NCBI GenBank assembly: GCA_964369155.1
Contig: CAYJEI010000001.1
Location: 607-64,606 of the forward strand
DNA length: 64,000 bases
Direction of reading: 5' to 3'
From: an uncultured Muribaculaceae bacterium
Lineage (GTDB): Bacteria > Bacillota_I > Bacilli_A > RF39 > UBA660
Shown: one piece after another, positions 1 to 64,000 of the stretch
Position numbering within the stretch: position 1 is the stretch's first letter
Layout of the letters: each line of letters begins with the position of its first letter
Translations under genes and position numbers: made by a program
Notes under the pieces: model-generated
The model's input: only the letters and a program-made list of their open reading frames with translations
The model's database searches: none
What the model was told of the DNA's origin: nothing

Positions 1-2266
1 AGCAGCACTTAAGAATATGGCAGTTACAGATATTAAAGTTAGAAGAGATAATGAAATAAAAGTTATAAATGTTGAAGAAATAGTAGTAGGGGATATATTA
101 GTTTTAGAAGCTGGTGATTATGTTCCAGCTGATGCTAGAATATTTTACTCTGCATCTGTAAAAGTTGAAGAAGCATCGCTTACAGGTGAATCAGGTTCAG
201 TAGATAAAAATAGTGATATTATTACTTCTGAAACAATTTTAGCAGACAGACATAACATGATATACTCTGGAAGTAGTGTAGTTTATGGTAAGTGTGAGGC
301 TATTGTAACAAGAGTAGGAATGAATACAGAACTTGGTAAAATAGCTACAACTTTAAGTGCTGAAGTTACAGAGGAAACACCACTTCAAAAGAAAATAGAT
401 AATATTAGTAAAATTTTAACACTTCTTGTTGGTTTCATTGTAGTAGTAATTTTGATTATTGGTTTAATTAATGGCATGGATTTAATGCATGTATTTATTA
501 TTTCAGTATCACTTGCAGTTGCTGCAATACCAGAAGGTCTTCCAACAGTAATTACAGTAATACTTTCACTTGGTATGACTAAGCTTGCTAAAGATAATGC
601 AGTAGTAAGAAAAGTATCATCAGTTGAAACCCTTGGTAGTACTGAAATAATTTGTAGTGATAAAACAGGTACTATTACTAAAAATGAAATGACTGTAAGA
701 AAATTTTATTTTAATGATAATATCCTTAAAGATATCTCTGATCCTATATTTAACCAAGTTATGTTTTTATGTAACGATGTAAGTAAGAGTAAAAAAGAAT
801 ATATAGGAGATCCAACAGAAGTTGCTCTATATAAATATTCTGAAAAAATAAAAGATATTAATTATAACCTTAAAAGAGTTTTTGAGTTTCCTTTTGATTC
901 AGATCGTAAACTTATGAGTACAGTTCATGAAAATAAAAAAGAAAATTTAGTACTTGTTAAAGGAAGTACAGAGATGCTTCTTAGTAAATGTAGTAAATAT
1001 TATCTAAATGGAAAAGAAGTTAAAATTACTGATAATCACAAGAAAAAAATAAAAGAAAATGAAAGTTTACTTAGTGATGAAGCACTTAGAGTACTTGGTG
1101 TTGCTTATAAAAATATTAGCCAAAAAGATATGTATACAATTGAAGAAGCAGAAAGTGATTTGATTTTTGTTGGACTTGTAGGAATGATAGATTCACCTAG
1201 AGAAAGTGTAAAAAAATCAATTGAAAAATGTCTTTTAGCAGGTATAACACCAGTAATGATTACAGGTGATAGTTTAAATACTGCAATTGCAATAGCAAGT
1301 GAAGTTGGAATATACAAAGATGGTGACTTTGCTATAGAAGGCAGAGAACTTGATAATATATCTGATAGAGAGCTTCAAAAAACAGTACATAAATATAAAG
1401 TATATGCAAGAGTTACGCCAGAGCATAAACTTAGAATAGTAAAAGCTTGGAAGAAAAACAAAAAAATTGTATCTATGACAGGAGATGGAGTAAATGATGC
1501 TCCAGCACTTAAAGCAAGTGATGTTGGAGTAGGTATGGGTATTACTGGAACAGAAGTAACAAAAAATGTAGCTGATATAGTTCTTTTAGATGATAGTTTT
1601 TCAACTATCATCGTAGCTGTTGAAGAAGGAAGAAACATTTATGAAAATATAAGAAAAGCAATTTCTTATTTGATTACTGCGAATATAGCAGAAGTAATAA
1701 TAGTATTTTTTGCTATGATTACTGATGTAACTATTCTTCTTCCAATACATCTTTTATATATTAATTTAGTTACAGATTCACTTCCAGCTATAGCACTATC
1801 ATTTGAACCAAATGATAAAGATATAATGAACAGACCAGTTAGAAAAAATACGGAATCACTTTTTACACCATTTTTAACTGCAAATATAGCATTTTCATCA
1901 GTATTTAAATCAATAGTTGTACTTGCATTATTCTTCATGTCAAGTTCATATTTCGGACCTGAAAAAGGCATGACAATGGCATTTTTAGGACTAGTTTTAA
2001 TAGAACTTACATTTGCATATAATAGTAGAAATTTATTTAAAAGAGTTGTTAATAAAGAATTATTTAGTAATAAGGTAATGAATATATCATTTTTATCACT
2101 TATTGTACTTCAGTTAATATTATTTAATACACCACTTAGAAATTTATTTGAACTTGAAGCTATAGGATTTAAAGAACTTGGCTTTATACTTATATTTGTA
2201 TTAGGAAGATTTATTATAAATGAACTTGCTAAACCTATATTAAGAAAATTTTTCAAAGATGAATAA
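1..2266 (+). CDS. P-type cation (Ca2+-type) transporting ATPase, N-terminus outside window
   Basis: Open frame from window edge; DKTGTIT phosphorylation motif, GDGVNDAPAL hinge motif, multiple C-terminal TM segments. Confidence 0.85.
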   Translation, partial: AALKNMAVTDIKVRRDNEIKVINVEEIVVGDILVLEAGDYVPADARIFYSASVKVEEASLTGESGSVDKNSDIITSETILADRHNMIYSGSSVVYGKCEAIVTRVGMNTELGKIATTLSAEVTEETPLQKKIDNISKILTLLVGFIVVVILIIGLINGMDLMHVFIISVSLAVAAIPEGLPTVITVILSLGMTKLAKDNAVVRKVSSVETLGSTEIICSDKTGTITKNEMTVRKFYFNDNILKDISDPIFNQVMFLCNDVSKSKKEYIGDPTEVALYKYSEKIKDINYNLKRVFEFPFDSDRKLMSTVHENKKENLVLVKGSTEMLLSKCSKYYLNGKEVKITDNHKKKIKENESLLSDEALRVLGVAYKNISQKDMYTIEEAESDLIFVGLVGMIDSPRESVKKSIEKCLLAGITPVMITGDSLNTAIAIASEVGIYKDGDFAIEGRELDNISDRELQKTVHKYKVYARVTPEHKLRIVKAWKKNKKIVSMTGDGVNDAPALKASDVGVGMGITGTEVTKNVADIVLLDDSFSTIIVAVEEGRNIYENIRKAISYLITANIAEVIIVFFAMITDVTILLPIHLLYINLVTDSLPAIALSFEPNDKDIMNRPVRKNTESLFTPFLTANIAFSSVFKSIVVLALFFMSSSYFGPEKGMTMAFLGLVLIELTFAYNSRNLFKRVVNKELFSNKVMNISFLSLIVLQLILFNTPLRNLFELEAIGFKELGFILIFVLGRFIINELAKPILRKFFKDE

Positions 2267-2296
2267 GAGTATCTAATGATACTTTTTTATTTTGCA
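2267..2296 (+). terminator. Rho-independent terminator after ATPase gene
   Basis: Hairpin AGTATC-taat-GATACT followed by T-run. Confidence 0.6.
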
Positions 2297-2312
2297 CTAG
2301 TTAAACATTTAA

Positions 2313-2341
2313 TTGAAAAAAGAAAATAACTATGTTAAAAT
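2313..2341 (+). promoter_or_regulatory. Sigma-A-like promoter of secreted-protein paralog 1 (TTGAAA-N17-TAAAAT), RBS AGAGAGG
   Basis: Hexamers with 17-nt spacer; about 60-bp leader identical to 5017-5078. Confidence 0.45.
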
Positions 2342-2365
2342 AAAATTAAGATAGAGAGGTTAATT

Positions 2366-3970
2366 ATGAAAGAAATATTAATAAAAAATAAAACAATAAT
2401 AATACTTTCACTTATACTTTTACTTCTAGGCGTTATAGGAGTGTCATATGCTTTTATGTCAAGTGATATTGTTGTAACAACAGAAGGCAACGCAAACACT
2501 CAGATTATTGCAGGAGATGGTTATACACTTGAGCATGTAAGAAACTCGGAAAAACTTACAGATGTAAGTGGAACTGATTACAGACTACTTGATATGTCAT
2601 CGGATATAACTCTTACAGCATTAGAACAAGTGGATACAACTTATGATTTATATTATAATGTTAAAGTTAATAATTATTTAGAAGGAACAACAACTTCTTC
2701 AGCTAAAGTAATCGTTAAAGTATTTAATCCAAGTGGAGCTGAAGTTACAACCATTACTGGACTTTCAAGAGTAACTGTAGGGTCAATTACTGGTTTTAAT
2801 TTAACAGATTATACTGGTAGTATAGAACTTGCTAAAGACTATGCTATATCAACAAACACTAGTACTACACAAAACTGGCAAGTAAAAGTATATTTATATG
2901 ATACAGCAGGTCTATCAAATATAAGTAATACATTATTTGATAGTGAACTTAATGTTGAGAAAAATATCGTGTTTGCAAAAGATTATATACTAGGACATAA
3001 TGGAGGTCAAACAGCAATAGAGGCAAAAGCGGAACCAGACTTTACACAAACTGCAACAACAGATGAAGGAATGTTTGCAGCGACAGATGAATACGGAACA
3101 AGTTACTATTATAGAGGTGCAGTAGATAATAACTGGATGCTATATAATGGAATATACTGGAGAATAGTAAGAATAGCCGGAAACGGGTCAATAAAACTAC
3201 TTTATAGTGGTACTACAGCGCCAGCGAGGGCAACAGCAACAGTAATGACTGGAAGTGGAACACAAGCTGGTACAAGTGCGTTTAATTCATCTTATAGTAA
3301 TAATGCATATGTTGGATATATGTATACACTTAATCAAAGACAAGGCCTTGGTACTAAGAGTACAATAGCAACTGTACTTGATAATTGGTATACAACAAAT
3401 ATGAATGGAGTAGACTTACAAATAGCAGATAATACATTTTGTTATGATAGAAGTTTAGCAACAGGAGGTTATCAAAGTAGTGATTTTGGATGGAATGGAA
3501 GTACATATACTGGAACAGGTATAGGAACTAGTGGTACATTATATGGTACTCATACAAGGTTAACAGCATCTAGTAGTACTTTGGAACTGGGAGGAACTGG
3601 ACCTGAACTCGCGTGTCCAAGTAGGGAGGATGCATATACAGTAGATGATACAACAAATGGAAATGGAGCACTTTCTAAAAAAGTAGGATTACTCACTGCC
3701 GATGAGGCAGTAATGGCTGGTCTAGGAGCTGGCTCTGCCAGCAGTACCAGTAGTAACTATTTGTATACAAATAGTAGCTACTGGTTAGGCTCTCCTTTTG
3801 GGTTCCGTTCTTATGATAATGCGGGTGTGTGGTATGTGTATTCTTCTGGTTCTTTGTACAACTTTAATGTCAATGATACTCGTGGTGTTCGTCCTGCAGT
3901 TTATCTCATGTCTAATATCGTGTTAAGCGGAACAGGTGAGTGGAACGACGTTTACAAAATAAAGTCTTAG
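2366..3970 (+). CDS. Secreted mosaic protein, paralog 1 (SipW-type signal peptide, TasA/camelysin-like N-domain, conserved C-terminal WLGSPFG/VRPAVYL module)
   Basis: N-terminal K-rich/hydrophobic signal ending GVSYAF; about 80% aa identity to 5076-6692; C-terminal blocks shared with 28363-30534 and 43933-46101; 3' end abuts IS remnant. Confidence 0.8.
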   Translation: MKEILIKNKTIIILSLILLLLGVIGVSYAFMSSDIVVTTEGNANTQIIAGDGYTLEHVRNSEKLTDVSGTDYRLLDMSSDITLTALEQVDTTYDLYYNVKVNNYLEGTTTSSAKVIVKVFNPSGAEVTTITGLSRVTVGSITGFNLTDYTGSIELAKDYAISTNTSTTQNWQVKVYLYDTAGLSNISNTLFDSELNVEKNIVFAKDYILGHNGGQTAIEAKAEPDFTQTATTDEGMFAATDEYGTSYYYRGAVDNNWMLYNGIYWRIVRIAGNGSIKLLYSGTTAPARATATVMTGSGTQAGTSAFNSSYSNNAYVGYMYTLNQRQGLGTKSTIATVLDNWYTTNMNGVDLQIADNTFCYDRSLATGGYQSSDFGWNGSTYTGTGIGTSGTLYGTHTRLTASSSTLELGGTGPELACPSREDAYTVDDTTNGNGALSKKVGLLTADEAVMAGLGAGSASSTSSNYLYTNSSYWLGSPFGFRSYDNAGVWYVYSSGSLYNFNVNDTRGVRPAVYLMSNIVLSGTGEWNDVYKIKS

Positions 3971-4856
3971 ATACGGACATTTTCTGATTTTTTCCTAAAA
4001 CACTGGGGAAAATGTTCCAAAATATTCGGCCGATAGATTAAAAATGTATAAAAAAATCACTTAAAATGTGATTTAAAACATACAAAAAAGGTTAAAATTT
4101 GAATTAAATTTTAAAAATTTTAAGTATATAAAATAAAATTTGTTTTAATGGTGACATTATTATTGCTGAGGTAAGCATTAAAAAGTGTTAAACCGAGATT
4201 GAAATTTGAGAGAATACGAATGTATTCTCCATTTTTTTTCTTTTTGGCAAATCTAACATTGAACTTTGTTTTTCTACGATGATAATTTTTGATGTAATCA
4301 GAACCAATAATTACAAGCCATATAGAAGCAATGCATAAAAGTGTATATAAAGTATCATATGCTTTAATATTTTTAGTTCTAGTTTTTTCAAGATTAAAAC
4401 CATTTGTTTTAGTGTTTTTGAAGAAAGATTCAATAAAACCAAATCTTTTGTTGTAATCTCTAACCGCAATATTTGGATCATTATTTGTGACAAGATACCA
4501 TGCTTCTTCATGTGTAACTGTTCTTGATATTACTAAGTTAGTTTTAATGGGATGATGCTTACCACAAGTTATATTTTTATAATATTTACTAACAAACACT
4601 TTAGGTGTGAAGTATTTTACTTTATACCATACTTCGTGTTTCTCGTTATAAGGTTTATATTTAAAATTAAGAGAACTATCTGCTTTTATTCTAAAACAAT
4701 AATAATGGTTAAGGGAATTAATACATTTAAGAATATTTAAATCAGAAAACCATCTATCTGCTAAAAAAGTTATTTTAATATCAGTATTGTTAACATAAGA
4801 AAAAGCTTCTTTAATTGCATTAAAAATAGTATTAGTCTTAAAAAGAGGTGATTGTT
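3967..4856 (-). mobile_element. Truncated, decayed copy of IS4-like insertion sequence (left inverted repeat present, 5' half of transposase gene deleted)
   Basis: Left end TTAGATACGGAC matches left inverted repeat (IRL) of the intact copy at 6738; internal sequence about 85% identical to 6738-6930; reverse-strand translation 4120-4856 aligns to C-terminal half of the 394-aa transposase with frameshifts/deletions. Confidence 0.75.
4120..4856 (-). pseudogene. Transposase pseudogene (C-terminal half, degraded upstream part)
   Basis: 159-aa ORF 4120-4599 aligns to residues about 235-394 of the transposase 6891-8075; upstream 4600-4856 still encodes HFTPKV-like remnant out of frame. Confidence 0.7.
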
Positions 4857-5022
4857 TTTATATAAAAGTTATAATTAATAAAATCTAATTTGGAAATAAA
4901 TTTCTATAGATGATTTTAATGTTAAAGTACTTTTAGAAGAAAATATTTTTTGTTTTAAAATTACAAAAATATAAATAAGATACTAAGAACTATATAAAAT
5001 GAAAAATTAATAAGTTATTTAA

Positions 5023-5051
5023 TTGAAAAAAGAAAATAACTATGTTAAAAT
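5023..5051 (+). promoter_or_regulatory. Duplicated promoter/leader of paralog 2
   Basis: Identical to 2313-2341 region. Confidence 0.45.
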
Positions 5052-5075
5052 AAAATTAAGATAGAGAGGTTAATT

Positions 5076-6692
5076 ATGAAAGAAATATTAATAAAAAATA
5101 AAACAATAATAATACTTTCACTTATACTTTTACTTCTAGGCGTTATAGGAGTGTCTTACGCTTTTATGTCAAGTGATGTTGTTGTAACAACAGAAGGTAA
5201 CGCAAATGTTCAGGTTATTGCTGGAGACGGTTATACATTTGAACATATAAGAAATATTGAGAAACTTACAGAAGTAAGTGGAACTGACTATACACTACTT
5301 GATATGTCTTCAGACATAACTCTTACAGCATTAGAACAAATTGATACAACATATGATTTATATTACAATATAAAGGTAAATAATTATTTAGAAGGAACTA
5401 CAACTTCCTCTGCTAAAGTAATTGTTAAAATCTATAATCCAAGTGGAGCTGAAGTAACATCTCTTACTGGACTTTCAAGGGTAACAGTAGGATCAATTAC
5501 TGGATTTAATTTAACAGATTACACTGGTAGTATAGAGCTTGTTAAAGATTACGCTATATCAACAAACTCTAGTATTACACAAAACTGGCAAGTAAAAGTA
5601 TATTTATATGATACAGTAGGTTTACCTAATATAAGTAATACTGTTTTTGATAGTGAAATGAATGTTGAGGAACATGATCCTTGTTGGAATCCTGAAACTT
5701 CTACAGATATAATATTATGTCATAATGGAGGACAAGCATTAATAGAAGCTAAAGCAGAACCAGATTTCACACAAGTAGCTGATACAAATGAAGGAATGTT
5801 TGCAACAACAGACACATATGGAACAGCATACTACTATAGAGGAGCAGTGGATAATAACTGGTTATACTATAATGGAATATACTGGAGAATAGTGAGTATA
5901 GCTGGAAACGGAGCTATTAAGCTACTTTATAGTGGTACTACAGCGCCAACAAGTGCAACGGCAACAGTAATGACTGGAGAACATACTGAAATAGGAGAAT
6001 ATGCATTTAATTCTACATATAATAATAATGCATATGTAGGGTATATGTATACTTTGAATCAAAGACAAGGACTAGGAACAAGTAGTCTTATAAAAACAAC
6101 ACTTGATAATTGGTACACAACAAATATGAATGGAGTTGACTCACAAATAGTAGATAATATATTTTGTTATGATAGAAGTTTAGCAAAATCTGGATATCAG
6201 AGTTCAAATTTTGGCTCAGCAAACGGAAGTTATACAGGAACTGGAACTGGAACTGTAGGTACATTATATGGAACAGCAGCAAGAATAACCGCATCAAGTA
6301 GTAGGATGGTAGCCGGTGGAACGGGACCAGACATAATGTGTCCTAGTAAAACAGATGCGTATACAGCAGGTGATACAACAAATGGTAATGGAGCTCTTTC
6401 TAAAAAAGTAGGGTTACTCACTGCCGATGAGGCAGTAATGGCAGGCCTTGCGCATGGCACAAGAAACAGTACCACCTATTTGTATACAAATAGGTGGTAC
6501 TGGTTGGGCTCTCCTTTTGGGTTCGGTTCTAATTCTACTGATTATGCTCGTGTGTGGGGTGTGGATCCTACTGGTAATTTCTACGACTTTTTTGTCAGTG
6601 CTACTTTTGGTGTGCGTCCTGCAGTTTATCTCACGTCTAATATCGTGTTAAGCGGAACAGGTGAGTGGAACGACGTTTACAAAATAAATTAG
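5076..6692 (+). CDS. Secreted mosaic protein, paralog 2
   Basis: Same architecture as paralog 1; signal peptide identical; 3' flank shared with paralog 3. Confidence 0.8.
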   Translation: MKEILIKNKTIIILSLILLLLGVIGVSYAFMSSDVVVTTEGNANVQVIAGDGYTFEHIRNIEKLTEVSGTDYTLLDMSSDITLTALEQIDTTYDLYYNIKVNNYLEGTTTSSAKVIVKIYNPSGAEVTSLTGLSRVTVGSITGFNLTDYTGSIELVKDYAISTNSSITQNWQVKVYLYDTVGLPNISNTVFDSEMNVEEHDPCWNPETSTDIILCHNGGQALIEAKAEPDFTQVADTNEGMFATTDTYGTAYYYRGAVDNNWLYYNGIYWRIVSIAGNGAIKLLYSGTTAPTSATATVMTGEHTEIGEYAFNSTYNNNAYVGYMYTLNQRQGLGTSSLIKTTLDNWYTTNMNGVDSQIVDNIFCYDRSLAKSGYQSSNFGSANGSYTGTGTGTVGTLYGTAARITASSSRMVAGGTGPDIMCPSKTDAYTAGDTTNGNGALSKKVGLLTADEAVMAGLAHGTRNSTTYLYTNRWYWLGSPFGFGSNSTDYARVWGVDPTGNFYDFFVSATFGVRPAVYLTSNIVLSGTGEWNDVYKIN

Positions 6693-6737
6693 GATTTTAG
6701 CAACACGAAAACCTCATTTCTGATAGGTCAAACGCGC

Positions 6738-8224
6738 TTAGATACGGACAATTTTCTAATTTTGTCCTAAAACACTGGTGAAAATGAGATAAAAAATACG
6801 ACCAGTAAATTAAAAAACGTTAAAAAATCACACAAAATGTGATTCAAAGCATACAAAAAAGGTCGAAAAGTGAATTGAATTTTAAAAATTTTAGATATAT
6901 AAAATAAAATTTGTTTTAATGGTGACATTATTGTTGCTGAGGTAAGCATTAAAAAGTGTTAAACAGAGATTGAAATTTGAGAGAATACGAGTGTATTCTC
7001 CATTTTTCTCTTTTTTGGCAAATCTAACATTGAATTTTGCTTTTCTATGATTATAATTTTTAATATAATTAGCACCTATTACAACTAACCAAATAGTAGC
7101 AATGCATAGAAGTGTATATAAAGTATCATAAGTTTCTATATTTTTAGTTCTGGTTTTTTCAAGATTAAATCCATTTGTTTTGATATTTTTAAAGAAAGAT
7201 TCTATTGCACCAAATCTTTTATTATAATCTCTAACTGCATCTCTTGGAGTATCATTTGTAAATAAATAATAACCTTCATCTTGACCTAAAGTTCTTGATA
7301 CAACTAGATTAGTTTTAAAAGGATTGCTTTTACTTGCAATTATATTTTCATAGTATTTGCTTGCATGAACTTTAGGAGTAAAATGTTTGATTTTATACCA
7401 AGTTTCATTATTTTCGAAATTAAATTGATATTTAAGGTTTAAGTCACTATTGGATTTCATTTTGAAGTTATAGTAGTGACCAAGTGATTCAATGTGTCTT
7501 AAAATATCAAGGTCACCGAACCATCTATCAGCTTGAAACTTAAGTTTTACATCCATTCCAGCAAAATATGAAACGACCTGATCAATAGCTACTAAAATTG
7601 TTTGTGTTATAAATATTGGTCTTTTTTTATCAAAGTCTTCTTTGGTTTTGCAAAAGTCTTTAGTTTTAGAGTTAATGAAAAATATTGGAATTCCTTGTTC
7701 ATTTACCCTAAGAGTAAAGACAAGTGCAACAAAATTATTTTTTTCCCAGGAGTGGTCTATGGTAATAAATGCTTTTTTATGTTTAAAAACAACAGAAGAT
7801 ATAATTTTTCTTATAAAAGTTTTAAATAAAAAATCACTATCTAAAGATGTATTGTTAAAAAAGCGATAAATTCTTTTTTGAACAGAATCTAAGTTAATTG
7901 AATTTACTTTATTTTTAGCAATATCTACAGTAACGATTGATTCTGCTTTAATTAAAGAAGGTACAATAGAGGATATATTTTTAAGATTAGGAATAGAAAT
8001 AGGAATATCAAGATGAGAAAAGAAATTGTAAATATCTCTTATTAAATCATTAATATTGTTATATAATTTTTTCATAAACAGCCACCTTTATATTATTTTT
8101 TTGTCAATTTAATTATAAAACAAAATGGCTGTTTATTTTATGTCTAAAATACGTTTAAGAAACGTTTAACAAATATAGTGTAAAACACTAGAAAGATCTA
8201 GTTTAAAAAAATGTCCGGATATAA
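6738..8224 (-). mobile_element. Intact IS4-like insertion sequence (about 1.49 kb) with imperfect 20-bp terminal inverted repeats
   Basis: IRL TTAGATACGGACAATTTTCT (6738) vs reverse complement of right end TTATATCCGGACATTTTTTT (8224), 16/20 match; single transposase ORF inside. Confidence 0.7.
6891..8075 (-). CDS. DDE transposase (IS4-family-like; ITIDHS, QADRWFG, YNKRFGAIESFFKNIK motifs)
   Basis: 394-aa ORF with D, D, E and Y-x2-R-x3/4-E-x6-K signature. Confidence 0.7.
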   Translation of the reverse strand: MKKLYNNINDLIRDIYNFFSHLDIPISIPNLKNISSIVPSLIKAESIVTVDIAKNKVNSINLDSVQKRIYRFFNNTSLDSDFLFKTFIRKIISSVVFKHKKAFITIDHSWEKNNFVALVFTLRVNEQGIPIFFINSKTKDFCKTKEDFDKKRPIFITQTILVAIDQVVSYFAGMDVKLKFQADRWFGDLDILRHIESLGHYYNFKMKSNSDLNLKYQFNFENNETWYKIKHFTPKVHASKYYENIIASKSNPFKTNLVVSRTLGQDEGYYLFTNDTPRDAVRDYNKRFGAIESFFKNIKTNGFNLEKTRTKNIETYDTLYTLLCIATIWLVVIGANYIKNYNHRKAKFNVRFAKKEKNGEYTRILSNFNLCLTLFNAYLSNNNVTIKTNFILYI

Positions 8225-8480
8225 GGGTATGTTGTTGAAGTGATGAGGAAACAAACAAAATCCATGGCCTATGTGTCTAAAAATGGGATAAGAGAAGAAA
8301 TAGAGTGTTAGTAGTTACAGTGCGAAAAGTAAGTTGTTTTTTTTCTCCCCTCTAGGAGATATTATGCAAAAATTTAGGCTACTTGAAAAAACAAGAAAAC
8401 AATTTTTTACGTTAATAAATATGTTGTTCCGAATATACCTAAAATTTATTCTGTTTATAGAAATGAGTTAATAAAATCGA
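8225..8480. repeat. About 250-bp noncoding repeat, copy A (about 88% identical to 31010-31265)
   Basis: Direct alignment; substitutions and non-triplet indels evenly spread, no conserved reading frame. Confidence 0.8.
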
Positions 8481-8847
8481 TGTTTATACTGCATAGAAGT
8501 ATTATAAGTGCAAATATTAACGAGGGAAATAGTAAAACTAGATTTCAAAAAGAGGCTTTAACTGAAATCTGTAATATAGATTTTATTATTTAATATTAAA
8601 TGAAATCAAAGTTATTGAAAGCAAAAGATATAACGCTATGATGAATGCTTTTTTAGAAATTAAAAAGATGCTAGAAACTTGGAGTAGTAATGAAAAGAAA
8701 AAATTATCTATTTAGTCATAATTTAAGAAGAGAAAGTATTTTTAACTGTTATTTAGATGTGAAAAGAAATTGTAAAAGTGATTTTAAACTTGCCAGTTTA
8801 GCGAAAATTTAAACTTAAATATTTTAAAAATATGTTTAAATTTACAT

Positions 8848-8878
8848 TATGATACTTATCAAATGGATAAGTATCATA
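8848..8878. promoter_or_regulatory. Perfect 13-bp inverted repeat (TATGATACTTATC-aaatg-GATAAGTATCATA) followed by T-rich tract
   Basis: Read directly; terminator-like or operator-like. Confidence 0.4.
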
Positions 8879-9040
8879 TATTTTTAATCAGAGAAAATAA
8901 AGTTATTATTAATTTATAATTAGTTTTATAAATATATTAGATACAAAAACATAACTAAATTTATTTTATTTAGTTAGTATATCTTAAGGTTATATTGTAA
9001 TATTTTAGCTTGTTTTGTCGAAGTGCTTGAAAGGAAAATT

Positions 9041-9952
9041 ATGATAGAAGAAAAAGAAATAAATCTTACTATGGATATTGTATTTAAAATGTTTTTTAAA
9101 ACTGAAGTTAAATATTTAGCGCTTGTTCTTAGTAATGTTTTAGATGAAGATATTAAAGAAAGTAATATAACTTTTCTAGATAAAGAAGAGGAAGGTGATA
9201 GTGCGCTTGATAAAGTTTGTGTACTTGATTTAAAAGTTAAACTTGATAGTGGTGAAATAATATTTATTGATATGCAAAGTTATAAAGAAAAATATTTATA
9301 TGAAAGAATGGAGTTTTATTTATCAAAGCTTACAGTTAAACAGTTAAAAAAATCTGAAAGTTATAGTAAACTTAAGAAAGTTTGTGGTATATTTTTTCTT
9401 AATTATCAAGATGAAAATTTTGATGAATTATTTACAGAAATAAAAGAATATGATACTATTAATGAAAGAGAAGTTAAAAGACTTAGAGAGAAATATATTA
9501 TTAATTTAACACATTTAGATAGAAATGAAATATTTAATAAAGATATGATGAATTTACTTAAGTTTATGACTTTAAAAAAAGAAAAGGATAGGAAAGATAT
9601 GGCAATTACTGATGAAAAATTAAAAGAAGCTTATGAAGCAATGGCTAAAATTAATTCTGATCCACTAGTTGAAGAATATATTTGGGCAAAAGAAAATGAA
9701 GAAAGAAGAAGGTTGCAAAGTATAAGTGATGCTAAGGAATTTGCAATGGAAGAAGGTTATGCAAATGGACGTATAGCTGGCCATGCTGAGGGTCATGCTG
9801 AAGGCCATGCTGAAGGTCATGCTCGAGGAATTGCTCAAGAGAAGTCTAACGTTGTTAAAGAAATGTATAAAAATAGGCTTGATATAGATTTGATAAGTAA
9901 TGTAACAAAATTATCGGAAAATGAAATTAAAAAGATATTAGATATAGAATAA
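9041..9952 (+). CDS. Rpn-family (YhgA-like, PD-(D/E)XK) recombination-promoting nuclease / putative transposase
   Basis: Typical Rpn layout with C-terminal (GHAE)x4 repeat and LSENEIKKIL tail; RBS AAAGGAAAA before ATG 9041. Confidence 0.65.
   Translation: MIEEKEINLTMDIVFKMFFKTEVKYLALVLSNVLDEDIKESNITFLDKEEEGDSALDKVCVLDLKVKLDSGEIIFIDMQSYKEKYLYERMEFYLSKLTVKQLKKSESYSKLKKVCGIFFLNYQDENFDELFTEIKEYDTINEREVKRLREKYIINLTHLDRNEIFNKDMMNLLKFMTLKKEKDRKDMAITDEKLKEAYEAMAKINSDPLVEEYIWAKENEERRRLQSISDAKEFAMEEGYANGRIAGHAEGHAEGHAEGHARGIAQEKSNVVKEMYKNRLDIDLISNVTKLSENEIKKILDIE
9779..9826 (+). repeat. Four tandem 12-nt repeats (GGYCATGCTGAR) encoding GHAEGHAEGHAEGHA
   Basis: Read directly inside the Rpn-family gene. 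Confidence 0.9.
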
Positions 9953-10043
9953 AATATATTTAATATCTTTTTTATTAATAAAATATGAAAATACTTTTAA
10001 TATTTCTTATTATAAGATATAATTATTTAAGAAAGTTGGTTAT

Positions 10044-12164
10044 ATGAATTTAAATTTAATAAAAGAAGTAAGTTTAGAACTTAGTTTAAATGAAAAAGAT
10101 TGTGAAGCTGTTTTAAAACTTTTAGAAGAAGGTAATACAGTACCTTTTATAGCGAGATATAGAAAAGAAGCAACACATGGAATGGACGAAGAGCAAATTA
10201 GATTAATATCACTTAGATATGAATATATTGTTAATTTAGAAAAGAAAAAAGATGATGTAAAAAGATTGATTGATGAAAAGGGTCTTCTTACTGATGATTT
10301 AGTAAATAATATTAATAAAGCTACTAAGCTTGTTGAACTTGATGATATTTATCGTCCGTTTAAAGAAAAGAAAAAAACAAAAGCTACTGATGCGATTAAT
10401 AATGGTTTAGAACCTCTCGCAAAAGGTATTATGGCTTTTCCAACTAGTGGTTCTTTAGAAGAGATGGCTAGTAAATATGTAAATGAAAATGTTAAAAGTG
10501 TTGATGATGCGATTACTGGAGCTAAATATATTATTGCTGAGTGGATTAGTGATAATGCTTTTTATAGAAAGTATATTAGAGATAATATTTTTAAATTTGG
10601 AAGTGTAGTTACTAAGAAGAAAAAAGATGCAGTAGATGAGTCTAAAACATATGAAATGTATTATGAATTTAGTGAGAAAATTAGTTATGCTAAAGCACAC
10701 AGAGTACTTGCATTTAATAGAGCTGAAAATGAAAAAATAATATCAGTTTCACTTGATTATGATAAAACTAGAATACTTGATTTTTTAGAGAAAAAAATTA
10801 TTAAGAATAGTGATAGTTTTACTGCTTTAGAAGTTAAAGACGCTATAGCTGATTCTTTTAAAAGACTTATTTATCCTTCTGTTGAAAGAGAAATAAGAAG
10901 TGAGCTTACTAGTATGGCAGAGGTGCAAGCTATTGAAAATTTTAGTGAAAATCTTAAAAATTTACTAATGCAGCCACCAATGAAAGAAAAAGTTATTTTA
11001 GCACTTGATCCAGCTTATAGAACAGGTTGTAAACTTGCTGTTCTTGATAAAAATGGTAAAGTTTTAGATATATCAGTAATATATCCACATGAACCTAAAA
11101 ATGACAAAGCAGGAAGTGCTAAAAAGGTTTTAGAACTTATAAATAAGTATGATGTTGATATTGTTGCAATAGGTAATGGAACTGCATCACGTGAGTCAGA
11201 AGAATTTATTGCCAAGCTTATTAATGATGGTAATTTAAAATCTCAGTATATTATTGTTAATGAAGCAGGAGCATCTGTATATTCAGCTAGTAAACTAGCT
11301 ATAAGCGAGTTTCCAGATTACTCTGTAGAGCAAAGAAGTGCAGTATCAATTGGTAGAAGACTTCAAGACCCACTTTCAGAACTTGTTAAAATTGATCCAG
11401 AATCAATAGGTGTTGGCTTATATCAACATGATGTTGCGAATAAATCATTAAAAGAGTCACTAGATTTTGTTGTATTATCATCAGTTAATAGTGTAGGAGT
11501 AGACGTAAATACAGCAAGTATAGCTTTATTTAAATACGTTTCAGGTATCACTAGTAAGATGGCTGAAAAATTAATTGCTTATAGAGAAAAATCTAAAAAA
11601 ATTTCATCAAGAATAGAGCTTAAAAAAATACTAAGTGATAAGGTATACCAGCAGGCTATTGGTTTTATGAGGATAAATGACGGAGATAATTTACTTGATG
11701 AGACTGCAATACATCCAGAAAGTTATGATATTGCTACTTTAATTTTAAAAGATAACAATCTAAGTATAAGTGATATAGGAACTGAAAAAGTATTGAAAAT
11801 CAATTTTGTAAATAAATATGATATAGATAACTATACATTTGATGATATAGTAGATTCATTTAAAAAACCAAAAAGAGATCCAAGAGATGAGTTTGATAAA
11901 CCAATTTTAAAATCTAGTATCTTAAAATTAGAAGATTTAAAACTTGGAGATGAATTACAGGGTACTGTAAGAAATGTTATAGATTTTGGAGCTTTTGTAG
12001 ATATTGGACTTAAAAATGATGGACTTGTTCATATATCTAAAATAACTAAAGAGTATATAAAACATCCATCAGAAGTTTTATCTATTGGTCAAATTATTAC
12101 TTGCCATGTTGAAAAAATTGATTTAAAAAAGAAAAAAGTATCACTTACAATGTTAGGAGAATAA
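10044..12164 (+). CDS. tex: Transcription accessory protein Tex (YqgF/HhH/S1 domains)
   Basis: 706 aa; N-terminal FIARYRKE motif, C-terminal S1 domain. Confidence 0.9.
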   Translation: MNLNLIKEVSLELSLNEKDCEAVLKLLEEGNTVPFIARYRKEATHGMDEEQIRLISLRYEYIVNLEKKKDDVKRLIDEKGLLTDDLVNNINKATKLVELDDIYRPFKEKKKTKATDAINNGLEPLAKGIMAFPTSGSLEEMASKYVNENVKSVDDAITGAKYIIAEWISDNAFYRKYIRDNIFKFGSVVTKKKKDAVDESKTYEMYYEFSEKISYAKAHRVLAFNRAENEKIISVSLDYDKTRILDFLEKKIIKNSDSFTALEVKDAIADSFKRLIYPSVEREIRSELTSMAEVQAIENFSENLKNLLMQPPMKEKVILALDPAYRTGCKLAVLDKNGKVLDISVIYPHEPKNDKAGSAKKVLELINKYDVDIVAIGNGTASRESEEFIAKLINDGNLKSQYIIVNEAGASVYSASKLAISEFPDYSVEQRSAVSIGRRLQDPLSELVKIDPESIGVGLYQHDVANKSLKESLDFVVLSSVNSVGVDVNTASIALFKYVSGITSKMAEKLIAYREKSKKISSRIELKKILSDKVYQQAIGFMRINDGDNLLDETAIHPESYDIATLILKDNNLSISDIGTEKVLKINFVNKYDIDNYTFDDIVDSFKKPKRDPRDEFDKPILKSSILKLEDLKLGDELQGTVRNVIDFGAFVDIGLKNDGLVHISKITKEYIKHPSEVLSIGQIITCHVEKIDLKKKKVSLTMLGE

Positions 12165-12166
12165 AA

Positions 12167-12589
12167 ATGAAATTCAAAATTATTAGTTTATTTTTAATTA
12201 CTTTAGTTCTTACTACAGGATGTTTTAATAATAAAGAAGAACTTGTGTGTTCAACAACTGAAGTTATTGATAGCTACGAGTTTAATGTGGATTATACATA
12301 TGAATTTGATTCAGACGGAGAAACTTTAAAATATTCATCTATAAAAACATCACTTCCAGGTGAGACAGATGAAAGTATTTTAGAGGAACTTGAAAAGGTA
12401 TGTGATGTTTACATTGGCGTTCAAGGTATAGAATGTAAAATGAATATTAATCCTGGAGAATACGAAGCATTAATTACAGTTGATATAAGTAAAGTTTCTA
12501 CTGATACACTAAAAAGTATGAATTTAGAAAATATAACTTATGACAGTATTCGTGAAACCTTAGAAAAAAATGAATACATGTGTGAATAA
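12167..12589 (+). CDS. Small Cys-rich lipoprotein (paralog A)
   Basis: Lipobox LTTGC; 4 conserved Cys; ends YMCE. Confidence 0.6.
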   Translation: MKFKIISLFLITLVLTTGCFNNKEELVCSTTEVIDSYEFNVDYTYEFDSDGETLKYSSIKTSLPGETDESILEELEKVCDVYIGVQGIECKMNINPGEYEALITVDISKVSTDTLKSMNLENITYDSIRETLEKNEYMCE

Positions 12590-13029
12590 TGAAAGCTGGA
12601 AAAATTATTATCTTGCTGTTTTTATTAATATGTGTAACTGGTTGTAAAAGCAATTTACTTACCGAAAATATAAGTCTTTCATGTGAATATAAAAGTAATG
12701 ATCAAGAAATGGAAAATGTAACTAGCTATTTAGATGCAGTATATGATGAAGCTGGTGAGACTTTATTATCAAGAACTGTTGTTACGAATATTGATTTTAA
12801 AGCACCGATAAATGTTTCAGTAGAAGATTTAAACAAAGATTGTGATCCCTATAAAGATATAAAAGGAGTTAGTTGTAAAGTTACAGCTAATGAAAATATT
12901 TATTCGATAAGAATAGATTATGATTATAATCTCATTACTAATGATTTTTTAGAGGAAGATAACTTTTATCCGTTACCACTTAGTGACTATAAAGAAATAC
13001 TAAAAACAAGTGGGTACATATGTGATTAA
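12589..13029 (+). CDS. Small Cys-rich lipoprotein (paralog B)
   Basis: Lipobox VTGC; same Cys spacing as paralog A; ends YICD. Confidence 0.6.
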   Translation: MKAGKIIILLFLLICVTGCKSNLLTENISLSCEYKSNDQEMENVTSYLDAVYDEAGETLLSRTVVTNIDFKAPINVSVEDLNKDCDPYKDIKGVSCKVTANENIYSIRIDYDYNLITNDFLEEDNFYPLPLSDYKEILKTSGYICD

Positions 13030-13054
13030 GCATTTTAATAATGCTTTTTTTATG
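13027..13054 (+). terminator. Rho-independent terminator
   Basis: AAGCATT-ttaat-AATGCTT + T7. Confidence 0.6.
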
Positions 13055-13079
13055 TTAGAATAAAAACAAGGAGAAAAAA

Positions 13080-14264
13080 ATGCAAGTAGAAATAATAAGA
13101 TTAGATGATAATGCTAGAGGAATAGGATACGTTGATGGAAAAATAGTTTTTGTACCTAAGACAATTCCTGGTGATATAGTTGAGATAAATATTACATTAG
13201 ATAAGAAAAAATATAGTGAGGCTGTAGTAACTAAGTATGTTAAAAATGCTAAAAATAAAATAGAGCCAGTTTGTCCTTATTTTGATAAGTGTGGAGGATG
13301 TCAACTATTAAATGTAAGCTATGAAGATGGAATTAATAGTAAAATTGCAATTTTTGAAAATAATTTAAAAAGATCAGGTTTTAACCAAAAAGTAGTATTA
13401 ACTAAAAATGAAAATCATTATAATTATAGAAATAAAGTTACTCTAAAAATAGTAGATGGAAAAATAGGTTTTTATGAAAAAAGTACAAATAATTTAACTG
13501 AAATTAATTATTGTCATTTAGGTAGTAATATAATAAATAAATATATTAGTGAAATTTCAAAACTAAAATTAATAAATGCAACTGTATCTATAAGAAGCAA
13601 TTTTAGAAATGAAGTAATGATAATTGTAGATACTAAAAATAAAGTTGAAATTGATTTGCTTAACTTAGAAGATGTAGTAGGTGTTATTGTAAATAATGAA
13701 ATTAAATACGGCACAATGTACTTAAATGATAACTTAAATGGTTTAAATTATGAAATATCTTATGACTCTTTCTTTCAAGTTAATCCATATATTACATCTA
13801 AAGTTATTGATTTAATTAATAAAAATTTAACTAAAGATGATGTAGTATTAGACTTATATTGTGGAGTCGGGACACTTGGTTTAGCAGCAGCAAATTCTGT
13901 TAAAAAAGTATATGGTATAGAAAAATATAAAAATGCAGTCATAAATGCAAAAAATAACACTATTTTAAATAATATAGAAAATGCCAGTTTTAAAATAGGT
14001 GATTTATCAAAAAACATAAAGCTAAGCAGTGACATCAATACTTTTATAGTAGATCCACCAAGAGCAGGACTTGATAAACCAGTAATTGATACAATATCTG
14101 AATTTAAACCAAATAAAATTATTTATATGTCATGTAATCCTAATACATTAATAAGAGATTTAAAGTTATTAAGTGAAAATTACGAATTTGATTATATAGC
14201 AGCCTTTGATATGTTTAGTTTCACAGCTCATGTTGAGTGCGTAGTTACACTATGTCGTAAATAA
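13080..14264 (+). CDS. rlmCD: 23S rRNA (uracil-C5)-methyltransferase RlmCD/RumA family (TRAM + Fe-S cluster Cys + SAM MTase)
   Basis: CPYFDKCGGCQL cluster, C-terminal MTase motifs. Confidence 0.85.
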   Translation: MQVEIIRLDDNARGIGYVDGKIVFVPKTIPGDIVEINITLDKKKYSEAVVTKYVKNAKNKIEPVCPYFDKCGGCQLLNVSYEDGINSKIAIFENNLKRSGFNQKVVLTKNENHYNYRNKVTLKIVDGKIGFYEKSTNNLTEINYCHLGSNIINKYISEISKLKLINATVSIRSNFRNEVMIIVDTKNKVEIDLLNLEDVVGVIVNNEIKYGTMYLNDNLNGLNYEISYDSFFQVNPYITSKVIDLINKNLTKDDVVLDLYCGVGTLGLAAANSVKKVYGIEKYKNAVINAKNNTILNNIENASFKIGDLSKNIKLSSDINTFIVDPPRAGLDKPVIDTISEFKPNKIIYMSCNPNTLIRDLKLLSENYEFDYIAAFDMFSFTAHVECVVTLCRK

Positions 14265-14266
14265 AC

Positions 14267-14296
14267 GTTTAAAACCTTACAAAATAAGGTTTTTTT
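14267..14296 (+). terminator. Rho-independent terminator
   Basis: AAAACCTTA-caaaa-TAAGGTTTT + T-run. Confidence 0.7.
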
Positions 14297-14377
14297 GATG
14301 TTTCGGAAAAATGCAAAATAATCTAAAAAAGATGAAAAAAGGAAGATTTTTGAAAAATATCCATTTTTTAAAAAATA

Positions 14378-14403
14378 GTTGAAACATATAAACATGTTTC
14401 AAC
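14378..14403. promoter_or_regulatory. Perfect 10-bp palindrome GTTGAAACAT-ataaac-ATGTTTCAAC (candidate operator)
   Basis: Read directly. Confidence 0.35.
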
Positions 14404-14686
14404 ATACAACCTATAAATTAGAAAAATGTTGATTTCTCTAAGGGCTTGTATTTTAAGTAAATATATCAATATAAACTTATTAAGTTCGCTAGAAGTAGTG
14501 GTAGATTAATGTTATAATATTAAATATAAGAAAAAGCACTGAGTAGAAAGGAACTATAGCTATGAAAAATAAATTAAGTAATAATATATATACAGAAATT
14601 AAAGAAACACTAAATAATTCACAAAATAACATAGTAACTAATATTAATAATGGTAAATTATTAATTGATAAAAGATAAGAAATAAA

Positions 14687-15439
14687 ATGATTTTAAGTAA
14701 AGAAAAAGAAAATTTAATAAAAAAAGAAAGCATCTTAGGACATAATAATTCTATTTGTTTTTTTCATGAAAACATGGTTTATAAATTTTATATGACAAAT
14801 AAATGTTTTGAGGTAGAAAAAAATATAGAGAAACAGTTTTCTTTATCAATTCCAGGTTTTTCTTTTCCAAAAGAATTTTTACAAAATGAAGATGACATTA
14901 CAATAGGTCATACTTGTGATTATGTAAATGGTTGCACATTATACGAACTAAAGCATAAAAAAGACTACGATATAAATTTATTAATAAATATGTTAGAAGG
15001 TTTTGAAAAAAATTTAAAAATACTCAATGATAATAATTTATTAATAATAGACTCACACTCAGGAAATTTTATAGTAAATAACAATAATCTAATTAACATT
15101 GATACTAAATTTTTTGAATATCAAGAAAATTTAAAAATGGAAATGCAGTATAAATCTATATTAAACTCATTAGAATACTCATTTCTTTTTAATAAAAGTA
15201 TGTTTTATGATGATCAACACTATAAAATAATGGGAAAAGGAATTGAAAAATTTTATGTTAATGTTATGGAAAATGGAAGTATACCACCAAGTGAGTTTTT
15301 TTACCAAATAAAAAGATATTTAGAATATCAAGAATCAAGAGAAATTAGAACAATAGAAGAATATGAAATAGCAATTGCTAATTTAAGAAAAAATAATTTT
15401 CAAAAGTCATTAAGAAGAATAGGTATTAATTACATATAA
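14687..15439 (+). CDS. Hypothetical protein, possibly atypical kinase-like fold
   Basis: IIDSHSGNFIV...INIDTKFF resembles the HxDxxxxN/DFG region of APH-type kinases; weak. Confidence 0.4.
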   Translation: MILSKEKENLIKKESILGHNNSICFFHENMVYKFYMTNKCFEVEKNIEKQFSLSIPGFSFPKEFLQNEDDITIGHTCDYVNGCTLYELKHKKDYDINLLINMLEGFEKNLKILNDNNLLIIDSHSGNFIVNNNNLINIDTKFFEYQENLKMEMQYKSILNSLEYSFLFNKSMFYDDQHYKIMGKGIEKFYVNVMENGSIPPSEFFYQIKRYLEYQESREIRTIEEYEIAIANLRKNNFQKSLRRIGINYI

Positions 15440-15442
15440 TAT

Positions 15443-15862
15443 TTATAATTTTTTTATTCTAGCATACCCAATTTCTTTATCTATTAGAGTTACATCAGTA
15501 ATAATTTTATTACCTTTTTTTGTAAAAGAGTTTTCGTGCTCAGCTATAAAAAAATCTAGTAATTCATGGCAAAATAATAAGTCTTCTTTTAATAGCATTT
15601 TTTTTTCTTTCATATCGAAGATATGAGAAGTAATAATAAAAAACAGTTCCAAATCATATTTCTCAATCGCATGTATTAATGGGTGAGAAGTATCTTTGTG
15701 TAGTATAGCTCCATTATAAACAGTTTTCAAGCCATTATCCCTTAAAGGAATTAATAAGTGATGATAGGATAGAAATTTTAAATTTTCGAAAGGGAAACCT
15801 AAAAAATCTAATTCAAGGGATTTGAGTGCATATTTTTCAATTAATTTTTTTTTAACCGACAT
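15443..15862 (-). CDS. Hypothetical protein
   Basis: 139-aa ORF, convergent with upstream gene. Confidence 0.45.
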   Translation of the reverse strand: MSVKKKLIEKYALKSLELDFLGFPFENLKFLSYHHLLIPLRDNGLKTVYNGAILHKDTSHPLIHAIEKYDLELFFIITSHIFDMKEKKMLLKEDLLFCHELLDFFIAEHENSFTKKGNKIITDVTLIDKEIGYARIKKL

Positions 15863-15972
15863 AGCCCCTCCATAATCTTTAATTTTATTATACTACTCTT
15901 CAAAAAAAATACAATATGTATTATACATTTTTTTGATTATTTGATATAATTATTTTGGAATTAGAGGTAAAA

Positions 15973-16650
15973 ATGAAAAGAATAGGTATGCTTGTAGCAA
16001 TAGAAATAGAATCAGTTATGAAGTTATATAACGATAAATTAGAAAAGTTAGAAAGTAAAGCATATATGGTTTATAAATATAAGTTTTCTGAATATGAACT
16101 TTATATATTAAAATCAGGCGCTGGCCAAATTGCAGCAGCCGCGGGATGTCAGTACTTAATTGATAAATACAATGTTGAAATAATAGTTAATTTTGGTATA
16201 GTAGGAGGATTGACAAGTGATATGTCACTTCATAAAACATGTATTATTGAAAAAATAGTTCATTATGATTTTGATACATCAGCTATCGATAATTGTGAAG
16301 TAGGAAGATATGTTAATTATCCGGAACTTTACTTATATACTAGTAAAAATTTACTTAAAAAAACTCATAATTTATTGCCTAATTTAAAAATAGTAACATG
16401 TGCATCAGGTGATAAATTTGTTGCGAATTCTTCTTTAAAAAAATACTTAAATAGTGAATTTAAAGCAGATATCGTAGAAATGGAAGCAGCAGCAATACAG
16501 CTTATATGTGATAAAAATAATGTATCTACTCTAATGATTAAAACTGTATCAGATTCTATTGAAGGTGGAGCAAGTGAATATATTAGTGAAGCTGTTGAAT
16601 CTGCTAATAAGTGTATATTAGTATTAGATAAAATAATAAAAGAAATATAA
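15973..16650 (+). CDS. mtnN: 5'-methylthioadenosine/S-adenosylhomocysteine nucleosidase
   Basis: KRIGMLVAIEIE start, EMEAAAI motif; ATG 15973 preceded by GAGG RBS. Confidence 0.85.
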   Translation: MKRIGMLVAIEIESVMKLYNDKLEKLESKAYMVYKYKFSEYELYILKSGAGQIAAAAGCQYLIDKYNVEIIVNFGIVGGLTSDMSLHKTCIIEKIVHYDFDTSAIDNCEVGRYVNYPELYLYTSKNLLKKTHNLLPNLKIVTCASGDKFVANSSLKKYLNSEFKADIVEMEAAAIQLICDKNNVSTLMIKTVSDSIEGGASEYISEAVESANKCILVLDKIIKEI

Positions 16651-16725
16651 GTTGAAAATTTTGTGAAAAATAAGTAATATGTTTTACTTATTTTTTATTT
16701 AGTGGTAAAATATATGTGTTAGAGA

Positions 16726-17367
16726 GTGGAATATTTGAAAAAAATAATTAAATATTTTCTGGTTGTATTTTTAGTTTCAGTGATTTATGTTATATGCGTA
16801 AATTTTTTTGTTGTATTTAAAACTATTAATAATATTATTCCCATAGGAGATATAGAGGATAAGGATTACGATTTAATTGTTATTTTAGGAGCTTCTGTTA
16901 AAGGAGATGAACCAAGTTTAATGCTTGAAGATAGAATTAAAACAGGAATTGATTTATATGAGCTTGGTCATTCATCTAAAATATTAATGAGTGGTGATAA
17001 TAGCACAAAATATTACGATGAAGTTAATGTAATGAAGGACTATGCACTAAATGAAGGTGTTGATATTAATGCGATTTATTTAGATCATGCAGGACTTTCT
17101 ACTTACGAAAGTATCTACCGCATAAAAGAAAATCTAGAGACAGATAAAATATTAATAGTAAGTCAAGAATATCATTTATATAGAGCTCTTTACATTGCTG
17201 AATCACTAGGAATAGATGCTGATGGAATAGCTTCAGATGGAAGTAACTACAGTGGGCAACTATTCCGTGAAATCAGGGAAATAGGCGCTCGTAATAAAGA
17301 TTTTATTTTGAGTTTATTTAAACCAATACCAAATGACTTAGAAGAAAATATACCACAAAATAATTAG
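16726..17367 (+). CDS. DUF218/SanA(YdcF)-like membrane-anchored protein
   Basis: N-terminal TM, LIVILGASV...LMSGDNS...ILIVSQEYH. Confidence 0.7.
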   Translation: MEYLKKIIKYFLVVFLVSVIYVICVNFFVVFKTINNIIPIGDIEDKDYDLIVILGASVKGDEPSLMLEDRIKTGIDLYELGHSSKILMSGDNSTKYYDEVNVMKDYALNEGVDINAIYLDHAGLSTYESIYRIKENLETDKILIVSQEYHLYRALYIAESLGIDADGIASDGSNYSGQLFREIREIGARNKDFILSLFKPIPNDLEENIPQNN

Positions 17368-17379
17368 AAAAGAGGAAAA

Positions 17380-19131
17380 ATGTTTAAACTATTAAAAAAC
17401 ATTAAATTAAAAGAAGTTTTGTTAATTATACCTGTAATAGCATTCGTTGTATTACAAGTATGGCTAGATTTAAAACTTCCAGATTATATGTCAGAGATGA
17501 CTATGATTTTACAAAGTCCTGGACACGAAGTTTCAGATATACTAGATCCAGGATTAAAAATGGTACTTTGTGCATTAGGAAGCTTTTTAGCTGCTGTTTG
17601 TACAGGATATTTTGTTGCATATATAGCTGCTTCGTTTTCACAAAGAATCAGAAAAGATGTATTTAATAAAGTATCTGATTTTGGAATGGAGGAAATAAAG
17701 AAGTTTTCAGTTAGTAGTCTTATAGTAAGAACTACTAATGATGTATTAAATGTTCAAAGATTTGTAGCTATGGGACTTCAAGTAATAATAAAAGCTCCAA
17801 TTTTAGCAATATGGGCTGTTTCTAAAATAGCTTCAACAAGTACAGAATGGTCTACACTTACTGGATTAGCAGTATTAGCATTATTTATTTTTGTAATTAT
17901 AGTAGTAGTTTTAGCATATCCGAAAACTAAAAGAATTCAAAAGCTTACAGATAAACTTAACACTGATGTAAATGAAAATATTACAGGTGTAAGAGTTATT
18001 AAAGCATTTAATGCCAAAAATTATCAATTGAATAAATTTTCAGATACGAATGCTGATTTAACTAAAACAAATATATTTATAAATAATCTAATGGCTATAT
18101 TAATGCCGTTTATGACACTAATTATGTCATCGCTTTCTTTAGGGATATATTTTACAGGAGCATACTTAATTAATGAGGCAAATCTTATAGATAGATTAGA
18201 TTTATTTAGTAATATGGTAGTATTTTCATCTTATGCAGTTCAAGTAATAATGGCATTTATGATGCTAGTTATAATTATCATTATATTTCCAAGAGCTGCC
18301 GTCTCTGGAGCTAGAATTAATGAAATTTTACATACTAAAACTAAAATAAAAAGTGGAAACTTTAAAGAAGAAACAGAAATAAAAGGTAAAATTGAATTTA
18401 CCGATGTACACTTTAAATATAGCGATGCTGAAGATAGTGCACTTTCGAAAATAAGTTTTACAATAAATAAAGGACAGACTGTTGCTATTATAGGTGGTAC
18501 AGCTTCAGGTAAGACTTCACTTATTAATTTAATGCCAAGATTCTACGATGCAACAAGCGGTTTTATAAAAATTAATGATCGTGATATTAAAGAATATGAT
18601 TTAGAATATTTATATAGTAAATTTGGTTTTGTGCCCCAAAAATCAGTAATATTTGGCGGAACAGTTAAATCAAATGTAACTTATGGAACACCAGACATTA
18701 GCGAAAAAGATATTATGGATGCGATAGAAGTTGCGCAAGCGAAAAATTTTATAAGTGAGCTTGATAAAGGATTAGAAGCGAGTTTAGCTGCTAGAGGTAC
18801 TAATATATCTGGTGGCCAAAAACAAAGAGTTTCCATCGCAAGAGCAGTAGCAAGAAAACCTGAATTTTATGTGTTTGATGATTCATTTTCAGCACTAGAT
18901 TATAAAACTGATTCACTTCTTAGAAAAGCTTTGAAAAAATATACAAAAGATACAACAACAATAATTGTTGCACAAAGAGTTGGTACAATTATGAATGCTG
19001 ATAAAATACTAGTGATGGAAGAAGGTAAAATAGTAGGAGAGGGAACTCACAAAGAATTACTTAAAAACTGCCCATTATATAAAGAAATCGCAACAACGCA
19101 GTTATCAGAAAAGGAGCTAGAAAATGAGTAG
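17380..19131 (+). CDS. ABC exporter, fused permease/ATPase subunit 1
   Basis: 6 TM N-domain; Walker A GGTASGKTS, signature ISGGQKQR. Confidence 0.9.
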   Translation: MFKLLKNIKLKEVLLIIPVIAFVVLQVWLDLKLPDYMSEMTMILQSPGHEVSDILDPGLKMVLCALGSFLAAVCTGYFVAYIAASFSQRIRKDVFNKVSDFGMEEIKKFSVSSLIVRTTNDVLNVQRFVAMGLQVIIKAPILAIWAVSKIASTSTEWSTLTGLAVLALFIFVIIVVVLAYPKTKRIQKLTDKLNTDVNENITGVRVIKAFNAKNYQLNKFSDTNADLTKTNIFINNLMAILMPFMTLIMSSLSLGIYFTGAYLINEANLIDRLDLFSNMVVFSSYAVQVIMAFMMLVIIIIIFPRAAVSGARINEILHTKTKIKSGNFKEETEIKGKIEFTDVHFKYSDAEDSALSKISFTINKGQTVAIIGGTASGKTSLINLMPRFYDATSGFIKINDRDIKEYDLEYLYSKFGFVPQKSVIFGGTVKSNVTYGTPDISEKDIMDAIEVAQAKNFISELDKGLEASLAARGTNISGGQKQRVSIARAVARKPEFYVFDDSFSALDYKTDSLLRKALKKYTKDTTTIIVAQRVGTIMNADKILVMEEGKIVGEGTHKELLKNCPLYKEIATTQLSEKELENE

Positions 19132-20914
19132 AGGACCAGGAAGTGGTGCAGTAGTAACTGAAAAACCACAAAATTTTAAAATTGCAATATCAAAACTTGT
19201 TAAAAGTTTAGGAAAATATAAAGTTTCCTTAATTATTTCAATGGTTTTTGCACTAGGTGGTTCAATATTATCTATAATAGGTCCTAATCAAATTAGTAAA
19301 ATTACAGATACTATTGGAGAAGGTTTAATGACTAGTATAGATACTGATTATATAAAAGGTATAGCTATAATGTTGTTTTGTATATACGGAGGAAGTTTCT
19401 TACTTTCAACTATTCAAGGATTTATTGCATCGAGTGTAGCACAAAGATATTGTGAAGATTTAAGAAACAAAGTTGCTAATAAACTTAATAATATTCCACT
19501 AAAATTTTTTGATAAAAATAAAACAGGAGATATTTTATCAGTAGCGACAAATGATATTGACGTAATAAGTCAATCATTAAATCAAAGTTTAGGCTCACTG
19601 ATTTCATCTATTTTCCTGCTTATAGCAGTTATAATTATGATGTTTTCAACAAATGTTTTAATGACAATAACTGCAATTATTGCATCGTTCATAGGTTTTG
19701 GAGTAATGGGATTTATCTTATCAAAATCACAAAAATATTTTGATAGACAGCAAAAAGAATTAGGTGTTTTAAATGGACATATAGAAGAAATTTACTCTTC
19801 ACACTCCGTCGTTAAAGTATATAATGCTACAGATGAAGCCAAAGAAAATTTTGAAAAATATAATAATGATTTATTTGATTCGGCAATGAAAAGTCAATTT
19901 TTATCAGGACTTATGATGCCACTTATGAATTTTATAGGTAACTTTGGTTATGCTGCAGTTTGTGTTGTTGGAGCTTATTTAACATTCGAAGGGCATATTA
20001 CTATAGGTGTTATTATTGCATATATGATATATATAAGATTATTTACACAACCTTTATCTAATATTGCTCAAGCGGCATCTTCGCTACAATCTTTAACAGC
20101 AGCATTTGAAAGAGTGAATAAACTTCTAGCAGAAGAAGAACTATCAGATGAAAGTGACAAAAAAAATGTTTTAAATCCAGAAAAAATAAATGGAGATATA
20201 ACATTTAAAAATGTAATGTTTGGTTATAACAATGATAAAATAATAATTGATGATTTTTCATTAGATGTTAAACCAGGACAAAAAGTTGCTATTGTAGGTC
20301 CAACAGGAGCTGGTAAAACAACACTAGTTAATTTACTAATGAGATTTTATGAAATTAATAATGGTAGTATAGAAATCGATAATGTTGATATTCAAGATAT
20401 TACACGTGAAAATGTATATGATTTATTTTGTATGGTACTGCAAGATACTTGGCTTTTTGAAGGAACTATATTAGAAAATGTTAAATATAATCAAAATAAC
20501 GTAACAGATGAAGAAGCAAAAAAAGCTTGTAAAATGGTTGGTATTGATCATTTAATAAAATCACTACCAAATGGATATAATACTATTTTATCTGATGCTG
20601 ATAGTTTATCAGCAGGAGAAAAACAACTTTTAACAATTGCAAGAGGAATGTTAAAAAAATCACCATTTTTAATACTTGACGAAGCAACAAGTAATGTAGA
20701 TACAAGAACTGAAAAGTTGGTTCAAGAAGCAATGGATAAACTAACAGTAGGTAAAACTTCATTTATAATTGCTCATAGACTTTCTACAATAAAGAATGCT
20801 GATATTATATTAGTACTTAAAAATGGAAATATTTTAGAACAAGGAAATCATGAAAACTTACTTGCTAAAAATGGTTTTTATGCAGAACTTTACAATTCTC
20901 AGTTTGAAAATTAA
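19124..20914 (+). CDS. ABC exporter, fused permease/ATPase subunit 2
   Basis: Walker A GPTGAGKTT, signature LSAGEKQL; overlaps upstream gene. Confidence 0.9.
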   Translation: MSRGPGSGAVVTEKPQNFKIAISKLVKSLGKYKVSLIISMVFALGGSILSIIGPNQISKITDTIGEGLMTSIDTDYIKGIAIMLFCIYGGSFLLSTIQGFIASSVAQRYCEDLRNKVANKLNNIPLKFFDKNKTGDILSVATNDIDVISQSLNQSLGSLISSIFLLIAVIIMMFSTNVLMTITAIIASFIGFGVMGFILSKSQKYFDRQQKELGVLNGHIEEIYSSHSVVKVYNATDEAKENFEKYNNDLFDSAMKSQFLSGLMMPLMNFIGNFGYAAVCVVGAYLTFEGHITIGVIIAYMIYIRLFTQPLSNIAQAASSLQSLTAAFERVNKLLAEEELSDESDKKNVLNPEKINGDITFKNVMFGYNNDKIIIDDFSLDVKPGQKVAIVGPTGAGKTTLVNLLMRFYEINNGSIEIDNVDIQDITRENVYDLFCMVLQDTWLFEGTILENVKYNQNNVTDEEAKKACKMVGIDHLIKSLPNGYNTILSDADSLSAGEKQLLTIARGMLKKSPFLILDEATSNVDTRTEKLVQEAMDKLTVGKTSFIIAHRLSTIKNADIILVLKNGNILEQGNHENLLAKNGFYAELYNSQFEN

Positions 20915-20954
20915 ATAAATTATGATAAACTTAATATAAGGAGAGTGAATAAAT

Positions 20955-21686
20955 ATGTTTATAGGAGAAAATCCAATTCATATAAAATGTGAAAATAAAA
21001 GTGATATAGCTGAATTAGTAATTATGCCTGGAGATCCACTTAGAGCTAAATATGTAGCAGAAAACTTTTTAGAAAATGCCAAACAAGTAACAAGTGTTAG
21101 AAACATGTTAGGCTTTACAGGTATGTATAAAGGAAAAAAAGTAACAGTTATGGCACATGGTATGGGTATGGCTTCAGCAGGAATATATGTTTTTGAACTT
21201 ATACATTACTTTAATGTAAAAAAAATTATAAGATTTGGAACATGCGGTGTAGTTGATAGTTCAGTTGAAATACCAGAAATTATTTTAGCAGATAATTGTT
21301 ATACAGAGTCAAACTTTGCTTATCAATTTAATGGATATAAGGGATGCGAAGTAAAACCAAGTACTACATTAAACGAAAAAATAATAAAAAGTGCTAAAGA
21401 ACTTAATCAAAAAGTTCATGTAGGTACGATGATGACAATGGATGTCTTTGGTCCATATGTTGATTCGGACGCTGCTTTAGCAAGAATACCTGAGGGAATA
21501 AAACCACTTGGAGAAGAAATGGAAGCATTTGGTATAGTTCATATAGCAAACTCAATGGGAATTGAAGCAACAGCAATGGCAACAGCAGTAGATTCGAAGT
21601 TTAGTGAAATAGTACTATCAATTAATGAAAGAGAAAAATCACTAAATGATATGATAACTTTAGCGCTTGAATCAATTATAAAGTAG
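20955..21686 (+). CDS. deoD: Purine nucleoside phosphorylase DeoD-type
   Basis: PGDPLRAKYVAE motif. Confidence 0.85.
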   Translation: MFIGENPIHIKCENKSDIAELVIMPGDPLRAKYVAENFLENAKQVTSVRNMLGFTGMYKGKKVTVMAHGMGMASAGIYVFELIHYFNVKKIIRFGTCGVVDSSVEIPEIILADNCYTESNFAYQFNGYKGCEVKPSTTLNEKIIKSAKELNQKVHVGTMMTMDVFGPYVDSDAALARIPEGIKPLGEEMEAFGIVHIANSMGIEATAMATAVDSKFSEIVLSINEREKSLNDMITLALESIIK

Positions 21687-21693
21687 GTGTAAG

Positions 21694-22026
21694 ATGGCTA
21701 AGGAAGAAAAAAAAGAAGAAGCAAAAACAGAAGTGTTTGATGATATAATAAAATATAACAAACTAGGTTGGCTTAGAGTGTTAACAAATATAGTAGTATG
21801 GCTTGCATTAATATTTTTATCAATCACATCAATCATAGCATTTACAAATTTCACTTATATAAATGATCAAAAAGATCCATACTGGTACTTTGATAAAGAA
21901 GAATATACAAAAGATAATAAACAAATAACATCATACAACTACTTTGTTTTTAAAGTAGTTGAAGTTGAATCAACTGACGAGAGATCAGTTAATTTAACAT
22001 TTGTATTTATAAGTGATTCAAATTAA
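21694..22026 (+). CDS. Small membrane protein
   Basis: Acidic/K-rich N-term then one TM. Confidence 0.5.
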   Translation: MAKEEKKEEAKTEVFDDIIKYNKLGWLRVLTNIVVWLALIFLSITSIIAFTNFTYINDQKDPYWYFDKEEYTKDNKQITSYNYFVFKVVEVESTDERSVNLTFVFISDSN

Positions 22027-22054
22027 AAAAAAGATGAAAACAAAATCATCTTTT

Positions 22055-23410
22055 TTACTTGTTATAAGTTTTAATTATTTCTGAAAAATAACTATATAAT
22101 TTATCTTTATCAGACTCGGTATCTCCTTCAGCTCTAAATATCAAGTTAGGACCAGTATTACTTGCTCTTATAAGTACCCATCCTCTATCAAAAAATATTT
22201 TGACTCCATCAATATCTGAAAATTTAAAACCTTTTTTCCTAGCGTATTCTTTAATGTTTTCCACTACAATAAATTTATACTCGTCTCTGGCTTTTACCTT
22301 AATTTCATCAGTAATTGGGTATTTTTTAATATCACTTGTTATTTGGGATAAAGTACCTTCAGTTTTACTTAATAATTCGCATAGTCTAAGAGAAGCGTAT
22401 ATACCACTACCTATATCGGCTACTTTGTCTCTAAAGAAAATATGCCCTGAAAATTCTCCTCCAAAAAGTATATTTTCTTTGTGTGCTTCATTTTGAGTGT
22501 AACTGGCACCAGTTCTAAACATATAAGGGATAGCTCCGAGTTTTAAAATTTCTTCTTCTAAAATTTTTGAACATTTTACATCATATAAAAATTTCTTGTT
22601 ATCAGCAGTAGGTGATATTGATCTTATCATTAAAATCATAAATTCTTCAATGGACATAATTTCACCATTTTCTTTTACAAAACCAGTTCTATCACCATCA
22701 CCATCATATGCAATACCAAAATCAGCATTATTTTTTTTAACAGCTTCTTGTAGCTGTGCTAAATTAGCTTTAACAGCAGGATCAGGATGATGATTAGGGA
22801 AATTTCCATCATTATCTCCGTTTATAATAACATAATCTATTTTAAAGCTATCGAATATTTTTTTTGCAACAACAGTAGTTGCACCATTTCCGCAGTCAAT
22901 AACTACTTTTCTTCGCCTGGGCCCAATATCAATTCCTTTTTTCATATAATCAATATATTTATCAACCATATTAGATTCTTCAAGTTGACCACTTCCTGTC
23001 AAAAATTGCCCAGCAAAAGTGAAATTTCTGAAATCTTCAATTTCTTTTCCAGCGGCATTTGAGGGACCTCCAAATGAAAATTTTAAACCATTATCATCTT
23101 TAGGATTATGACTTGCTGTTATCATTGCCCCAAATAATTGATTTAAATACCTTGCATAAAAATTCATCGGTGTAGTTGTAAGACCATAGTCAATTACATT
23201 ACATCCAGTTTCAATAACACCTTTAATAAAGTTTGTAGCTAAACTTTCACTAGATAACCTATTATCTCTAGATACTATACATTTTTTTTGTCCAAATTTA
23301 CTTTGAATATAAGAACCATAACTTTTTCCAAGTGTATAAAAAGTCTCCTCATTAAGTTCACTAGGATAAACACCTCTTATATCATATTCTCTAAATATTT
23401 TATTTTCCAT
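22055..23410 (-). CDS. Phosphomannomutase/phosphoglucomutase (alpha-D-phosphohexomutase)
   Basis: FREYDIRG start, TASHNP active-site loop. Confidence 0.85.
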   Translation of the reverse strand: MENKIFREYDIRGVYPSELNEETFYTLGKSYGSYIQSKFGQKKCIVSRDNRLSSESLATNFIKGVIETGCNVIDYGLTTTPMNFYARYLNQLFGAMITASHNPKDDNGLKFSFGGPSNAAGKEIEDFRNFTFAGQFLTGSGQLEESNMVDKYIDYMKKGIDIGPRRRKVVIDCGNGATTVVAKKIFDSFKIDYVIINGDNDGNFPNHHPDPAVKANLAQLQEAVKKNNADFGIAYDGDGDRTGFVKENGEIMSIEEFMILMIRSISPTADNKKFLYDVKCSKILEEEILKLGAIPYMFRTGASYTQNEAHKENILFGGEFSGHIFFRDKVADIGSGIYASLRLCELLSKTEGTLSQITSDIKKYPITDEIKVKARDEYKFIVVENIKEYARKKGFKFSDIDGVKIFFDRGWVLIRASNTGPNLIFRAEGDTESDKDKLYSYFSEIIKTYNK

Positions 23411-23504
23411 TTTTATCACCATAAAATAATTTTATCATAAATTAAATAATTTTGTAACAATCTCATAATCATTTACAATTATAAATGTAAATGGTATACT
23501 TTAG

Positions 23505-24284
23505 TTGGTGGTAATAATGAAAATAAAACAAAAAAAAGAATTAAGGAATTTAACTATCTATGTTGTTCTTAGATTTTTAGTTATTTTAACAGCGATTTTT
23601 CAATTTCTAGATAGAAACTATGAAAATGTATTTAGTTGTATTCTTGTGCTTTTTCTTTTTACACTTCCTACTTTCATAGAAAAAAGAATGAAAGTTGACT
23701 TGCCAAATATGCTTGAATCTACAATATACATATTTATTTTTAGTGCAATGATTTTAGGAGAAATAAGAAATTTTTATGGACTAATACCAATTTGGGATAC
23801 ATTGCTTCACACGCTTAACGGATTTATATTTGCTGGAGTAGGGTTTGCATTAGTAGATATTTTAAATAAAAATGACAAAACTAAAATTTATTTATCTCCT
23901 ATATACATGGTGATTGTTGCAATAAGTTTTTCAATTACGATAGGTACGGTCTGGGAATTTTTTGAATACGGAATGGACGTGCACACTGCAACAGACATGC
24001 AAAAAGACGATTTACATACAAGTATAAGTAGTGTTTATATTAATGAAGATGGTATGAATGTTCCGGTTATAATAAATGATATTGAAAAAACAGTAATTCA
24101 CTATGAAAATGGTAAAGAAGTAACTATCAATAACGGTTACTTAGATATTGGTCTTCAAGATACAATGAAAGATATGATTGTAAATGCCATCGGAGCTATT
24201 GTGTTTTCGATTTTTGGCTACTTTTACGTAATTAATAATGAGAAATATGAATTTGCTAAAAATTTTATTCCAAAAAAACTTTGA
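23505..24284 (+). CDS. Multi-pass membrane protein, unknown function
   Basis: 259 aa, about 6 TM. Confidence 0.5.
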   Translation: MVVIMKIKQKKELRNLTIYVVLRFLVILTAIFQFLDRNYENVFSCILVLFLFTLPTFIEKRMKVDLPNMLESTIYIFIFSAMILGEIRNFYGLIPIWDTLLHTLNGFIFAGVGFALVDILNKNDKTKIYLSPIYMVIVAISFSITIGTVWEFFEYGMDVHTATDMQKDDLHTSISSVYINEDGMNVPVIINDIEKTVIHYENGKEVTINNGYLDIGLQDTMKDMIVNAIGAIVFSIFGYFYVINNEKYEFAKNFIPKKL

Positions 24285-24412
24285 AAAGTGTAATATGATA
24301 CACTTTTTTTCTTTTAAAAAAATATAGTTATATGTTATAATATATTATATAAATGATTTGATATGTTACTAGAAATTAGAATATTAAATCTAGAAAGCTA
24401 TGGAGTTTAATT

Positions 24413-24931
24413 ATGAATTTATTCGCACCAGATATGTATCAGCAATCAGTATATAAAATTAATTACAATAAACTTAAAATTCAAGGTATAAAATGTCTGT
24501 TATTTGACCTTGATAATACACTTGTTTCATATAAAGAGCATGAGCCATCAAAAAAATTAAAAGAATTTATGGCTCTTTTATCAGAAGATTTTAAGGTAAT
24601 TATTATCTCCAATAATACTAAAGAAAGAGTTAGACCATTTAAAGAGGGATTAAATGTAGATGCAGCTCATTCTTCTAAAAAACCGCTTAAAACAAAATAT
24701 AAAAAAATTCTATCTTTATATAAATACAAAGCAAATGAAATAGCATGCATAGGTGATCAAATAATGACTGATATACTAGGAGCTAATCGTAATCAAATGC
24801 TATCAATTTTAGTTAATTCAGTAGGTAGTGAGGAACCAATAAATACAAAATTTAACAGATTTTGGGAACGTTTAGTGTTAAAATCACTAAATAAAAAAGG
24901 AATTTTATTTAAAGGTGAATACTATGAGTAA
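24413..24931 (+). CDS. yqeG: YqeG-family HAD phosphatase
   Basis: FDLDNTL motif, size 172 aa. Confidence 0.75.
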   Translation: MNLFAPDMYQQSVYKINYNKLKIQGIKCLLFDLDNTLVSYKEHEPSKKLKEFMALLSEDFKVIIISNNTKERVRPFKEGLNVDAAHSSKKPLKTKYKKILSLYKYKANEIACIGDQIMTDILGANRNQMLSILVNSVGSEEPINTKFNRFWERLVLKSLNKKGILFKGEYYE

Positions 24932-26639
24932 AATTGAGGTAATGAGTGATCATTTAGCAAATAAAATAGCTGCTGGAGAAGTAATAGAAAGAACTTTATC
25001 TGTAGTTAAAGAGCTCGTTGAAAATTCTCTAGATGCAAAAGCTCATACAATAAAGGTAAATTTACTTGATAGTGGACTAAAAAAAATCGAAGTTATTGAT
25101 GACGGTATAGGAATGGATGAAAAAGATGCACTATTATGTTTTGAAAGGCACGCAACTAGCAAGATAAAAAAAGATGAAGATTTATTTTTTATAGGTACAC
25201 TAGGTTTTAGAGGAGAAGCTCTTCCATCAATAGCGTCGGTATCAGAAGTAATACTTATTACTAGTCAAGGTAATGTAGGAACTAAAATTCATCTAAAAGG
25301 TGGTAAATTAATTTGTAAAGAGCAAAGTGATGCCAGAGTTGGAACAGCTATAACAGTATCTAACTTATTTTATAATACACCAGCAAGGCTTAAATTTTTA
25401 AAATCAGAGAGTAGTGAGCTGAGTAACACAACAATGCTTATTGAAAAGTTAGCATTATCACATCCAAATGTTTCTTTTACTCTTACAAATAATGAAAAAG
25501 TAATTATTAAAACAAGTGGAAGTAATAATTTACATAAAACAATACATGAAATATATGGAATGAATATATCAAGTAACATGTTATCAATACATATTTCAAA
25601 TGATGATTACATTGTATCTGGTTTTATATCAAAACCCAGCATTCAAAAAACAAATAGAAATGATATGACAACATTTGTTAATGAAAGATTAGTAAAAAAC
25701 ATTGATATAAATAGAGCAATAAACGAGGCATATTATACATATAAACCACATGACAGGTATCCAGTCGTTATTCTAAATATTGAAACTGACCCAACTCTTA
25801 TGGATGTAAATATCCATCCAACAAAACAGGATATTAAATTATCAAAAATGACAGATTTAACTGACATGATTTACAAAGGAATAAAAGATTTATTATATTC
25901 TAACATATTAGTGCCAACGGCAGAACTTAAAGAAGTAGCGCCAGAAGAAATTGTTGAGGAAAAGTATGAATCAAATATAATAATTACCCAAACAGCTCTA
26001 GATTTTAGTGTAGAAAGCAGTAACGAAGAGCATGTTGTTATAAATAAAGAACTTCAAAAGTTAATTTTATATCCAGTAGGGCTTGTACATGGAACATATA
26101 TTATTGCAGAAAATGAAAATGGTATGTATATAGTTGACCAACATGCCGCAGCAGAGCGAGTTAGATATGAGACATATATGGCAAATTTAAAAGAAAAAAA
26201 ATTTAATATAAAAGAAATGATGTTTCCTGTAACAATAGAATTTACTGCTAGTGATTATATGAAATTTCAAACTAAAGAAAAACATTTTATAGATTTAGGT
26301 TTTACATATGAGGAATTTGGTATTAATACAATATTAGTTAAGAGTCACCCAGATTATTTATTAGAAGGTTATGAAGAAGAATCAATAAGAAAAATAATTG
26401 ATTTGATTATAAATATAAATAAAGACTTTGACAGAGTCAAGTTTCAAGAAAAGGTTGCTATTACCCTTGCTTGTAAAATGAGCATAAAAGCAAACCATAA
26501 AAGCTCACACGCGGAAATGGAATTTTTTCTAAACGAGTTAGTTAAATGTGACAATCCATATAATTGTCCGCACGGAAGACCTGCTATTGTTACATATTCA
26601 GGATATGATTTAGAAAAAATGTTTAAAAGAGTAGTTTAA
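24927..26639 (+). CDS. mutL: DNA mismatch repair protein MutL
   Basis: LANKIAAGEVIER...ELVENSLDA GHKL ATPase motifs. Confidence 0.9.
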   Translation, partial: SKIEVMSDHLANKIAAGEVIERTLSVVKELVENSLDAKAHTIKVNLLDSGLKKIEVIDDGIGMDEKDALLCFERHATSKIKKDEDLFFIGTLGFRGEALPSIASVSEVILITSQGNVGTKIHLKGGKLICKEQSDARVGTAITVSNLFYNTPARLKFLKSESSELSNTTMLIEKLALSHPNVSFTLTNNEKVIIKTSGSNNLHKTIHEIYGMNISSNMLSIHISNDDYIVSGFISKPSIQKTNRNDMTTFVNERLVKNIDINRAINEAYYTYKPHDRYPVVILNIETDPTLMDVNIHPTKQDIKLSKMTDLTDMIYKGIKDLLYSNILVPTAELKEVAPEEIVEEKYESNIIITQTALDFSVESSNEEHVVINKELQKLILYPVGLVHGTYIIAENENGMYIVDQHAAAERVRYETYMANLKEKKFNIKEMMFPVTIEFTASDYMKFQTKEKHFIDLGFTYEEFGINTILVKSHPDYLLEGYEEESIRKIIDLIININKDFDRVKFQEKVAITLACKMSIKANHKSSHAEMEFFLNELVKCDNPYNCPHGRPAIVTYSGYDLEKMFKRVV

Positions 26640-26648
26640 AGGAGGAAT

Positions 26649-26861
26649 ATGAATATTTTAAAAATTGTTTTAGTAATAATTGTTGTATACGCATTACTTA
26701 GTATTTTGTGGCCAGTATTATTATTTCTACTAATAATAGGAATAATTTATATTATATTTAAAAAGAATAATGTTGTTAATATTAACATTACTAAAAATGA
26801 AAAAACAAAAAATAAAAAAGATGATGTAATGGAAGCATCATTTACTGAAAAGGAAAATTAA
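26649..26861 (+). CDS. Small membrane protein
   Basis: 70 aa, one TM. Confidence 0.4.
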   Translation: MNILKIVLVIIVVYALLSILWPVLLFLLIIGIIYIIFKKNNVVNINITKNEKTKNKKDDVMEASFTEKEN

Positions 26862-26862
26862 T

Positions 26863-27132
26863 ATGTTTTGTAACAAATGTGGAAGTGCCTTATCACAAAA
26901 TTCAATGATTTGCCCAAAATGTGGAACTCTTATAACTAAAGAACAGTCTAACATGTTTAAAGAAATGAGAAAAGAAGCAGAAAAGAAAGGCAAAATAGAA
27001 TACAATAGTTCCAAATTCGGAGTAAATAGAGATATAAATTATAGATCTGATGATAAAGGTAAATATATTATGTTATATATAATAATAGGACTTATATTTA
27101 TAGCATTACTGGTTATACTACTTATAGGGTAG
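26863..27132 (+). CDS. Zinc-ribbon protein with C-terminal TM
   Basis: CNKCG...CPKCG. Confidence 0.5.
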   Translation: MFCNKCGSALSQNSMICPKCGTLITKEQSNMFKEMRKEAEKKGKIEYNSSKFGVNRDINYRSDDKGKYIMLYIIIGLIFIALLVILLIG

Positions 27133-27142
27133 GTAATCAGTA

Positions 27143-27652
27143 ATGTTTTTAATTTGTTTAAAAATTTTTCTAGCAAGAATTGTAGATGTTTCGATAGGTA
27201 CTGCAAGAACTATTTTAATGGTTCGTGGTAAAAGAAAAATAACTGCAGTATTAGCATTTTTTGAAGTAATAATATGGTTTTATATAGCAAGAGAAGCATT
27301 AGATAGTGCCAGTAAAAGTATATTTATACCTATTTCTTATGCTGGAGGTTTTGCAGCAGGAACTTATATAGGAACATTTTTAACAAACAAATTTATAAAT
27401 GGTTATATAGGGGTGCAAGTAACAACTAAAATAGATAATGACAAACTAATTAATAAACTCAGAAGTGAAGGATATGGAGTATCAGTAGTAAATTTAAAAA
27501 AAGAAAAAAATAAAGTTAGGAAAGATATGCTATTTATAGAAATTAAAAAGAAAAGTTTAGACAATTTAGTAAAAATAGTAAAAAATGATGATAAAAAAGC
27601 CTTCATAGTAGTAAATGACCGTAAATATGTTCAAAACGGGATTGTTAAATAA
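27143..27652 (+). CDS. DUF2179/UPF0316-like membrane protein
   Basis: 169 aa, 2-3 TM + soluble C-domain. Confidence 0.5.
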   Translation: MFLICLKIFLARIVDVSIGTARTILMVRGKRKITAVLAFFEVIIWFYIAREALDSASKSIFIPISYAGGFAAGTYIGTFLTNKFINGYIGVQVTTKIDNDKLINKLRSEGYGVSVVNLKKEKNKVRKDMLFIEIKKKSLDNLVKIVKNDDKKAFIVVNDRKYVQNGIVK

Positions 27653-27691
27653 TACTATCTAATGTATAATTAAATATACATTGGAGGCATT

Positions 27692-28267
27692 ATGAAAGAT
27701 AAAGTATTTGAAAAGGAATTAAGCTATATAAAAAACGAAAAAATAAAAAAAGCAGCCATCCTTCTTCTTAACCTTTTACCAGATTATTTCTTTGAAATAC
27801 CAGCATCATCAACAGGAAAGTATCATCCGAGCTACGCACTTGGTGAAGCTGGTCTAGTAAGACACACAAAGGTAGTAGTAAGAATCGGTTATGAGCTCCT
27901 ATCAAATAATAGTATTAATGGAGCATATACTAGTGATGAAAAAGATCTACTTATGTTAGCAATGCTTCTTCATGATGGATTTAAATCTGGAATTACAAAA
28001 GAAAAATATACAAGAGTAGACCATCCACTTTTAGTAGCAAACTTTATAAATGATAACAAGGAAAAATTAGATTTATCTGATGAGTATATAAATCTTTTAA
28101 AAGATTCAATAGCATCACATATGGGAGAATGGAATACTGATTTTAAAGGAAATGAAGTCTTGCCTAAGCCAACAAGTAAATATCAAAGGTTTGTACATAT
28201 GTGTGACTATTTAGCAAGTAAAAAATTTATTGAAGTAAGTTTTGAGAATAACGATATATTAAATTAA
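27692..28267 (+). CDS. HD-domain phosphohydrolase
   Basis: H...HD motif (LLHDGFK). Confidence 0.7.
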   Translation: MKDKVFEKELSYIKNEKIKKAAILLLNLLPDYFFEIPASSTGKYHPSYALGEAGLVRHTKVVVRIGYELLSNNSINGAYTSDEKDLLMLAMLLHDGFKSGITKEKYTRVDHPLLVANFINDNKEKLDLSDEYINLLKDSIASHMGEWNTDFKGNEVLPKPTSKYQRFVHMCDYLASKKFIEVSFENNDILN

Positions 28268-28298
28268 ATACAGAAATAAAAATCTGTATTTTTTTATT
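28264..28298 (+). terminator. Rho-independent terminator
   Basis: ATACAGA-aataaaa-TCTGTAT + T7. Confidence 0.65.
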
Positions 28299-28362
28299 GG
28301 AAAATATAGAAAAGTTTTAATCAATATGATATACTGAATTTATAAAAATAGGAGAGAGTAAG

Positions 28363-30534
28363 ATGGAGCAAATAAAAAAAGTTAAAAAAAGAGTAATAGT
28401 TATGATAGTAAGTGTACTTGTACTGACTATAAGCGTAGGATACGCATTTATAGCAGGAGGAGTAGGACCAGCTGCTAATACAGATGTGGATATAGCAAGT
28501 GGGTCTACAACTAAACTTACATTTACAGAAGGAACACCTATAGGTTTAGAGTTAAATCAAACAACGCTTGCTGAAGGTGGTAGTGATGTAAGAGGAACTA
28601 CTACATCAAGTGCAACACTTACACTTGGTACTAATGTGACAAGCGCAACAGAGTATTATCAAGTTTATTTAAATATAGAAGCAAATAATTTTATTTATAC
28701 AACATCAGCAAAAACACCAGAGATATTACTTTCAGTAACTGATCCTGAAGGAAATGCTAAAAGTATAGAAGGTCTTCCAGAAGTATCTGCTGGAGTATAT
28801 GACATAACAGATTATAAAGGTCTTATAAAAATAGTAGAAGATTACGAAATTACAGGAAGCACTACAACAGTGCATGACTGGGAAGCAACAATAACATTTG
28901 TAAATTTAGACTCAAATCAAGCAGCTAATAGTGAAAAATCATTAGATGCAACTCTTATATTACAACAACCGAAAATGATGATACCAGATATAGGAATAGT
29001 AACTCCGGAAGGATGCACAGACTGTGGTCCAGGTGAAACAGTAGTAACTCCATCTACAGGAGATGTAGGGGAAAATGGTTCTACATATGATATATATACA
29101 GTAGGCTATGTAACTAATACATCAGCAACTGGAGTAACATACTCTATAGATATAAAAATACCAGGAATGGATTACTCTAAGCAAACTTTAGAACTAGTAA
29201 ATACAGCAGAAGTAATGGAACTTTTATTTGATTATGAAGAGTATATAGATTTTAAAGGTTCAGGAGTAATATCTAGTGGAAATACTGATGCAAGTGCAGT
29301 AGCAACAGCAAACGATCTTCATACATCATCAATGAAAGAAAGTAACTTAACTATAAATAGTGTAAAAGTAACATGTGGATCAGATAAATGTACAGCAGTA
29401 ATAACTGAAACATTTAGTAACTTATCAGGGTTAACAGCACACTCTACAACAACAAATAGTGGAGCAGCAATTAATGCAATATATAATGGAATAATGTTTA
29501 ATGTAATGTTAAGTGAAAAAACTGACCCATGTATAAATCCAACATCATCAAAAGATTTAATACTATGTCACAATGGAGGGCAAGCAGTAATAGAGGCAAA
29601 AGCAGAGCCTGATTTTACACAAGTAGCTGATACAAATGAAGGAATGTTTGCAGCAGAAGATGAATATGGAACAAGTTACTATTATAGAGGTGCTGTAGAC
29701 AATAACTGGGTGTTATTTAATGGAATATACTGGAGAATAGTAAGTATAGCAGGAGATGGCTCATTAAAACTACTTTATAGTGGCACTACAGCGCCGACAA
29801 GTTCAACAGCAACTGTTATGACTGGAAGTGGAACAGAGATAGGTACTAGCGCGTTTAATACAAGTATTAATGATAATGCGTATGTAGGATACATGTATAC
29901 TTTAAATCAAAGACAAGGATTAGGAACATCAAGTACAATAAAAGGAACTTTAGAAACCTGGTATACAACTAATATGAATGGAGTTGACTCACAAATAGCA
30001 GATAATATATTTTGTTATGATAGGAGTTTAGCTACAGCTGGATTTCAAAATTATAATTATGGCTCAACAAATGGAATTTATACAGGAACTGGAATAGGAA
30101 CAAGTGGTACATTATACGGAGTGACTGCAAGAATAACAGCATCAAGTAGTTCTTTTGGCCCAGGGGGAACAGGACCAGACTTAATGTGTCCTAGCAAAGA
30201 AGATGCGTATACAGTAGATGATACAACAAACGGAAATGGAGCTCTTTCTAAAAAAGTAGGGTTACTCACTGCCGATGAGGCAGTAATGGCAGGCCTTGCG
30301 TCTGGCATAAACATCTTTAGTAACTATTTGTACACAAATAGTAGGTACTGGTTGGGATCTCCTTTTGGGTTCTATTCTAGTTCTCATGCTCGTGTGTGGT
30401 ATGTGTATTCTTCTGGTCGTTTGAGCAACGATTATGTCAATTATGTTTGTGGTGTCCGCCCTACAGTTTATCTTTCATCTAATATCGTGTTAAGCGGAAC
30501 AGGTGAGTGGAACGACGTTTACAAAATAAATTAG
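28363..30534 (+). CDS. Secreted mosaic protein, paralog 3 (long form, extra about 190-aa insert)
   Basis: Signal ending ISVGYAF; N-domain type B shared with paralog 4; C-terminal module and 3' flank shared with paralog 2. Confidence 0.8.
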   Translation: MEQIKKVKKRVIVMIVSVLVLTISVGYAFIAGGVGPAANTDVDIASGSTTKLTFTEGTPIGLELNQTTLAEGGSDVRGTTTSSATLTLGTNVTSATEYYQVYLNIEANNFIYTTSAKTPEILLSVTDPEGNAKSIEGLPEVSAGVYDITDYKGLIKIVEDYEITGSTTTVHDWEATITFVNLDSNQAANSEKSLDATLILQQPKMMIPDIGIVTPEGCTDCGPGETVVTPSTGDVGENGSTYDIYTVGYVTNTSATGVTYSIDIKIPGMDYSKQTLELVNTAEVMELLFDYEEYIDFKGSGVISSGNTDASAVATANDLHTSSMKESNLTINSVKVTCGSDKCTAVITETFSNLSGLTAHSTTTNSGAAINAIYNGIMFNVMLSEKTDPCINPTSSKDLILCHNGGQAVIEAKAEPDFTQVADTNEGMFAAEDEYGTSYYYRGAVDNNWVLFNGIYWRIVSIAGDGSLKLLYSGTTAPTSSTATVMTGSGTEIGTSAFNTSINDNAYVGYMYTLNQRQGLGTSSTIKGTLETWYTTNMNGVDSQIADNIFCYDRSLATAGFQNYNYGSTNGIYTGTGIGTSGTLYGVTARITASSSSFGPGGTGPDLMCPSKEDAYTVDDTTNGNGALSKKVGLLTADEAVMAGLASGINIFSNYLYTNSRYWLGSPFGFYSSSHARVWYVYSSGRLSNDYVNYVCGVRPTVYLSSNIVLSGTGEWNDVYKIN

Positions 30535-30558
30535 GATTTTACCAGCACGAAAAGCCCA

Positions 30559-30584
30559 TTTCTGATAGGTCAAACGAGGGAGTC
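30559..30584 (+). terminator. Terminator-like hairpin GGTCAAACGA-gggag-TCGTTTGACC downstream of paralog 3
   Basis: 10-bp stem; 5' arm also present after paralog 2 where the IS follows. Confidence 0.5.
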
Positions 30585-30766
30585 GTTTGACCGTAATTTA
30601 GTTGTGGGGAATATCAAAAAATAGAGAAAGTCTGATTTATATCCGCCGAAAGGCGGAAAATATTTGACACAAAATATACATATTGGATATTTTGTGTCTT
30701 TTTGTAATTACGCATTATTTGCTTATCGTAAATTTGGTATAATATAATTGTATACAAGTTATACTG

Positions 30767-30912
30767 GGTTTTGTTACTTAGGGATCTCCTTTGGGTTCAA
30801 TTTTAATAATATTAATATATGGAAAGTGAATTCTTTTGGTAATTTGAAGAACAATAATGTCACTAATACTAATGGAATGCGTCTTGCAGAGCTTCCTTTC
30901 ATAATTTTAAAA
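30767..30912 (+). pseudogene. Frameshifted AT-rich fragment homologous to the C-terminal about 45 codons of the secreted-protein family
   Basis: Translates (with one frameshift) to LYW / YLGISFGFNFNNINIWKVNSFGNLKNNNVTNTNGMRLAELPFIILK*, which aligns to YWLGSPFGF...VWYVYSSGRL..GVRPTVYLSSNIVL; preceded by TTGCTT...TGgTATAAT promoter-like sequence. Confidence 0.55.
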
Positions 30913-31009
30913 TAAATCCATAAAATGATGTAAACTTTATAATAAACGAAGAATAAATTGTGATCATAGTAGTTTAAGATGTATAAATATATCTATAGTT
31001 ATGATATAT

Positions 31010-31265
31010 AATAAAGTGATGAGAAAACAAACAAAATTCATGGTCTATGTGCCTAGAATTAGGATAAGAGAAGAAATAGTGTATTAGTAGTACAGTGTGA
31101 AAAGTAAGTTGTTTTTATTCTCCACTACAGGAGATATTATGCAAAAATTTAGGTTACTCGAAAAAACTAGGAAAACAATTTCTAGTTAATAAATATGTTG
31201 CTTTGAATATATCTAAAATTTATTCAGTATATAGAAACGAATTAATTAAATCGATGTTTATTTTG
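31010..31265. repeat. About 250-bp noncoding repeat, copy B
   Basis: About 88% identical to 8225-8480. Confidence 0.8.
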
Positions 31266-31358
31266 TCTTAAGAACTTTTTTAAAAAGGTTAGATATAAGA
31301 AAGTTGTATAATTATAATAATTAGTAGAAAAAAAAGTTTCGTCAGTTTTTCTATTTAT

Positions 31359-31386
31359 TTGACTTGTAAATATATTGTGCTATAAT
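31359..31386 (+). promoter_or_regulatory. Near-consensus promoter TTGACT-N16-TATAAT for glmS leader
   Basis: Read directly. Confidence 0.6.
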
Positions 31387-31399
31387 TAAATTAGTTACA

Positions 31400-31570
31400 A
31401 TTCTAGTGCGGAGGATATAGAAAGTAATTAGCGCAGGGATTAAGGTATCTTAATTGACGAGGTGTATAGTTATCGATTTATCAGCGGATGCTATACCGGC
31501 CAAAAGTGGTCGTTAAATATATGACAAAAAATAAAATTTAAGATTATAACAAAGCATATATTAAGAAAGG
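31400..31570 (+). ncRNA. glmS ribozyme: glmS ribozyme (GlcN6P-responsive self-cleaving riboswitch)
   Basis: A|GCGCAGGG cleavage-site core (A31430/G31431), P1 AUUAAG..CUUAAU, GACGAGG, P2 GUGUAUAG-UUAUCGAUUUAUCAGCGGAUGC-UAUAC matching the B. subtilis glmS leader; immediately 5' of glmS. Confidence 0.85.
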
Positions 31571-31583
31571 AAATAATTTTTAT

Positions 31584-33380
31584 ATGTGTGGAATCATAGG
31601 TTACATTGGTAATAAAAATGTTACTGATGTTTTAATTAAAGGGCTTAAAGCCTTAGAATATAGAGGATATGACTCTAGTGGAATAGCTGTTTTAAACAAA
31701 GATGTTGAAGTTTTTAAAGCAGTTGGCAAAGTTGTAAATTTAGAAGAAAAAATAAAAGAAAATAAAGATTCTTTTAAATTAGGTATTGCTCATACAAGAT
31801 GGGCTACTCATGGAGGAGTAACAGAAGATAATTGTCATCCTCATAAATCTGGTGATATAACACTTGTTCATAATGGTATAATTGAAAATTACTCAGAACT
31901 AAGAGAAGATTTAATTAAAAAAGGATATGATTTTAAATCAGAAACAGATACAGAAGTTGCAGCTGCTTTAATAGATTCTTTAGTAAAGGAACATAGTTTA
32001 CTAAAAGGTATTGAAGAAGCTAAAAAATTAATGAGAGGTAGTTTTGCTCTTTTAATTATTTATAAAAATGAAGAAAAACTGTATTGTGTTCGTAAAAATA
32101 GTCCTCTTATTGTAGGGGTATCAGCAGAAGAAAATTTTGTGGCATCAGATATTAGTGCAATACTTCCGTATACAAATAAATATATGGAAATAACTGAAAG
32201 TGATATATTTGAAATTACGAAAGATAAAATTGTAGTATATGAAAATTTAAAAGAAATAAAAAAAGAAGTATTACAAGAAAATATGACTGTTGAAAGTGCT
32301 CAAAAAAATGGATATGATTATTTTATGTTAAAAGAAATTAATGAGCAAAAAGAGTTAGGTAAAAAAATAGCGTTAAAATATTTTCCAAACGGAGAATTTT
32401 CTGATGAAATTATTGATTTAAGTAAATATGAATATATAGATATTGTGGCATGTGGTTCTGCTTATTACGCAGGAGCAGTTGGTAAATATTTTTTAGATAA
32501 ATATGGAAAAAATCTAATTATTAATATAGATGTAGCTAGTGAGTATAGATATAAAACACATCATTTCAGAAAAAATACATTAGTAGTTGTTATGAGTCAA
32601 TCAGGAGAAACTGCTGATACAATAGCAGCAATGAGAATGGCTCATGAAAATGGAGTAGATACACTTGCTATAGTAAATAATACTTTATCTACAATTAGCA
32701 AAGAGTGTAAATATGTTATACCAATGATAGCTGGTCCAGAAATTGCAGTAGCTACTTCAAAAGGGTATTTTACACAAGTAATAATTTTTAATTTACTTAT
32801 TTTAAAATATATGGAATCAACAGGAATTAAATCAAAAGATGAAGTAAAAGAAATTATAAATGAAATAGCTAATTTAGAAAATAGATTAAATAAATTAATA
32901 AATGATATAGATTATAAAAATATAGCAAAAGAACTTATTGAAAAAGATCATATATATTTCATAGGTAGAGGTATAGATTATATTGTATCATTAGAAGGAA
33001 GTTTAAAATTAAAAGAAATAAGTTATATTCATAGTGACGTATATCAAGCAGGAGAACTTAAACATGGATCAATAGCCCTTATTGATAAAGAAACTCCAAT
33101 AGTAGCTTTAATTACAGATGAAATGTTAGCAGAAAAAACTGTAAGTAACATCATAGAAGCTAAAGCAAGAGGTGCTTTAGTATATACATTTAAAACAGAT
33201 AATATAAATACTCCGATTAATATGAGTGATCATGAAATAATCTATAAAAATGCGCCAGAGTTAATTAATCCTTTAATATCAATCGTGCCAATGCAGCTAC
33301 TTTCTTATTGTGTAGCACTATTAAAAGGCTGTGATATTGATAAACCAAAAAATTTAGCAAAATCAGTAACAGTTGAGTAA
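31584..33380 (+). CDS. glmS: Glutamine--fructose-6-phosphate aminotransferase
   Basis: MCGIIGY N-terminal nucleophile, two SIS domains, 598 aa. Confidence 0.95.
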   Translation: MCGIIGYIGNKNVTDVLIKGLKALEYRGYDSSGIAVLNKDVEVFKAVGKVVNLEEKIKENKDSFKLGIAHTRWATHGGVTEDNCHPHKSGDITLVHNGIIENYSELREDLIKKGYDFKSETDTEVAAALIDSLVKEHSLLKGIEEAKKLMRGSFALLIIYKNEEKLYCVRKNSPLIVGVSAEENFVASDISAILPYTNKYMEITESDIFEITKDKIVVYENLKEIKKEVLQENMTVESAQKNGYDYFMLKEINEQKELGKKIALKYFPNGEFSDEIIDLSKYEYIDIVACGSAYYAGAVGKYFLDKYGKNLIINIDVASEYRYKTHHFRKNTLVVVMSQSGETADTIAAMRMAHENGVDTLAIVNNTLSTISKECKYVIPMIAGPEIAVATSKGYFTQVIIFNLLILKYMESTGIKSKDEVKEIINEIANLENRLNKLINDIDYKNIAKELIEKDHIYFIGRGIDYIVSLEGSLKLKEISYIHSDVYQAGELKHGSIALIDKETPIVALITDEMLAEKTVSNIIEAKARGALVYTFKTDNINTPINMSDHEIIYKNAPELINPLISIVPMQLLSYCVALLKGCDIDKPKNLAKSVTVE

Positions 33381-33481
33381 AAAATATGTCTTATATAAAG
33401 TAAACTATAGAAAAAGTACATTTTAGTGCTTTTTTTGTTTTAAAAAATATGATATTATGATTATGATAGTGAGGTATATTT

Positions 33482-35590
33482 ATGGATGAAGATATATTTA
33501 AAGAATTAGATGAAGATAAAAATGATATAAAAGAAGTTATAGAACTAGAAAGCGAAGAAATTGCTGTTGAAGATGATGTAGTAATGGAAAAAAATAGAAA
33601 AGGTAGAAAAGGTAAAAAAGAAAAAAAACCATCATGGTTTAGTAAATTGCCTAAAAAGAAAAAGATAATAATTATAAGTATAATTGTAGTTGTTTTGCTA
33701 ATTATTATTGGTTTACTATTATATTTCTTTGTTTTTAGTAAAAGTGAAACAAAAGATAAAATAGAAGAAGTAAATATAGTAGTTGAAAAAAATAACTATA
33801 GATATGAAAATGGTGTTTTAGTATTTTTAGATTCAAATGATAAAGAAATTGGGAAATATGAATGTACAAATAAAGATCAAAATTTATGTTTAATAGCGTC
33901 TTATAGTATTGAAGAAAATCTATACACTTCTAAATATATAAATGAAGAAGGTGAAGAAATTAATTTTGATACACCTGTATTTTCTAATAGATATGTAATT
34001 GTTTATGATAATGAAAATTTGGATAACGAAAACCTTACATTATATGATCTAGAATTAAACAAGTCTTTAGGTGTTTACCAAAGTGTTAAAAGATATGATG
34101 ATAAAAATATTTATTTAGTAGATGAAAATGGCAAATATGGATTAATTAATTTAGAAGGTGAAGAGCCGCTAACAAAAATAGCTTTTGAATATAATTATCT
34201 AGGAAATAATATCGGTAGTTCCAAAATAGCATATAAACTAGATGACAAAAGTGGTTTACTTAATATAGATGGTACAAAATTTAAAGAAAATTTAAGTGGA
34301 ACAATATATAGTTATGATGATAATGGACTTGTAGTTCTAGAAACAAATGGGTCATATAAAATTTCAGGATTAACTAATACAGATGTATTAAAAGACAGTT
34401 ATAGTTTTATGTATATTGAAGAAGGATATATTTATTATGTAGATAATAATATGTTATATGTGAGACTAGATAATGGATCTAAACTTTACGAAGAAGGAAT
34501 AGAAATTTTAGAAGGTACAGTATTTGACAATGTAATTACTTACGATGAAAGTTATAAATTAATTAAAAGTGAGTATTTTATTGAAGCTATTGTTGAAACT
34601 GGAAGTTTAGAATTTACAATGAATGATGAAGAATATAGTTATAATAAATATGAAGCTTTAATAAATAATAATTATAATTACGTAAATTATTTTGATAAGA
34701 AACTTTACATTTATAGTGATGCTGCTAAAGAAGAAGATTATAAAATATACACATGCGAAAATGAAAATACCGTTGATGAATCTGATGCAAGCTTTGATAA
34801 TTGCTTTATTGCAACAGAATCAAAACTTCTTAACAGAACAAATGCAAAAGATACATTAGGGTTTATACCAATATACGGAAACAAATATATATTCATTAAT
34901 GATATGAAACCTAAATCTACAAGCGCCAACATAAAATTATGGGATTTAGATAAACCTGATGCAGAATATCCAATTGCAACTTATAAAAGTGTAGATATTG
35001 GTTACTACAATGACAGTAATGATATAATATCTGCAGATGCATCTAATTTAATAATAATGGCTCAAAATTTAAATAAATATTATGGTTTAATTAAACTAAA
35101 TAATACGAGTGTTGAATCTTTATTCGGAACAGAATTTATTTACTCAACAATCCAGCTTGCTAATGATGTATATTATACTAAAGATAAAGATGGGAATTAT
35201 AGAATATTTAACAAAAGTGGTACAGAGATAACTAACTCAGAAATTGAAATTAAAAATGAAATAGTTGATTATAATGGAAATTATTTGAAGGTTAAATCGG
35301 GTACTGGAAAATATTTAGTTTATAAAAATGATGGAACAATTGTAAGTAATGAACTTGCTAATATTAAACTTGGAACAGATAAATATCTAGGAGTTACAAG
35401 CGATGATAAAATAGAAGTATATAATTACAGTAATGGAAAAACAAATATACTTAGCGTAACAGTGCCGCTTTTAAGTTCAGATATTACATTTGTAGACAAT
35501 ACAACAGCTGGTTTTGAAATAATTTTTAAAGACAGTGAGCAAAAAGTAATAGGAACATATTCATTTAAACATAATGGTGAAGAAGTATGA
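33482..35590 (+). CDS. Membrane-anchored WG/KYG-repeat protein with Cys pairs
   Basis: Acidic then K-rich N-term, one TM, repeated NGKYGLINLEG..IAFEYNYLG motifs. Confidence 0.6.
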   Translation: MDEDIFKELDEDKNDIKEVIELESEEIAVEDDVVMEKNRKGRKGKKEKKPSWFSKLPKKKKIIIISIIVVVLLIIIGLLLYFFVFSKSETKDKIEEVNIVVEKNNYRYENGVLVFLDSNDKEIGKYECTNKDQNLCLIASYSIEENLYTSKYINEEGEEINFDTPVFSNRYVIVYDNENLDNENLTLYDLELNKSLGVYQSVKRYDDKNIYLVDENGKYGLINLEGEEPLTKIAFEYNYLGNNIGSSKIAYKLDDKSGLLNIDGTKFKENLSGTIYSYDDNGLVVLETNGSYKISGLTNTDVLKDSYSFMYIEEGYIYYVDNNMLYVRLDNGSKLYEEGIEILEGTVFDNVITYDESYKLIKSEYFIEAIVETGSLEFTMNDEEYSYNKYEALINNNYNYVNYFDKKLYIYSDAAKEEDYKIYTCENENTVDESDASFDNCFIATESKLLNRTNAKDTLGFIPIYGNKYIFINDMKPKSTSANIKLWDLDKPDAEYPIATYKSVDIGYYNDSNDIISADASNLIIMAQNLNKYYGLIKLNNTSVESLFGTEFIYSTIQLANDVYYTKDKDGNYRIFNKSGTEITNSEIEIKNEIVDYNGNYLKVKSGTGKYLVYKNDGTIVSNELANIKLGTDKYLGVTSDDKIEVYNYSNGKTNILSVTVPLLSSDITFVDNTTAGFEIIFKDSEQKVIGTYSFKHNGEEV

Positions 35591-36480
35591 TAAAAAAAGA
35601 TGATAAAGTAGTTTTATATATAATTGTAATTTTACTTATTATCTTTTTGCCTTTAAGTGCATATGGAACATATTTAAAATTTTTTACTAGTGACATGATA
35701 GAAAATCCAAATGAAAATTTCAAACATGAAGGAAGTTTATACTTTTACGAAAATGATGACTTACTAGGAACATATAAATGTATTAATACTTCATGCGATT
35801 ATGCAAAAAGTGTAGAAGATGAAATTTTTATGACTTATGAATATGAAAACGTGATGGAAAATATAGATATTTTAAATAGCAAATATGCCCTTATAGAAGA
35901 TAGTACTTATGTATTACAAGACATGGTAAATGATATACCGTTAACTACATTTGAAAGTGTAAAATTTTATAACTCGAATATTGAAGGAAATAATATATTT
36001 GTTAAAAATAATGGTAAATATGGCATGCTATCACTAGAAAGCATAAAGTTAATAATTCCATATGAATATGATTATTTAGGTGTAAAAAATTATTATAATA
36101 ATGGATTACTGCAAATATCAAATATTTTAGCAAAAAAAGATAATGGTTTTTTCATATTGAATGACAAAAATGAAGTGATAAGTAGTATATTTAATGAAAA
36201 TGTAATAGATTATAATAGTAACTATATAGTAACAACAAATAATATTGTATATGACTATGAAGGTAATAAAAATTTTGAATTAGTATTAATAAAACAAGTT
36301 TTTTTACTTAATGATTACATAATTATAATGGATGATAATGATAATATATTTGTATACGATAATAATTTCAATGAATTAAAATCATTTAATAGTAGCGGAG
36401 GTAGTTTAAGTGCTATAGAGCATTTAGAAACTATTGAAATTTTCATTGATAATATATCAATAGATAATGTTGAAAAATAA
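35587..36480 (+). CDS. Membrane-anchored WG/KYG-repeat protein (paralog of upstream gene)
   Basis: YKCINTSCDY and NGKYGMLSLE..IIPYEYDYLG similar to upstream ORF; start overlaps stop. Confidence 0.6.
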   Translation: MIKKDDKVVLYIIVILLIIFLPLSAYGTYLKFFTSDMIENPNENFKHEGSLYFYENDDLLGTYKCINTSCDYAKSVEDEIFMTYEYENVMENIDILNSKYALIEDSTYVLQDMVNDIPLTTFESVKFYNSNIEGNNIFVKNNGKYGMLSLESIKLIIPYEYDYLGVKNYYNNGLLQISNILAKKDNGFFILNDKNEVISSIFNENVIDYNSNYIVTTNNIVYDYEGNKNFELVLIKQVFLLNDYIIIMDDNDNIFVYDNNFNELKSFNSSGGSLSAIEHLETIEIFIDNISIDNVEK

Positions 36481-36484
36481 TATC

Positions 36485-36513
36485 TTGATAAATACTCAGT
36501 TATTTGTTAAAAT
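36485..36513 (+). promoter_or_regulatory. Promoter TTGATA-N17-TAAAAT for valS leader
   Basis: Read directly. Confidence 0.5.
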
Positions 36514-36519
36514 ATAGTC

Positions 36520-36712
36520 AGCAAGCAAAGAAGTTTGAGGAGTAAAATATTATTTATTTTTAGAGAGTTAGTGTGAGGTGAAAACTAACAATAAATATAT
36601 TTGAAGGTTGCAAACGGAGTTTGAACGGTTAGAACCGATATATTCTAGATAAGTTAAAATTAAGGTGGTACCGCGTATAATACGCCCTTTGGTATTACCT
36701 TTTTATTTTGGG
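36520..36712 (+). promoter_or_regulatory. T-box riboswitch leader of valS
   Basis: AGAGA box, conserved T-box AATTAAGGTGGTACCGCG (36657-36675), overlapping terminator GGTGGTACC...GGTATTACC + T-run. Confidence 0.8.
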
Positions 36713-36720
36713 AGGATAAA

Positions 36721-39243
36721 ATGATAGAAACTAAATATAACCATAACATGGTTGAAAATGGAAAGTACGATAAATGGCTTTCAAGAAAATATTTTGAGGC
36801 AGATAAAAAAGATAAAGAACCATTTGCGATAGTGATTCCACCACCAAATGTAACAGGAAGATTACATTTAGGACATGCTTGGGATACAGCTATTCAAGAT
36901 ATTTTAATTCGTTATAAAAGAATGAAAGGTTTTGACGCAATGTGGCTTGCTGGTATGGATCATGCTGGTATTGCAACGCAAGCTAAAGTTGATGCAAAAT
37001 TAAAAGCGGAAGGAATAAATCCTCGTGATATGAATAGAGAAGATTGGCTAAATAAAGCTTGGCAGTGGAAAGAAGAATATTCAGGTAATATTCGCTCTCA
37101 GTGGGCTAAACTTGGATTATCTCTATGTTACTCTAAAGAAAAATTTACGCTTGATAAGGATTTAAATGAAGCTGTAAACGAAGTATTTGTAAAACTTTAT
37201 AATGAAGGTTTGATTTATAGAGGAGAGCGAATTATTAACTGGGATCCAGTTGCTATGACTGCTTTATCAAACGAAGAAGTAATATATAAAGATATTAAAG
37301 GCGCATTTTATCATTTAAAATATATGATTGATGGAACTAATGAATTTTTAGAAGTAGCTACGACAAGACCAGAAACTTTATTTGGTGATACTGCTGTTGC
37401 GGTTAATCCAAAAGATGATAGATATAAAAATTTAATAGGTAAATACGTTATACTTCCTGTAAGTGGGAAAAAAATACCTGTTATAGGTGATTCTTATGCT
37501 GACCCAGAATTTGGTACTGGTGTTGTTAAAATAACTCCAGCGCATGACCCAAATGACTTTGAGGTAGGTAATAGACATAACCTAAAGAGAGTTGTTTGTA
37601 TTAATGCAAATGGAACAATGAATGAAAATGCTTTAGAATTTGCAGGTCTTGATAGATTTACAGCTAGGAAAAAATTAATTGAAAAACTAAAAGAAGTTGA
37701 TTTATTAATTAAAGTAGAAGAAATGACACATAGTGTTGGTCACTCAGAGAGAACTGATGCAGTAGTAGAGCCTTACTTATCTAAACAATGGTTTGTTAAA
37801 ATGAGACCGCTAGCAGATAAAGTTTTAGAAAATCAAAAAAATAAAGATTCTAAAGTAAATTTTGTTCCAGAAAGATATGAAAAAATAATGAATCACTGGA
37901 TGGAAATTACTTATGACTGGTGTATCTCAAGACAGTTATGGTGGGGTCACAGAATTCCAGCATGGTATAATGGACAGGAAGTATATGTTGGAACAAGTAA
38001 ACCTGAAGGTGATGGCTGGATTCAAGATAATGATGTATTAGATACATGGTTTTCAAGTGCACTTTGGCCATTTTCAACACTAGGGTGGCTTGAAAATAAA
38101 GAAGACTATCAAAGATATTATCCAAATGATGTTTTAGTAACTGGTTATGATATTATTCCATTTTGGGTTAATAGAATGACATTTCAGGGACTTCATTTTA
38201 CTAATACTAGACCTTTTAAAGATTGTATTATTCACGGATTAATACGCGATAAAGAAGGTAGAAAAATGAGTAAAAGTTTAGGTAATGGTGTTGATCCAAT
38301 GGATGTTATAGAAGAGTATGGGGCAGATGCACTTAGGTTTTTCTTAACAACATCATCTGCTCCTGGACTAGATCTTAGATATGATGAAGAAAAAGTGGCA
38401 TCTGCGTGGAATTTTTTCAATAAATTATGGAATGCATCTAGATATGTAATGATGAATACAGAAGATGTAAAAGAAATTAAGTTAGACAATCTTGATACTA
38501 AAGATAAATGGATACTATCAAAATTGTCAAAAACAATTAATGAAGTTACAAAATCAATTGAAAAGTATGAATTTAATAATGCTGGAACATTGCTTTATAA
38601 TTTTACATGGACATATTTTTGTGATAATTATATAGAAATGAGTAAATTTAGTTTAGAAAAAGAAAGTACTAAAAGTACACTTCTATATGTCTTAACAAAT
38701 ATAGTTAAAATGCTTCATCCTTTTGCACCATTTATTACCGAAGAAATATACGAAAATTTACCTGTTAAATTTCATGAATCAATTATGATAAGTGATTTTC
38801 CAGAATATAGTAAGCAACTAGAATTTTCTAAAGAAGAAAATATAATTGATGAAGAAATAGAATTTATAAAAAGTTTTAGAAATATAAAACTAGAAAATAA
38901 GATGACAAAAGATATCAAAATTTTAATTAATAAAGAAAATGATTATACGTTAATTAATAAATTATTAAAACTTGAAGATAACTTAGTTAATGAAAAACTT
39001 TCCATTAAATCTTTTGAAGTTTTTACTAAAAACTATGGAATGACTATTTTCTTTGAAAAAGAGGAAACAGAAGAAGATAAAGAATTAAAACAAAAACAAA
39101 TTGAAAGTTTGAAAAATTCAATAAAAAGAAGAGAAGGATTACTTGCTAATCAAAATTATGTAAGTAAAGCACCTGAAAATTTAGTTTTAAAAGAAAAAGA
39201 ATCACTAGAGAAAGAAAAAGAAGAACTTAAAAACTTACTTTAA
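36721..39243 (+). CDS. valS: Valine--tRNA ligase
   Basis: HLGH and KMSKS motifs, 840 aa with C-terminal coiled coil. Confidence 0.95.
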
Positions 39244-39246
39244 GAT

Positions 39247-39280
39247 AAAGAACATGTAAAATATGTTCTTTTTTTTCATA
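39247..39280 (+). terminator. Rho-independent terminator
   Basis: AAAGAACAT-gtaaaat-ATGTTCTTT + T8. Confidence 0.75.
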
Positions 39281-39289
39281 TACTTTAAC

Positions 39290-39550
39290 ATGAAAATAGT
39301 AAATAATATAAAAAATTTTCTTTATGATAAAAATTATTTTATAACAATTTATGATAATTACATTCATCTATTTAATTATGAAAAGATAATTAAATTTAGT
39401 AAAGATGAATTAATATTTATTTTTTCTGAATTTAAATTAACATTGAAAGGAGAAAATCTTTTAATAAGACAAATGCTTAAAAATGAAGTTCTAATTATAG
39501 GCAAAATTAAAAGCTTTAATATTATTTATGGAAAAGAAAATATGGATTAA
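39290..39550 (+). CDS. yqfC: Sporulation protein YqfC-like
   Basis: About 87 aa; ENLLIRQ...IIGKI pattern like B. subtilis YqfC; precedes the yqfD-like gene. Confidence 0.55.
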   Translation: MKIVNNIKNFLYDKNYFITIYDNYIHLFNYEKIIKFSKDELIFIFSEFKLTLKGENLLIRQMLKNEVLIIGKIKSFNIIYGKENMD

Positions 39551-40637
39551 AGTTAATAGTGATAAGTATTACAAAATATTAAAAAAATTAAACGATTTAG
39601 AAATAGAAATTTTTGATATAAAAAAAATAGAAGAAGAAATATATTTTAAAATATATACAGAAAATTTTGAGAAAATAAAAAAATTTTTATATACATATGA
39701 ATTTAAGTATCATAGCTTAAGTGGTATTTACAGTATAAAAGAAAAAGTTATAAATAATAAACTAACTTTATTCTTTTCTCTTTTTAGTGCATTATTACTC
39801 CTTGTTTTCAATAATATAATAGTAGATGTGGAAATTATGCATGAAAGCAGTGAGTTGATTAATATTTTAGAATCAGAGCTTACAAGTTATGATATAAAAG
39901 TTTTATCGTTTAAAAAAGACTATGAAGAATTAACTAAGATAAAAAATAATATATTAAATGACTATAAGGACAAAATTGATTGGCTCGAAATTGAAATAGT
40001 AGGTATGAAATATATCATTAAAGTTGAAGAACGTATAATAAATATAGAAGAAACTAGTGAAGAATATTGTAATGTATATGCAACATCAAATGCTAAAATA
40101 ACAGAGATAAGTGTAGAAACCGGAATACTAATGGTAAGTTTAGGGGATTTTGTTAAAGAGGGAGATTTACTAATTTCAGGAGATATAATATATAATGATA
40201 AATTAATGGGACAAGTTTGCGCTCAAGGTATTATAAAAGGCGAAAAATGGTATGAAACTAGTATTACAGTGCCTCTAAATTATTTCGAAGATGAAAAAAC
40301 GGGTTTAAAAAGATATAATTTCATTTATGAACATGAACAAGATAAAATTAGAATATTAAATTCAAGAATTGAAAATTTTGAAAGCGAAGAAACAATTTTA
40401 TTCGATATATTAGGATTTAAACTGTATTTAGAAACTCAATATGAAGTAAAAAGAAATTACTTTAAATATAGTGAAACAGAAGCAATAAATAAGGCATTAA
40501 CACTTGCAGAAGATAGTATGCTTTTAAAACTTTCAGAAAATGAACAAATTTTACAAAAAAAAGTTTTGAAAAAAACACAAAATAATAGTACAATAGAAGT
40601 AGATATATTTATGGTAACAGAAGAGGTTGTCAATTAG
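39528..40637 (+). CDS. yqfD: Sporulation protein YqfD-like
   Basis: 369 aa, single TM about residue 90, position upstream of ybeY-dgkA-era-recO as in Bacillus. Confidence 0.55.
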   Translation: MEKKIWIKVNSDKYYKILKKLNDLEIEIFDIKKIEEEIYFKIYTENFEKIKKFLYTYEFKYHSLSGIYSIKEKVINNKLTLFFSLFSALLLLVFNNIIVDVEIMHESSELINILESELTSYDIKVLSFKKDYEELTKIKNNILNDYKDKIDWLEIEIVGMKYIIKVEERIINIEETSEEYCNVYATSNAKITEISVETGILMVSLGDFVKEGDLLISGDIIYNDKLMGQVCAQGIIKGEKWYETSITVPLNYFEDEKTGLKRYNFIYEHEQDKIRILNSRIENFESEETILFDILGFKLYLETQYEVKRNYFKYSETEAINKALTLAEDSMLLKLSENEQILQKKVLKKTQNNSTIEVDIFMVTEEVVN

Positions 40638-40652
40638 GAAAGAGGTTGTAGT

Positions 40653-41273
40653 GTGTTTGTGTCACTTATCGAGGAGACTGTTCGCAGTAGTTTTCCAATT
40701 CTTATAATGGTATTAGTAACAGCCATTTTATTTAGATGTTTATATTATAAAAATAATAGACATAAAGTTTATTTACATAAGGAGTTAATGCATCTTATAT
40801 TTATAACGTATATTTTACTTTTATTTATGTTACTTAGTAAATCAGATATGAATAGTTTGAATGGGTTTAATTTAGTGCCTTTTAAAGAAATAATGAGATA
40901 CGAATTTATGTCAAATTCATTTATATATAATGTTTTAGGAAATATTATCATATTTATGCCTTTTGGTTATTTTGTTGGGTATTATATTCATTCAAGAAAG
41001 GGTGCAACTAATTTTATTGCAGCACTAGGAATAAGTGTAACTGTAGAATTTATTCAATATTTTATTGGAAGAACATTTGATATAGATGATATAATTTTAA
41101 ATGTGGTGGGAGCTTTTATAGGCTTTACTATTTATAAAATTTTATATAGTGTTAAAAGAAGTTTACCTAACTTTATGCAAAAAGATGGACTTTATAATGT
41201 AATATGTATTATACTAGTGATAGTTATAGTGTTATATTTTATGCGCGTTATGGAGGTAATTAGTTTTTTATGA
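40653..41273 (+). CDS. VanZ-like membrane protein
   Basis: 4-5 TM, 206 aa. Confidence 0.5.
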   Translation: MFVSLIEETVRSSFPILIMVLVTAILFRCLYYKNNRHKVYLHKELMHLIFITYILLLFMLLSKSDMNSLNGFNLVPFKEIMRYEFMSNSFIYNVLGNIIIFMPFGYFVGYYIHSRKGATNFIAALGISVTVEFIQYFIGRTFDIDDIILNVVGAFIGFTIYKILYSVKRSLPNFMQKDGLYNVICIILVIVIVLYFMRVMEVISFL

Positions 41274-41713
41274 ACAACTATGATATAATTGATGAGTACG
41301 GATATGATTATCCTGAAGTACTAGAGAAAGTTATAAATAAAGCTTTAGAAGTAGAAAATGTAAGTAATGCAGTTTTTTCAGTAATATTTGTTAATGAAGA
41401 TAAAATACAAGAAATTAATAAAAAGTACAGAAAAAAAGATAATGTTACTGATGTTATATCTTTTGCATTTGAAGATGATGGATATGTAAATGATATAAGT
41501 ATTAGAATGCTTGGAGATATATTTATATGTATTCCAAAAATGAAATCTCAAGCAGTAGATTATGGACATAGTGAAATAAGAGAAATCTCTTTTTTAACAG
41601 TTCATGGAATTTTACATTTACTAGGATATGACCACATAAATGAAGAAGATGAAAAAATAATGGTAGCAAAACAGGAGTTGGTATTAAATGAGTTCGTTGA
41701 AACAAAAAGGTAA
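41270..41713 (+). CDS. ybeY: rRNA maturation endoribonuclease YbeY
   Basis: HGILHLLGYDH metal-binding motif. Confidence 0.9.
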   Translation: MNNYDIIDEYGYDYPEVLEKVINKALEVENVSNAVFSVIFVNEDKIQEINKKYRKKDNVTDVISFAFEDDGYVNDISIRMLGDIFICIPKMKSQAVDYGHSEIREISFLTVHGILHLLGYDHINEEDEKIMVAKQELVLNEFVETKR

Positions 41714-42092
41714 AGAAGAAAATAAAAAATTTACAATAAAAAGAATTTTTAATAGTATGAGGTATTCGATTCAAGGGTTAGTATATGCATACACTAATGA
41801 GCAAAGCTTAATTATGCATGGATTAGGAACATTATTAGCCATAATTGTAGGATTAATTCTAGATATCGGTTTTATTCAGTGGGTTATAATTTTATTATCA
41901 TCAGCCGTTCTTCTAAGTATTGAACTTCTAAATACTGCTATAGAAGCAACAGTTGATATGTTTACTAAAGAATATAATGAATATGCAAAAATAGCTAAAG
42001 ACTGCGGTTCAGCAGCAGCATTTGTAACAGGAGTAGCTTTCGCCTTTATTTGTGGTTTTATATTTTTAAATGAAATAATTGGTATCTTGTAG
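41688..42092 (+). CDS. dgkA: Diacylglycerol/undecaprenol kinase DgkA
   Basis: 134 aa, 3 TM, ELLNTAIE motif. Confidence 0.8.
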   Translation: MSSLKQKGKEENKKFTIKRIFNSMRYSIQGLVYAYTNEQSLIMHGLGTLLAIIVGLILDIGFIQWVIILLSSAVLLSIELLNTAIEATVDMFTKEYNEYAKIAKDCGSAAAFVTGVAFAFICGFIFLNEIIGIL

Positions 42093-42104
42093 AAAGGGGT
42101 ATAT

Positions 42105-42992
42105 ATGAAAAGTGGATTTGTAAGTTTAATAGGGAGGCCAAACACTGGTAAAAGTACTCTTCTTAATACAATAATTACTGAAAAAGTAGCGATAACATCT
42201 GATAAGGCTGGAACAACAAGAAATATAATTCAAGGTATATACAATGAAGAAGGTTATCAAATGGTTTTTGTTGATACTCCGGGTATAGGTAAACCAATTA
42301 GTAGACTAGGAAGAGCATTAAATAAAGAAGCAATTTCACTAACTAAAGATGTAGATGTAATACTTTTTGTAGTGGATATAGCAGCAGGTTTTGGAAAAGG
42401 TGATAAGTTCATTTTGGAAATGCTTAAAAATGAAGATATTCCAGTTATTTTAGTTTTAAATAAAATAGATAGAGTACAAAATAAAGAAGAACTACTTGAT
42501 AAAATTAATGAAGTAAAAGATTATTATTCATTTTCAGAAATAGTACCACTATCAGCTATGAAAAATGATAATGTTGATAGACTTATAGACGTTATAAAAA
42601 AATATTTAACAGACGATGTAAAATATTTTGACGACGATGAATTTACAAGTTCATCTTCTAATTTTATGTCAAGTGAAATAGTTAGAGAAAAAATACTTAA
42701 TTCTACTGAAGAAGAAGTACCACATGGAATAACTTGTTATACAACTAAATTTGAAAATAAAAAAGATATTATAAATATTTTTGTGGATATTATTGTAGAT
42801 CGTGATAGTATAAAAAAGATAATTATAGGAAAACAAGGAAACAAACTAAAAAATATTGGTATAGAAGCAAGAAAAGATTTAGAAAAGTTATTTGGTAAAA
42901 AAGTATATTTAGAAACTTATGTTAAAGTTGTTGAAAATTGGAAAGACAAAGAAAAGTATTTATCTGAGCTTGGTTTTATAAATTATGAATAA
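42105..42992 (+). CDS. era: GTPase Era
   Basis: GRPNTGKST G1, DTPG G3, C-terminal KH domain. Confidence 0.9.
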   Translation: MKSGFVSLIGRPNTGKSTLLNTIITEKVAITSDKAGTTRNIIQGIYNEEGYQMVFVDTPGIGKPISRLGRALNKEAISLTKDVDVILFVVDIAAGFGKGDKFILEMLKNEDIPVILVLNKIDRVQNKEELLDKINEVKDYYSFSEIVPLSAMKNDNVDRLIDVIKKYLTDDVKYFDDDEFTSSSSNFMSSEIVREKILNSTEEEVPHGITCYTTKFENKKDIINIFVDIIVDRDSIKKIIIGKQGNKLKNIGIEARKDLEKLFGKKVYLETYVKVVENWKDKEKYLSELGFINYE

Positions 42993-43127
42993 AATTTAAA
43001 ATTATTTATCACTATATATTTAGGACGGTGATAAATATGGATAGTAAGAAAGCTTGGGATAAATTTACAAGAACTGGAAAAGTATCCGACTATTTAGTAT
43101 ATAAAAAGCTAGCTAAGAAGAGGTAAT

Positions 43128-43859
43128 ATGATAGATGTAGTAGAGGGTTTTATAGTAAGTGAAACAAGTTATGGCGAAACATCTAAAGTTATAAATGTTT
43201 TTACAAAAAAATATGGACTTATAGGTATGATGGCAAAAGGTGCAAAGCAAATAAAAAGTACACTTAGAAGTGGAACACTTAAACTTACATATGCAAACTT
43301 TCATATTAAATATAGTGATAAAAAACTTTCAACTCTAACTTCAGTAGATATTATAAATCCTTTAAAAAACATAAAAAGTGATTTAGTTCTTATTAGTTAT
43401 CTATCATATATAACGGATCTTACTTATCAAGTTTTAAAAGAATCAAATAATTTAAAAATATATGATTATTTTATAGAAATTATCCATAAAATGGAAGAAG
43501 GATTAAGTTCTTCGATACTAACAAATATTTTAGAAATAAAATACTTAGATTTTCTAGGTGTTGGTATTAATTTAAATGAATGTGCAATGTGTGGCAATAA
43601 AGACAAAATAGTTACAGTAGACGCTTCTTATGGAGGTCTAATATGTAAAAATTGTTATTCAAATAGTAAAATAGTAGATATAAAAGTTATTAAGCTTTTA
43701 AGAATGTATTATTTAGTAGATATAAAAAGTATAACTAATATTAAAATAGATGAAAGTATAAAAGAAGAAATAAACATGTTTTTGAAAAATTATTATGACC
43801 AGTACACTGGTATGTATTTAAAAAGTAAAGAATTTTTAGAAAAAATATTAAAACAGTAA
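43128..43859 (+). CDS. recO: DNA repair protein RecO
   Basis: OB-fold N-term, CxxC...CxxC zinc motif. Confidence 0.85.
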   Translation: MIDVVEGFIVSETSYGETSKVINVFTKKYGLIGMMAKGAKQIKSTLRSGTLKLTYANFHIKYSDKKLSTLTSVDIINPLKNIKSDLVLISYLSYITDLTYQVLKESNNLKIYDYFIEIIHKMEEGLSSSILTNILEIKYLDFLGVGINLNECAMCGNKDKIVTVDASYGGLICKNCYSNSKIVDIKVIKLLRMYYLVDIKSITNIKIDESIKEEINMFLKNYYDQYTGMYLKSKEFLEKILKQ

Positions 43860-43885
43860 AAAAAAGTACTGTTTTTTTATTGAGA
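43850..43885 (+). terminator. Terminator-like hairpin after recO
   Basis: ACAGTA-a9-TACTGT + T7. Confidence 0.45.
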
Positions 43886-43932
43886 GTTATTAAATTTTAT
43901 GGTATTATTTTATTGTAGGAGATAAGAGTTTT

Positions 43933-46101
43933 ATGATAAAGAAAAATAAAGGGAAAATATTAATGGTTTTAGGAGTATTACTTGTTCTAACTTTTGGTAT
44001 AACATATGCATTTTTTGCAGGAGGAAGAGGTCCATCAGCAAGTAGTGATATAGAAACAGGAACAGGAATTACTACTAAATTATTATTTACAGAAGGTACA
44101 CCTATAAACTTAGAATTAAATGAAGATACTCTTTTAGTAGGTGGAAGTGATGTAAGTGGAACTACTACATCAAGCGCAACACTTACACTTGGAACAAATG
44201 TAACAAGTGCAACAGAGTATTATCAAGTTTATTTAAATGTAGAATCAAATAATTTTATTTATACAACAGCAACAAAAACACCAGAGATACTACTTTCAGT
44301 AACAGATCCTGAAGGAAATGCTAAAAGTATAGAAGGTCTTCCAGAAGTATCTGCTGGAGTATATGACATAACAGATTATAAAGGTCTTATAAAAATAGTA
44401 GAAGATTACGAAATCACAGGAAGCACTACAACCGTGCATGACTGGGAAGCAACAATAACATTTGTAAATTTAGATTCAAATCAATCTGCAAATGAAGGAA
44501 AAAATCTTGATGCAACTCTTATATTACAACAACCAAAAATGATGATACCAGATATAGGAATAGTAACTCCAGAAGGATGCACAGACTGTGGTCCAGGTGA
44601 AACAGTAGTAACTCCATCTACAGGAGATGTAGGGGAAAATGGTTCTACATATGATATATATACAGTAGGCTATGTAACTAATACATCAGCAACTGGAGTA
44701 ACATACTCTATAGATATAAAAATACCAGGAATGGATTACTCTAAGCAAACTTTAGAACTAGTAAATACAGCAGAAGTAATGGAACTTTTATTTGATTATG
44801 AAGAGTATATAGATTTTAAAGGTTCAGGAGTAATATCTAGTGGAAATACTGATGCAAGTGCAGTAGCAACAGCAAACGATCTTCATACATCATCAATGAA
44901 AGAAAGTAACTTAACTATAAATAGTGTAAAAGTAACATGTGGATCAGATAAATGTACAGCAGTAATAACTGAAACATTTAGTAACTTATCAGGGTTAACA
45001 GCACACTCTACAACAACAAATAGTGGAACCGCAATAAACGCCATATATAATGGAATAATGTTTAATGTAATGATAAGTGAAAAAACTGACCCATGTATAA
45101 ATCCAACAACATCAAAAGATTTAATTTTATGCCACAATGGGGGGCAAGAAGCAATAGAGGCAAAAGCCGAGCCTAATTTTACACGTGTTGCAGATACAAA
45201 CGAAGGAATGTTTGCAACAACAGATACATATGGAACAGCGTACTACTTCAGAGGAGCAGTAGATAATAATTGGTTATATTATAATGGAATATACTGGAGA
45301 ATAGTAAATATAGCAGGAGATGAATCGCTTAAACTACTTTATAGTGGTACTACGGCGCCGACAAGTTCAACAGCAACTGTTATGACTGGAAGTGGAACAC
45401 AGATAGGAGATAACACATTTAATACAACAACAACAGATAATGCATATGTAGGGTACATGTATACTTTAAATCAAAGGCAAGGACTAGGAACATCAAGTAC
45501 AATAAAAGGAACTTTAGAAAACTGGTATACAACATATATGAATGGAGTTGACTCACAAATAGTAGATAATATATTTTGTTATGATAGGAGTTTAGCTACA
45601 GCTGGATATCAAAGTTCTCATTTTGGTTCAGCAAATGGAAGTTATACAGGAACAGGACTAGGAACAAGTGCTACATTATATGGAACAGCAGCAAGAATAA
45701 CCGCATCAAGTAGTAGTAAGGCAGCAGGTGGAACAGGACCAGACTTAATGTGTCCTAGCAAAGAAGATGCATATACAGTAGATGATACAACAAATGGTAA
45801 TGGAGCTCTTTCTAAAAAAGTAGGGTTACTCACTGCCGATGAGGCAGTAATGGCAGGCCTTGCGTTTGAGGAAAACGCCAGTAGTAACTATTTGAACACA
45901 GATAGTTACTACTGGTTGGGCTCTCCTTTTGGGTACGCTTCTCCTTTTATTAGTGCTTATATGTGGTATGTGTATTCTTCTGGTATTCTGAACAACAATT
46001 ATGTCAATAATACTCTTGGTGTCCGCCCTGTAGTTTATCTTTCATCTAATAATAAAATAACTGGAACAGGAACTTGGGATGATTATTATGTAGTACAATA
46101 A
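43933..46101 (+). CDS. Secreted mosaic protein, paralog 4 (long form)
   Basis: Signal ending FGITYAF; 456-bp tract 44572-45027 identical to paralog 3; AT-rich variant C-terminal end (..GTGTWDDYYVVQ). Confidence 0.8.
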   Translation: MIKKNKGKILMVLGVLLVLTFGITYAFFAGGRGPSASSDIETGTGITTKLLFTEGTPINLELNEDTLLVGGSDVSGTTTSSATLTLGTNVTSATEYYQVYLNVESNNFIYTTATKTPEILLSVTDPEGNAKSIEGLPEVSAGVYDITDYKGLIKIVEDYEITGSTTTVHDWEATITFVNLDSNQSANEGKNLDATLILQQPKMMIPDIGIVTPEGCTDCGPGETVVTPSTGDVGENGSTYDIYTVGYVTNTSATGVTYSIDIKIPGMDYSKQTLELVNTAEVMELLFDYEEYIDFKGSGVISSGNTDASAVATANDLHTSSMKESNLTINSVKVTCGSDKCTAVITETFSNLSGLTAHSTTTNSGTAINAIYNGIMFNVMISEKTDPCINPTTSKDLILCHNGGQEAIEAKAEPNFTRVADTNEGMFATTDTYGTAYYFRGAVDNNWLYYNGIYWRIVNIAGDESLKLLYSGTTAPTSSTATVMTGSGTQIGDNTFNTTTTDNAYVGYMYTLNQRQGLGTSSTIKGTLENWYTTYMNGVDSQIVDNIFCYDRSLATAGYQSSHFGSANGSYTGTGLGTSATLYGTAARITASSSSKAAGGTGPDLMCPSKEDAYTVDDTTNGNGALSKKVGLLTADEAVMAGLAFEENASSNYLNTDSYYWLGSPFGYASPFISAYMWYVYSSGILNNNYVNNTLGVRPVVYLSSNNKITGTGTWDDYYVVQ

Positions 46102-46192
46102 AATAATTAAATAAAATTCATAGATTATTAATTTATGGATTTTTTAATTGAAAAAAATGTCATATTTTGTTATTATTATAATAGGTGATAAA

Positions 46193-46834
46193 GTGGCAAG
46201 TTTGATTTTTAAATATAGTGCAATGAATGCAGGTAAAACTATTAGTATTTTGCAAACAGCTCATAGTTATGATGAAAAAAATTTGAAATACATTATTATG
46301 AAATCTGTTAAAGATACTAAGGGAGATGATACAATTGTATCAAGAGTAGGTGGAGAAAATAAAAAGGTAGACATCTTACTAGGAGAAAATGAATCTTTAC
46401 TTACTGAAAAAAATTATAAAAAGTATTATACAGCAAGGGTTATACTTGTTGATGAAGTAGAGCTTTTAAATGAAAAACAAATTGAAGAACTATGGACAAT
46501 AGCTCATTTAATAAAAATACCAGTAATTACATATGGACTTAAAAGTAATTTTTCTGGAGAAATATTTTCAGCAGGAATCGCCAAACTTGTAGCATTTGCT
46601 GATGAACTTGAAGAAATTGGTTCGACTAGTTTGTGTATTTGTGGTGCTAAAGCTACATTTAATGCAAGAAAGCATAATGATAAATATACTGATAAGGGAG
46701 AAATAGTCGTAATAGATGGCTCTGATGAAGAAGTCGAGTACATTCCATTATGTGGAGATTGTTATTTAAAACATGTTAAATTAAAATCAGCATGTGTTAA
46801 AAAGTTATCAGATTTAGTTGAAAAAATAAGTTAG
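46193..46834 (+). CDS. tdk: Thymidine kinase
   Basis: P-loop MNAGKT, C-terminal CICGAKA...CGDCY zinc ribbon; GTG start after TATAAT/AGGTGA. Confidence 0.8.
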   Translation: MASLIFKYSAMNAGKTISILQTAHSYDEKNLKYIIMKSVKDTKGDDTIVSRVGGENKKVDILLGENESLLTEKNYKKYYTARVILVDEVELLNEKQIEELWTIAHLIKIPVITYGLKSNFSGEIFSAGIAKLVAFADELEEIGSTSLCICGAKATFNARKHNDKYTDKGEIVVIDGSDEEVEYIPLCGDCYLKHVKLKSACVKKLSDLVEKIS

Positions 46835-46852
46835 TTAAAAGGAGTAATTTAC

Positions 46853-48166
46853 ATGGCAAAAGAAAAAATTAAAATGGGTAAAAAAGAAAAGATATTTAAT
46901 GTTATAAGTTTTTTAATTATAGGAGTACTTGCTATTTACTATGGTGGACGTGCAGTATACTGGTTTATATATGAACTTAGTGAAGCTCAAAATAGAGATA
47001 ATACTGCTGCACATTATGTAATAAATGATAATGAAATAGTAGATGAAGGTGACGGATTATACAGAGCTAAAGATACTTATTATTTTGCTGGAAATCCTGA
47101 AAATAATTACGTGACATTAGGTGGTGCGACGTATCGCATACTTAGCATAAATGAAAACAACGAAATGAAATTAGTTCTTAATGATGTTGCAGCAAGTTTT
47201 ATGTGGGGAGAAGAAAATAGTTATTCATCTTCAAATGTAGATGTTTGGCTAGGAGATAGTGGTGTATACTATGATACATTAATAGAAGCAGAAAAATATT
47301 TATCAAAAACTAAATTTACTGAAGATGTTTTAAGTGATGGAAGTTTAGAAGTTGGAGACAAATTATTTGAAGAGTATGTTACAACACTTACGGTATCTGA
47401 TTATGAAACTGCAGGTGGAAGCGATAGCTTTTTAAATAATGAAAAATATTTCTGGTTAATTGGGAAATCAAATGAAAATAATTTATATGTAAACTCCAGT
47501 GGAGTAATAAGTGAATACACAACTAGCGAATCATATGGCGTTAAACCAGTTATAACTTTAAAAGGTGATGTTATAAGATTAAGAGGAGAAGGAACTTTAA
47601 GTAATCCTATATATATTGATACAAAAGATGATATGACATATATAAATTCTTATGTAACGTTAGGTACTGATACATACAAAGTTTTTGAAGAAAATGAAGA
47701 TATACTTAAACTTGTTAAAACAGATAGTATAGCTGGTGTTCTAAAACCATATGGAACACTTAATACTAATTTTGATTTAAGTGATGCAACTAGTTTAGCG
47801 TATTATTTAAATAATGATTACTTAAATAGTTTAAGTTATGCAACTAGTTTATCAGATTGTACGTTTAATACTGGTGTGATAAGTGAAGAAAAAGGATTTA
47901 ACTATTCAAATATTTTAGAAGAAACTATAGTGGCTAAAGTTGGAATTATGAATATTTTTGATTATAATAATAACGATATAGAAAATTATTTTTACTTAAC
48001 AAATACAGGTCTAGGAAGTGATACAGCTTATGTGAAAAGTGAAAATGGATTATTAAAAAAAGATTTAATAACTTCTGAAAAAGAAATAGTTCCAGTTATT
48101 TGTTTAAATAAAGATAAAATAATAGATGGTGTAGGAGCTAGTTATAGCCCATATACAGTAGAATAG
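46853..48166 (+). CDS. Membrane-anchored protein with two tandem copies of the family C-terminal module (YYFAGNPENNYV...YRIL; YFWLIGKS...GVKPVITL; YFYLTN...IVPVICL)
   Basis: N-terminal TM anchor; motif-level similarity to the paralog C-terminal domain. Confidence 0.65.
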   Translation: MAKEKIKMGKKEKIFNVISFLIIGVLAIYYGGRAVYWFIYELSEAQNRDNTAAHYVINDNEIVDEGDGLYRAKDTYYFAGNPENNYVTLGGATYRILSINENNEMKLVLNDVAASFMWGEENSYSSSNVDVWLGDSGVYYDTLIEAEKYLSKTKFTEDVLSDGSLEVGDKLFEEYVTTLTVSDYETAGGSDSFLNNEKYFWLIGKSNENNLYVNSSGVISEYTTSESYGVKPVITLKGDVIRLRGEGTLSNPIYIDTKDDMTYINSYVTLGTDTYKVFEENEDILKLVKTDSIAGVLKPYGTLNTNFDLSDATSLAYYLNNDYLNSLSYATSLSDCTFNTGVISEEKGFNYSNILEETIVAKVGIMNIFDYNNNDIENYFYLTNTGLGSDTAYVKSENGLLKKDLITSEKEIVPVICLNKDKIIDGVGASYSPYTVE

Positions 48167-48174
48167 GAGTATTT

Positions 48175-49203
48175 ATGAAAAGAAAATTAAGATGGCATAC
48201 TAAATTATTTATTGTTCTAGATATCATAGCTGTTACTGGTCTTATCACAATAAATGTTCCAGCATTTCAAGAGTTTTGGATACCAACAGCAATGACTACA
48301 AAAAGTCATAAATATTTTGCGAGAACTTTTTATAGTCAAGATAAAATAGAAGAAGTGTTAGGTCAAAATTATATTAAATCTTCTACAGAAGATATTAATT
48401 TAGATGATATCGTAATTGGTGACAGTACCGATAAAACTGAATTTGAATCTATTTATGAAGAAGAAATATATACTAAAGAAGAAAATAACGAAGTATACAA
48501 AATAATAAAACTAGAAGAAGATAATTTTGTTGGTTTTTTAACTGTTGTTTATGACCCAGCTGATGTAGAACTTGCTATACCACAAAACTTAGGTAAAAAA
48601 GGTGAAAGAGTTATCGATTTAGTTTCAAATAATGACGGTCTTGTTGGTATAAATGGTGGAGGCTTTGAGGATTTAGATGGATATGGTGATGGATCAACTC
48701 CATATGGAAGTATAATTTATGAAGGAGAACTTATATATTCTTATCCGGGTGGTTCTGGAGAACTTATAGGATTTACTGAAGACCATAAACTTTATTTAAC
48801 AGATGAATCTCCAGAAGAGGCTATTGCAAATGGAATGTATGAAGCAGTAGAGTTTGGACCAAATTTAATAGTAAACGGTAAGGTTACTGAAATAGAAGGT
48901 AATGGTGGATGGGGAGTTGCCCCAAGAACAGTTATTGCTCAAAGAAAAGATGGAATAGTACTATTTTTAATAATTGATGGTAGACAACCAGGATATAGTG
49001 ATGGAGCTACAATGAATGAAGTAATTGAAGTACTAACTAGATATGGAGCATATAATGCAGCTAATCTTGATGGTGGAGGTTCAACAACTATGGCAGTAGG
49101 AAATGAACTTTATAATAAACCATCAGCAGGCGTATCTCAAGGTGGAAGATATGTTTCAAATGGTTTTATAGTAACTAATGATTTTGGGAAAACTGTGGAA
49201 TAG
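48175..49203 (+). CDS. Phosphodiester glycosidase family protein (NAGPA-like), membrane-anchored
   Basis: INGGGF...ANLDGGGSTTM motifs. Confidence 0.7.
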   Translation: MKRKLRWHTKLFIVLDIIAVTGLITINVPAFQEFWIPTAMTTKSHKYFARTFYSQDKIEEVLGQNYIKSSTEDINLDDIVIGDSTDKTEFESIYEEEIYTKEENNEVYKIIKLEEDNFVGFLTVVYDPADVELAIPQNLGKKGERVIDLVSNNDGLVGINGGGFEDLDGYGDGSTPYGSIIYEGELIYSYPGGSGELIGFTEDHKLYLTDESPEEAIANGMYEAVEFGPNLIVNGKVTEIEGNGGWGVAPRTVIAQRKDGIVLFLIIDGRQPGYSDGATMNEVIEVLTRYGAYNAANLDGGGSTTMAVGNELYNKPSAGVSQGGRYVSNGFIVTNDFGKTVE

Positions 49204-49215
49204 ATAGGAGAAAAT

Positions 49216-50430
49216 ATGATAAGAAGAGCTTTAATAATAATTATAATTTTAGTAGTTATTACAGGTTCTTTTTTCTTTTTTTATAAAGATGAAAGTAAAA
49301 TAGAAATATTTAAAGAAGATATCAGTGAATATTATAGTAAGTATGTAACTACAAATAAAAAAAGTGAGATATATACTAAAGAAAATGGTGAATATATAGC
49401 CATAGGATTATTAGAATCAAGTTTTCAACTTAGTTTAAATGAAATAGAAATAACCGAAGAAACTGAGTATTTTGAATTTAATTTAGATGATAATGTATAT
49501 TATATTTCGTATAAAAATGTAGAAAAAATAGATAATATAAGTATAAAGGATGATAGATTTTTAAATTATATTGTTTTTAACGAAAATGTTAAAAGTAAAG
49601 AAAGTATAAATTTGTTTCAAGACGAAAAAAATATCATAACTTTAGATGTAGGAATAGATAAACCAATAGTAAGAAAAGATGATGGAAAATATTATATTGA
49701 ATACAATGATGAGTTATATTATGTTTTAGAAGAAGATGTAACAGTTTATGAAAATAATAATACTAATGTAAATACTGCTACTGACGTGCCAGCAACTCTT
49801 TATCATTTCATGTATAAAGAAGAAGAATACAAAGACTGTATGGAAATAATTTGTCATTCAGAAACACAAATTAGAAGTCATTTTGATTATTTAAAGGAAA
49901 ATAATTATTTTACAATGACTACCAAAGAGATGGAGTGGTGGATAGATGGAAAAATAAATGTTCCAGAAAATTCAATTTTAATTACAATAGATGATGCAGC
50001 TTGGCATCAAAATTGGAATGAAATTATAACAGAATATGAGCTAAATGTCACATATTTTCTAGTTACATCATGGATTGATCTTGAAAATATAACAACTCCT
50101 TATATTGAAATGGCTGCACATACTCATGCACAGCATAATACAGGCGTATGTCCAGGTGGCCAAGGTTCACCTATGAAATGTACTGATAAAGAAGTGCTGT
50201 TAGAAGATTTAGCATTAAACAGAAGTTTACTAAATAACACAGATTCATTTGCTTATCCATTTTTTGAATATAATGACTACACAATAGAAGTTCTTAAAGA
50301 AGCTGGATTTAAAACTGCTTATCGAGGTGGAATGGCTAGTGTAACTAAAGGTGTAGATAAATTTAAAATACCTAGGATAACAATGTTTAGTTACACTACT
50401 ATGAATCAGTTCATAGACTATGTTAGCTAA
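49216..50430 (+). CDS. Polysaccharide deacetylase (NodB/CE4) family, membrane-anchored
   Basis: ILITIDDA and HTHAQH metal-binding motifs. Confidence 0.65.
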   Translation: MIRRALIIIIILVVITGSFFFFYKDESKIEIFKEDISEYYSKYVTTNKKSEIYTKENGEYIAIGLLESSFQLSLNEIEITEETEYFEFNLDDNVYYISYKNVEKIDNISIKDDRFLNYIVFNENVKSKESINLFQDEKNIITLDVGIDKPIVRKDDGKYYIEYNDELYYVLEEDVTVYENNNTNVNTATDVPATLYHFMYKEEEYKDCMEIICHSETQIRSHFDYLKENNYFTMTTKEMEWWIDGKINVPENSILITIDDAAWHQNWNEIITEYELNVTYFLVTSWIDLENITTPYIEMAAHTHAQHNTGVCPGGQGSPMKCTDKEVLLEDLALNRSLLNNTDSFAYPFFEYNDYTIEVLKEAGFKTAYRGGMASVTKGVDKFKIPRITMFSYTTMNQFIDYVS

Positions 50431-50663
50431 ATTTAGATTTCTAATTACACCTTATGAAGTTTTTAAAAAGTTAATTTAAGCAATTATTACTATGGAAACT
50501 TTGGAAAAATACTATAGTAAGTTAAGTAATTAATATTAAACTACAGATTTTGGAAACGACAATTGGATTAAACTTAGTATATTATAAAATTTTAATGCAC
50601 CACTACATCTGGGACAAAAGGAGTAAATATTACGTTTTATCTTGAATAAAATAACTTTCTATA

Positions 50664-50689
50664 AAACTGTACATTTGTACAGTTTTTTT
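50664..50689 (+). terminator. Intrinsic terminator/attenuator in glyQS leader
   Basis: AAAACTGTACA-ttt-GTACAGTTTT + T-run; then TATAAT and RBS. Confidence 0.5.
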
Positions 50690-50717
50690 GTATAATAATT
50701 ATATGAGGAGTGAAAAA

Positions 50718-52094
50718 ATGAAATTAACTATGGAAAATTTGGTAAATTACTGTAAACAGTATGGTTTTATTTTTCAAGGAAGTGAGATATATAATGGTTT
50801 GTCAAATACTTGGGATTACGGACCTTTAGGTACATTACTTAAAGAAAATATAAGAAATGCTTGGAAGAAAAAATTTATTCAAGAAAACCCATTTAATTAC
50901 GGACTTGATGCTGCGATACTTATGAATCCAGCGGTGTGGGTTGCATCTGGACATGTTGCATCGTTTGCAGATCCACTTATAGATTGCAAAGCTTGTAAAT
51001 CAAGACATAGAGCAGATAAATTGATTGAAGAACATAGTCAGGGTATTGAAACTGGAGATGGTTGGGATAATGATAGATTAGAAAATTATATAAAAGATAA
51101 TAAAATAGTATGCCCGAAATGTGGAAAGCTTGATTATACGGATATTAGAAAATTTAATTTACTATTTGAAACTAGCATTGGAGTTACCGAAGAAACTAAA
51201 AATACTGTATATTTAAGAGGAGAAACAGCGCAAGGTATATTTGTTAATTTTAAAAATATAGAAAGATCAATGAGACTTAAAATACCTTTTGGAGTTTGCC
51301 AAACAGGAAAATCTTTTAGAAATGAAATAACACCAGGAAATTTTATTTTTAGAACTAGAGAATTTGAACAAATGGAACTTGAATTTTTTTGTAAACCAGG
51401 GACTGACTTAGAGTGGTTCGGGTATTGGAAAAATTATTGTATTGATTTTTTAAAAACATTAGGTATAAAACCAGAAAATTTTAGAATGAGAGATCATAAA
51501 AAAGAAGAATTATCTTTTTATAGTAAAGCCACAACTGATATAGAGTATTTATATCCAAATGGTTGGGGAGAACTATGGGGTATTGCAGATAGAACTGATT
51601 ATGATTTAGGTGTGCACATGGAGCACAGTAAAACAGATTTAAGAGTTTTAGATGAAGAGTCTGGTGAAAGATATTTACCATTTGTTATTGAACCATCTGT
51701 TGGACTTGATAGATTACTTCTTGCTATTTTAACTGATGCATATGTAAAAGAAGAGGTTAGTGAAGGTGATGAAAGAGAAGTATTAAAACTACACCCAGCA
51801 CTAGCGCCTTATAAAGTTACAATTTTGCCACTTATTAAAAAATATCATGCAGAAAAAGCAAATGATGTATATGCTATATTATGTAAAAAGATTATGTGTT
51901 CTTATGATGAAGCTGGATCAATAGGAAAAAGATATAGAAGAAGTGATGCAGTAGGAACTCCATTTGTAGTTACAGTTGATGATGAAACGCTTGAACATGA
52001 TACAGTTACAGTAAGGTATAGAGACACAATGGAGCAAATAAAAATAAATATTAATGAACTTGAAAGTTTTATTATAAAAGAAACAGAGATTTAA
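50718..52094 (+). CDS. glyQS: Glycine--tRNA ligase (alpha2 dimeric form)
   Basis: SNTWDYGPLG motif, class II aaRS; ATG 50718 after AGGAGTG. Confidence 0.9.
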   Translation: MKLTMENLVNYCKQYGFIFQGSEIYNGLSNTWDYGPLGTLLKENIRNAWKKKFIQENPFNYGLDAAILMNPAVWVASGHVASFADPLIDCKACKSRHRADKLIEEHSQGIETGDGWDNDRLENYIKDNKIVCPKCGKLDYTDIRKFNLLFETSIGVTEETKNTVYLRGETAQGIFVNFKNIERSMRLKIPFGVCQTGKSFRNEITPGNFIFRTREFEQMELEFFCKPGTDLEWFGYWKNYCIDFLKTLGIKPENFRMRDHKKEELSFYSKATTDIEYLYPNGWGELWGIADRTDYDLGVHMEHSKTDLRVLDEESGERYLPFVIEPSVGLDRLLLAILTDAYVKEEVSEGDEREVLKLHPALAPYKVTILPLIKKYHAEKANDVYAILCKKIMCSYDEAGSIGKRYRRSDAVGTPFVVTVDDETLEHDTVTVRYRDTMEQIKININELESFIIKETEI

Positions 52095-52106
52095 GAAGGA
52101 GAAAAA

Positions 52107-52880
52107 ATGGAATTTATAATTTTAATCATAATTATTGTTGTTATATCATCAATAAGACAAATTAACGAATATGAAAGAGGAGTTAAATTTACATTTGGTA
52201 AGTTTAGTGAAATAATGGAACCTGGCTGGAGATTAGTTTTGCCAGTTATTCAAAGTTATAATAAAGTAGATATTAGAGTAAAAGCAGTGGATGTTCCTGA
52301 ACAAGAAGCAATTACTAAAGATAACGTATCAGTTAAAATTAACGCTGTTATATATTTTAAAGTAGTTGATGCAAGCAAATCGATACTTGCAGTAGAAAAC
52401 TTTTTTCACGCAGTATCACAGTTAGCTCAAACAACTATGAGAAATGCAGTTGGTTCGGTATCATTAGACGAATTGTTAAGTGAAAGACAAAAAATATCTA
52501 CTGAAATTTGCGCTATTATTGATGCAGCAACTGACCCTTGGGGTATAAAAGTAGAAAATGTAGAATTAAAAGATGTTTCACTTCCTGAAGAAATGAAAAG
52601 AGTTATTGCAAAAGTTGCAGAAGCTGAAAGAGAAAAAGCTGCTATTATTACAAAAGCTGCTGGTGAAGTAGAAGCTTCAGAAAATCTAGCGCAAGCTGCT
52701 TCTATAATGGGATCAACTCCAGGTGCACTTCATTTAAGAACTCTTGCAACACTTAACGATTTATCAAGTGATCAGTCAAATACAGTTATATTTGCTGTGC
52801 CGATAGAAGTTTTAAGAGCATTTGAAAATAATGGTGCAGTAGCAACAAAAGTAGTTGAACAATTAACTAAAAATAAATAA
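52107..52880 (+). CDS. SPFH/band-7 (stomatin/prohibitin-like) membrane protein
   Basis: N-terminal TM, EYERGVKFTFGK motif. Confidence 0.8.
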   Translation: MEFIILIIIIVVISSIRQINEYERGVKFTFGKFSEIMEPGWRLVLPVIQSYNKVDIRVKAVDVPEQEAITKDNVSVKINAVIYFKVVDASKSILAVENFFHAVSQLAQTTMRNAVGSVSLDELLSERQKISTEICAIIDAATDPWGIKVENVELKDVSLPEEMKRVIAKVAEAEREKAAIITKAAGEVEASENLAQAASIMGSTPGALHLRTLATLNDLSSDQSNTVIFAVPIEVLRAFENNGAVATKVVEQLTKNK

Positions 52881-52958
52881 TGTAATATAAAAGTTACATT
52901 TTTTATTGAAATAAAATAACATATGTGATAAAATATCTACATAAAAAGGGGGTATATC

Positions 52959-53417
52959 ATGGAAATTGATAAACAAAAAATCGAAAAAATCATTTTAAAC
53001 TCATTTGTTCAAAAGTACGCACTTACTAGCTCATGTGACAATGATACTAAATTTTTATCTTCAAAAATTAACAACATAAGCGTAAAATTTAGTAAGTCTG
53101 AAAATATATTTATGGGGAATTTGTTTTATGAAAACACAATAGTTCAAAGTTTCTTTGTTTTATGTGGAGAAAAAATTATAAACATAACGCTTGTAGATAA
53201 TAGTGGAAATATATACTGTACAATTAAATTCGAACAATTAATAAATAATGATTGTTTTCTAGTAAGTATAGATTATTCTGCAAGTAACGAAATATATGGA
53301 ACTAATAACAATGTTTTCGTAGGTACCTATTCTATAAACGATGCTGTAGAGGAAACATTAAATTTAATTAATAGTAATATTCCAATTATGAAGCAAGAAG
53401 ATATTGTTAAAAAATAA
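52959..53417 (+). CDS. Hypothetical protein
   Basis: 152-aa ORF. Confidence 0.4.
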   Translation: MEIDKQKIEKIILNSFVQKYALTSSCDNDTKFLSSKINNISVKFSKSENIFMGNLFYENTIVQSFFVLCGEKIINITLVDNSGNIYCTIKFEQLINNDCFLVSIDYSASNEIYGTNNNVFVGTYSINDAVEETLNLINSNIPIMKQEDIVKK

Positions 53418-53427
53418 AAATTAATTT

Positions 53428-53457
53428 AAAAAGGAGTTGTAATATTCCTTTTTTTTT
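53428..53457 (+). terminator. Rho-independent terminator
   Basis: AAGGA-gttgtaatat-TCCTT + T8. Confidence 0.5.
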
Positions 53458-53491
53458 GATATGATAATATAGTAATGATAGGAGACAAAAT

Positions 53492-53911
53492 ATGGCACTT
53501 AAGAGTTTAAAAAAGATGTTTAGTGAAGAAGAAGACGATAATGGTGTTGGTTCAGAAGACGAATTTTATAATATGAGTGAAACTGAAGCCATTAAAGAAG
53601 CTAATAAAACTGGAAATAAAATGATTTTACTTGAGCCAAGAGCTTTTTCAGAAGCACAGCAAATAGCAGATCATTTAAAAAACAGAAATAGTGTTGTAGT
53701 TAATTTAAAACGTGTTACTTCTGATCAAGCAAAAAGAATCATAGATTTTCTTAGTGGATGTATATATTCAATTGGAGGATCAATGCAAAAAATTGGTGTA
53801 GGTATATATATTTGTGCTCCTAAAAACGTTAGTGTTCAAGGAAAAATCACTGAAGACGGTGGTCTTGAAAAAAACGGCAAAAAGAATATGGATGAAGATC
53901 TAAACTGGTAA
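53492..53911 (+). CDS. sepF: Cell division protein SepF
   Basis: ILLEPRAFSEAQQIADHLK...VVVNL...AKRIIDFLSG motif. Confidence 0.85.
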   Translation: MALKSLKKMFSEEEDDNGVGSEDEFYNMSETEAIKEANKTGNKMILLEPRAFSEAQQIADHLKNRNSVVVNLKRVTSDQAKRIIDFLSGCIYSIGGSMQKIGVGIYICAPKNVSVQGKITEDGGLEKNGKKNMDEDLNW

Positions 53912-53929
53912 GAAAGGGAGTAAAAGTGT

Positions 53930-54358
53930 ATGCAAAAGTTCACGACTAGCGTTCCTGGATACTCTAAAAGAGAAGTTAATAAATTTGTAAATGACGTGAT
54001 TAAAGAATATGAAGATTTATTAAATAAACTAAAAGAAAGTGATAAAAAATGTTTGAATTTAGAAAATGAGCTTACGAAATATAAAAATTTAGAAAATACT
54101 TTCAATAGAGCTATACTTTTAGCTGAAGAAAGTACAAATAATATTAGAAGAGCTACTTTCGATGAATCAAAATTAATAGTAGAAGAAGCAAAACAAAATG
54201 CTTCTAGAATACTAAATAACGCTTTAATTAGAGCTGAAAGAATAGAAGAAGATGCTGAAAATTTAAGAAGAAAAGTTTTTGTATTTAAGAAAAAATTCAG
54301 AAATTTAGTAGAAGAAAGTCTTGATGAAGTAGAAAGATTTGATGATACTTTAAAATAA
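53930..54358 (+). CDS. DivIVA-domain protein
   Basis: F..SVPGYSKREVNKFVNDVIKEYE DivIVA N-domain, coiled coil. Confidence 0.7.
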   Translation: MQKFTTSVPGYSKREVNKFVNDVIKEYEDLLNKLKESDKKCLNLENELTKYKNLENTFNRAILLAEESTNNIRRATFDESKLIVEEAKQNASRILNNALIRAERIEEDAENLRRKVFVFKKKFRNLVEESLDEVERFDDTLK

Positions 54359-54363
54359 TTTAA

Positions 54364-54388
54364 AAAGCATGTTTATGCTTTTTTTATC
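54364..54388 (+). terminator. Rho-independent terminator
   Basis: AAAGCAT-gttt-ATGCTTT + T-run. Confidence 0.7.
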
Positions 54389-54400
54389 TAGGAGGAAAAA

Positions 54401-55183
54401 ATGAAAAAAAGAGTTATTAGTGCTGCCATAATGTTGGCTATAGTTATACCGTTTATATATTTTGGAGGAATTTTATATACAGCTGCAGTAGCTATTATAT
54501 CAGTATTTGCATTTAATGAAATTGTAAGTATAAAAAGTTTAAAAGACATTCCTTTTATTGTAAAGGTAATAGGGCTAATTTCATATGTTGCTATTGTATT
54601 ATCTCAAGTATTAACTGGTTATAGAGAAAATATAATGTATATTTACGTGATTTTGCCAATCATTTTATTGATTTTACCAACTTTATTCATTGATGAAAAA
54701 AAATACAATACAACAAAAGCATTTAGTTTGTTGTCGTTGATTTTTCTAATAGCATTTGGATTTAGCGGTTTAATATTAGCAAGAAGTGATATTTTTATAC
54801 TTATTTATTTAATTTCTATAGCAGTTTTTGGTGATATATTTGCCATGCTAACTGGCATACTTATAGGAAAACATAAATTATTACCAGAGGTAAGTCCTAA
54901 AAAAACTATAGAAGGTAGTGTTGGCGGTTTAATTGTAGGGACAGCTGTACCACTGATTATATATAATCATCTTATAAATGATGTAACAATTCAAATTGTT
55001 ATAATAACTTTATTTTTAGCGATTTTAGAGCAATTTGGAGATTTAATTTTTAGTAAAATAAAAAGGGATAACGATATAAAAGATTTTTCAAATTTAATTC
55101 CAGGTCATGGAGGAATACTTGATAGATTAGACAGTATACTAGTAATATCACTTGCATTTATCATGTTAAGTAGTTGGTTATAA
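54401..55183 (+). CDS. cdsA: Phosphatidate cytidylyltransferase
   Basis: KKTIEGSVGG...GHGGILDRLDS motif. Confidence 0.9.
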   Translation: MKKRVISAAIMLAIVIPFIYFGGILYTAAVAIISVFAFNEIVSIKSLKDIPFIVKVIGLISYVAIVLSQVLTGYRENIMYIYVILPIILLILPTLFIDEKKYNTTKAFSLLSLIFLIAFGFSGLILARSDIFILIYLISIAVFGDIFAMLTGILIGKHKLLPEVSPKKTIEGSVGGLIVGTAVPLIIYNHLINDVTIQIVIITLFLAILEQFGDLIFSKIKRDNDIKDFSNLIPGHGGILDRLDSILVISLAFIMLSSWL

Positions 55184-55192
55184 GGAGGCAAC

Positions 55193-56242
55193 ATGATTTC
55201 ATTAATCATATTAATATTAATATTAGGAATAATTATATTTATTCACGAACTAGGTCACTTTTGGTGGGCGAAAAAATTTGGAGTTCACATATATGAATTT
55301 TCACTTGGTATGGGACCTATACTTTATACAAAAAAAGGAAAAGATGGTATAGATTATAATATAAGAGCAGTTCCAATTGGTGGTTTTGTATCAATGGCCG
55401 GTGAAGTTTATGAAGACGATACTGAAAACAAAATTCCAAAAGAAAATTTTATGTGTAATAAAAAATGGTATCAAAGAATTATCATATTAGCAGCTGGAGT
55501 TATTAATAATTTTATATTAGCATTTGTAGTTTTATTTTTTATATCACTTATTTGGGGTGGAACAATTTTAACTCCGGAAATTGATACAATCACAGAAGAT
55601 TCTGCCATGGAAACTGCTGGTGTTAAAGCTGGTGGTGTAATTAAAGAAATAAATGGTTACAAAATTAATACATGGGATACTGCTCAAATAGTACTTCATA
55701 TGGAAGACAAAGATGGAGTATATGAGTTTATAATTGAAGATGAAGACGGAAATAGTAAAACATATGATATTGAGCCAAAAGTTGAGAAAAACGACGATGG
55801 AGTTGAAACTAGAACATTTGGTGTAGGAATAAAAGTTATAGAAACTAATGGATTTGTCGAAAGTTTAGAATATGCTGTTAATAGATTTATATCAATTATA
55901 GAAGTTATGGGACTAACTTTATATGGACTATTTTCTGGTAAAATATCTTTAAATGCTTTATCAGGACCTATTGGAATGTATGAAGTAGTAGAAACATCTG
56001 CTGCATTAGGATTAGCATCTACAGTAAGTTTACTTGCATTCTTATCAATAAATGTAGGAGTATTAAACATCTTACCATTCCCTGCTTTCGATGGGGGAAG
56101 AATAGTATTTATACTTATAGAAAAAATTAAAGGTGGACCAATAAATTCTAAAATAGAAAATACTTTTCATTTAGTAGGTTTTATACTTTTAATGCTATTA
56201 ACTATTTATGTAGCAATTCAAGATATTATTAGACTATTTTAG
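55193..56242 (+). CDS. rseP: RIP zinc metalloprotease RseP/site-2 protease
   Basis: HELGHF motif, PDZ, C-terminal LDGG. Confidence 0.85.
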   Translation: MISLIILILILGIIIFIHELGHFWWAKKFGVHIYEFSLGMGPILYTKKGKDGIDYNIRAVPIGGFVSMAGEVYEDDTENKIPKENFMCNKKWYQRIIILAAGVINNFILAFVVLFFISLIWGGTILTPEIDTITEDSAMETAGVKAGGVIKEINGYKINTWDTAQIVLHMEDKDGVYEFIIEDEDGNSKTYDIEPKVEKNDDGVETRTFGVGIKVIETNGFVESLEYAVNRFISIIEVMGLTLYGLFSGKISLNALSGPIGMYEVVETSAALGLASTVSLLAFLSINVGVLNILPFPAFDGGRIVFILIEKIKGGPINSKIENTFHLVGFILLMLLTIYVAIQDIIRLF

Positions 56243-56265
56243 CACAGCAATGTGCTTTTTTAGTG
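56243..56265 (+). terminator. Rho-independent terminator
   Basis: AGCACA-gcaa-TGTGCT + T6. Confidence 0.65.
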
Positions 56266-56279
56266 TATAATGAAATTAT

Positions 56280-56356
56280 GTTCTTGTAACTCAGCTGGAT
56301 AGAGTAAATGCCTCCGACGCATTAAGTCTAGGGTTCGAGTCCCTACAAGAACGCCA
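56280..56356 (+). tRNA. tRNA-Arg (anticodon CCG)
   Basis: Manual fold: acceptor GTTCTTG/CAAGAAC, D-stem ACTC/GAGT, anticodon stem AATGC/GCATT with loop CTCCGAC, T-stem TAGGG/CCCTA with loop TTCGAGT, 3' CCA. Confidence 0.85.
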
Positions 56357-56404
56357 TCTATAAATCGACATTTTTTTGCATTAATATAATATATAATAAA
56401 CAGC

Positions 56405-57076
56405 ATGCAAAAAAATGTTTTTATTTTCATAGATGATTCTGGTATTACACATAAAAATGATAAGTACTCATTTTTTGGAGGTATAGTTTTTTTATCTGAA
56501 GAAGAATATAAAAAATTTTCAAAAGAATACAAACTTCATTTCAAAAGTATTAATAAAATAAATAAATTTAAAGAATTAAAATATACGTATATAAAAAATC
56601 TAAATAATGAAACTATATTTAACTTCGTTAACAAGTATATTACATTTGGTATTTGCATGAAAAATTATAACATAAGTAGTAACATTATGAGTGAAAAAAA
56701 ATCAAGATCTAGGTTTAGAGACTATTGTATTAGAAGAATAATCAAAGAAATTATTTTATACTTATTTAAATTAAATTATATATGTGATAACAATATAAAA
56801 TTAAATATTATATTAGACTCAGATAATCAAAAAACAAATACAAATAGATTACTATCAGAAGATATATACAAAGAACTTAAGATAGGTTTTAATAATAAAA
56901 AATATAATATAAAATTCATGCCTATAATTAAAAATAAATTATACATTGATATTAAGTATGTTAATTCTATAAAATGTCATGGTATTCAAGCAGCAGATTT
57001 GATAGTTGGAAACTTAAGAAATTCAATAATACAAAACAAAAAAGTTACTACTAATATAATAAAATATTTACCATAA
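56405..57076 (+). CDS. DUF3800-family protein (extremely AT-rich gene)
   Basis: N-terminal IFIDDSG motif typical of DUF3800; about 22% GC. Confidence 0.55.
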   Translation: MQKNVFIFIDDSGITHKNDKYSFFGGIVFLSEEEYKKFSKEYKLHFKSINKINKFKELKYTYIKNLNNETIFNFVNKYITFGICMKNYNISSNIMSEKKSRSRFRDYCIRRIIKEIILYLFKLNYICDNNIKLNIILDSDNQKTNTNRLLSEDIYKELKIGFNNKKYNIKFMPIIKNKLYIDIKYVNSIKCHGIQAADLIVGNLRNSIIQNKKVTTNIIKYLP

Positions 57077-57080
57077 AAAA

Positions 57081-57100
57081 AGAGCTATTGCTCTGTTGTT
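57081..57100. terminator. Bidirectional terminator between convergent genes
   Basis: AGAGC-tatt-GCTCT flanked by A/T runs. Confidence 0.5.
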
Positions 57101-58224
57101 TCATCATACAAAATTGGCTTTTCACTTTTTTCAAATTGATATACACTTTTTCCAGTCATAAATTCAAATAGTGCAGAAGCTTTAATTTCAGTTTTGTACT
57201 GCACATAAAGTTTATTTGAAAAATGTGCCATTCTAAAATATTTTTTATTATGTCTTATATATAATCTACCTTTTTTATTAAATCCTAGTATTCTCATATA
57301 CCTTGGTTGTTCTTTTTTTGCATCAGCTTTTGTAATGCCAAGAACAATATGTAAACACATACGATTAATTCTAGTATAAGTGATACGTTTGTTTTTAACC
57401 TTTTCAATAAAGGTTTCATAATTGGAACTAGCAAAGGAATGGGTATATAGTCTATTTTGAATTCCTTCAGTAACATCTAAATATGGTCCAGTATCTTTTT
57501 CAACAATAATTTTCATTTTTAATATAGCATATAATGTATCATTATTTGGTGTTATAATACATTCTTTAACACCTTCAGGAACATACTTGCTAATATCTAA
57601 ACCATTCTTTATTTTTTCTCGTATGTTTGATGCACTAACTATTTTATTTTCTAATTTTAAATCGTGAAAATCATTAGTTCTTTGTAAAGTTTCTATTTCA
57701 ATATCGAAATTATTAGCTATAATTGCTTTAGTATAAGCAACACCAAGTACATCATTAGGACTAAAAGAAAAATTATCCATTTCAAGAGCTTTAGCAATAG
57801 CTGCTGGATAACTAATTCCTTCTTTCATAGCTTCTTTAAGTTTTACAGGAAAATTATCATCATATAATTGGATTTGAGCAACTTTTTTTATTAAATTTAC
57901 ATCGTTACTTTCACTTCCAAATATTAACTTTTCTATTTTAAATTCATTTAAAATTCTAATAGCTGAATCTGCAAAAGTATCAGCGCTTTGAGTACCATAG
58001 TACGCTGGATGTTCTAGTACAATATCAATTCCATATTTCAGTGCGAGTTTAGTTTTATCTTCTTTAGAAATAATAGATATTTCTCCTCGTTGTAAAAAAT
58101 AACCATTTAAAACTAATATTATTACGTGATCAGGATATTTTTCTTTAATTGCATCTATAAAATAAATATGGCCATTATGTAGTGGGTTAAATTCACATAT
58201 AATACCAATTGCTTTTGCTCTCAT
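57085..58224 (-). CDS. tmcAL: tRNA(Met) cytidine acetate ligase TmcAL (YlbM/UPF0348 nucleotidyltransferase-like)
   Basis: FNPLHNGH HxGH motif, 379 aa. Confidence 0.75.
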   Translation of the reverse strand: MRAKAIGIICEFNPLHNGHIYFIDAIKEKYPDHVIILVLNGYFLQRGEISIISKEDKTKLALKYGIDIVLEHPAYYGTQSADTFADSAIRILNEFKIEKLIFGSESNDVNLIKKVAQIQLYDDNFPVKLKEAMKEGISYPAAIAKALEMDNFSFSPNDVLGVAYTKAIIANNFDIEIETLQRTNDFHDLKLENKIVSASNIREKIKNGLDISKYVPEGVKECIITPNNDTLYAILKMKIIVEKDTGPYLDVTEGIQNRLYTHSFASSNYETFIEKVKNKRITYTRINRMCLHIVLGITKADAKKEQPRYMRILGFNKKGRLYIRHNKKYFRMAHFSNKLYVQYKTEIKASALFEFMTGKSVYQFEKSEKPILYDETTEQ

Positions 58225-58308
58225 ATTATTTCACCAACTTTAATATAACATTGACATAACTATTTGTCAAATTTTTAATATTGTATTATAATAGCTTTAG
58301 GTGATTTT

Positions 58309-59163
58309 ATGATTTATGTAATAGTAGGACCAACTGGTGTTGGGAAAACAAAACTAAGCGAGGCTTTAGCATTAAAATACGATGGTGTAGTAATAAATGC
58401 AGATGCAGTACAAATTTATAAAAAATTAAATATTGGAAGTGCAAAAGTTACTAAAGAAGAAATGGCAGATGTACCACACTTTTTATTTGATATTAAAGAT
58501 ATTACAGAAGATTATAACGTAAAAAACTATCAGGAAGATTTAAGAAATATAATTGAGCAACAAAAAGATAAAGATATCTTTATTGTTGGAGGAACTGGTT
58601 TATATATATCTGCAGGATTATTTGACTATACTTTTGAGGAAGAAGAAACAAATAATGCCTATGATAATTTAACTACTAAAGAAATGTATGATTTAGTAAA
58701 ATTAAAAGATAAAGATACGATAATTCATCAAAACAACAGACAACGATTAATAAGAGAATTAAATAGAAAAGAAAATAGTAATAAGGGATCAAATATTTTG
58801 TATGATGCTTTATTCATTGGGCTTACTACTAATAGAGATAATTTATACAATATTATAAATAAAAGAGTAGATAAAATGTTTAGTATGGGTCTTTTAGAAG
58901 AAGTAAAAGAGTTATTACCACTAAAAAAAGATTCCCGAGTATTAAATAGTGCAATTGGATATAAAGAAGTAATTGAATTTCTAGAAGAAAAAATAAGTTA
59001 CGAAGAAATGTTAGAAAAACTTAAAAAAAATTCAAGAAATTATGCTAAAAGACAATATACTTGGTTTAATAACAAAATAGATGTAAATTGGTTTGACACT
59101 AATTATGAAAATTTTGATGAAACAATAGATAAAGTTATAAAATTTATTGAAGAAAAGAAATAA
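58309..59163 (+). CDS. miaA: tRNA dimethylallyltransferase
   Basis: IVGPTGVGKT P-loop start, 284 aa. Confidence 0.9.
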   Translation: MIYVIVGPTGVGKTKLSEALALKYDGVVINADAVQIYKKLNIGSAKVTKEEMADVPHFLFDIKDITEDYNVKNYQEDLRNIIEQQKDKDIFIVGGTGLYISAGLFDYTFEEEETNNAYDNLTTKEMYDLVKLKDKDTIIHQNNRQRLIRELNRKENSNKGSNILYDALFIGLTTNRDNLYNIINKRVDKMFSMGLLEEVKELLPLKKDSRVLNSAIGYKEVIEFLEEKISYEEMLEKLKKNSRNYAKRQYTWFNNKIDVNWFDTNYENFDETIDKVIKFIEEKK

Positions 59164-59190
59164 CTTTGTTACAATTTTAAGGGTGATAGT

Positions 59191-60399
59191 GTGAAAAAAG
59201 TAAATATTATGGGAAATTTAATTATTAGTAGAATAATGACTTTGTTAATTATTTCTTTTTTTGTTTTAATAATTATAAATCATAATAGTGATTATCTAAT
59301 AAATGATTTACTTAGAAATTTTTTGTTATTATTTATTATTATTTTAACAATATTTTTGAAAGTATTTAACAACAGAATAAAAAACAATGTTAAAATAACA
59401 AGAAAAAGTATTATATATAGAATATTACTATCAATATATATAATTGGTTGTATAACTTTTATTAGTTTATTATACTCACCATATAATGGTTTTAGAGATT
59501 GGTTTGTAACAACAGCAATGCAAACTAAATCACATCAATATTACGCTAAATGGTTTTATAGCGACAAACAAATTGAAGAAGTAATGTCTAACAACTATAT
59601 TATTGAACCAGAAGGCAACACTGATAAAAATTTAATTGACATTCATAAAGAAGTGACATATAAAAACGATTATGAAAAAGCTATTTTAGAAAAAGATTAT
59701 GATAATCAAGAATATAAAATAATCGAGTTTGAAGTAAATGGAGCATCAGCATATATCGCTGCTATATATGATCCATGTATGGTGCATGTAGGTGTGACAA
59801 AGTATTTAAATACAAGAGGGCAATACGTAACAGATATGGCCAAAGATAAAGATTCTATGCTAGCTATAAATGGCGGAGGATTTTATGATCCTAATCATAA
59901 TAGTGCAGGAGGAACACCAAGGGGAGTAACATTTTCAAATGGAAGTATAGTTACTGGTCAAAATGAATTAACAGATGATGTTATAGGATTTACTGATGAT
60001 AATGTACTCATGTTACTACACGATGTAACTGCCAGTGAAGCGCAAAGTTATGGAATAAGAGATGCTGTATCAATGGGACCTTTTTTAATAATTAATGGAA
60101 AATCAGCATTTATCAGTGGAAATGGTGGCTGGGGTAGAGCAGCAAGAACAGCAATAGGCCAAAGAGAAGATGGAATTGTATTATTTTTAGTAGTCGATTC
60201 CAATGAACTTAGAACTGGTGGAGCTGATATGTCAGATTTAACTCAAATTATGGAAAATTATGGAGCAGTAAATGCTGCTAATCTTGATGGTGGAACATCA
60301 AGTGTAATAGTTGAAAATTATGAAATTATAAATGATCCAATAGACAGTGATTTAAAACATCAAACTAGGCCTATAGCAACAATGTTTTATTTAAAATAA
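59191..60399 (+). CDS. Phosphodiester glycosidase family protein (second paralog), membrane-anchored
   Basis: INGGGFYD...ANLDGGTSS; similar to 48175-49203. Confidence 0.7.
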   Translation: MKKVNIMGNLIISRIMTLLIISFFVLIIINHNSDYLINDLLRNFLLLFIIILTIFLKVFNNRIKNNVKITRKSIIYRILLSIYIIGCITFISLLYSPYNGFRDWFVTTAMQTKSHQYYAKWFYSDKQIEEVMSNNYIIEPEGNTDKNLIDIHKEVTYKNDYEKAILEKDYDNQEYKIIEFEVNGASAYIAAIYDPCMVHVGVTKYLNTRGQYVTDMAKDKDSMLAINGGGFYDPNHNSAGGTPRGVTFSNGSIVTGQNELTDDVIGFTDDNVLMLLHDVTASEAQSYGIRDAVSMGPFLIINGKSAFISGNGGWGRAARTAIGQREDGIVLFLVVDSNELRTGGADMSDLTQIMENYGAVNAANLDGGTSSVIVENYEIINDPIDSDLKHQTRPIATMFYLK

Positions 60400-60401
60400 A
60401 A

Positions 60402-60437
60402 AACCCCATTTCTTATCTCCAAGAAATGGGGTTCATA
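60402..60437. terminator. Strong bidirectional terminator
   Basis: CCCCATTTCTT-atctcc-AAGAAATGGGG flanked by A-run and T-run. Confidence 0.8.
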
Positions 60438-60452
60438 TTATAAAATAGGTTT

Positions 60453-61421
60453 TTAGTTTCCAATAAATTCATAATAAATAGATGTATTAAAATTATGCTC
60501 CTCTAAATTATTCTCACCTTTATCATTTTCAATTAATTCTTCAGAAGATATTAAAAAATAATCATGTAATAAATAATCTTTATCGCTATTCTCATCAATA
60601 GGGTCATCCCAAGTTAAATCTAAATGTTTCCATGTATTATCGATATAAACTGCATTCCATATATGTCCAGTTGAAGAATAACTTATTTCTTCAGGGGTAG
60701 TAGCGATTTTAAAATTATTAATATTAAGCTTATCTAAAAATATTGCCATTAAATCGGTATACCCATTACAAGTTGCAAATTTATCAAACAAAGGCCCATA
60801 AGCAAGATGAGATAAATAAGGGCTCTCTTCATTTTTGTTAATTAAAATATCATACTTAGAATTATTAATTATATAATCATGAATGGTAAGTATCTTGTCA
60901 GTATCATTTAATGAATTTATATCAAGATCAAAAATTATTTTATCTACTTCAGCATCTATTTTATTAATCTGTTCTTCATTGTATAAAAATTCAATAAAAA
61001 AGGTAACTTCCCCAGCTTCAGAAACAGTAACTTTAATATTAGTAAAGCTATTATATGGATGCACAAAATTATTAATATGTGTTAATATTTGACTACTACT
61101 GCTTATATTTTCCATATCTAGTTTACAATCAATATATTCAGGAGGACAATAAAAAGTTGCCTGATCCCATCCATTATTAATAGTTGTATAAAGTATATTC
61201 ATTAAATCTTGATTAGAGTAAGGAATAAATGAATCAGTATTTTGCACATATTCATAATCATGATGTTTTTTATAAATACTAATCTCTGTAGGTAAAACGG
61301 GTTCATTAATCATAAAAAAACTTGTCAAGGAATTAACAATTGTATTTAAAAAAACTACCGTTAAAATTATTAATATAGCAGACGTTAATGGAATTATTAT
61401 TTTTTTCATGACTATCACCAA
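60453..61421 (-). CDS. Transglutaminase-like cysteine protease domain protein, N-terminal TM
   Basis: CNGYT...GHIWN...D catalytic triad pattern. Confidence 0.65.
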   Translation of the reverse strand: MVIVMKKIIIPLTSAILIILTVVFLNTIVNSLTSFFMINEPVLPTEISIYKKHHDYEYVQNTDSFIPYSNQDLMNILYTTINNGWDQATFYCPPEYIDCKLDMENISSSSQILTHINNFVHPYNSFTNIKVTVSEAGEVTFFIEFLYNEEQINKIDAEVDKIIFDLDINSLNDTDKILTIHDYIINNSKYDILINKNEESPYLSHLAYGPLFDKFATCNGYTDLMAIFLDKLNINNFKIATTPEEISYSSTGHIWNAVYIDNTWKHLDLTWDDPIDENSDKDYLLHDYFLISSEELIENDKGENNLEEHNFNTSIYYEFIGN

Positions 61422-61496
61422 ATATATAATATCAAAAATAAGAATATCTTACAATTATAACAATAGTATTTATAAATTTATTTACATAAAATCAAA

Positions 61497-61520
61497 ATAA
61501 AAAACCAATTATTTTTGGTT
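61497..61520 (-). terminator. Terminator of rpsT
   Basis: AACCAA-ttattt-TTGGTT with T-run on minus strand. Confidence 0.6.
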
Positions 61521-61787
61521 TTAGTTATTCATATTTTTTACTTTTTCATTTAATCTTGATTTTTGACGAGCTCCGGTATTTTTTGATATTAAACCTTTTG
61601 AAACCGCTTTATCAGTATATTTTTGTAAATCTTTCAATAAGCTAGCTGCTTTTTCGCTATCTTTAGCTACGATAGATTTTTCTAAGTTCTTAATTAAGTT
61701 ATGAACTCTAGCTTTAGCTTCGTGATTGTTTTTAGTTTTTTTCTCAATAACTTTTATAGCTTTTTTAGAACTTTTTATATTAGCCAT
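61521..61787 (-). CDS. rpsT: 30S ribosomal protein S20
   Basis: MANIKSSKKAIK start, 88 aa basic. Confidence 0.9.
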   Translation of the reverse strand: MANIKSSKKAIKVIEKKTKNNHEAKARVHNLIKNLEKSIVAKDSEKAASLLKDLQKYTDKAVSKGLISKNTGARQKSRLNEKVKNMNN

Positions 61788-61908
61788 ACTATATCTCCTT
61801 CCTTCGTGTCAATTAATTTTATCAAATAATTAAACAATTTTCAAGTAAAACAGTAAAAATGACATAAATTTTAAGTTAAATTAAGTATAATTTGATAAAT
61901 GAGGGTAT

Positions 61909-62820
61909 ATGAAAAGAAGATTTAATACTAAAAAAAGGCGAAAGTTTATTTCTAAATATATATTTATGTTATTTTTATTTATTATAACTTTTACTTCGGT
62001 AGTATCATTATTATTAAGTACATTTGAGTTAGATTTAAATAATGAAAAAATTGTTAACTATATACTTAATAAAGAGGATAAAGAACTAAATTTAGAAAAA
62101 TTAAATTCTAAGGAATTTTTTTTGAAATATGCTTTTGATTATGATGTAAGTTCAGTAGTTCCAGTTATAGAAGAAAATGATTCTTTAATAGAAGCAGAAA
62201 TAAATATTGATCCGTTAGTATATATTTATAATACTCATACAACAGAGCAATATAGTTATGAAAGTTTTGAGGCATTTAATATAAATCCAACAGTAGTTAC
62301 AGCATCTTATATTTTATCAGAGTACCTCAAAGACGAAGAAATATACTCAGTAGTTGAAACTCTGAACCCAGTTGATATATTAAGAGAAAATAGTTGGTCT
62401 TATTCAAAGAGTTATGATGCATCTCGTTATTTGATTACTGATGCAATTACCAAATATCCGACAATTAATTATTATATAGATATTCACAGAGATTCGGCAA
62501 ATTATGATATCACAACTACTTATATAAATGATAAAACTTGTGCAAGATTTATGTTTATAGTTGGTGAGGATAATCCTGCTTATGAATCTAATTTAATCTT
62601 ATCTAATTTAATTAATGATGAACTAAATTTAATACATCCAGGTTTTACAAGAGGTGTAGTTGGTAAAAGTGGAACAAACGTAAATGGGGTTTATAATCAA
62701 GATTTACATCAAAACGCAATTCTAATCGAAGTGGGAGGTCAGTATAACAGTATAGAAGAAGTCAATTGTTCATTAGTTTATTTAGCAGAAGTTTTAAGAA
62801 AGGTTATAAATGGAAACTAG
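61909..62820 (+). CDS. spoIIP: Stage II sporulation protein P-like
   Basis: IDIHRD...ILIEVGG motifs; rpsT-adjacent position as in Bacillus. Confidence 0.7.
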   Translation: MKRRFNTKKRRKFISKYIFMLFLFIITFTSVVSLLLSTFELDLNNEKIVNYILNKEDKELNLEKLNSKEFFLKYAFDYDVSSVVPVIEENDSLIEAEINIDPLVYIYNTHTTEQYSYESFEAFNINPTVVTASYILSEYLKDEEIYSVVETLNPVDILRENSWSYSKSYDASRYLITDAITKYPTINYYIDIHRDSANYDITTTYINDKTCARFMFIVGEDNPAYESNLILSNLINDELNLIHPGFTRGVVGKSGTNVNGVYNQDLHQNAILIEVGGQYNSIEEVNCSLVYLAEVLRKVINGN

Positions 62821-63139
62821 AAAGAAAAAAAATTATTTTTTAGTACTGGTAAATATATTATTTGTTATGTTTATATTTATATATGTTATTGGCGAAACTG
62901 GATATCATGAGGCTCGCATACAAAATGAAACCGTACTAACAGAAGAAGCTATAAAGCAGTTTGAACAAGATGTATTAGAAGGTAAGGAAGTTGATTTAGA
63001 AAAATATGTAAAAAAAGAGACAGTTGATTACTCAAATGCCTTTACGAATATTGGAGAAAAATTAAATAATACAGTTCTAATAATTATAAATGATGGAGCT
63101 GGAGAAATAGTAAATATTTTTAAGTATTTATTTTCTTAA
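62810..63139 (+). CDS. YqxA-like small membrane protein
   Basis: 109 aa, one TM, follows spoIIP as in B. subtilis. Confidence 0.45.
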   Translation: METRKKKNYFLVLVNILFVMFIFIYVIGETGYHEARIQNETVLTEEAIKQFEQDVLEGKEVDLEKYVKKETVDYSNAFTNIGEKLNNTVLIIINDGAGEIVNIFKYLFS

Positions 63140-63555
63140 CCTAACAATATAATACCGGTAAAAAGTCCGATTATACCAAAAATAGAGAAAAGAGTTAAAT
63201 TTAATTTAAAATTATAATCAAATGGTTTTCTAAAATATATAACTAAACTAGCAATTAGAAAAAAACCATACATATAAAACGTATAAAAAGAAAGTAAAAA
63301 CAAGTATAAAAATATAACTTCAGGCGCATTATTAGTTATAAATCTTGGAAGATTATCAAAGTTAAACAAAGCTATATGAAAAAGTAAGATTATTATTTCG
63401 AGTGCTATTAAAGTTATAAAGTTTTTTCTATTTCTATTTTTAAGAGTTTTTACTTGAAAAAAATAAAGTAATCCTATGCTTAAAATATAATAAATTAATA
63501 TAATTATTAATTCTACCGAACTAGGCATATCAAATAAATTTAACAATAGTATCAA
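63136..63555 (-). CDS. Multi-pass membrane protein
   Basis: 139 aa, 4 TM. Confidence 0.45.
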   Translation of the reverse strand: MILLLNLFDMPSSVELIIILIYYILSIGLLYFFQVKTLKNRNRKNFITLIALEIIILLFHIALFNFDNLPRFITNNAPEVIFLYLFLLSFYTFYMYGFFLIASLVIYFRKPFDYNFKLNLTLFSIFGIIGLFTGIILLG

Positions 63556-63629
63556 CTTCTTTCAAAATAATTATAACATAAAATAATATAATATGTTATA
63601 ATTAAATTCCACTGGAGGAAATTTAAATT

Positions 63630-64000
63630 ATGATAAAAACAATATTAAATAAAAAACTATTTTTATATGCACTTACACTAAATTTACTTGTAACATCAAC
63701 AGGATGTGGAAAAAGTAAATTAAATGAGGATTTAATTTATGAAGAAGAGGTAAAAACTACTGAAGAAATAACAGAAGTTATAGAAGATGAAAAAGAAAAT
63801 GAAAATCAGATAATCCAGGAAGATGATGAAACAAAAATCTTAGAAGAGTTAAACATAAGAAAAGATAATATTATAAATGCGCTTAAAGATGGCTCAGAAG
63901 AATTTTTAAAAGCTGCAGAAGAAGATTTAATCTTTGTAATTGATTTTGTATCTGGAGATACAGAAATAAACGGAATCTATTTTAATGATTTAACCGATAA
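63630..64000 (+). CDS. Acidic lipoprotein, C-terminus outside window
   Basis: Lipobox LVTSTGC, GGAGGA RBS. Confidence 0.6.
   Translation, partial: MIKTILNKKLFLYALTLNLLVTSTGCGKSKLNEDLIYEEEVKTTEEITEVIEDEKENENQIIQEDDETKILEELNIRKDNIINALKDGSEEFLKAAEEDLIFVIDFVSGDTEINGIYFNDLTD

Follow-up and report, generated by a model that had tools for sequence, protein, structure and literature searches.

Positions 2307 to 8225 of the window (the whole 64,000-nucleotide stretch of DNA analysed here) contain two tandem paralogous genes, each followed by a copy of an IS4-like element, and this arrangement is probably the result of a site- and orientation-specific IS having inserted at the 3' ends of paralogs that were already in tandem. 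Independent, targeted insertions of this kind fit the data better than duplication of a combined gene and IS unit. The element itself is a previously uncatalogued IS4-like element of about 1.5 kb with a Tn5-fold DDE transposase and CT-ended inverted repeats. The first-pass annotation had described the region as a tandem duplication of promoter, gene and IS; the collinearity on which that description relied was recovered, but not the duplication as a unit, as the gene-IS junctions of the two units differ by 47 nt and divergence along the units is not uniform.

At the nucleotide level, positions 2307 to about 4762 form a collinear direct duplication with positions 5017 to about 7533, and at the protein level the homology continues to 4857 and 7628, respectively. 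The same components follow each other in the same order in both segments: first a leader, then a paralogous gene, and last an IS4-like element lying on the minus strand. The leaders (2307-2365 and 5017-5075, plus strand) both contain a promoter-like TTGAAA-17-TAAAAT, its -10 being of the extended type (2313-2341 and 5023-5051), and a GAGAGG sequence (2354-2359 and 5064-5069). They had been noted as identical over 60 bp, and the identical run is longer, extending over 139 nt (2307-2445 and 5017-5155). The truncated IS of unit 1 is not joined directly to the leader of unit 2, as had been supposed, but is separated from it by an AT-rich spacer of 156 nt (4861-5016), which matched neither the IS nor anything else to which it was compared. 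Origin of this spacer from a degraded IS was rejected, its local alignment score of 25 not being significant against shuffled sequences (19.8 +/- 2.6).

The paralogs of units 1 and 2 (2366-3970, 534 residues, and 5076-6692, 538 residues; both on the plus strand) share 80% amino acid identity. In the unit 1 protein a hydrophobic anchor at the N-terminus is combined with a DUF6273 domain (C-type-lectin-like) at the C-terminus, and variable patches resembling DGR variable regions are found at about 3794-3899 and 6513-6624 in the two genes. The genes are a tandem pair from a large lineage-specific family of uncultured low-GC gut Bacilli, whose proteins are membrane-anchored or secreted and carry a C-terminal DUF6273 C-type-lectin-like domain with a DGR-type variable patch. 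DUF6273 is known as a C-lectin-like DGR target domain (PMC10743442). Two further plus-strand members in the window are free of IS: paralog 3 (28363-30534, 723 residues), of which the 3' flank serves as reference for an uninterrupted unit 2 flank, and paralog 4 (43933-46101, 722 residues), which has an ordinary terminator downstream.

Unit 2 contains the intact element (6737-8225, minus strand, 1489 bp), bounded by the inverted repeats CTTAGATACGGACAATTTTCTAA and CTTATATCCGGACATTTTTTTAA (6737-6759 and 8203-8225); its ends lie one base outside the positions 6738 and 8224 proposed previously. It encodes a transposase of 394 residues (8075 to 6891) with D107, D183 and E292 as DDE triad, and a hairpin with a T-run follows the transposase stop codon at about 6817-6850. 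The unit 2 paralog has kept its native TAG stop codon, and its canonical IS site (between TAC and AAAATAAATT) is empty; the element starts 47 nt beyond the stop codon, at a non-canonical position inside the loop of a conserved hairpin. Of this hairpin the 5' arm GGTCAAACG and the first two loop bases remain (6726-6736, plus strand) and the 3' arm is missing at the locus. The earlier observation that the IS follows the 5' hairpin arm (GGTCAAACG-cg) was corroborated by the flank of paralog 3, which is 95% identical and has the intact hairpin GGTCAAACG-agggagt-CGTTTGACC at 30568-30592 (plus strand), 34 nt past the stop codon. The structure had been called a terminator; the hairpin is real, but because it has no T-tract the terminator role is unproven. 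Compared with the paralog 3 locus, about 437 nt are absent beside the unit 2 IS, a stretch which at paralog 3 contains the 3' arm of the hairpin and a relic template repeat. Target-site duplications are not visible for either IS copy in the window, in agreement with the first-pass annotation. Its explanation by IS-adjacent deletion is supported for unit 2 by the missing 437 nt, but is not supported as stated for unit 1. As the unit 2 copy occupies a non-canonical site and has no target duplication, it does not by itself illustrate targeting. Its present flank may have been formed by a deletion, either through recombination between two IS copies or adjacent to the IS.

In unit 1 a truncated copy (3966 to about 4860, minus strand) has retained the gene-facing inverted repeat CTTAGATACGGACATTTTCTGA, starting at 3966, and has lost the other one. 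The transposase remnant (4857 to 4123) corresponds to residues 150-394 and is open over 245 codons without a stop; the first Asp of the triad is missing. The loss amounts to about 40% of the element (transposase residues 1-149 and the right inverted repeat) and not to its right half, as had been claimed. The IS end provides the unit 1 paralog with its last codon and its TAG stop, giving the previously noted C-terminus ..YKIKS with the stop codon inside the terminal repeat. This junction lies 10 nt past a conserved Tyr codon (TAC), which is the canonical insertion position of the IS family, so that an IS-adjacent deletion need not have shaped it. We suggest that this copy reached its site through a targeted transposition of its own, and that a deletion subsequently removed the right 40%.

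The assignment of the element to a family rests on several criteria. The transposase passes the Pfam DDE_Tnp_1 threshold (27.3 bits against a cut-off of 23), and stays below the NCBIfam cut-offs for transpos_IS4_2 (75 against 152 bits) and IS4_1 (27.7 against 115). The triad residues D107, D183 and E292, with spacings of 76 and 109, are invariant in 15 homologues, as is the signature Y284-2-R287-4-E292-6-K299, in which the spacing between R and E is 4. The protein is encoded by a single ORF without frameshift and aligns over its full length with homologues of 380-403 residues. There was no sequence-level match to solved transposases, but the AlphaFold model (pLDDT 83.4, pTM 0.86) has Tn5 transposase as its top PDB matches (1MUH and 4DM0; E about 2e-9, TM 0.55-0.59). 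IS4-type elements mostly show little insertion specificity. The IS4 family is defined by a triad spaced D(60-110)D(100-150)E, a Y(2)R(3)E(6)K signature, a single ORF and target duplications of 8-13 bp, and groups with variant YREK signatures have been split off from it as separate families (De Palmenaer et al. 2008, PMC2266710). The window element shares with IS50/Tn5, IS10 and IS231 the single-ORF DDE organization with in-range D-76-D-109-E spacing, the Tn5-like predicted fold, the size of about 1.5 kb and, in its relatives, target duplications of 9-10 bp; its 5'-CT ends resemble those of the IS10, IS50 and ISPepr1 subgroups. It differs by Y(2)R(4)E(6)K in place of Y(2)R(3)E(6)K, by its NCBIfam scores and by being strictly specific, in both site and orientation, for the end of a protein-coding gene family, a behaviour that is not described for the IS4 family, IS231 having only a loose target preference (PMC2266710). 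The label IS4-like is reasonable with respect to fold and DDE spacing, but not with respect to the exact YREK signature.

Strong support for targeting comes from relatives of the window IS in other genomes and metagenomes, where 45 non-redundant sites were compiled. A C-terminal motif of the paralog family was found at 30 of the 45 gene-facing junctions (31 if unit 1 is included), always in one orientation. The motif was absent from all 57 junctions at the opposite end of the IS, and of 20,000 random positions 51 carried it (0.26%). The target gene product ends in ..SG(S/D)G(S/T)xx(D/N)P(Y/F/I)x(V/I)x, and in 26 of 33 junctions a distance of 7-10 nt separates the P-[YFI] codons from the IS end beyond them; of the 45 junctions, 15 are non-canonical. 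At four genome loci (L034, L083, L027 and L084) the gene-facing inverted repeat adjoins or overlaps the stop codon. A metagenome scan yielded 20 loci with the C-terminus of a family gene 116-341 nt past the transposase stop codon, all convergent. Moreover, transposases that are 75-93% identical occur beside paralogs of just 30-61% identity (two such copies are found in one genome, CAKORX01), which means that the insertions were independent. The earlier proposal that IS4-like elements target the 3' ends of the paralogs is thus supported well beyond the window.

Target duplications of 7-12 bp, mostly 9-10 bp, could be identified at 15 loci and span the last codons of the gene. The consensus of the gene-facing end is CTGATTGACGGACA, and the repeat starts with CTGATTGA.. 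or CTTAG.., its terminal CTGA or CTTAG restoring the stop codon. As the stop codon is supplied by the IS end, the target protein remains the same or is changed by one or two residues; it is exactly restored at L164, L173, L124 and L157. The element would insert in the last three or so codons, 7-10 nt past the Pro-Tyr/Phe/Ile codons, with its transposase gene convergent to the target. RNA-guided targeting was considered and rejected: there was no guide-like complementarity between non-coding regions of the IS and the targets (7.46 against 6.85 +/- 1.67 in controls), and the longest exact matches to the own target were no better than those to other targets. It is probably the transposase itself that recognises the conserved coding DNA. 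No empty site syntenic with the window (ATPase, Tex, Rpn and glmS neighbours) was present among the loci of the closest genome. A transposase-only scan of species-representative genome contigs gave no match, the source genome being outside that set, and a literature search returned no specific account of an IS with such gene-end behaviour.

The association could also be taken to mean that the transposase-like gene is not selfish but a domesticated, stable partner inherited with the genes, which might supply a stop codon or terminator, promote recombination among the 3' ends of paralogs or uncouple these from a DGR. In one species at least 24 contigs, obtained from different samples, share an insertion at an identical place, the association extends to transposases only 32-44% identical to that of the window, the gene-facing end is adapted to stop-codon restoration, and in unit 2 the element lies between the variable region and DGR-associated sequences. 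We nevertheless regard domestication as highly improbable, since the elements have clear terminal inverted repeats, 9-10-bp target duplications and reconstructable empty sites, near-identical transposases are found beside very different paralogs, many copies are decayed, frameshifted or truncated (L034, L027, L070, unit 1 of the window and a remnant in L008), and one third of the insertions lie elsewhere, all of which is typical of an active selfish element.

With respect to the history of the locus, the two units have not diverged evenly: identity is 100% in the 5'-most 139 nt and as low as 60% in the distal IS, and dS ranges from 0.19 to more than 1.9. For the two IS copies blastn gives 78% identity over 797 nt; their coding part is 74% identical in nucleotides and 69% in amino acids, and the identity, 93% close to the gene-facing inverted repeat, declines to 60% farther away from it. 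The identity of about 85% reported in the first-pass annotation applies to the roughly 500 nt nearest that repeat (about 87%), but not elsewhere. The window copies are each other's closest relatives, with 68% amino acid identity compared to at most 53% with any other copy found. This mutual closeness, together with a proximal identity near the 82-85% of the genes, would also fit a single IS downstream of a single gene, followed by tandem duplication of leader, gene and IS, divergence of the copies, and deletions in unit 1 of 47 nt and of the right part of the IS. Such a course of events accounts for homology that is collinear across leader, gene and IS, with order and orientation conserved, and agrees with target duplications not being visible, but we consider it rather unlikely. 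It leaves the unit 1 junction exactly at the position of de novo insertion, for which the chance by a random adjacent deletion is about 1 in 50. In addition, dS of the IS pair (0.95, and saturated distally at more than 1.9) is about twice that of the gene pair (0.47), although this comparison is weakened by the 139-nt identical run, as gene conversion could make the genes look younger. The dN/dS ratio of 0.23 for the IS pair, indicating purifying selection, and the 245 stop-free codons of the remnant in DNA of 27% GC imply divergence under selection for transposase function, which is not expected for two copies residing at fixed loci, and the unit 2 transposase would have to have remained intact despite such an age. 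Finally, relatives commonly have tandem paralogs that lack an IS (L007 and L027), so that such tandems arise without it. Under the preferred reading of targeted insertion, the gene duplication would be older than the IS insertions and independent of them, and gene-conversion tracts, such as the identical 5' run, may since have blurred the relative ages.

The surroundings of the insertions contain putative remains of a DGR. A degenerate template-repeat-like (TR-like) element is located at 30747-30889 (plus strand), with AAY at 10 of its 29 in-frame codons. When compared with the four variable patches, mismatches concentrate at adenines of the TR-like element: in its core, mismatches affect 17-24 of the 35 adenine sites as against 8-11 of the 62 sites with other bases (p 1e-7 to 2e-3). 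The element also has indels, so it is either a relic or a repeat that does not serve as the current template. AT-drift was rejected as origin of the pattern, as the mismatches are biased to A positions and not to other bases. The orthologous TR-like relics of the window and L006 differ from each other without adenine bias. Just beyond the unit 2 IS, a plus-strand segment (8238-8487) shares 87% identity with 31014-31261, which lies downstream of paralog 3, and forms the upstream part of a module with an avd-like pseudogene. This pseudogene (8408-8682, plus strand, frameshifted) aligns with the protein in the avd position of the related MAG L045 (residues 17-79 with E 9e-6, residues 86-110 collinear), and is followed by a putative N-terminal relic of a DGR-type reverse transcriptase of about 71 residues (8690-8901, plus strand), with weak similarity in two collinear segments to the L045 enzyme (E 0.005). 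Both fragments were unrecognised in Pfam, NCBIfam and PDB sequence searches and gave a signal only against the cassette of L045, which is complete and intact and has 24 of its 26 TR/VR mismatches at adenines. The Y[AVMILC]DD motif is absent from all frames of the window.

In common with DGRs that have C-type-lectin-fold targets (BPP-1 Mtd, Treponema TvpA), the window has a C-terminal variable patch, here within the C-type-lectin-like domain of the paralogs, an AAY-rich template-like repeat, adenine-biased mismatches, a hairpin after the gene, and avd and reverse transcriptase relics. Unlike these systems it has no reverse transcriptase gene and its template repeat is degenerate. The hairpin, with a 9-bp stem and a 7-nt loop at about 110 nt from the variable patch, does not fit the DGR hairpin, which has a 4-nt GRNA loop at 4-34 bp (PMC3240598). 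Close homologues of the paralogs (P0065, P0128 and P0104) have no reverse transcriptase nearby, which implies that the family is not always DGR-linked. A literature search on DGRs in RF39 gave nothing specific.

Among elements with a defined insertion site, Tn7 is guided by TnsD to attTn7, downstream of glmS, and integrates there at a fixed offset and in one orientation, leaving the gene of this 'safe haven' intact; it depends on a dedicated target-selector protein and a heteromeric transposase, and uses a single essential target gene. The element described here likewise has a conserved 3' coding sequence as target, with fixed offset, one orientation and an intact product. It differs from Tn7 in that its sole protein is the 394-residue transposase, the target family is multi-copy and dispensable, and insertion takes place within the last codons. 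The IS1202 group (ISAjo2-related, pdif/dif-targeting; PMC10132070) also consists of DDE IS of about 1.5 kb that are repeatedly found with a single orientation and at a constant short distance from a specific, recurring host sequence, but these have a transposase of another family and target an Xer site instead of coding DNA (PMC10132070). In our case a multigene family provides the target, in the form of its final codons, and the stop codon is rebuilt by the IS end. We are inclined to view the element as representing an undescribed clade, possibly a new family beside IS4, of single-protein DDE IS of which the transposase reads ..(D/N)P(Y/F)xVx-stop codons, inserts in one orientation, rebuilds the stop codon and uses a DGR-diversified multigene family of surface proteins as a safe haven, thereby separating variable regions from downstream cis-elements of the DGR.

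The picture of an old duplicated unit is superseded by a history in which gene duplication would have been followed by targeted insertions and then by IS-associated deletions. A compact single-protein DDE element that is strictly specific, in site and orientation, for the end of a coding sequence would provide a new and simple model for protein-directed target selection, and the repair of the gene it enters would be a natural example of near-harmless integration. The annotation of uncultured gut Bacilli with small genomes is also affected, as variable surface-protein families, DGR relics and IS copies are intertwined in these organisms. Insertion of an IS beside a variable region may freeze the diversification of individual paralogs.

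Self-alignment of the window bore out the collinear duplication of two units described in the first-pass annotation, each comprising a leader, a paralog gene and an IS4-like element: positions 2307 to about 4762 pair with 5017 to about 7533 as a direct repeat, with 85% identity over 2415 aligned bases, and in translated comparison the IS part of the repeat reaches 4857 and 7628. The paralog genes, u1 (2366–3970, 534 aa) and u2 (5076–6692, 538 aa), share 80% protein identity (dN 0.14, dS 0.47). Both leaders carry a promoter-like TTGAAA-17-TAAAAT with an extended -10, as well as a GAGAGG ribosome-binding site; such promoter-like matches are frequent in the 27%-GC DNA of the window, where 58 were found versus 42 expected. 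A run of 139 nt spanning the leader and the first 27 codons (2307–2445 and 5017–5155) is perfectly identical, while the units elsewhere are about 82–85% identical, which suggests that this stretch has either undergone gene conversion recently or is under unusually strong constraint.

The IS of unit 2 (6737–8225, 1489 bp) is indeed intact, with a single minus-strand ORF (394 aa) and both terminal repeats, which are imperfect (CTTAGATACGGACAATTTTCTAA and CTTATATCCGGACATTTTTTTAA). The copy in unit 1 extends from 3966 to near 4860 and retains the gene-facing repeat and codons 150–394; all 245 remaining codons are open and 69% identical to those of unit 2. This truncated copy had been taken to join directly onto the leader of unit 2, but 156 nt (4861–5016) intervene, with no match to anything, including the missing part of the IS. 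The two copies are related as proposed, but not at a uniform 85%: identity drops in steps from 93%, over the 49 codons closest to the repeat, to 60%, with dS climbing from 0.19 to more than 1.9 (overall 0.95; dN/dS 0.23).

The transposase scores above the cut-off for Pfam DDE_Tnp_1 and far under those of the NCBIfam IS4 models, and the only protein among 5.8 billion with more than 44% identity to it is the window's own. Residues D107, D183, E292, Y284, R287 and K299 show no variation across 15 aligned homologues. The best match of its structure model (pLDDT 83) is Tn5 transposase (E 2e-9), while a PDB sequence search gave no match. When the criteria for the IS4 family (PMC2266710) were applied, the DDE spacing, single ORF, CT ends and duplications of about 10 bp fitted, whereas the signature reads Y(2)R(4)E(6)K instead of Y(2)R(3)E(6)K. 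The element is IS4-like, and a possible member of the IS4 family in the strict sense.

The proposal that the IS targets the 3' ends of these genes is strongly supported by other genomes and metagenomes. Among the genome loci fetched for the paralog family, four contain relatives of the IS, each directly after a family gene and transcribed towards it, with the gene-facing repeat abutting or overlapping the stop codon; the arrangement is identical in L084, a locus found separately through a transposase homologue. Since the transposases of the genome loci are 75–93% identical to each other while the adjoining paralogs share just 30–61% identity, and since a single genome has two copies beside different paralogs, these copies represent independent insertions rather than inherited modules. 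A metagenome scan with the transposase profile yielded 80 further loci, in 20 of which a recognisable family gene ends 116–341 nt past the transposase stop, convergent every time. Junctions read directly show that distant relatives of the IS, too, abut ORFs ending in ..SG(S/D/E)G(S/T)xx(D/N)P(Y/F/I)x(V/I/L)x, which have the same C-terminal domain layout, albeit with weak Pfam detection. This motif is present at 30 of 45 non-redundant gene-facing junctions (31 with unit 1 added), compared to none of 57 junctions at the opposite IS end and 51 of 20,000 random positions, and the IS end lies 7–10 nt past the P-[YFI] codons in 26 out of 33 junctions.

Clean target duplications of 7–12 bp, mostly 9–10 bp, were identified at fifteen loci and span the last three codons or so. 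The reported lack of duplications holds within the window, but not at these loci. In reconstructed empty sites the native stop begins 9–12 nt after the start of the duplication; the CTGA or CTTAG at the IS end recreates a stop, leaving the protein unaltered in several cases, and long ORFs in these sequences do end at TGA. No complementarity of the non-coding regions of the IS to their targets was found, and protein–DNA recognition would be the default explanation of how the target is located. One IS copy, with a 10-bp duplication (TTATAGTAGA) and inside an array of several family genes, occupies the same insertion site in no fewer than 24 contigs of separate metagenomes (ENA contigs L084–L089, several samples), and this insertion appears to be fixed in that population.

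The targeted gene family has two further members in the window (paralog 3, 28363–30534, and paralog 4, 43933–46101), others on other NCBI contigs, and hundreds in metagenomes. In one-genome-per-species data it is concentrated in uncultured low-GC Bacilli MAGs, among them "Mycoplasma sp. CAG:472/776", Candidatus Caccenecus and numerous entries named "uncultured Bacilli". The family, low in GC and of Bacilli type, is also present in MAG records entitled "uncultured Muribaculaceae bacterium" (L005–L030; CAYJ.., CAYO.. and CAYQ.. accessions), which include the closest relatives of the window, and this title is probably a batch mislabel. In L001 (ENA contig NODE_27, 10373–14816) a 761-aa homologue lies directly upstream of a Tad-type pilus/secretion gene set (TadE, ParA/CpaE-like, T2SSE and two T2SSF), which hints that some family members are pilus-associated.

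The C-terminal region of about 330 aa is well conserved in the family apart from a single hypervariable patch, and was assigned to Pfam DUF6273, a C-type-lectin-like domain hypermutated by diversity-generating retroelements (DGRs) (PMC10743442). At 30747–30889, 155 nt past the hairpin that follows paralog 3, lies an AAY-rich copy of this patch. Compared to all four variable patches it has mismatches at 17–24 of 35 A sites and at 8–11 of 62 other sites, and the positions that vary among the patches coincide with its adenines (p 4e-7); as it also carries indels, it is best read as a relic of a template repeat (TR). A near-perfect palindrome of about 40 nt lies within the coding sequence (..NYLYTNSSYW..) and borders the variable patch on its 5' side (3746–3785 and 6464–6505); homology to the relic, too, starts at this point (TTGTATACAA). 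The counterpart of the relic in the closest genome (L006, 10455–10615) differs from that of the window without adenine bias, as expected if they are two decaying orthologues.

A complete DGR cassette adjoins a family member in a related uncultured Bacilli MAG (L045, CAKOIF010000013.1, 10001–13618), with target, GC-rich hairpin (GAGGCTCGA-ctct-TCGAGCCTC), accessory gene avd, TR (11986–12111) and reverse transcriptase (RT; 12296–13618, IGNVCSQ..YMDD); 24 of the 26 mismatches between TR and variable region (VR) are at adenines. Its avd-position protein matches window positions 8408–8590 (E 9e-6), within a frameshifted avd-like pseudogene (8408–8682) located after the IS of unit 2, and the N-terminus of its RT weakly matches 8690–8901 (E 0.005), a short RT relic; no RT motif was found anywhere in the window. 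Because of these matches, unit 2 is best regarded as having once served as the target of a DGR cassette, since defunct. The truncated RT relic is directly followed by a gene (9023–9952) for a PD-(D/E)XK "transposase-like" nuclease (Pfam PDDEXK_2, E 1e-18), which has a GHAE repeat close to the C-terminus; a further rearrangement boundary may lie here.

The 3' flank of paralog 3 is 95% identical to that of unit 2 and runs on through an intact hairpin (GGTCAAACG-agggagt-CGTTTGACC). This places the IS of unit 2 in the hairpin loop, just after the 5' arm, as first described; the hairpin itself is real but lacks the T-tract of a terminator. Published DGR hairpins have a 4-nt GRNA loop and lie 4–34 bp from the VR (PMC3240598), and the hairpin in the window breaks both rules. 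Unit 2 lacks about 437 nt that are present at paralog 3, among them the 3' arm of the hairpin and the template repeat, and has the IS in their place. Segment 8238–8487 matches 31014–31261, a second, shorter avd-upstream module after paralog 3 that ends just before a glmS ribozyme (31419–31572, upstream of glmS). The window also contains a T-box leader (36519–36692) and one tRNA gene (56280–56353).

The junction of unit 1 (TAC AAA ATA AAG T|CTTAG) is at exactly the canonical position, and in the closest genome a paralog of 70% identity is followed, at that position, by 120 nt left over from the same end of the IS, 80% identical to that of unit 1. The junction of unit 2 is non-canonical, lacks a duplication and goes together with the deletion of about 437 nt. 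Tandem paralogs free of IS are found in the relatives L007 (37-nt spacer) and L027. Taken together, the junctions, these IS-free tandem paralogs, dS and dN/dS favour a history in which the gene would first have been duplicated in tandem, after which two related IS copies would have arrived independently. Deletions would then have removed the right part of the unit-1 IS and, perhaps via recombination between two IS copies, the hairpin arm and TR beside the unit-2 IS; finally, gene-conversion tracts could account for the 139-nt stretch of 5' identity and for the gradient in similarity. Co-duplication of gene and IS as one unit, in line with the two IS copies being each other's nearest relatives and with genes that may have been rejuvenated by conversion, is the less probable course, though one to be taken seriously.

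A non-exhaustive literature search revealed no account of an IS that inserts specifically into the final codons of the members of a gene family and restores their stop. Site- and orientation-specific insertion by a DDE transposase is shared with Tn7, which inserts at glmS. It is likewise shared with IS1202-group elements, which insert at dif sites (PMC10132070). For IS4-family elements, loose target preferences at most are described (PMC2266710).

Follow-up and report, generated by a model that had tools for sequence, protein, structure and literature searches.

We propose, at a probability of about 0.8, that four paralogous genes in the 64-kb stretch of DNA analysed here (the window), from an uncultured gut bacterium, encode exported, lectin-like proteins diversified by a diversity-generating retroelement (DGR), that the local machinery has decayed and that their variable regions (VRs) are frozen unless an intact DGR acts in trans. 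In a DGR, the transcript of a template repeat (TR) is copied into cDNA by a reverse transcriptase (RT) that inserts random bases opposite adenines, and this cDNA overwrites the VR; template AAT and AAC codons therefore turn into NNT and NNC in the gene. An earlier note on this DNA had described the genes as TasA/camelysin-like secreted proteins and missed their central feature, namely that the C-terminal module (C-module) is the predicted lectin-like variable domain of a DGR, remnants of which lie in the same window. With a hypervariable patch and retroelement remains beside two of the copies, the genes belong to a known kind of protein-diversifying system and not to a TasA-like biofilm system; no new mechanism class is opened.

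All four genes lie on the + strand at the positions previously assigned to them: 2366-3970 (c1, 534 aa, delineated by ORF, Pfam and alignment), 5076-6692 (c2, 538 aa), 28363-30534 (c3, 723 aa) and 43933-46101 (c4, 722 aa). Alignment confirmed the shared modular design, which consists of an N-terminal hydrophobic signal or anchor closing with [STG][YF]A↓F, a β-sandwich of about 150 aa, about 185 additional residues in c3 and c4, and a conserved C-module of about 335 aa. The two N-domain types were also recovered, type A in c1 and c2 and type B with the insert in c3 and c4, but the insert is not really Cys-rich as had been stated because it contains only 4 Cys. Long invariant blocks run through the C-module, whereas some of the motifs quoted for it differ by copy: c1 has ACPSR in place of MCPSK and neither of the two Cys of CxNP..ILCHNGGQ, and c4 reads YYFRG and GVRPVVYL instead of YYYRG and GVRP[AT]VYL. 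The signal motif G[VI][ST]YAF likewise fails for c3, which reads SVGYAF. Protein identity is 80% between c1 and c2 and 84% between c3 and c4 (89% for DNA). The 59 bp preceding the ATG are 100% identical in c1 and c2, and a promoter-like site upstream of c1 (TTGAAA-17-TGnTAAAAT, 2313-2341, + strand) has an identical copy upstream of c2 at 5023-5051. A fifth, distant paralog of 437 aa (46853-48166, + strand) combines a TM segment with a divergent CTLD; it was recovered by the C-module HMM (E 1.3e-15) and by tblastn (31-33% identity across 52-58 aa), while a Pfam search of it gave no match.

Structure prediction indicates a CTLD-type, lectin-like fold for the C-module. Pfam DUF6273 (gathering cut-off 23.5 bits) scored 27.4 bits in c1, 25.0 in c3, 25.2 in c4 and, below the cut-off, 16.6 in c2, with matches spanning only profile positions ~80-171 and thus the last ~80 aa of the protein; 8 of 41 aligned relatives were also matched. 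In the c3 model, confidence is high for the N-domain (residues 50-200, pLDDT >90) and poor for the insert (206-387). The VR of c2 covers residues 486-511, where the model places strands at 490-496 and 502-506. The proteins would be membrane-anchored or released, with the N-terminal signal or anchor, a β-sandwich spacer and a large C-type-lectin-like head, and the C-terminal hairpin and loops of the head, which are the VR, would form the ligand-binding face. We infer a surface location and a ligand-binding or adhesin role.

The family comprises 10,632 clusters at 50% identity, from uncultured, low-GC gut Bacilli with many copies per genome, and the earlier descriptions of exported mosaic paralogs and of a widespread, uncharacterised C-terminal module both hold. 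The family is cellular and multi-copy in the overwhelming majority of cases: at least 589 matches came from species-representative genomes, for the most part those of uncultured gut Bacilli, and 5 from 2.9 million viral contigs. Those five viral contigs, together with the DUF6273 DGR targets of gut phages (PMC10743442), are what could make the four proteins prophage receptor-binding proteins of the tentaclin or Mtd-like kind. The ratio of genomic to viral matches, the N-terminal signal or anchor sequences and the housekeeping neighbours (P-type ATPase, mutL, glmS, recO, era and tdk), with phage genes not found nearby, make this barely credible.

The VR was located by codon alignment and position statistics as the 26 aligned codons preceding GVRP, at 3806-3883 in c1, 6531-6608 in c2 (also supported by the model), 30373-30450 in c3 and 45937-46017 in c4, all on the + strand. 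Across the four copies, 19 columns vary at the first codon position, 14 at the second and 2 at the third, compared with 57, 58 and 127 in the remaining 247 C-module codons (Fisher 3e-8). The hypervariable codons take the form NNT/NNC, as in c1, and only 3 of the 43 invariant VR bases are adenine, against 36% adenine elsewhere. Third-position-sparing NNY codons combined with nearly adenine-free invariant sites are the signature of a DGR VR. The copy nearest to the template is c4 (NNNYVNNT). Each VR is closed by the GC-rich GGTGTYCGYCCT in a genome of 27% GC, and in c3 the 3' end falls at the GC-rich, IMH-like GGTGTCCGCCCT (GVRP); the IMH, the VR 3'-end sequence from which mutagenic homing begins, is assigned tentatively from the GC-rich GGTGTYCGYCCT only.

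A TR relic is present at 30748-30900 (+ strand), 213 nt downstream of c3 and preceded by TGGTATAAT at 30735-30743. The relic has drifted but is rich in Asn codons, its AAT and AAC codons fall exactly at the hypervariable columns, and its homology covers the VR only. Compared with the four VRs, 18-25 of its 43 adenines, about half, are mismatched versus 16-20% of the other bases (Fisher 6e-6 to 2e-3), and in an ungapped core of 66 nt the adenine differences amount to 9-16 of 23 against 5-7 of 43 other bases (12-16%). The adenine bias is clear, yet less clean than expected of a live pair; because of its non-adenine mismatches to all four VRs (12-16%) and a one-codon indel, the relic is either not the template that was used last or has drifted since. 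Between c3 and the relic, 34 nt after the stop codon, a stem-loop at 30568-30592 (+ strand; GGTCAAACG-AGGGAGT-CGTTTGACC, no T-run behind) may, by analogy, be the inverted repeat of a DGR target. Comparable stem-loops follow the target stop codons of two related genomes, L044 and L078, and the c2 counterpart is split by an IS element.

Downstream of c2, on the far side of that insertion, remnants of the other cassette genes were identified by tblastn. A frameshifted pseudogene of avd (accessory variability determinant; 8387-8703, + strand, E 3.5e-13) matches the L078 avd-like protein at 43% over 68 aa and, in a second frame, 40% over 40 aa, as well as the bAvd of L044 (E 9e-6). Directly 3' of it, in the same order as in L078, lies an N-terminal RT stump of ~70 codons in two frames (8690-8901, + strand), which is collinear with residues 1-38 and 32-71 of the L044 DGR RT (E 0.005 each). 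No further RT sequence was detected by tblastn in the 64-kb window, which holds no intact RT or avd. The IS element (6735-8237, - strand; boundaries set by homology breaks) carries a DDE_Tnp_1 transposase at 6891-8075 (Pfam E 3.5e-6), sits in the c2 stem-loop and occupies the stretch that holds the TR at the c3 locus. The sequence preceding avd recurs, together with the avd 5' end, at 31014-31261 (+ strand; 87% identical to 8238-8487); this second copy contains a short ORF with ...MQKFRLLEKTRK, like the one at 8334-8471, and an avd 5' fragment near 31097-31189.

In L044 and L078, members of the family carry intact target-avd-TR-RT cassettes. In L044, a VR (6987-7112) is followed by a bAvd-like gene (PF22296, E 7e-8), a TR (7986-8111) and an RT (RVT_1, E 4e-14), and 24 of the 26 TR/VR mismatches lie at TR adenines (p 3.7e-13). 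An intact RVT_1 RT is also present in L078, where the gene order matches that of the c3 locus. Ordinary paralog divergence with positive selection on a binding loop, free of any retroelement and with the Asn-rich stretch as a decayed gene fragment, would accommodate the non-adenine mismatches in the relic, and fast evolution is common in the binding loops of paralogous adhesins. Such selection would, however, account neither for the scarcity of variation at third codon positions (2 of 26 columns) nor for the depletion of adenines at invariant sites, and thereby already fails the codon-position test. It also leaves aside that the Asn-rich stretch is confined to the VR with its Asn codons in register, and adjoins avd and RT remnants ordered as in the intact L078 cassette. 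We regard it as very improbable.

Loss of DGR activity at these loci appears probable. Decay would have included drift of the TR beside c3, frameshifting of avd, reduction of the RT to ~70 codons and replacement of the TR beside c2 by the IS element. With the local machinery decayed, the four distinct VRs look like a frozen binding repertoire, unless an intact DGR operates in trans. A DGR that is still live, whose intact RT, avd and TR would lie outside the window and diversify the four scattered targets, leaving the local remnants redundant, is possible, if on the improbable side. It would explain why the local relic fits no VR well at non-adenine positions and why the VR flanks of c1, c2 and c3 are near-identical (5' flank TACTGGTTRGGNTCTCCTTTTGGGTTC; 3' flank of 31-77 nt at 95-100% identity) while the VRs differ at template-adenine positions. 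It also has precedent, since trans diversification has been proposed for Treponema denticola and remote multi-target DGRs are documented (PMC5758913). Set against it, neither the window nor the 6-kb flanks around the copies in the closest relatives (L005-L007) yielded an RT, and the VR flank was not found in a metagenome scan.

Frozen or not, the paralogs are mosaics, and the diversification described in the earlier note is real. The nearest paralog switches along the C-module: c1 pairs with c3 and c2 with c4 at codons ~246-275 (90-92%), c3 with c4 at codons 276-365 (91-96%), c2 with c4 at codons 396-425 (92%) and c1 with c2 at the 3' end (90%). A partial second IS copy (3966-4762, - strand, 78-80% identity) abuts the c1 stop codon and belongs to a tandem duplication, in which 2307-4762 corresponds to 5017-7533. 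IS-linked tandem duplication and gene conversion among paralogs probably produced this extra mosaicism. In addition, a 40-bp palindrome (3746-3785) borders the c1 VR on its 5' side, with equivalents at 6467-6502 (c2), 45878-45915 (c4) and 30323-30342 (c3). These near-perfect palindromes of 36-42 bp are the strongest in the window (P<1/3000 versus a synonymous-codon null) and are centred on the start of TR homology; their arms co-vary between paralogs at the price of amino-acid changes, and the differences between c1 and c2 are paired changes. To our knowledge, an upstream element of this kind is undescribed for DGRs, in which the known inverted repeat lies 3' of the IMH. That it is a functional cis element of the DGR lineage is a speculative reading of the sequence; a hairpin there could set the stop point of cDNA synthesis or integration, or promote cassette exchange between paralogs.

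The earlier reading of TasA/camelysin-like matrix proteins with SipW-type signals, extended here to export by a dedicated SipW-type signal peptidase and possible polymerization by donor-strand exchange, now seems unlikely. PF12389 and NF046066 gave no hit at E<=1 in the four proteins, and the N-domain is modelled as a generic β-sandwich rather than a TasA-like jelly-roll fold. The signal end [STG]-[YF]-A↓[FY]-[FMI] does resemble the T-W-A↓A-F of TasA, but TIGR04088 reached at best 13.8 bits (c2) against a cut-off of 19, the level of generic transmembrane matches; one relative scored 8.6 bits and the remaining N-termini tested had no match. Several observations nevertheless point weakly to TasA. 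Of the 120 best homologues, 71 have the motif, with a near-invariant Ala, and the segment following it is conserved, though modelled with low confidence. LepB-type cleavage is disfavoured by aromatic residues near the cut site, which are what makes TasA a poor LepB substrate (PMC10269814). The Peptidase_M73 gathering score (22.5 bits) is attained by three distant members, L058, L071 and L080 (~24 bits), and narrowly missed by two from the L081 array (20.3 and 22.4 bits); the matches of the distant members span the signal and ~55 mature residues (first strands), the N-terminal third of the profile. On the other hand, M73, TasA and TIGR04088 never reached threshold in the window copies or the 41 aligned relatives, a local HMM of the N-region gave a CalY sequence 6.4 bits (signal only) and TasA ~0, and many family members have a plain TM anchor instead. 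As previously noted, the window has no sipW: a box-B regex and phmmer/tblastn with Sec11, SipW and SipS queries found no SPase-I-like gene, and no S26 peptidase was found in the window or in 874 kb of related loci.

The DGR reading identifies a very large unannotated family as a probable lectin-like surface module open to DGR hypermutation; structurally, the family is also linked to the domain at the N-terminus of a gut IgA protease. It provides a concrete hypothesis for how uncultured commensals may vary what is bound, with naturally frozen binding variants as a test set, and the window displays a decay route through IS insertion, avd pseudogene, truncated RT and drifting template.

Several known systems bear comparison. 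The TasA/camelysin proteins share the small-aromatic-Ala↓aromatic signal end and a weak N..(A/S)G...L.F in the early mature part; they differ in that no sipW or tapA neighbours occur here, the large lectin-like head is absent from TasA and the modelled N-domain fold is not specifically TasA-like. The N-terminal domain of Thomasclavelia ramosa IgAse/ThomasA (PDB 9qa6), with a structural Zn site at D78, H90 and C126 (PMC12237041, PMC12402451), is fused to a sortase-anchored M64 metallopeptidase, is dispensable for IgA cleavage (PMC12237041) and is not known as DGR-diversified. The published gut-phage DGR targets (tentaclins and Mtd-like proteins; PMC10743442, bioRxiv 10.1101/2024.10.15.618418) have the same Pfam family, C-lec-like fold and C-terminal VR, and some gut phages have likewise lost the DGR and kept the targets; they are phage structural proteins, whereas ours are chromosomal genes with export signals in which the Pfam model matches only the last ~80 aa. 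Closest in mechanism are the DGRs of Bordetella phage BPP-1 Mtd, T. denticola TvpA and Legionella LdtA, which place the VR at the C-terminus of a CLec-fold domain, vary it by adenine-templated NNY codons, have a GC-rich VR end and a downstream inverted repeat, and comprise avd, TR and RT; T. denticola also has several scattered paralogous targets. Compared with these, the CTLD of the window proteins is roughly twice as large as usual, a β-sandwich and a TasA-like or TM N-terminus replace the lipobox, and the local cassette is degenerate, with an RT stump, an avd pseudogene and a drifted TR.

The four open reading frames designated c1 to c4 were confirmed on the plus strand at 2366-3970, 5076-6692, 28363-30534 and 43933-46101, and alignment of all four bore out the modular design that an earlier note had described from sequence alone; the motifs quoted there proved mostly exact, with some exceptions. 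Each protein begins with a lysine-rich segment, followed by a hydrophobic stretch of about 20 residues that runs into an invariant Y-A-F. The N-domain of about 150 aa comes in two types, one in c1/c2 and the other in c3/c4, which remain alignable at about 25-30% identity. An insert of about 185 aa, found in c3 and c4 only, has no match in Pfam and is modeled at pLDDT below 50. The C-terminal module of about 335 aa (C-module), a C-type lectin-like domain partly matching Pfam DUF6273, contains long invariant blocks, and the nearest paralog changes repeatedly along it in 30-codon windows. Judged from the alignment, this repeated switching indicates gene conversion among the paralogs, and it justifies the label "mosaic" used earlier. 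The 59 bp preceding the c1 and c2 start codons are identical and include a promoter-like site. Two genes 3' of c4, a fifth and distant family member (46853-48166; 437 aa) combines a transmembrane segment with a divergent lectin-like domain and carries the motifs YRILSI, FWLIGKS and YGVKPVITL.

Near the end of the C-module, 26 aligned codons from SPFG[FY] to GVRP form a variable region (VR). Among c1-c4, this region has 19, 14 and 2 variable columns at codon positions 1, 2 and 3, respectively, whereas the remaining 247 codons of the module show the usual third-position excess (57, 58 and 127; Fisher 3e-8 for the contrast). Adenine occupies 3 of the 43 invariant VR bases, compared with 36% elsewhere. 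This pattern is the signature of a diversity-generating retroelement (DGR), by which AAT/AAC template codons are rewritten to NNT/NNC; the alternative that positive selection alone explains the VR divergence is contradicted by specific tests. In the c2 model the VR (residues 486-511) is a high-confidence hairpin with loops. A metagenome scan with the VR 5' flank returned no match. The earlier reading of the four proteins as putatively exported, mosaic and diversifying holds, but it had missed the DGR.

DUF6273 is a published DGR target in gut phages (PMC10743442; bioRxiv 10.1101/2024.10.15.618418), and template repeats (TRs) were therefore sought. Complete DGR cassettes adjoin family members in two loci from related genomes, L044 and L078. 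The former comprises a target gene (5515-7176, with its VR at 6987-7112), a bAvd-like gene, a TR (7986-8111) and an RVT_1 reverse transcriptase (RT), and 24 of its 26 TR/VR mismatches fall at TR adenines (p 3.7e-13). The latter has the order target-TR-avd-RT, avd being the accessory gene. TR-like matches in two other loci (L053 and L064) were rejected as paralog fragments in which the adenine bias is absent.

Degraded counterparts of these components are present in the window. Downstream of the c3 stop codon lie a stem-loop (30568-30592), a TGGTATAAT box and then a 153-nt stretch (30748-30900), starting 213 nt 3' of the stop, that resembles the VR region but has its hypervariable columns occupied by Asn codons (FGFNFNNINIWKVNSFGNLKNNNVTNTNGMR). 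Because about half of its adenines but only 12-20% of its other bases are mismatched to each VR, we assign this stretch as a template repeat that has drifted. Further 3', the fragment 31014-31261 shares 87% identity with 8238-8487. Downstream of c2 are an avd pseudogene disrupted by a frameshift (8387-8703; E 3.5e-13 with the avd of L078) and an RT stump of the first ~70 codons (8690-8901), whose 3' end is lost at a PD-(D/E)XK transposase-like gene. This PD-(D/E)XK_2 gene (9023-9952; Pfam E 1e-18) lies directly 3' of the stump and may mark the event that truncated the RT; no intact RT is found in the 64-kb window. An IS element (~6735-8237), with its DDE_Tnp_1 transposase on the minus strand (6891-8075), separates c2 from the avd remnant; it inserted within the stem-loop copy next to c2 and stands in place of the TR-bearing segment of the c3 locus. 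A truncated IS copy (3966-4762) abuts the c1 stop codon, and c1 and c2 lie within a 2.5-kb tandem duplication that includes the IS (2307-4762 and 5017-7533, ~80% identity). Taken together, the c2 and c3 loci reconstruct a putative ancestral target-hairpin-TR-avd-RT cassette, duplicated and then degraded.

In the best-supported picture, for which we infer the ligand, the localisation and how the N-terminus is processed, c1-c4 would be exported lectin-like binding proteins whose binding faces were written by DGR mutagenic retrohoming, the genes then being shuffled by IS-mediated duplication and gene conversion. Since the local DGR appears dead, the four VRs are probably now fixed. Instead, a DGR still active at another genomic site could diversify them in trans, a reading that fits the near identity of the VR flanks among c1-c3 and the documented existence of multi-target DGRs (PMC5758913), though we consider it rather unlikely.

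The strongest palindromes in the whole window are near-perfect, 36-40 bp long and located within coding sequence at the VR 5' edge (3746-3785, 6467-6502, 45878-45915 and 30323-30342). They lie immediately 5' of the VR in codons for S-S-N-Y-L-Y-T-N-S-S-Y-W, with 18 uninterrupted arm pairs for c2 and 18/20 for c1, a strength far exceeding the expectation imposed by the peptide (P<1/3000 by synonymous-codon resampling). Between c1 and c2 the arms co-vary: differences in one arm are paired with differences in the other, at the price of an altered protein sequence. The palindrome centre (TTGTA followed by TACAA) is also where the TR relic starts. In relatives from other genomes, no more than a core of 10-20 nt is conserved. 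The palindromes could possibly stem from quasi-palindrome template switching, help set the 5' boundary of homing or act as an antisense terminator.

At a threshold of E<=1e-3 the family spans 10,632 clusters (50% identity), among them giant proteins in which the module occurs 8-15 times, such as the metagenomic P0123 (3528 aa, 8 matched module stretches) and P0124 (4905 aa, 15). Nothing relevant emerged when PDB sequences were searched by profile; the likeness of the C-module to the N-terminal domain of the Thomasclavelia ramosa IgA protease escaped this search, being detectable by fold only. Species-representative genomes yielded at least 589 matches, often 6-8 per genome and mostly in uncultured Bacilli from the gut that were deposited under the names "Mycoplasma sp. 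CAG", "Tenericutes UMGS" or Candidatus Caccenecus, compared with 5 among 2.9 million viral contigs. A prophage origin of c1-c4 is contradicted, and their reading as phage receptor-binding proteins was rejected on these counts and on genomic context. The window is chromosomal DNA of 27% GC with housekeeping and sporulation-type genes, a glmS ribozyme (31419-31572) 5' of glmS, a T-box leader (36519-36692) 5' of valS and one tRNA gene (56280-56353). Two neighbouring genes at 33482-36480 encode TM-anchored, Asn/Tyr-rich products of similar repetitive sequence (702 and 297 aa), which showed no relation to the c1-c4 family. The MAGs with the closest relatives (L005-L016 and others; assemblies CAYJ* and CAYO*) are titled "uncultured Muribaculaceae"; this deposited taxonomy is probably wrong, as gene content and family distribution indicate low-GC Bacilli.

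The earlier note had proposed a TasA/camelysin-like biofilm-matrix system with SipW-type signals. Full-length c1-c4 matched none of TasA, camelysin and TIGR04088 in Pfam and NCBIfam; with the first 60 residues, c2 scored 13.8 bits against TIGR04088 (cut-off 19), comparable to spurious FliL and SecF matches. AlphaFold2 predicted a transmembrane-like helix (residues 2-31) that leads through a low-confidence linker into a beta-sandwich (pLDDT >90 in c3). A Foldseek search of the PDB with the full model gave low-TM beta-sandwich noise only. Comparison of the N-region with M73-like relatives and TasA/CalY sequences (hhalign, hmmsearch) was marginal, covering the signal or last strands only. The N-domain of c1-c4 is not TasA-like, and specific tests contradict the matrix role emphasized earlier. 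No S26-type peptidase was found in the window, as the note had stated for sipW, or in 874 kb surrounding relatives; candidates in L054, L035 and L066 proved to be SpoIVB and LexA.

A signal of the TasA class is nevertheless possible. Some distant family members reach the Peptidase_M73 gathering score (22.5) over the signal and ~55 residues, so the family signal class may be related to that of TasA. Many members, however, have a plain TM anchor at the N-terminus. The N-termini of L058, L071 and L080 score ~24 bits. A tandem array of four members in L081 (5473-12107) has N-termini of the form GTYAYF...TGT[ML]xLxF, and the two tested score 20.3 and 22.4. On these profile scores, some lineages appear to fuse a TasA-like signal and first strands to the lectin-like module. 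The motif [STG][FY]A[FY][FYMI], with near-invariant Ala and the small-x-Ala geometry of cleavage sites, closes the hydrophobic segment in 71 of the 120 top-ranking homologues. In TasA, aromatics flanking the cleavage site make that site refractory to LepB (PMC10269814); aromatics likewise flank the putative site of this family.

Follow-up and report, generated by a model that had tools for sequence, protein, structure and literature searches.

How do two genes that lie 15.6 kb apart, and that differ at 260 of their 2163 codon-aligned nucleotides, come to share a stretch of several hundred nucleotides without a single difference? The question arises from p3 and p4, two of four paralogs in a 64,000-nucleotide stretch of DNA, the whole of which was analysed and is hereafter called the window. 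The first-pass annotation had reported a tract that is identical base for base in the two genes, and our comparison bore this out: all 456 of the 456 positions match, and the match cannot be extended by even one base at either end. The coordinates of this tract and of the other features discussed here are collected in Table 1.

Table 1. Positions in the window of the paralogs, of the segments shared between them and of neighbouring features
Feature	Position	Strand	Remarks
x5, short-form paralog, 534 aa	2366-3970	+	ORF list; lacks the insert; C-domain 68-74% identical to p3 and p4
x6, short-form paralog, 538 aa	5076-6692	+	ORF list, comparison; in tandem with x5; lacks the insert
Second identity island (x5/x6), 139 bp exact	2307-2445 (= 5017-5155)	+	59 bp upstream plus signal-peptide codons
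mutL	24915-26639	+	Mismatch repair gene; Pfam MutL_C and DNA_mis_repair
p3, long-form family gene, 723 aa	28363-30534	+	ORF list, AF2 model; Pfam DUF6273 at aa 626-705
Wider near-identical zone (p3/p4)	28601-29560 (p4: 44165-45124)	+	96.4% identity over 960 bp
Dense difference patch in the near-identical zone	28921-28945	+	12 of 25 nt differ; AANSEKS (p3) versus SANEGKN (p4)
Exact-identity tract, p3 copy	29008-29463	+	Codons 216-367, within the insert domain; base-for-base comparison, run-length statistics
Right tract edge, dense patch	29464-29478	+	5 differences in 15 nt
p3 3′ end and 42 bp past the stop	30485-30576	+	Groups with x5 and x6, not with p4
Asn-codon-rich copy of the hypervariable 3′ region, decayed and frameshifted	30745-30915	+	170 bp, ~210 bp past the p3 stop
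250-bp element in the 3′ flank, accompanying a family gene	31014-31261	+	87% identity with 8238-8487 downstream of x6; no Rfam match
recO	43128-43859	+	Directly upstream of p4; RecFOR-pathway gene; Pfam RecO_N and RecO_C
p4, second long-form family gene, 722 aa	43933-46101	+	ORF list, Pfam; 84% protein identity to p3
Exact-identity tract, p4 copy	44572-45027	+	Base-for-base comparison with p3

Is such a run to be expected at this level of divergence? The overall DNA identity of p3 and p4 is 88.0%, and the next longest exact runs that they share measure 110 bp (28741-28850) and 67 bp. When the 260 differences were placed at random 100,000 times, the longest run never exceeded 135 bp, and the analytic probability of a 456-bp run under uniform divergence is ~1e-23. 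Even spacing of the differences, the pattern that the first-pass annotation had set against its own reading, is thus not what the two genes display. The identity extends to the synonymous sites: the 152 third codon positions of the tract show not one difference, as compared to a rate of 18% elsewhere in the genes (P ~5e-14). Selection on the protein is not the cause of the identity, because the synonymous sites are homogenised as well and because the closest relative, the protein P0002 from another MAG, is only 94% identical in this region (141 of 150 residues).

The two genes come from an uncultured low-GC Bacilli lineage and belong to a multicopy family, the products of which are secreted or anchored in the membrane and bind ligands through a C-type-lectin-like (DUF6273) C-domain. 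According to the AF2 model and Pfam, p3 begins with a signal-anchor helix, which is followed by a beta-sandwich N-domain, a ~180-residue insert and the C-domain; the insert is confined to the long forms of the family, and lies between the N-domain and the C-domain. The fold of the C-domain resembles a solved DUF6273 domain and C-type lectins in a fold comparison, and a PDB sequence search with the C-domain and the N-domain gave no significant match. The Pfam PF19789 scores of p3, p4 and x5 (25.0, 25.2 and 27.4 bits) are above the gathering cut-off of 23.5 bits, and that of x6 (16.6 bits) is below it. A SipW-cognate (TasA/camelysin-type) signal peptide was considered and is not supported, as 20 N-terminal regions gave no match at E <= 1 to the models for this signal or for the TasA/M73 domain, and the Pfam comparison gave none either; the likeness of the ...TYA[FY]F... 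motif to such a signal is an impression only. Each of the long-form genes is equipped with its own promoter-like site (28307-28335 for p3; 43880-43908, with an extended -10, for p4) and its own ribosome-binding site. Since the homology between p3 and p4 ends at the gene boundaries and the neighbours are unrelated housekeeping genes, the pair is not a segmental duplication. Next to p3 are an HD-domain gene on the upstream side and glmS on the downstream side.

Where in the genes does the tract lie, and how sharp are its edges? It covers residues 216-367 of p3 and is situated in the insert, outside the beta-sandwich N-domain proper, whereas the earlier description had placed it in a "type-B N-domain". 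The insert itself is very rare: an exhaustive HMMER search among 1.84 billion representatives found 12 clusters at E <= 1e-3, and a metagenome scan with the insert found one distant locus only, with 44% identity. Around the tract, the near-identical zone retains 35 differences. On its left side, the tract is bounded by one synonymous difference, at position 29007, and the segment at 28946-29560 is 98.5% identical and nearly coextensive with the insert (roughly 28975-29505). The tract is embedded in a broader region of near identity, and the island has less sharp limits than had been described, above all on the left. The accompanying statement, that the flanks are 85-95% identical and the signal-peptide regions diverged, is correct for the 5′ end, where the first 226 nt, encoding the signal-anchor region, are 68.6% identical, and it overlooks the 96.4% zone with its two dense patches, in which the tract is nested. 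On the right side of this zone, at 29561-30340, the identity is 86.8%. In the patch at 28921-28945, p4 carries the form that is common in other family members, and p3 carries a form close to the AANSEKA of P0002.

Is the exchange of segments restricted to p3 and p4? The tandem short-form paralogs x5 and x6 have an exact island of their own, in a background of ~80% identity. Moreover, the last 60 coding nucleotides of p3 match x5 and x6 at 56-57 of 60 positions, as compared to 39 of 60 for p4, and the adjoining segment past the p3 stop (30535-30576) is 90% identical to 6693-6734. In a Sawyer-type permutation test on the shared C-domain, the concordant sites are clustered for all six pairs of the four paralogs (P <= 0.005). 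Judged from these comparisons, each family gene is a mosaic of exchanges with different paralogs, and the earlier notion of an actively converting family is upheld in this respect, by the six of six clustered pairs as well as by the x5/x6 island.

The relatives in other genomes point in the same direction. In aa 1-60, P0002 agrees with p3 at 60 of 60 residues, and with p4 at 30 of 58. Within the tract, p3 and p4 are the same and both differ from P0002, and at aa 421-450 and 541-600, P0002 is nearer to p4. At the protein level, the nearest relative thus switches along the gene. Because the other paralog pairs are mosaic and this related protein changes its nearest relative along the gene, ectopic, non-reciprocal gene conversion between p3 and p4 is the best explanation for the tract, with a probability that we put at roughly 70%. 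The lack of synonymous differences, the 94% identity of P0002 and the switching of the relatives likewise support the recent non-reciprocal recombination that the first-pass annotation had proposed.

Three other origins of the identity have to be weighed. Extreme purifying selection at the nucleotide level, by an embedded RNA element, an overlapping gene or a regulatory site, would require no recombination, and has nothing in its favour beyond the identity itself. The tract region differs at 6% of the residues in P0002 and at ~27% in P0004, and hence is not ultra-conserved between lineages; there is no Rfam family match at the gathering thresholds, and zero changes in 152 third positions would be unusual for the constraint of an embedded element over such a length. 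The divergence of P0002 and P0004 in the tract effectively refutes this explanation. An assembly artefact, in which a metagenome assembler collapsed the similar copies into one consensus or chimera, is quite unlikely, although several observations are compatible with it. The contig comes from a MAG; the related family MAGs consist of SPAdes-style NODE contigs, many of them from co-assemblies, and in many cases the family gene is found at the end of a contig, where an assembly interrupted by shared repeats would leave it. The surviving differences near the tract are all clustered, with a spacing below ~45 bp, as bubble removal would leave them, and the lack of any lone SNP between two long exact runs would fit such smoothing. 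However, for a difference to be erased by bubble removal, it must stand alone, with k or more identical bases around it. The true identity of the tract would thus be no lower than ~98%, and an island would remain against flanks of 69-87% identity even with smoothing allowed for. In addition, the same contig carries both copies, each between unique flanks and with its reading frame intact, the 35 differences kept in the 960-bp zone indicate that the assembler separated the copies there, and x5 and x6 have a similar island on a smaller scale. The exact identity may nevertheless overstate a true identity of roughly 98-99%, since a de Bruijn-graph assembler can remove isolated SNPs as bubbles.

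The island could also date from a recent duplication of the whole gene, or from a conversion by which a short form became a long one, and be the part that was spared when the flanks were overwritten patchwise thereafter. The insert would then have stayed identical because no other paralog carries an insert to donate, which fits its rarity, its absence from x5 and x6 and its near coincidence with the 98.5% segment; the common variant in the p4 patch at 28921-28945 and the patchy C-domain differences, which are shared with x5 and x6, fit as well. We nevertheless consider this history unlikely. It needs many overwrites during a time in which 456 bp received zero substitutions, where a single conversion would otherwise be enough; the insert, for which no short-form donor is available, contains the five differences at 29464-29478; and the flanks and neighbours of p3 and p4 lack any homology, which argues against a recent duplication. 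Even so, gene conversion within the family would still be required, and the history would change, with the mechanism remaining the same.

How might the conversion between p3 and p4 have proceeded? We propose that a segment of one gene was copied over the other by recent homologous recombination, presumably in a RecA-dependent manner via heteroduplex, with the direction from p4 to p3 weakly favoured. This copying would have erased all of the differences over at least 456 bp, and would have stopped where the divergence rises. The surrounding 960-bp zone of 96% identity is probably the record of one or more earlier or patchier exchanges, and other parts of the genes would have been swapped with other paralogs, as in the 3′ end of p3, which groups with x6 together with the first 42 downstream bases. 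Two genes with roles in such processes, recO and mutL, are present in the window; mismatch repair limits recombination between diverged sequences.

Conversion between dispersed paralogs is known from several bacterial systems. In the concerted evolution of tufA/tufB and of the rRNA operons, homogenisation extends over the entire gene and maintains its uniformity. As in these cases, RecA-dependent conversion would keep stretches of dispersed paralogs identical here, including the synonymous sites, but one segment is homogenised, and the remainder is a patchwork with different partners. In the cassette systems (Neisseria pilE/pilS, Borrelia vlsE and Mycoplasma genitalium MgPa/MgPar), one expression site receives sequence from several promoterless, truncated silent donors. 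The non-reciprocal transfer of DNA between homologous copies of surface-protein genes, yielding mosaic alleles, is the common feature. In contrast, p3 and p4 are both complete transcription units, all four family copies in the window are complete ORFs, and a tblastn search of the 64-kb window found no silent cassette array, with only the 170-bp decayed remnant and one distant homolog. Cassette-type antigenic variation is rejected on these grounds, the two genes being complete with promoter-like site, ribosome-binding site and signal anchor, and the likeness to antigenic variation systems that the first-pass annotation had drawn fails on anatomy.

A closer counterpart is the ectopic gene conversion among the expressed adhesin paralogs babA, babB and babC of Helicobacter pylori (PMC3960876; PMC4552749). 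In both cases, the paralogs are dispersed, full-length and independently promoted; their products are surface ligand-binding proteins (predicted as such here); segments are copied from locus to locus by homologous recombination, which yields mosaic or chimeric genes with locally identical tracts; and conserved regions supply the homology that anchors the exchange. The proteins themselves are different, as the bab genes encode outer-membrane beta-barrels of the Hop family, and the present family, from a Bacilli lineage, has a C-type-lectin-like DUF6273 domain and an N-terminal signal anchor. Furthermore, the bab exchange swaps a known binding domain, whereas the segment homogenised here is a lineage-specific insert domain.

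The DUF6273 domain has been described as the N-terminal domain of the Thomasclavelia ramosa IgA protease (PDB 9qa6; PMC12402451), and C-type-lectin-like ligand-binding domains occur in the DGR-targeted phage "tentaclins" and in Mtd-like proteins (PMC10743442; bioRxiv 10.1101/2024.10.15.618418). The present family differs from the protease in lacking a peptidase domain, and from the DGR-targeted proteins in having no nearby reverse transcriptase or clean template repeat. In comparison with all of these, the domain here measures ~330 residues, has an extra N-terminal subdomain, and is joined to a family-specific beta-sandwich N-domain, with the rare insert in the long forms.

How widespread are the family and its exchanges? 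A single genome scan yielded at least 544 confirmed loci. The family is present in multiple copies in uncultured low-GC Bacilli/Mollicutes-like MAGs, and at least some of these MAGs were recovered from the gut (Hadza, chicken and rumen samples). Among 79 family loci from other MAGs, the best of which is 74% identical and which do not include the genomes of P0002 and P0004, we found no tract of at least 97% identity and at least 150 bp between paralogs, and a few paralog pairs reach 88-92%. This result is weakened because short-read assemblies tend to break at such repeats. What emerges is a large family of secreted lectin-like proteins, nameless in public annotation, that appears to be shaped by the exchange of segments between paralogs. 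Genes on which hosts, phages or changing ligands exert pressure typically show such mosaic exchange, and it is therefore reasonable to see in this family candidate adhesins or receptors of these organisms, in which the exchange may contribute to surface variation. The mechanism is a textbook one, and what is added is its occurrence in a little-known gene family; in practice, the finding provides an annotation lead, and it cautions that MAG assemblies are likely to get such genes wrong.

Does the family carry traces of another diversification mechanism? Downstream of p3 lies the degraded copy of the hypervariable 3′ region of the family genes (Table 1), which resembles a DGR template. An orthologous copy follows the P0005 gene, the closest family gene, in the locus L002 of another species, where the gene beside the remnant is cysS as compared to glmS in the window. 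The mismatches of the remnant are enriched at its adenines (49-67% of A versus 27-30% of non-A; Fisher p = 8e-6 to 0.04), a bias that holds against every gene copy and also for the L002 remnant, and for which the A-rich intergenic composition (41% A) accounts in part. In all four genes, the hypervariable 3′ region is the segment of lowest A content (13-17% versus 36-39% gene-wide) and has the highest share of NNY codons (70-87% versus 44-50%), and it sits at the C-terminal end of the C-type-lectin fold, as in DGR targets. A working TR/VR pair is rejected: in such a pair, nearly all differences would fall on template adenines, whereas here there are non-A mismatches of ~17-29% and indels as well. 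A regular expression for the DGR-type RT motif, which is a weak detector, matched neither the window nor any of 80 related and 4 viral loci; no clean TR-like copy was found beside family genes in the related loci; an nhmmer scan returned the p3 remnant and its L002 ortholog as the only non-genic copies of interest; and a viral collection yielded four distant loci, without RT or TR. Because the Asn-rich remnant is conserved in another species, its mismatches are focused on adenines and the gene region is A-depleted and NNY-coded, the data allow the reading that DGR-type adenine mutagenesis acts on this family, or acted on its ancestor, as a chromosomal target, and that gene conversion between paralogs is now a second source of its diversity; we regard this as unlikely. 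If the remnant is a fossil or a trans-acting template repeat, a multigene lectin family in a host-associated Bacilli lineage would combine two mechanisms of diversification. Farther downstream, a 250-bp element accompanies both p3 and x6; a T-box relic, as one reading of it, lacks Rfam support.

The claim of a 456-bp perfect identity between p3 and p4, the two long-form paralogs, was confirmed base by base. Positions 29008-29463 and 44572-45027 agree at 456 of 456 positions, and the exact match stops at those coordinates. Over the whole codon alignment, the two genes are 88.0% identical (260 differences in 2163 nt), their proteins are 84% identical, and the runner-up exact runs are 110 bp and 67 bp long. 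When the 260 differences were placed randomly 100,000 times, the longest run had a mean of 47 bp and a maximum of 135 bp; calculated analytically, a run of 456 bp has a probability of ~1e-23. Moreover, all 152 third codon positions of the tract agree, as compared to a difference rate of 18% elsewhere in the two genes (P ~5e-14). The tract is real, far beyond chance and highly significant.

The first-pass annotation described a sharp island within flanks of 85-95% identity. The identity core stands, while the sharp edges and the flank figures have to be revised. On the left, the tract is bordered by just one synonymous change, at 29007, and it forms the core of a 960-bp zone, from 28601 to 29560, with 96.4% identity. 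This near-identical zone is interrupted by two dense patches of differences, at 28921-28945 (12 of 25 nt) and 29464-29478 (5 of 15 nt). The 5′ 226 nt, corresponding to the signal-anchor region, are only 68.6% identical, and 3′ of 29560 the identity falls to 86.8% and becomes patchy. The homology between the two loci is bounded by the start and stop codons, and the DNA outside aligns at the random level.

The tract encodes residues 216-367 of p3, within a segment of ~180 residues (hereafter called the “insert”) that is exclusive to the long forms (P0001-P0004 of the alignment). When 1.84 billion cluster representatives were searched exhaustively with HMMER, the insert matched only 12 clusters at E <= 1e-3 (5 at E <= 1e-10), among them proteins whose C-domain is other than that of the family (the C-type-lectin-like DUF6273 domain). 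Two proteins, P0124 and P0126, carry the insert together with a classical type IV pilin-like N-terminus (GFTLIELL). Judging from these sequences, the insert fits an extracellular module, and a module common to pilin-like and lectin-like extracellular proteins is suggested. In metagenomes, the insert was found at one locus.

The proposal that the paralogs recombine is upheld by the complete identity of the synonymous sites, the switching of the nearest relative along the genes, and the significant clustering in six pairs. The closest relative, P0002 from another MAG, is the same as p3 throughout residues 1-60, a stretch in which p4 agrees with P0002 at 30 of 58. Within the tract, p3 equals p4 and P0002 differs from both at ~6% of the residues, while at residues 421-450 and 541-600 P0002 is nearer to p4. 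No one tree accommodates all the segments. In a Sawyer-type permutation with 348 polymorphic sites in the C-domain of the four window paralogs (p3, p4 and the short forms x5 and x6), the concordant sites were clustered in 6/6 pairs (P <= 0.005). Over its last 60 coding nucleotides, p3 agrees with x5 and x6 at 56-57 positions, as compared to only 39 for p4. Past their stop codons, p3 and x6 are still 90% identical over the first 42 bp (30535-30576 and 6693-6734), and therefore the family gene appears to have been duplicated or exchanged as one unit with part of its 3′ flank. The match between p3 and x6 resumes in a 250-bp non-coding element (31014-31261 and 8238-8487, 87% identity); the element has no match in Rfam. 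In addition, an exact 139-bp island is common to x5 and x6 (2307-2445 and 5017-5155); it covers 59 bp upstream and the signal-peptide codons, against a background of ~80% identity, and the two genes have a further exact run, of 54 bp, at the 3′ end (3910-3963). The segment-wise incongruence, the clustering, the 3′-end matches and the x5/x6 islands thus make the family in this genome a set of mosaics, in which no visible exchange is younger or longer than the p3/p4 tract.

The x6-side copy of the 250-bp element sits beyond the IS element downstream of x6. In L002, a locus in another MAG, the 3′ flank of the family gene has also kept the first part of the element.

How did the tract arise? We consider gene conversion between the paralogs to be its best explanation, with a probability of about 70%, and ectopic gene conversion is the most likely mechanism. 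A broken or gapped gene copy would invade its paralog via homologous recombination, and DNA would be copied or the heteroduplex repaired, so that the recipient gains the donor sequence while the donor stays unchanged. The presence of recO directly upstream of p4, and of mutL in the window, indicates no more than the existence of such pathways. The tract stops where the mismatches grow dense, as expected if mismatch repair aborts the exchange between diverged sequences, and earlier events, or a heteroduplex repaired in patches, may have left the 960-bp zone and the two unconverted patches in it. The direction from p4 to p3 is weakly favoured, because p3 elsewhere tracks P0002, which differs in the tract.

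An attractive alternative is a recent duplication, or a recent creation of the long form, after which other paralogs overwrote the flanks. The insert would then be spared and stay identical because no other donor carries it, and the stretch of 28946-29560 (98.5% identity) almost matches the extent of the insert. However, many events would be needed while the 456 bp received zero substitutions, the five differences at 29464-29478 inside the insert are left unexplained, and the overwriting would still be gene conversion within the family. The exactness of the match could also owe something to assembly, since the source is a MAG: a de Bruijn assembler could remove isolated SNPs as bubbles in a near-identical repeat, raising ~98-99% identity to 100%, and the surviving differences are all clustered, which is compatible with bubble removal. 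Nevertheless, such an artefact could not by itself make the island. Nucleotide-level selection as the cause of the identity was ruled out by the divergence of P0002 and P0004, both from other genomes, in the tract region.

The suggested likeness to antigenic variation does not extend to the cassette type. Unlike the members of such systems, p3 and p4 are both full units, each with a promoter-like site (extended -10), a ribosome-binding site and a full ORF, and no silent cassette array was found in the window. The terminator of the preceding gene lies upstream of p3 and of p4. In its way of working, the closest analogue is the conversion among adhesin paralogs that are all expressed, as in the bab genes of H. 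pylori (PMC3960876, PMC4552749). The process is well known, and the tract adds a new example of it from a lectin-like family of uncultured Bacilli that has no name.

A frameshifted 170-bp copy of the hypervariable 3′ region of the family lies at 30745-30915 (+), ~210 bp past the p3 stop codon. This remnant has 9 Asn codons (AAY) in ~30, as compared to the 7.5% expected from the intergenic composition (P = 2e-4, with the frame chosen post hoc). Against all four genes, mismatches occur at 49-67% of its A positions and 27-30% of its other positions (Fisher p = 8e-6 to 0.04), with 11-13 A-to-T and 2-4 T-to-A mismatches. The hypervariable stretches of the four paralogs have the lowest A content of the gene (13-17% versus 36-39% gene-wide) and the highest share of NNY codons (70-87% versus 44-50%). 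An orthologous remnant with the same properties, L002 10455-10650, follows the closest family gene of another species; it lies within a 530-bp conserved downstream flank, while the neighbours differ (lgt and a thioredoxin-reductase-like gene upstream, cysS downstream). Between the two remnants, the adenine bias is absent. The remnant and the hypervariable regions resemble, in sequence, the template and variable-region footprint of a diversity-generating retroelement (DGR). Against a working DGR stand the non-adenine mismatches (~17-29%) and indels; no reverse transcriptase motif was found in the window or any fetched locus, and no clean template copies were found elsewhere next to family genes. 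In addition, the intergenic composition is A-rich (41% A), which alone would make a copied A-poor sequence gain adenines as it decays. A fossil DGR template is a possible reading of the remnant.

The window, from a 64,862-bp NCBI contig of a metagenome-assembled genome, has a G+C content of 27% and contains a YqfD sporulation gene. Unrelated housekeeping genes surround p3 (DUF5698/DUF2179 protein, HD-domain protein, glmS) and p4 (era, recO, thymidine kinase). Behind each of x5 and x6 lies an IS-type transposase gene or what is left of one, and their tandem duplication unit takes in the IS element.

Paralogs and other features of the window
Feature	Position	Strand	Description
x5	2366..3970		shorter paralog, tandem with x6; hypervariable 3′ stretch 3716-3940
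Truncated transposase copy	4120-4599	-	after x5; 78% identical to the 6891-8075 gene
x6	5076..6692		shorter paralog, tandem with x5; hypervariable 3′ stretch 6471-6650
DDE transposase gene	6891-8075	-	394 aa, after x6
Transposase-like gene	9023-9952	+	PD-(D/E)XK nuclease family, C-terminal (GHAE)n repeat; near the x5/x6 cluster
mutL	24915-26639
p3	28363..30534	+	ORF, 723 aa, contains tract; hypervariable 3′ stretch 30298-30520
glmS ribozyme	31419-31572		upstream of glmS
Two overlapping ORFs	33482-36480	+	702 and 297 aa, no significant Pfam match; 702-aa product with acidic N-terminus, then lysine-rich stretch and hydrophobic segment
T-box leader	36519-36692		upstream of the 840-aa ORF
840-aa ORF	36721-39243		N-terminus of product class-I aminoacyl-tRNA-synthetase-like
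p4	43933..46101	+	ORF, 722 aa, contains tract; hypervariable 3′ stretch 45823-46050
tRNA gene (one)	56280-56353

A degenerate-pattern scan of species-representative genomes confirmed at least 544 relatives of the family, and among the best 80 of them there are often 5-10 loci per MAG. These MAGs are labelled as uncultured Bacilli, Mollicutes, Tenericutes or Erysipelotrichaceae, and the “Muribaculaceae” labels of some relatives look like mislabels. In other MAGs, the family genes are often cut by contig ends (L001, L004, L014, L018, L027, L078 and other loci), which suggests that the sequence shared by paralogs often breaks short-read assemblies; the family is therefore likely under-assembled in public MAGs.

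No source gives the family proteins a functional name, and “hypothetical protein” is their sole label. In the AlphaFold model of p3, a hydrophobic helix at the N-terminus (aa 2-31) is followed by a beta-sandwich N-domain modelled with confidence (aa 50-203), a region of poor model quality (aa 204-390) and a C-domain that is again confident (aa 390-723). From this predicted four-part architecture, the family products would therefore be secreted or anchored and carry a lectin-like binding domain. No model of a SipW/TasA-type signal or other named N-domain matched the N-terminal regions of the family. Two genes 3′ of p4, a 437-aa ORF (46853-48166, +) without a Pfam match has a hydrophobic N-terminal segment and weak similarity to the C-domain of the family (tblastn E = 1e-4; nhmmer match 47431-47607), and is probably a distant family member.

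Follow-up and report, generated by a model that had tools for sequence, protein, structure and literature searches.

In the window, by which we mean the whole 64,000-nucleotide stretch of bacterial DNA analysed here, four paralogous genes (p1 to p4) share a 3′ end that is rich in GC and atypical in its codon use, and the question raised by p3 is how such a segment came about in a genome so poor in GC. Our analysis indicates that these 3′ modules are very probably the target sites of a diversity-generating retroelement (DGR), situated in genes for membrane-anchored, DUF6273-type C-type-lectin-like proteins. The features on which this reading is based are collected in Table 1.

Table 1. Coordinates of the features in the window.
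Feature	Position	Strand	Description
Paralog p1	2366-3970	+	3′ module 3689-3970
Truncated IS copy	3966-4762		Starts directly after the p1 stop codon
Paralog p2	5076-6692	+	3′ module 6414-6692; 3′ UTR up to 6734
IS element	6735-8237	-	DDE_Tnp_1 transposase 6891-8075 (Pfam E=3.6e-6); boundaries approximate
avd (accessory variability determinant) pseudogene	8364-8715	+	Two frameshifts
RT pseudogene stump	8681-8901	+	Residues ~10-83 of a 435-aa DGR RT; two frames, ~80 codons
Paralog p3	28363-30534	+	ORF and translation; putative DGR target gene
p3 3′ module	30262-30534	+	5′ flank, palindrome, variable core, IMH-like element, 3′ flank; codon-atypical, adenine-poor
Quasi-palindrome, 38 nt (19+19)	30314-30351	+	5′ edge of the VR; encodes ..SNYLYTNSRYW
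Quasi-palindrome equivalents	3747-3784 (p1), 6466-6503 (p2), 45878-45915 (p4)		
p3 variable-region (VR) core	30373-30450	+	NNT/NNC codons, positions 1 and 2 varying; codon alignment
VR core equivalents	3806-3883 (p1), 6525-6608 (p2), 45937-46017 (p4)		
IMH-like element, 34 nt	30451-30484	+	GGTGTCCGCCCTAC + AGTTTATCTTTCATCTAATA; pattern matches
IMH-like equivalents	3884-3917 (p1), 6609-6642 (p2), 46018-46051 (p4)		
3′-UTR hairpin 1	30568-30592	+	GGTCAAACG-AGGGAG-TCGTTTGACC; 10-bp stem, 5-nt loop; DNA folding z=-4.5
3′-UTR hairpin 2	30642-30657	+	TCCGCC-GAAA-GGCGGA; 6-bp GC-rich stem, GAAA loop
Terminator-like hairpin and T-run	30666-30703		3′ of hairpin 2; read from sequence
Template-repeat (TR)-like element	30747-30925	+	AAT/AAC-rich second copy of the target gene's last ~180 nt
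Spacer, TR-like element to avd	30926-31138	+	Has blocks in common with the intact cassette; second copy at 8238-8363 (87% identity)
Truncated avd 5′ fragment	31139-31261	+	MQKFRLLEKTRK...; 40 codons; 87% identical to 8364-8487
Paralog p4	43933-46101	+	Module 45826-46051; AT-rich, probably native 3′ end; without downstream hairpins

Composition and codon use of the 3′ modules

GC-rich 3′ ends are indeed common to all four paralogs, where most of the 100-bp segments of the window with at least 45% GC are found, and the low-GC background noted at first is borne out by a value of 27.3% for the window as a whole. The local GC content, which had been put at 45-58%, is raised, but it peaks at 46-50% per 100-bp window, and about 60% is reached solely within a quoted 36-mer. 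Each paralog contains the quoted string CTCACTGCCGATGAGGCAGTAATGGC once, and there is no copy besides these four. Instead of the ~400 bp claimed by the first-pass annotation, the atypical zone comprises the last ~270-310 bp and starts abruptly at TTACTCACTGCC (positions 3689 in p1, 6414 in p2, 30262 in p3 and 45826 in p4). The 130-170 bp on its 5′ side (for example 30082-30231, with 43% GC vs 0.41 expected) owe their GC richness to a Gly/Thr/Ala/Pro-rich protein sequence, and their codon use is normal.

The codon-adaptation profile, calculated in windows of 50 codons, confirmed the atypical codon use, since the modules fall outside the range of all 422 reference windows taken from 26 other ORFs. 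In the last ~300 bp, GC3 is 0.34-0.40 (reference mean 0.12, s.d. 0.05, maximum 0.32), while in the modules the CAI-like index is 0.36-0.40 (reference mean 0.755, minimum 0.507) and the GC excess over the amino-acid expectation is +0.08 to +0.09 (reference s.d. 0.015, maximum 0.063). The enriched rare codons are CTC (24x), CGT (15x), GTC (13x), GGC (9x), GTG (8x) and GCC (7x). Two of the codons named at the outset, CGT and GCC, are thus among them, but CCG is used in none of the 362 module codons.

The depletion of adenine tells more than the richness in GC. Its fraction is 0.17-0.26 in the modules (reference mean 0.405, minimum 0.273), the T fraction in the variable cores stays at 0.42-0.43, and the codon swaps go in the A-avoiding direction in every case. 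For the p3 module alone, GC3 is 0.34-0.38, the CAI-like index 0.36-0.40 and the adenine fraction 0.21-0.26. The equivalent stretch of a distant paralog of the same fold (46853-48166) is of ordinary composition (GC 0.30, GC3 0.15, A 0.39).

The paralogs encode extended C-type-lectin-like domains

The p3 protein consists of an N-terminal membrane anchor, an N-terminal region of ~380 aa and a 339-aa C-terminal domain of the extended C-type-lectin-like, DUF6273 type. Pfam DUF6273 (PF19789) was matched by p3 with E=1.9e-5 and 25.0 bits, above the gathering threshold of 23.5, as well as by p1 (27.4 bits) and p4 (25.2 bits), while p2 stays below the cutoff (16.6 bits); the matches in the paralogs cover the C-terminal half of the Pfam model only. 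The p3 C-terminal domain was modelled by AlphaFold2 with a pLDDT of 96.7, and Foldseek related the model to the N-terminal CTLD of the T. ramosa IgAse (E 8e-6) and also to phage DUF6273 proteins; judged from this model, the domain is an extended CTLD. In gut phages, DGR VRs have been documented at the C-terminus of DUF6273 (PMC11792537, PMC10743442). The paralogs belong to a family of over 4000 Firmicute surface proteins with a large lectin-like domain; as this family has members diversified by a DGR, its proteins probably bind ligands or receptors. No record was returned by exact look-ups of p3, P0001 and P0005.

The variable region and its template-like copy

Within the VR core, the variable sites at codon positions 1/2/3 number 18/13/4 (29 codons), compared with 62/59/127 upstream (Fisher p=6e-6), and the differences between p3 and p4 are distributed as 11/8/0. 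The invariant VR columns comprise 39 T, 21 G, 15 C and 3 A, that is, A in only 3 of 78 (p=6e-14). At codons for identical amino acids, synonymous differences amount to 0-8% in the module vs 26-32% directly upstream, and this homogenisation of silent sites extends between genomes, to the related locus L002. The modules thus show one hallmark of a DGR target site, a C-terminal VR in a domain of C-type-lectin fold, with AAY-derived codons varying at positions 1 and 2.

The TR-like element lies 213 bp downstream of p3, behind a promoter-like TTGCTT-18-TATAAT. A consensus scan for promoters and terminators flagged neither the TR promoter nor the terminator-like hairpin, and so both calls come from reading the sequence. 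In BLAST alignments the copy is 70-73% identical to the VRs, and of the 39 A positions in it 29 vary among the VRs, as opposed to 13 of the 81 positions with another base (p=1e-9); conversely, 29 of the 42 VR-variable columns have an A in the copy (p=9e-7). Compared with the p1 VR, mismatches occur at 21 of 35 A and 7 of 65 non-A positions, with a 3-nt gap. The core of the copy has 27% GC and 35% A, whereas the VRs have 38-45% GC and 13-20% A.

The copy is an imperfect template: per 100 nt it has 7-10 mismatches at non-A positions (usually a T in the TR vs C in the VR), a non-A mismatch to the VRs of 10-15%, and a one-codon deletion relative to every VR. These exceptions are compatible with decay of the copy or with its being non-cognate; curated DGRs have been described with occasional indels and TR/VR differences outside adenines (PMC5758913). 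A 10-nt 'insertion' after TACTGG is not taken as decay, as the same 10 nt are present in the intact TR of a cassette in a related bacterium (locus L018), to which the TR-like copy is homologous.

In a DGR, the TR is transcribed, a reverse transcriptase (RT) together with Avd makes cDNA in which random bases are inserted opposite the template adenines, and this cDNA replaces the VR up to the IMH element. Such a process would give the compositional anomaly a mechanistic annotation. As every template adenine is mutable, the scaffold codons would be A-free (CGT/CGC not AGA, CCT not CCA, GAG not GAA, TTG/CTC not TTA, TCT not AGT), and the modules would be full of rare codons because the A-free synonyms are the rare ones in a genome of 27% GC. 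Template AAT/AAC would become NNT/NNC in the genes, lowering adenine from 35% to ~15% in favour of G, C and T, and the rise in GC from 27% to 38-45% would result from this adenine-to-any-base mutagenesis. If one template overwrote all targets repeatedly, the silent sites would be alike among the paralogs and the loop positions 1 and 2 would differ, since the template is shared. We infer that retrohoming made the present VRs.

In the first-pass annotation, two readings had been put forward, a module gained by horizontal transfer and a conserved recombination substrate. The latter comes close, the modules being an overwritten target site, but the mechanism differs from ordinary recombination; the former, as a plain foreign origin, fails for the variable core because the TR-like copy has 27% GC and the VRs differ mainly at its adenines. 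A C-terminal segment received from a GC-richer donor and not yet ameliorated, with no part played by a DGR in its composition, is quite unlikely. The bias is specific to adenine with T remaining high, the variation is limited to the first two codon positions, and the TR-like copy has a genome-typical GC content and carries A where the genes vary. Moreover, BLAST searches of phage and plasmid collections with the module DNA and the domain protein gave no match; the closest homologues of the 3′ module by itself, which were to be sought as a check of the foreign origin, are therefore only the paralogs in related low-GC MAGs.

A horizontal origin may nevertheless be partly true for the flanks. In favour of such an origin of the module are the sharp 5′ boundary at TTACTCACTGCC, the related MAG loci, with up to 51% GC and a GC3 of 0.52 (L013), and the module types A and B that each travel with a cognate TR-like copy. 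The adenines of the palindrome and both flanks are invariant, so that mutagenesis is not visible in these parts, although they too are codon-atypical and conserved; for the GC-ending flank codons (ATC, GTG, AGC, GAG, AAC, GAC, TAC), adenine avoidance alone is insufficient. A foreign or cassette-linked origin of both flanks, ~70 nt on the 5′ side and ~50 nt on the 3′ side, is possible.

Ordinary gene conversion among paralogs, coupled with strong diversifying selection on ligand-binding loops and without any retroelement, is a very unlikely source of the modules. Selection yields neither A-free scaffolds nor NNT/NNC codons, and there would be no account of the AAT-rich copy, its separate promoter and the avd and RT remnants that come after it, nor, for conversion within one genome, of the identity with L002 in another. 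What such conversion would fit is the mosaic pattern of paralog identity, in which p3 and p4 are 100% identical across 120 codons, as well as loops that are variable throughout the family of more than 4000 members.

It is true, as had been noted, that p4 departs from the others in its final ~16 codons, which are rich in AT, but to call them an 'AT-ameliorated variant' probably turns matters round. This tail (GTGTWDDYYVVQ) is similar to the family consensus GxGTWNDPYxV, and the likeness to the other paralogs stops exactly at 46051, the end of the 34-nt IMH-like element; p4 has therefore more likely kept its native 3′ end.

Palindrome, IMH-like element and hairpins

In the quasi-palindrome, 17 (p1), 18 (p2), 12 (p3) and 16 (p4) of 19 positions are paired, and 17 each in the related loci L001 and L002. 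The arms are compensatory, with ACCACC/GGTGGT in p2 vs AGTAAC/GTTACT in the others, and the p4 copy gave -14.1 kcal/mol (z=-5.2) in DNA folding. We consider it unlikely that the palindrome and the extended flanks form an undescribed cis element, with rewriting in trans by a master, possibly mobile, TR-avd-RT common to related species. If this were true, the element would fix where retrohoming ends on the 5′ side, or would link the variation on its two arms through hairpin-templated correction; the known workings of DGRs are unchanged unless palindrome and flanks prove functional.

The 34-nt element is present in all four paralogs and has G or C at 10 of its first 14 positions, in keeping with the definition of the IMH (34 bp, the first 14 GC-rich; PMC5758913), and the TR-like copy carries a divergent, non-identical IMH*-like version. 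Downstream inverted repeats have been described for DGRs (PMC5758913, PMC3240598); in the surveyed phage DGRs, the target hairpin is a GC-rich inverted repeat 3′ of the IMH, with a 7-10 bp stem and a GRNA loop, at a distance of 4-34 bp (PMC3240598), whereas hairpins 1 and 2 lie ~83 and ~157 nt past the IMH-like element. For hairpin 1, the structure but not the sequence is kept over three module types, the L008/L001 (GCGAAACCG/CGGTTTCGC) and L013 stems being of the same length. At p2, where its left arm lies at 6726-6734, the hairpin is cut by the IS; downstream hairpins are also disrupted at p1 and absent at p4. We infer that the GC-led element and the downstream hairpins would serve as the IMH and the target-recognition structures.

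A strong 38-nt palindrome within coding sequence, together with the stop-free antisense stretches of 70-84 codons that overlap the modules, could also suggest that an antisense gene or a structured RNA in the 3′ end shapes the composition, but we regard this as extremely unlikely. Antisense stretches of at least 70 codons, claimed at first to occur only there, were found at 66 places in the window outside known minus-strand genes, and an A-poor sense strand by itself removes antisense stop codons. The antisense frames over the modules are not conserved, since the VR varies, and an Rfam search of the modules and the TR-spacer region gave no match.

Remains of two cassettes

On the p2 side, the homology with the p3 locus breaks off at 6734 and is taken up again at 8238. 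The IS sits in hairpin 1 of p2, where it replaces the equivalent of 30577-31013 including the template repeat, and its ends are set by the homology breaks because the repeat finder recovered no terminal inverted repeats.

For profile tests, the avd pseudogene was repaired to a 116-aa peptide. In both libraries the top match aligned over its full length: bAvd-like in Pfam (PF22296; E=6.6e-6, 27.0 bits, cutoff 40, positions 10-104 of 107) and DGR Avd in NCBIfam (NF033474; E=3.3e-5, 24.2 bits, cutoff 80, positions 3-102 of 104). An exhaustive HMMER search of 1.84e9 representatives with the uninterrupted 68-aa avd frame led to proteins of 113-118 aa (E=1.5e-12); these intact homologues match DGR Avd only, themselves scoring no more than 27-45 bits, and one of them lies directly upstream of, and overlaps, an RVT_1 gene. 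For both these reasons, the remnant represents a divergent Avd lineage rather than a non-member. The RT stump was located by tblastn with the L018 RT (8681-8782 and 8797-8901, joint E=2e-6); it is without any catalytic motif and overlaps the end of avd, the arrangement found in L018.

In the window, the two cassettes are both dead. The one beside p2 has lost its TR to the IS and is left with the frameshifted avd and the RT stump, and the one beside p3 is left with the TR-like copy and 40 avd codons. An intact DGR-type RT and, beside TR and RT, an intact accessory gene (avd or HRDC), which a functional cassette would need, were not found: none of the frames of the window contains a YxDD-type RT motif, and the window, nine related target loci (L001, L002, L008-L014) and the scans with conserved VR patterns yielded no intact RT, avd or exact TR. 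The two stages of decay seen side by side, IS insertion and truncation, bear on how DGRs are lost and on 'orphan' variable regions. In an AT-rich genome, a local lack of adenine combined with rare A-free codons offers a sequence-only signature of DGR targets, usable even where the RT is remote or lost; the usual DGR finders take the RT as their starting point.

Relatives and a possible active master copy

An intact TR/avd/RT cassette is present at L018 (RVT_1 E=3.7e-10, with YMDD) and aligns with positions 30715-31160 of the window through the TR, the spacer and the avd start; the homology covers the cassette in its entirety. It stands alone without an adjacent target and therefore acts on remote targets, which have been documented for DGRs (PMC5758913). 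Scans with the pattern TGGTTNGGNTCTCCTTTTGGGT gave two further VRs in one related MAG but no TR among GTDB genomes, nothing in IMG/VR, and five chance matches in JGI metagenomes, on contigs of 45-57% GC; viral scans with spacer and avd-start patterns gave chance matches or none.

With both cassettes dead, any recent diversification must have come from a copy elsewhere, or else the system is extinct and the remnants are fossils. The first of these would mean that the DGR is still active, a master TR-avd-RT elsewhere in the genome or on a mobile element rewriting p1 to p4 in trans; this is a narrower form of the DGR target-site reading, in which the window cassettes are dead duplicates only, and we hold it as a tentative possibility somewhat short of even chances. 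The silent sites of the VRs (0-8% differing) are far more uniform than the relic cassettes (87% identical), the VRs are also more uniform than the TR-like copy (10-15% non-A mismatch), and the identity reaches a second genome at L002; the stand-alone cassette of L018 provides a precedent. On the other hand, a word-indexed search of a 5.8-billion-cluster protein collection, which contains P0001 and P0002 of this genome, found no close intact homologue of the repaired avd, and this argues against a working cognate cassette here. The GTDB scan with VRs but no TR points the same way, as do the VR cores of unequal length (103, 109, 103 and 106 nt), the p1 and p2 hairpins destroyed or displaced by IS insertions, and the lack of hairpins at p4.

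Comparison with known systems

As in the prototype DGR of Bordetella phage BPP-1 (mtd-avd-TR-brt), the VR is at the C-terminus of a C-type-lectin-fold protein, the template codons are AAY, and the differences from a nearby repeat fall mainly at adenines; comparable, too, are a putative IMH of 34 nt whose first 14 nt are GC-rich, downstream inverted repeats, one with a GAAA loop, and an Avd accessory gene that overlaps the RT start. Unlike in BPP-1, the order here is target-TR-avd-RT, the system lies in a chromosome and its targets, four or more, are dispersed, the two cassettes have become pseudogenes, the hairpins are ~83 and ~157 nt past the IMH-like element rather than 4 bp, and there are extended conserved flanks and an internal palindrome.

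Chromosomal DGRs of the Treponema denticola or Legionella type likewise have one template for several non-adjacent surface-protein targets with CLec-fold VRs, and the stand-alone TR-avd-RT of the relative L018 resembles these remote-target systems. In contrast to them, the cassettes beside the targets in the window are relics with no master copy located, and the domain is of the DUF6273 type, not of the TvpA/FGE type.

The DUF6273 targets of gut-phage DGRs (Faecalibacterium prophages Lelie, Roos and Pioen; the 'tentaclins' of nd4 and nd12) have the same Pfam domain, a VR at its C-terminal end and a C-type-lectin-like fold, and Foldseek links the p3 model to them with E 1e-7 to 1e-4. The similarity is marginal, however (Pfam E ~1e-5, no BLAST match to phage records), and the proteins described here are cellular, membrane-anchored and encoded among housekeeping genes, with a domain about twice the size of the Pfam model.

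Among solved structures, the best match to the 339-aa domain is the domain at the N-terminus of Thomasclavelia ramosa IgA peptidase (PDB 9qa6; E 8e-6, 336 columns). It differs in belonging to a metallopeptidase, with 14% identity and no DGR or variable region reported for it, and according to its description it has large decorations on a CTLD core and is roughly twice as big as a typical CTLD.

Composition of the paralog 3′ ends

The codon-atypical 3′ ends (modules) of the four paralogous genes p1–p4 are variable-region (VR) modules of a diversity-generating retroelement (DGR), borne by a cellular DUF6273-type lectin-like protein family and adjoined by a decayed cassette; the mechanism behind the anomaly is already known. 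The encoded proteins have a hydrophobic N-terminal anchor and a common C-terminal domain of ~335 residues. The window has 27.3% GC overall, and of its 100-bp windows that reach 45% GC or more, most fall in these 3′ ends (maxima 0.46–0.50).

Codon usage was scored in 50-codon windows, with 26 other ORFs from the window as the reference set (11,554 codons, GC3 0.121, A 40.6%; 422 reference windows). Over the final ~300 bp of each paralog, GC3 was 0.34–0.40 (reference maximum 0.32), a CAI-like index was 0.36–0.40 (reference minimum 0.507), GC lay 0.08 to 0.09 above the amino-acid expectation (reference s.d. 0.015) and the adenine fraction was 0.17–0.26 (reference minimum 0.273). The windowed GC and codon-adaptation profile proposed in the first-pass annotation therefore places the modules outside the reference range, and the anomaly described there is real, extending over ~270–310 bp instead of ~400 bp and peaking near 50% GC instead of 58%. 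It starts sharply at TTACTCACTGCC (3689 in p1, 6414 in p2, 30262 in p3 and 45826 in p4), and the segment immediately upstream (for example, 30082–30231), with ~43% GC, equals its amino-acid expectation and has normal codon use.

Among rare codons, CGT (15-fold), CTC (24-fold), GTC (13-fold), GGC (9-fold) and GTG (8-fold) are enriched in the modules; CCG, also listed earlier, is unused there. All synonymous shifts are away from adenine (CCA 0 versus CCT 10, GAA 1 versus GAG 8, AGA 1 versus CGY 9, TTA 4 versus TTG 9). Long antisense stop-free ORFs, placed only at the modules in the first-pass annotation, are spread throughout the window (66 stretches of at least 70 codons).

Features of the paralogs and their 3′ flanks (window coordinates)
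Feature	Position	Strand	Remark
p1	2366–3970	+	paralogous gene
p2	5076–6692	+	paralogous gene
p3	28363–30534	+	paralogous gene
p4	43933–46101	+	paralogous gene
Quasi-palindrome	3747–3784 (p1), 6466–6503 (p2), 30314–30351 (p3), 45878–45915 (p4)		also in L001 and L002
Hairpin 1	30568–30592		downstream of p3
GC-stem hairpin, GAAA loop	30642–30657		downstream of p3
Terminator-like hairpin	30666–30703		downstream of p3
IS transposase DDE_Tnp_1	6891–8075	−	IS 6735–8237, in p2 3′-UTR hairpin

A lectin-like domain

The final ~80 residues match Pfam DUF6273, p1, p3 and p4 over the cutoff and p2 under it. An AlphaFold2 model of the 339-residue domain, from 75 homologues, has very high confidence (pLDDT 96.7). 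Its best match among solved structures is the Thomasclavelia ramosa IgA peptidase's N-terminal domain (PDB 9qa6; E 8e-6, 336 aligned columns), in which the authors of that structure see a C-type-lectin-like core bearing large decorations (PMC12237041). Against a viral library, the model matches gut-phage DUF6273 proteins, and DGR variable regions are reported to lie at the C-terminal end of DUF6273, a C-type-lectin-like domain (PMC11792537, PMC10743442). More than 4000 matches make this a large family. A distant member at 46853–48166 has the same fold and an ordinary equivalent stretch (GC 0.30, GC3 0.15, A 0.39), so the fold does not require A-poor codons. This fifth relative of the lectin-like domain, which has BLASTP E values of 7e-7 and 0.03 against p3 and lacks a Pfam match, directly follows p4 and tdk, and its VR-equivalent stretch is internal.

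Adenine-associated variation and the template-repeat-like copy

In a codon-aware alignment, the loop-encoding core (p3 30373–30450; 29 codons) has 18, 13 and 4 variable sites at codon positions 1, 2 and 3, opposite to the ordinary pattern of the upstream C-domain (62, 59 and 127; 240 codons; Fisher p=6e-6). The variable core codons are NNT or NNC, and p3 and p4 differ in the core at 11, 8 and 0 sites, respectively. Across five variable regions, which are of unequal length, the 78 invariant columns comprise A 3, T 39, G 21 and C 15 (p=6e-14 versus the coding average). Among codons for identical amino acids in p2, p3 and L002, a related target locus, synonymous differences amount to 0–8% in the module versus 26–32% upstream; this silent-site homogenisation spans the whole module and extends to L002 in a different genome.

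When the modules were compared with the window by sensitive BLAST, a fifth module copy emerged, 70–73% identical, at about 30780–30915, within an AAT/AAC-rich element that resembles a template repeat (TR). This TR-like copy lies 213 bp 3′ of the p3 stop, is preceded by a promoter-like TTGCTT-18-TATAAT, and has AAT/AAC where the genes have NNT/NNC. The VRs vary at 29 of the 39 aligned sites where it has A, versus 13 of the 81 where it has another base (odds ratio 15, p=1e-9), and it has A at 29 of 42 VR-variable columns (p=9e-7). Compared with the p1 VR, it mismatches at 21 of 35 A positions and 7 of the 65 others, and the alignment contains a single 3-nt gap. Since its core is genome-typical in GC (27%, with 35% A) and the VR cores are richer (38–45% GC, 13–20% A), the GC rise in the core matches what replacing the adenines of such a template by random bases would give. 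The copy is imperfect: it has several T-for-C differences, and one codon present in all VRs is deleted from it.

Candidate cis elements and flanks

Each VR is closed by a 34-nt element that begins GGTGTCCGCCCTAC (GC 10/14) and fits the published description of the IMH, the element at the VR 3′ end (PMC5758913). The likeness of p4 to the other paralogs ends exactly with it (46051), followed by a native AT-rich tail. Two other module types (L008/L001 and L013) have counterparts of hairpin 1 that share its length and position while differing in sequence, the pattern reported for DGR target hairpins (PMC3240598). The spacing of hairpin 1 from the IMH-like element (~83 nt) exceeds the published DGR range of 4–34 bp.

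Invariant adenines occur in both flanks (5′, ~50 nt from 30262; 3′, 30485–30534 plus the UTR to hairpin 1), which are therefore not visibly mutagenised. Both flanks have GC-ending codons, with silent sites identical among the paralogs and L002. At the VR 5′ edge, within coding sequence, a 38-nt (19+19) quasi-palindrome spans the conserved SSNYLYTNSYYW motif and pairs at 16–18 of 19 positions in p1, p2, p4, L001 and L002; p2 carries a compensatory change in both arms (ACCACC...GGTGGT versus AGTAAC...GTTACT elsewhere). Its 16-nt core, TATTTGTATACAAATA, is kept in a 47%-identical homologue (L010). Flanks and palindrome may reflect cis requirements, hitch-hiking with a recombination-spread, cassette-linked module, or quasi-palindrome correction.

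Cassette remains and an intact relative

A stretch of 251 nt past the TR-like copy (31014–31261) is repeated downstream of p2 at 8238–8487 with 87% identity. The 3′-UTR homology of p2 and p3 ends within hairpin 1 (6734) and restarts at 8238, the 1.5 kb between being an IS with a DDE transposase, which appears to have taken the place of the segment expected to contain the TR. A second, truncated IS copy, 78% identical (3966–4762; transposase fragment 4120–4599), begins directly past the p1 stop; both insertions occupy the same type of site, directly 3′ of the target module.

The shared segment begins a small ORF that, with two frameshifts repaired, encodes a 116-residue protein whose top or only matches are bAvd-like in Pfam (E=6.6e-6, 10–104 of 107) and, in NCBIfam, 'DGR protein Avd' (E=3.3e-5, 3–102 of 104), both under the curated cut-offs. 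In an exhaustive search of 1.84 billion representatives, its uninterrupted 68-residue frame gave twelve matches, mostly of 113–118 residues (best E=1.5e-12, 48–50% identity), which agree from N- to C-terminus with the repaired avd accessory gene product; DGR Avd was the top NCBIfam match of all six that were scanned and the sole one of five.

One match, P0122, is encoded on Logan contigs L018–L021 (24.7% GC), where an intact cassette runs rnhB, promoter and AAT/AAC-rich TR, ~170-nt spacer, avd and an overlapping reverse transcriptase (RT) gene (435 aa, RVT_1 E=3.7e-10, YMDD). It aligns to window 30715–31160, covering TR, spacer and avd start. Its alignment also contains the 10-nt segment following TACTGG in the TR-like copy, which is thus rejected as decay. 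With the L018 RT as query, tblastn found a collinear stump in two frames (8681–8782 and 8797–8901, RT residues 10–43 and 49–83; joint E=2e-6) that overlaps the end of avd as in L018, and no further match in the window; a YxDD motif is absent from every frame of the window. The window therefore contains a target-TR-avd-RT unit twice, and both copies are dead. About 120 nt past the stump break starts a PD-(D/E)XK nuclease-family transposase (9023–9952; Rpn-like, PDDEXK_2 E=1e-18), which may be connected with the RT deletion.

The VR scaffolds are far more uniform than the relic cassettes relative to each other, and the intact relative (L018) acts on remote targets; both speak for recent activity. 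Against it, no close intact avd was found in a protein collection containing this genome's own proteins, no TR was found in the related MAG, the p1 and p2 hairpins are broken by IS copies and p4 has no hairpins. A working cassette copy elsewhere in the genome is somewhat unlikely. The decayed system is of modest general interest, offering a sequence-only signature for DGR targets and an example of cassette decay.

Related loci and other features of the window

Family members of related MAGs cover the full composition range. L013 (7930–8158, GCA_964371745.1) is even more extreme: its final 150 nt have GC 0.51 and GC3 0.52, and an 11-bp hairpin of its own follows downstream. L014 (1520–1828, GCA_964372145.1) is AT-rich, lacks a hairpin and has loops rich in AAT (FGFNNSINNIS), resembling what a never-diversified or template-like state would be expected to look like. 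L001, L002, L008 and L009 (GCA_964370755.1, contigs CAYJKL0100000xx) carry the same paralog family; since these contigs have 27–30% GC and Firmicute-type genes, the 'uncultured Muribaculaceae bacterium' title or the binning of that assembly looks wrong.

Between p3 (28363–29500) and p4 (43933–45070), ~360 nt of the N-terminal region are 100% identical in DNA (alignment columns 240–360) and divergent on either side, a mosaic suggestive of recent gene conversion across the 15 kb that separate the two copies. Three Rfam matches are a glmS ribozyme upstream of glmS (31419–31572), a T-box leader upstream of valS (36519–36692) and a tRNA gene (56280–56353). Two paralogous proteins that each have an N-terminal anchor and a NAGPA (phosphodiester glycosidase) domain are encoded 10 kb apart, at 48175–49203 and 59191–60399.
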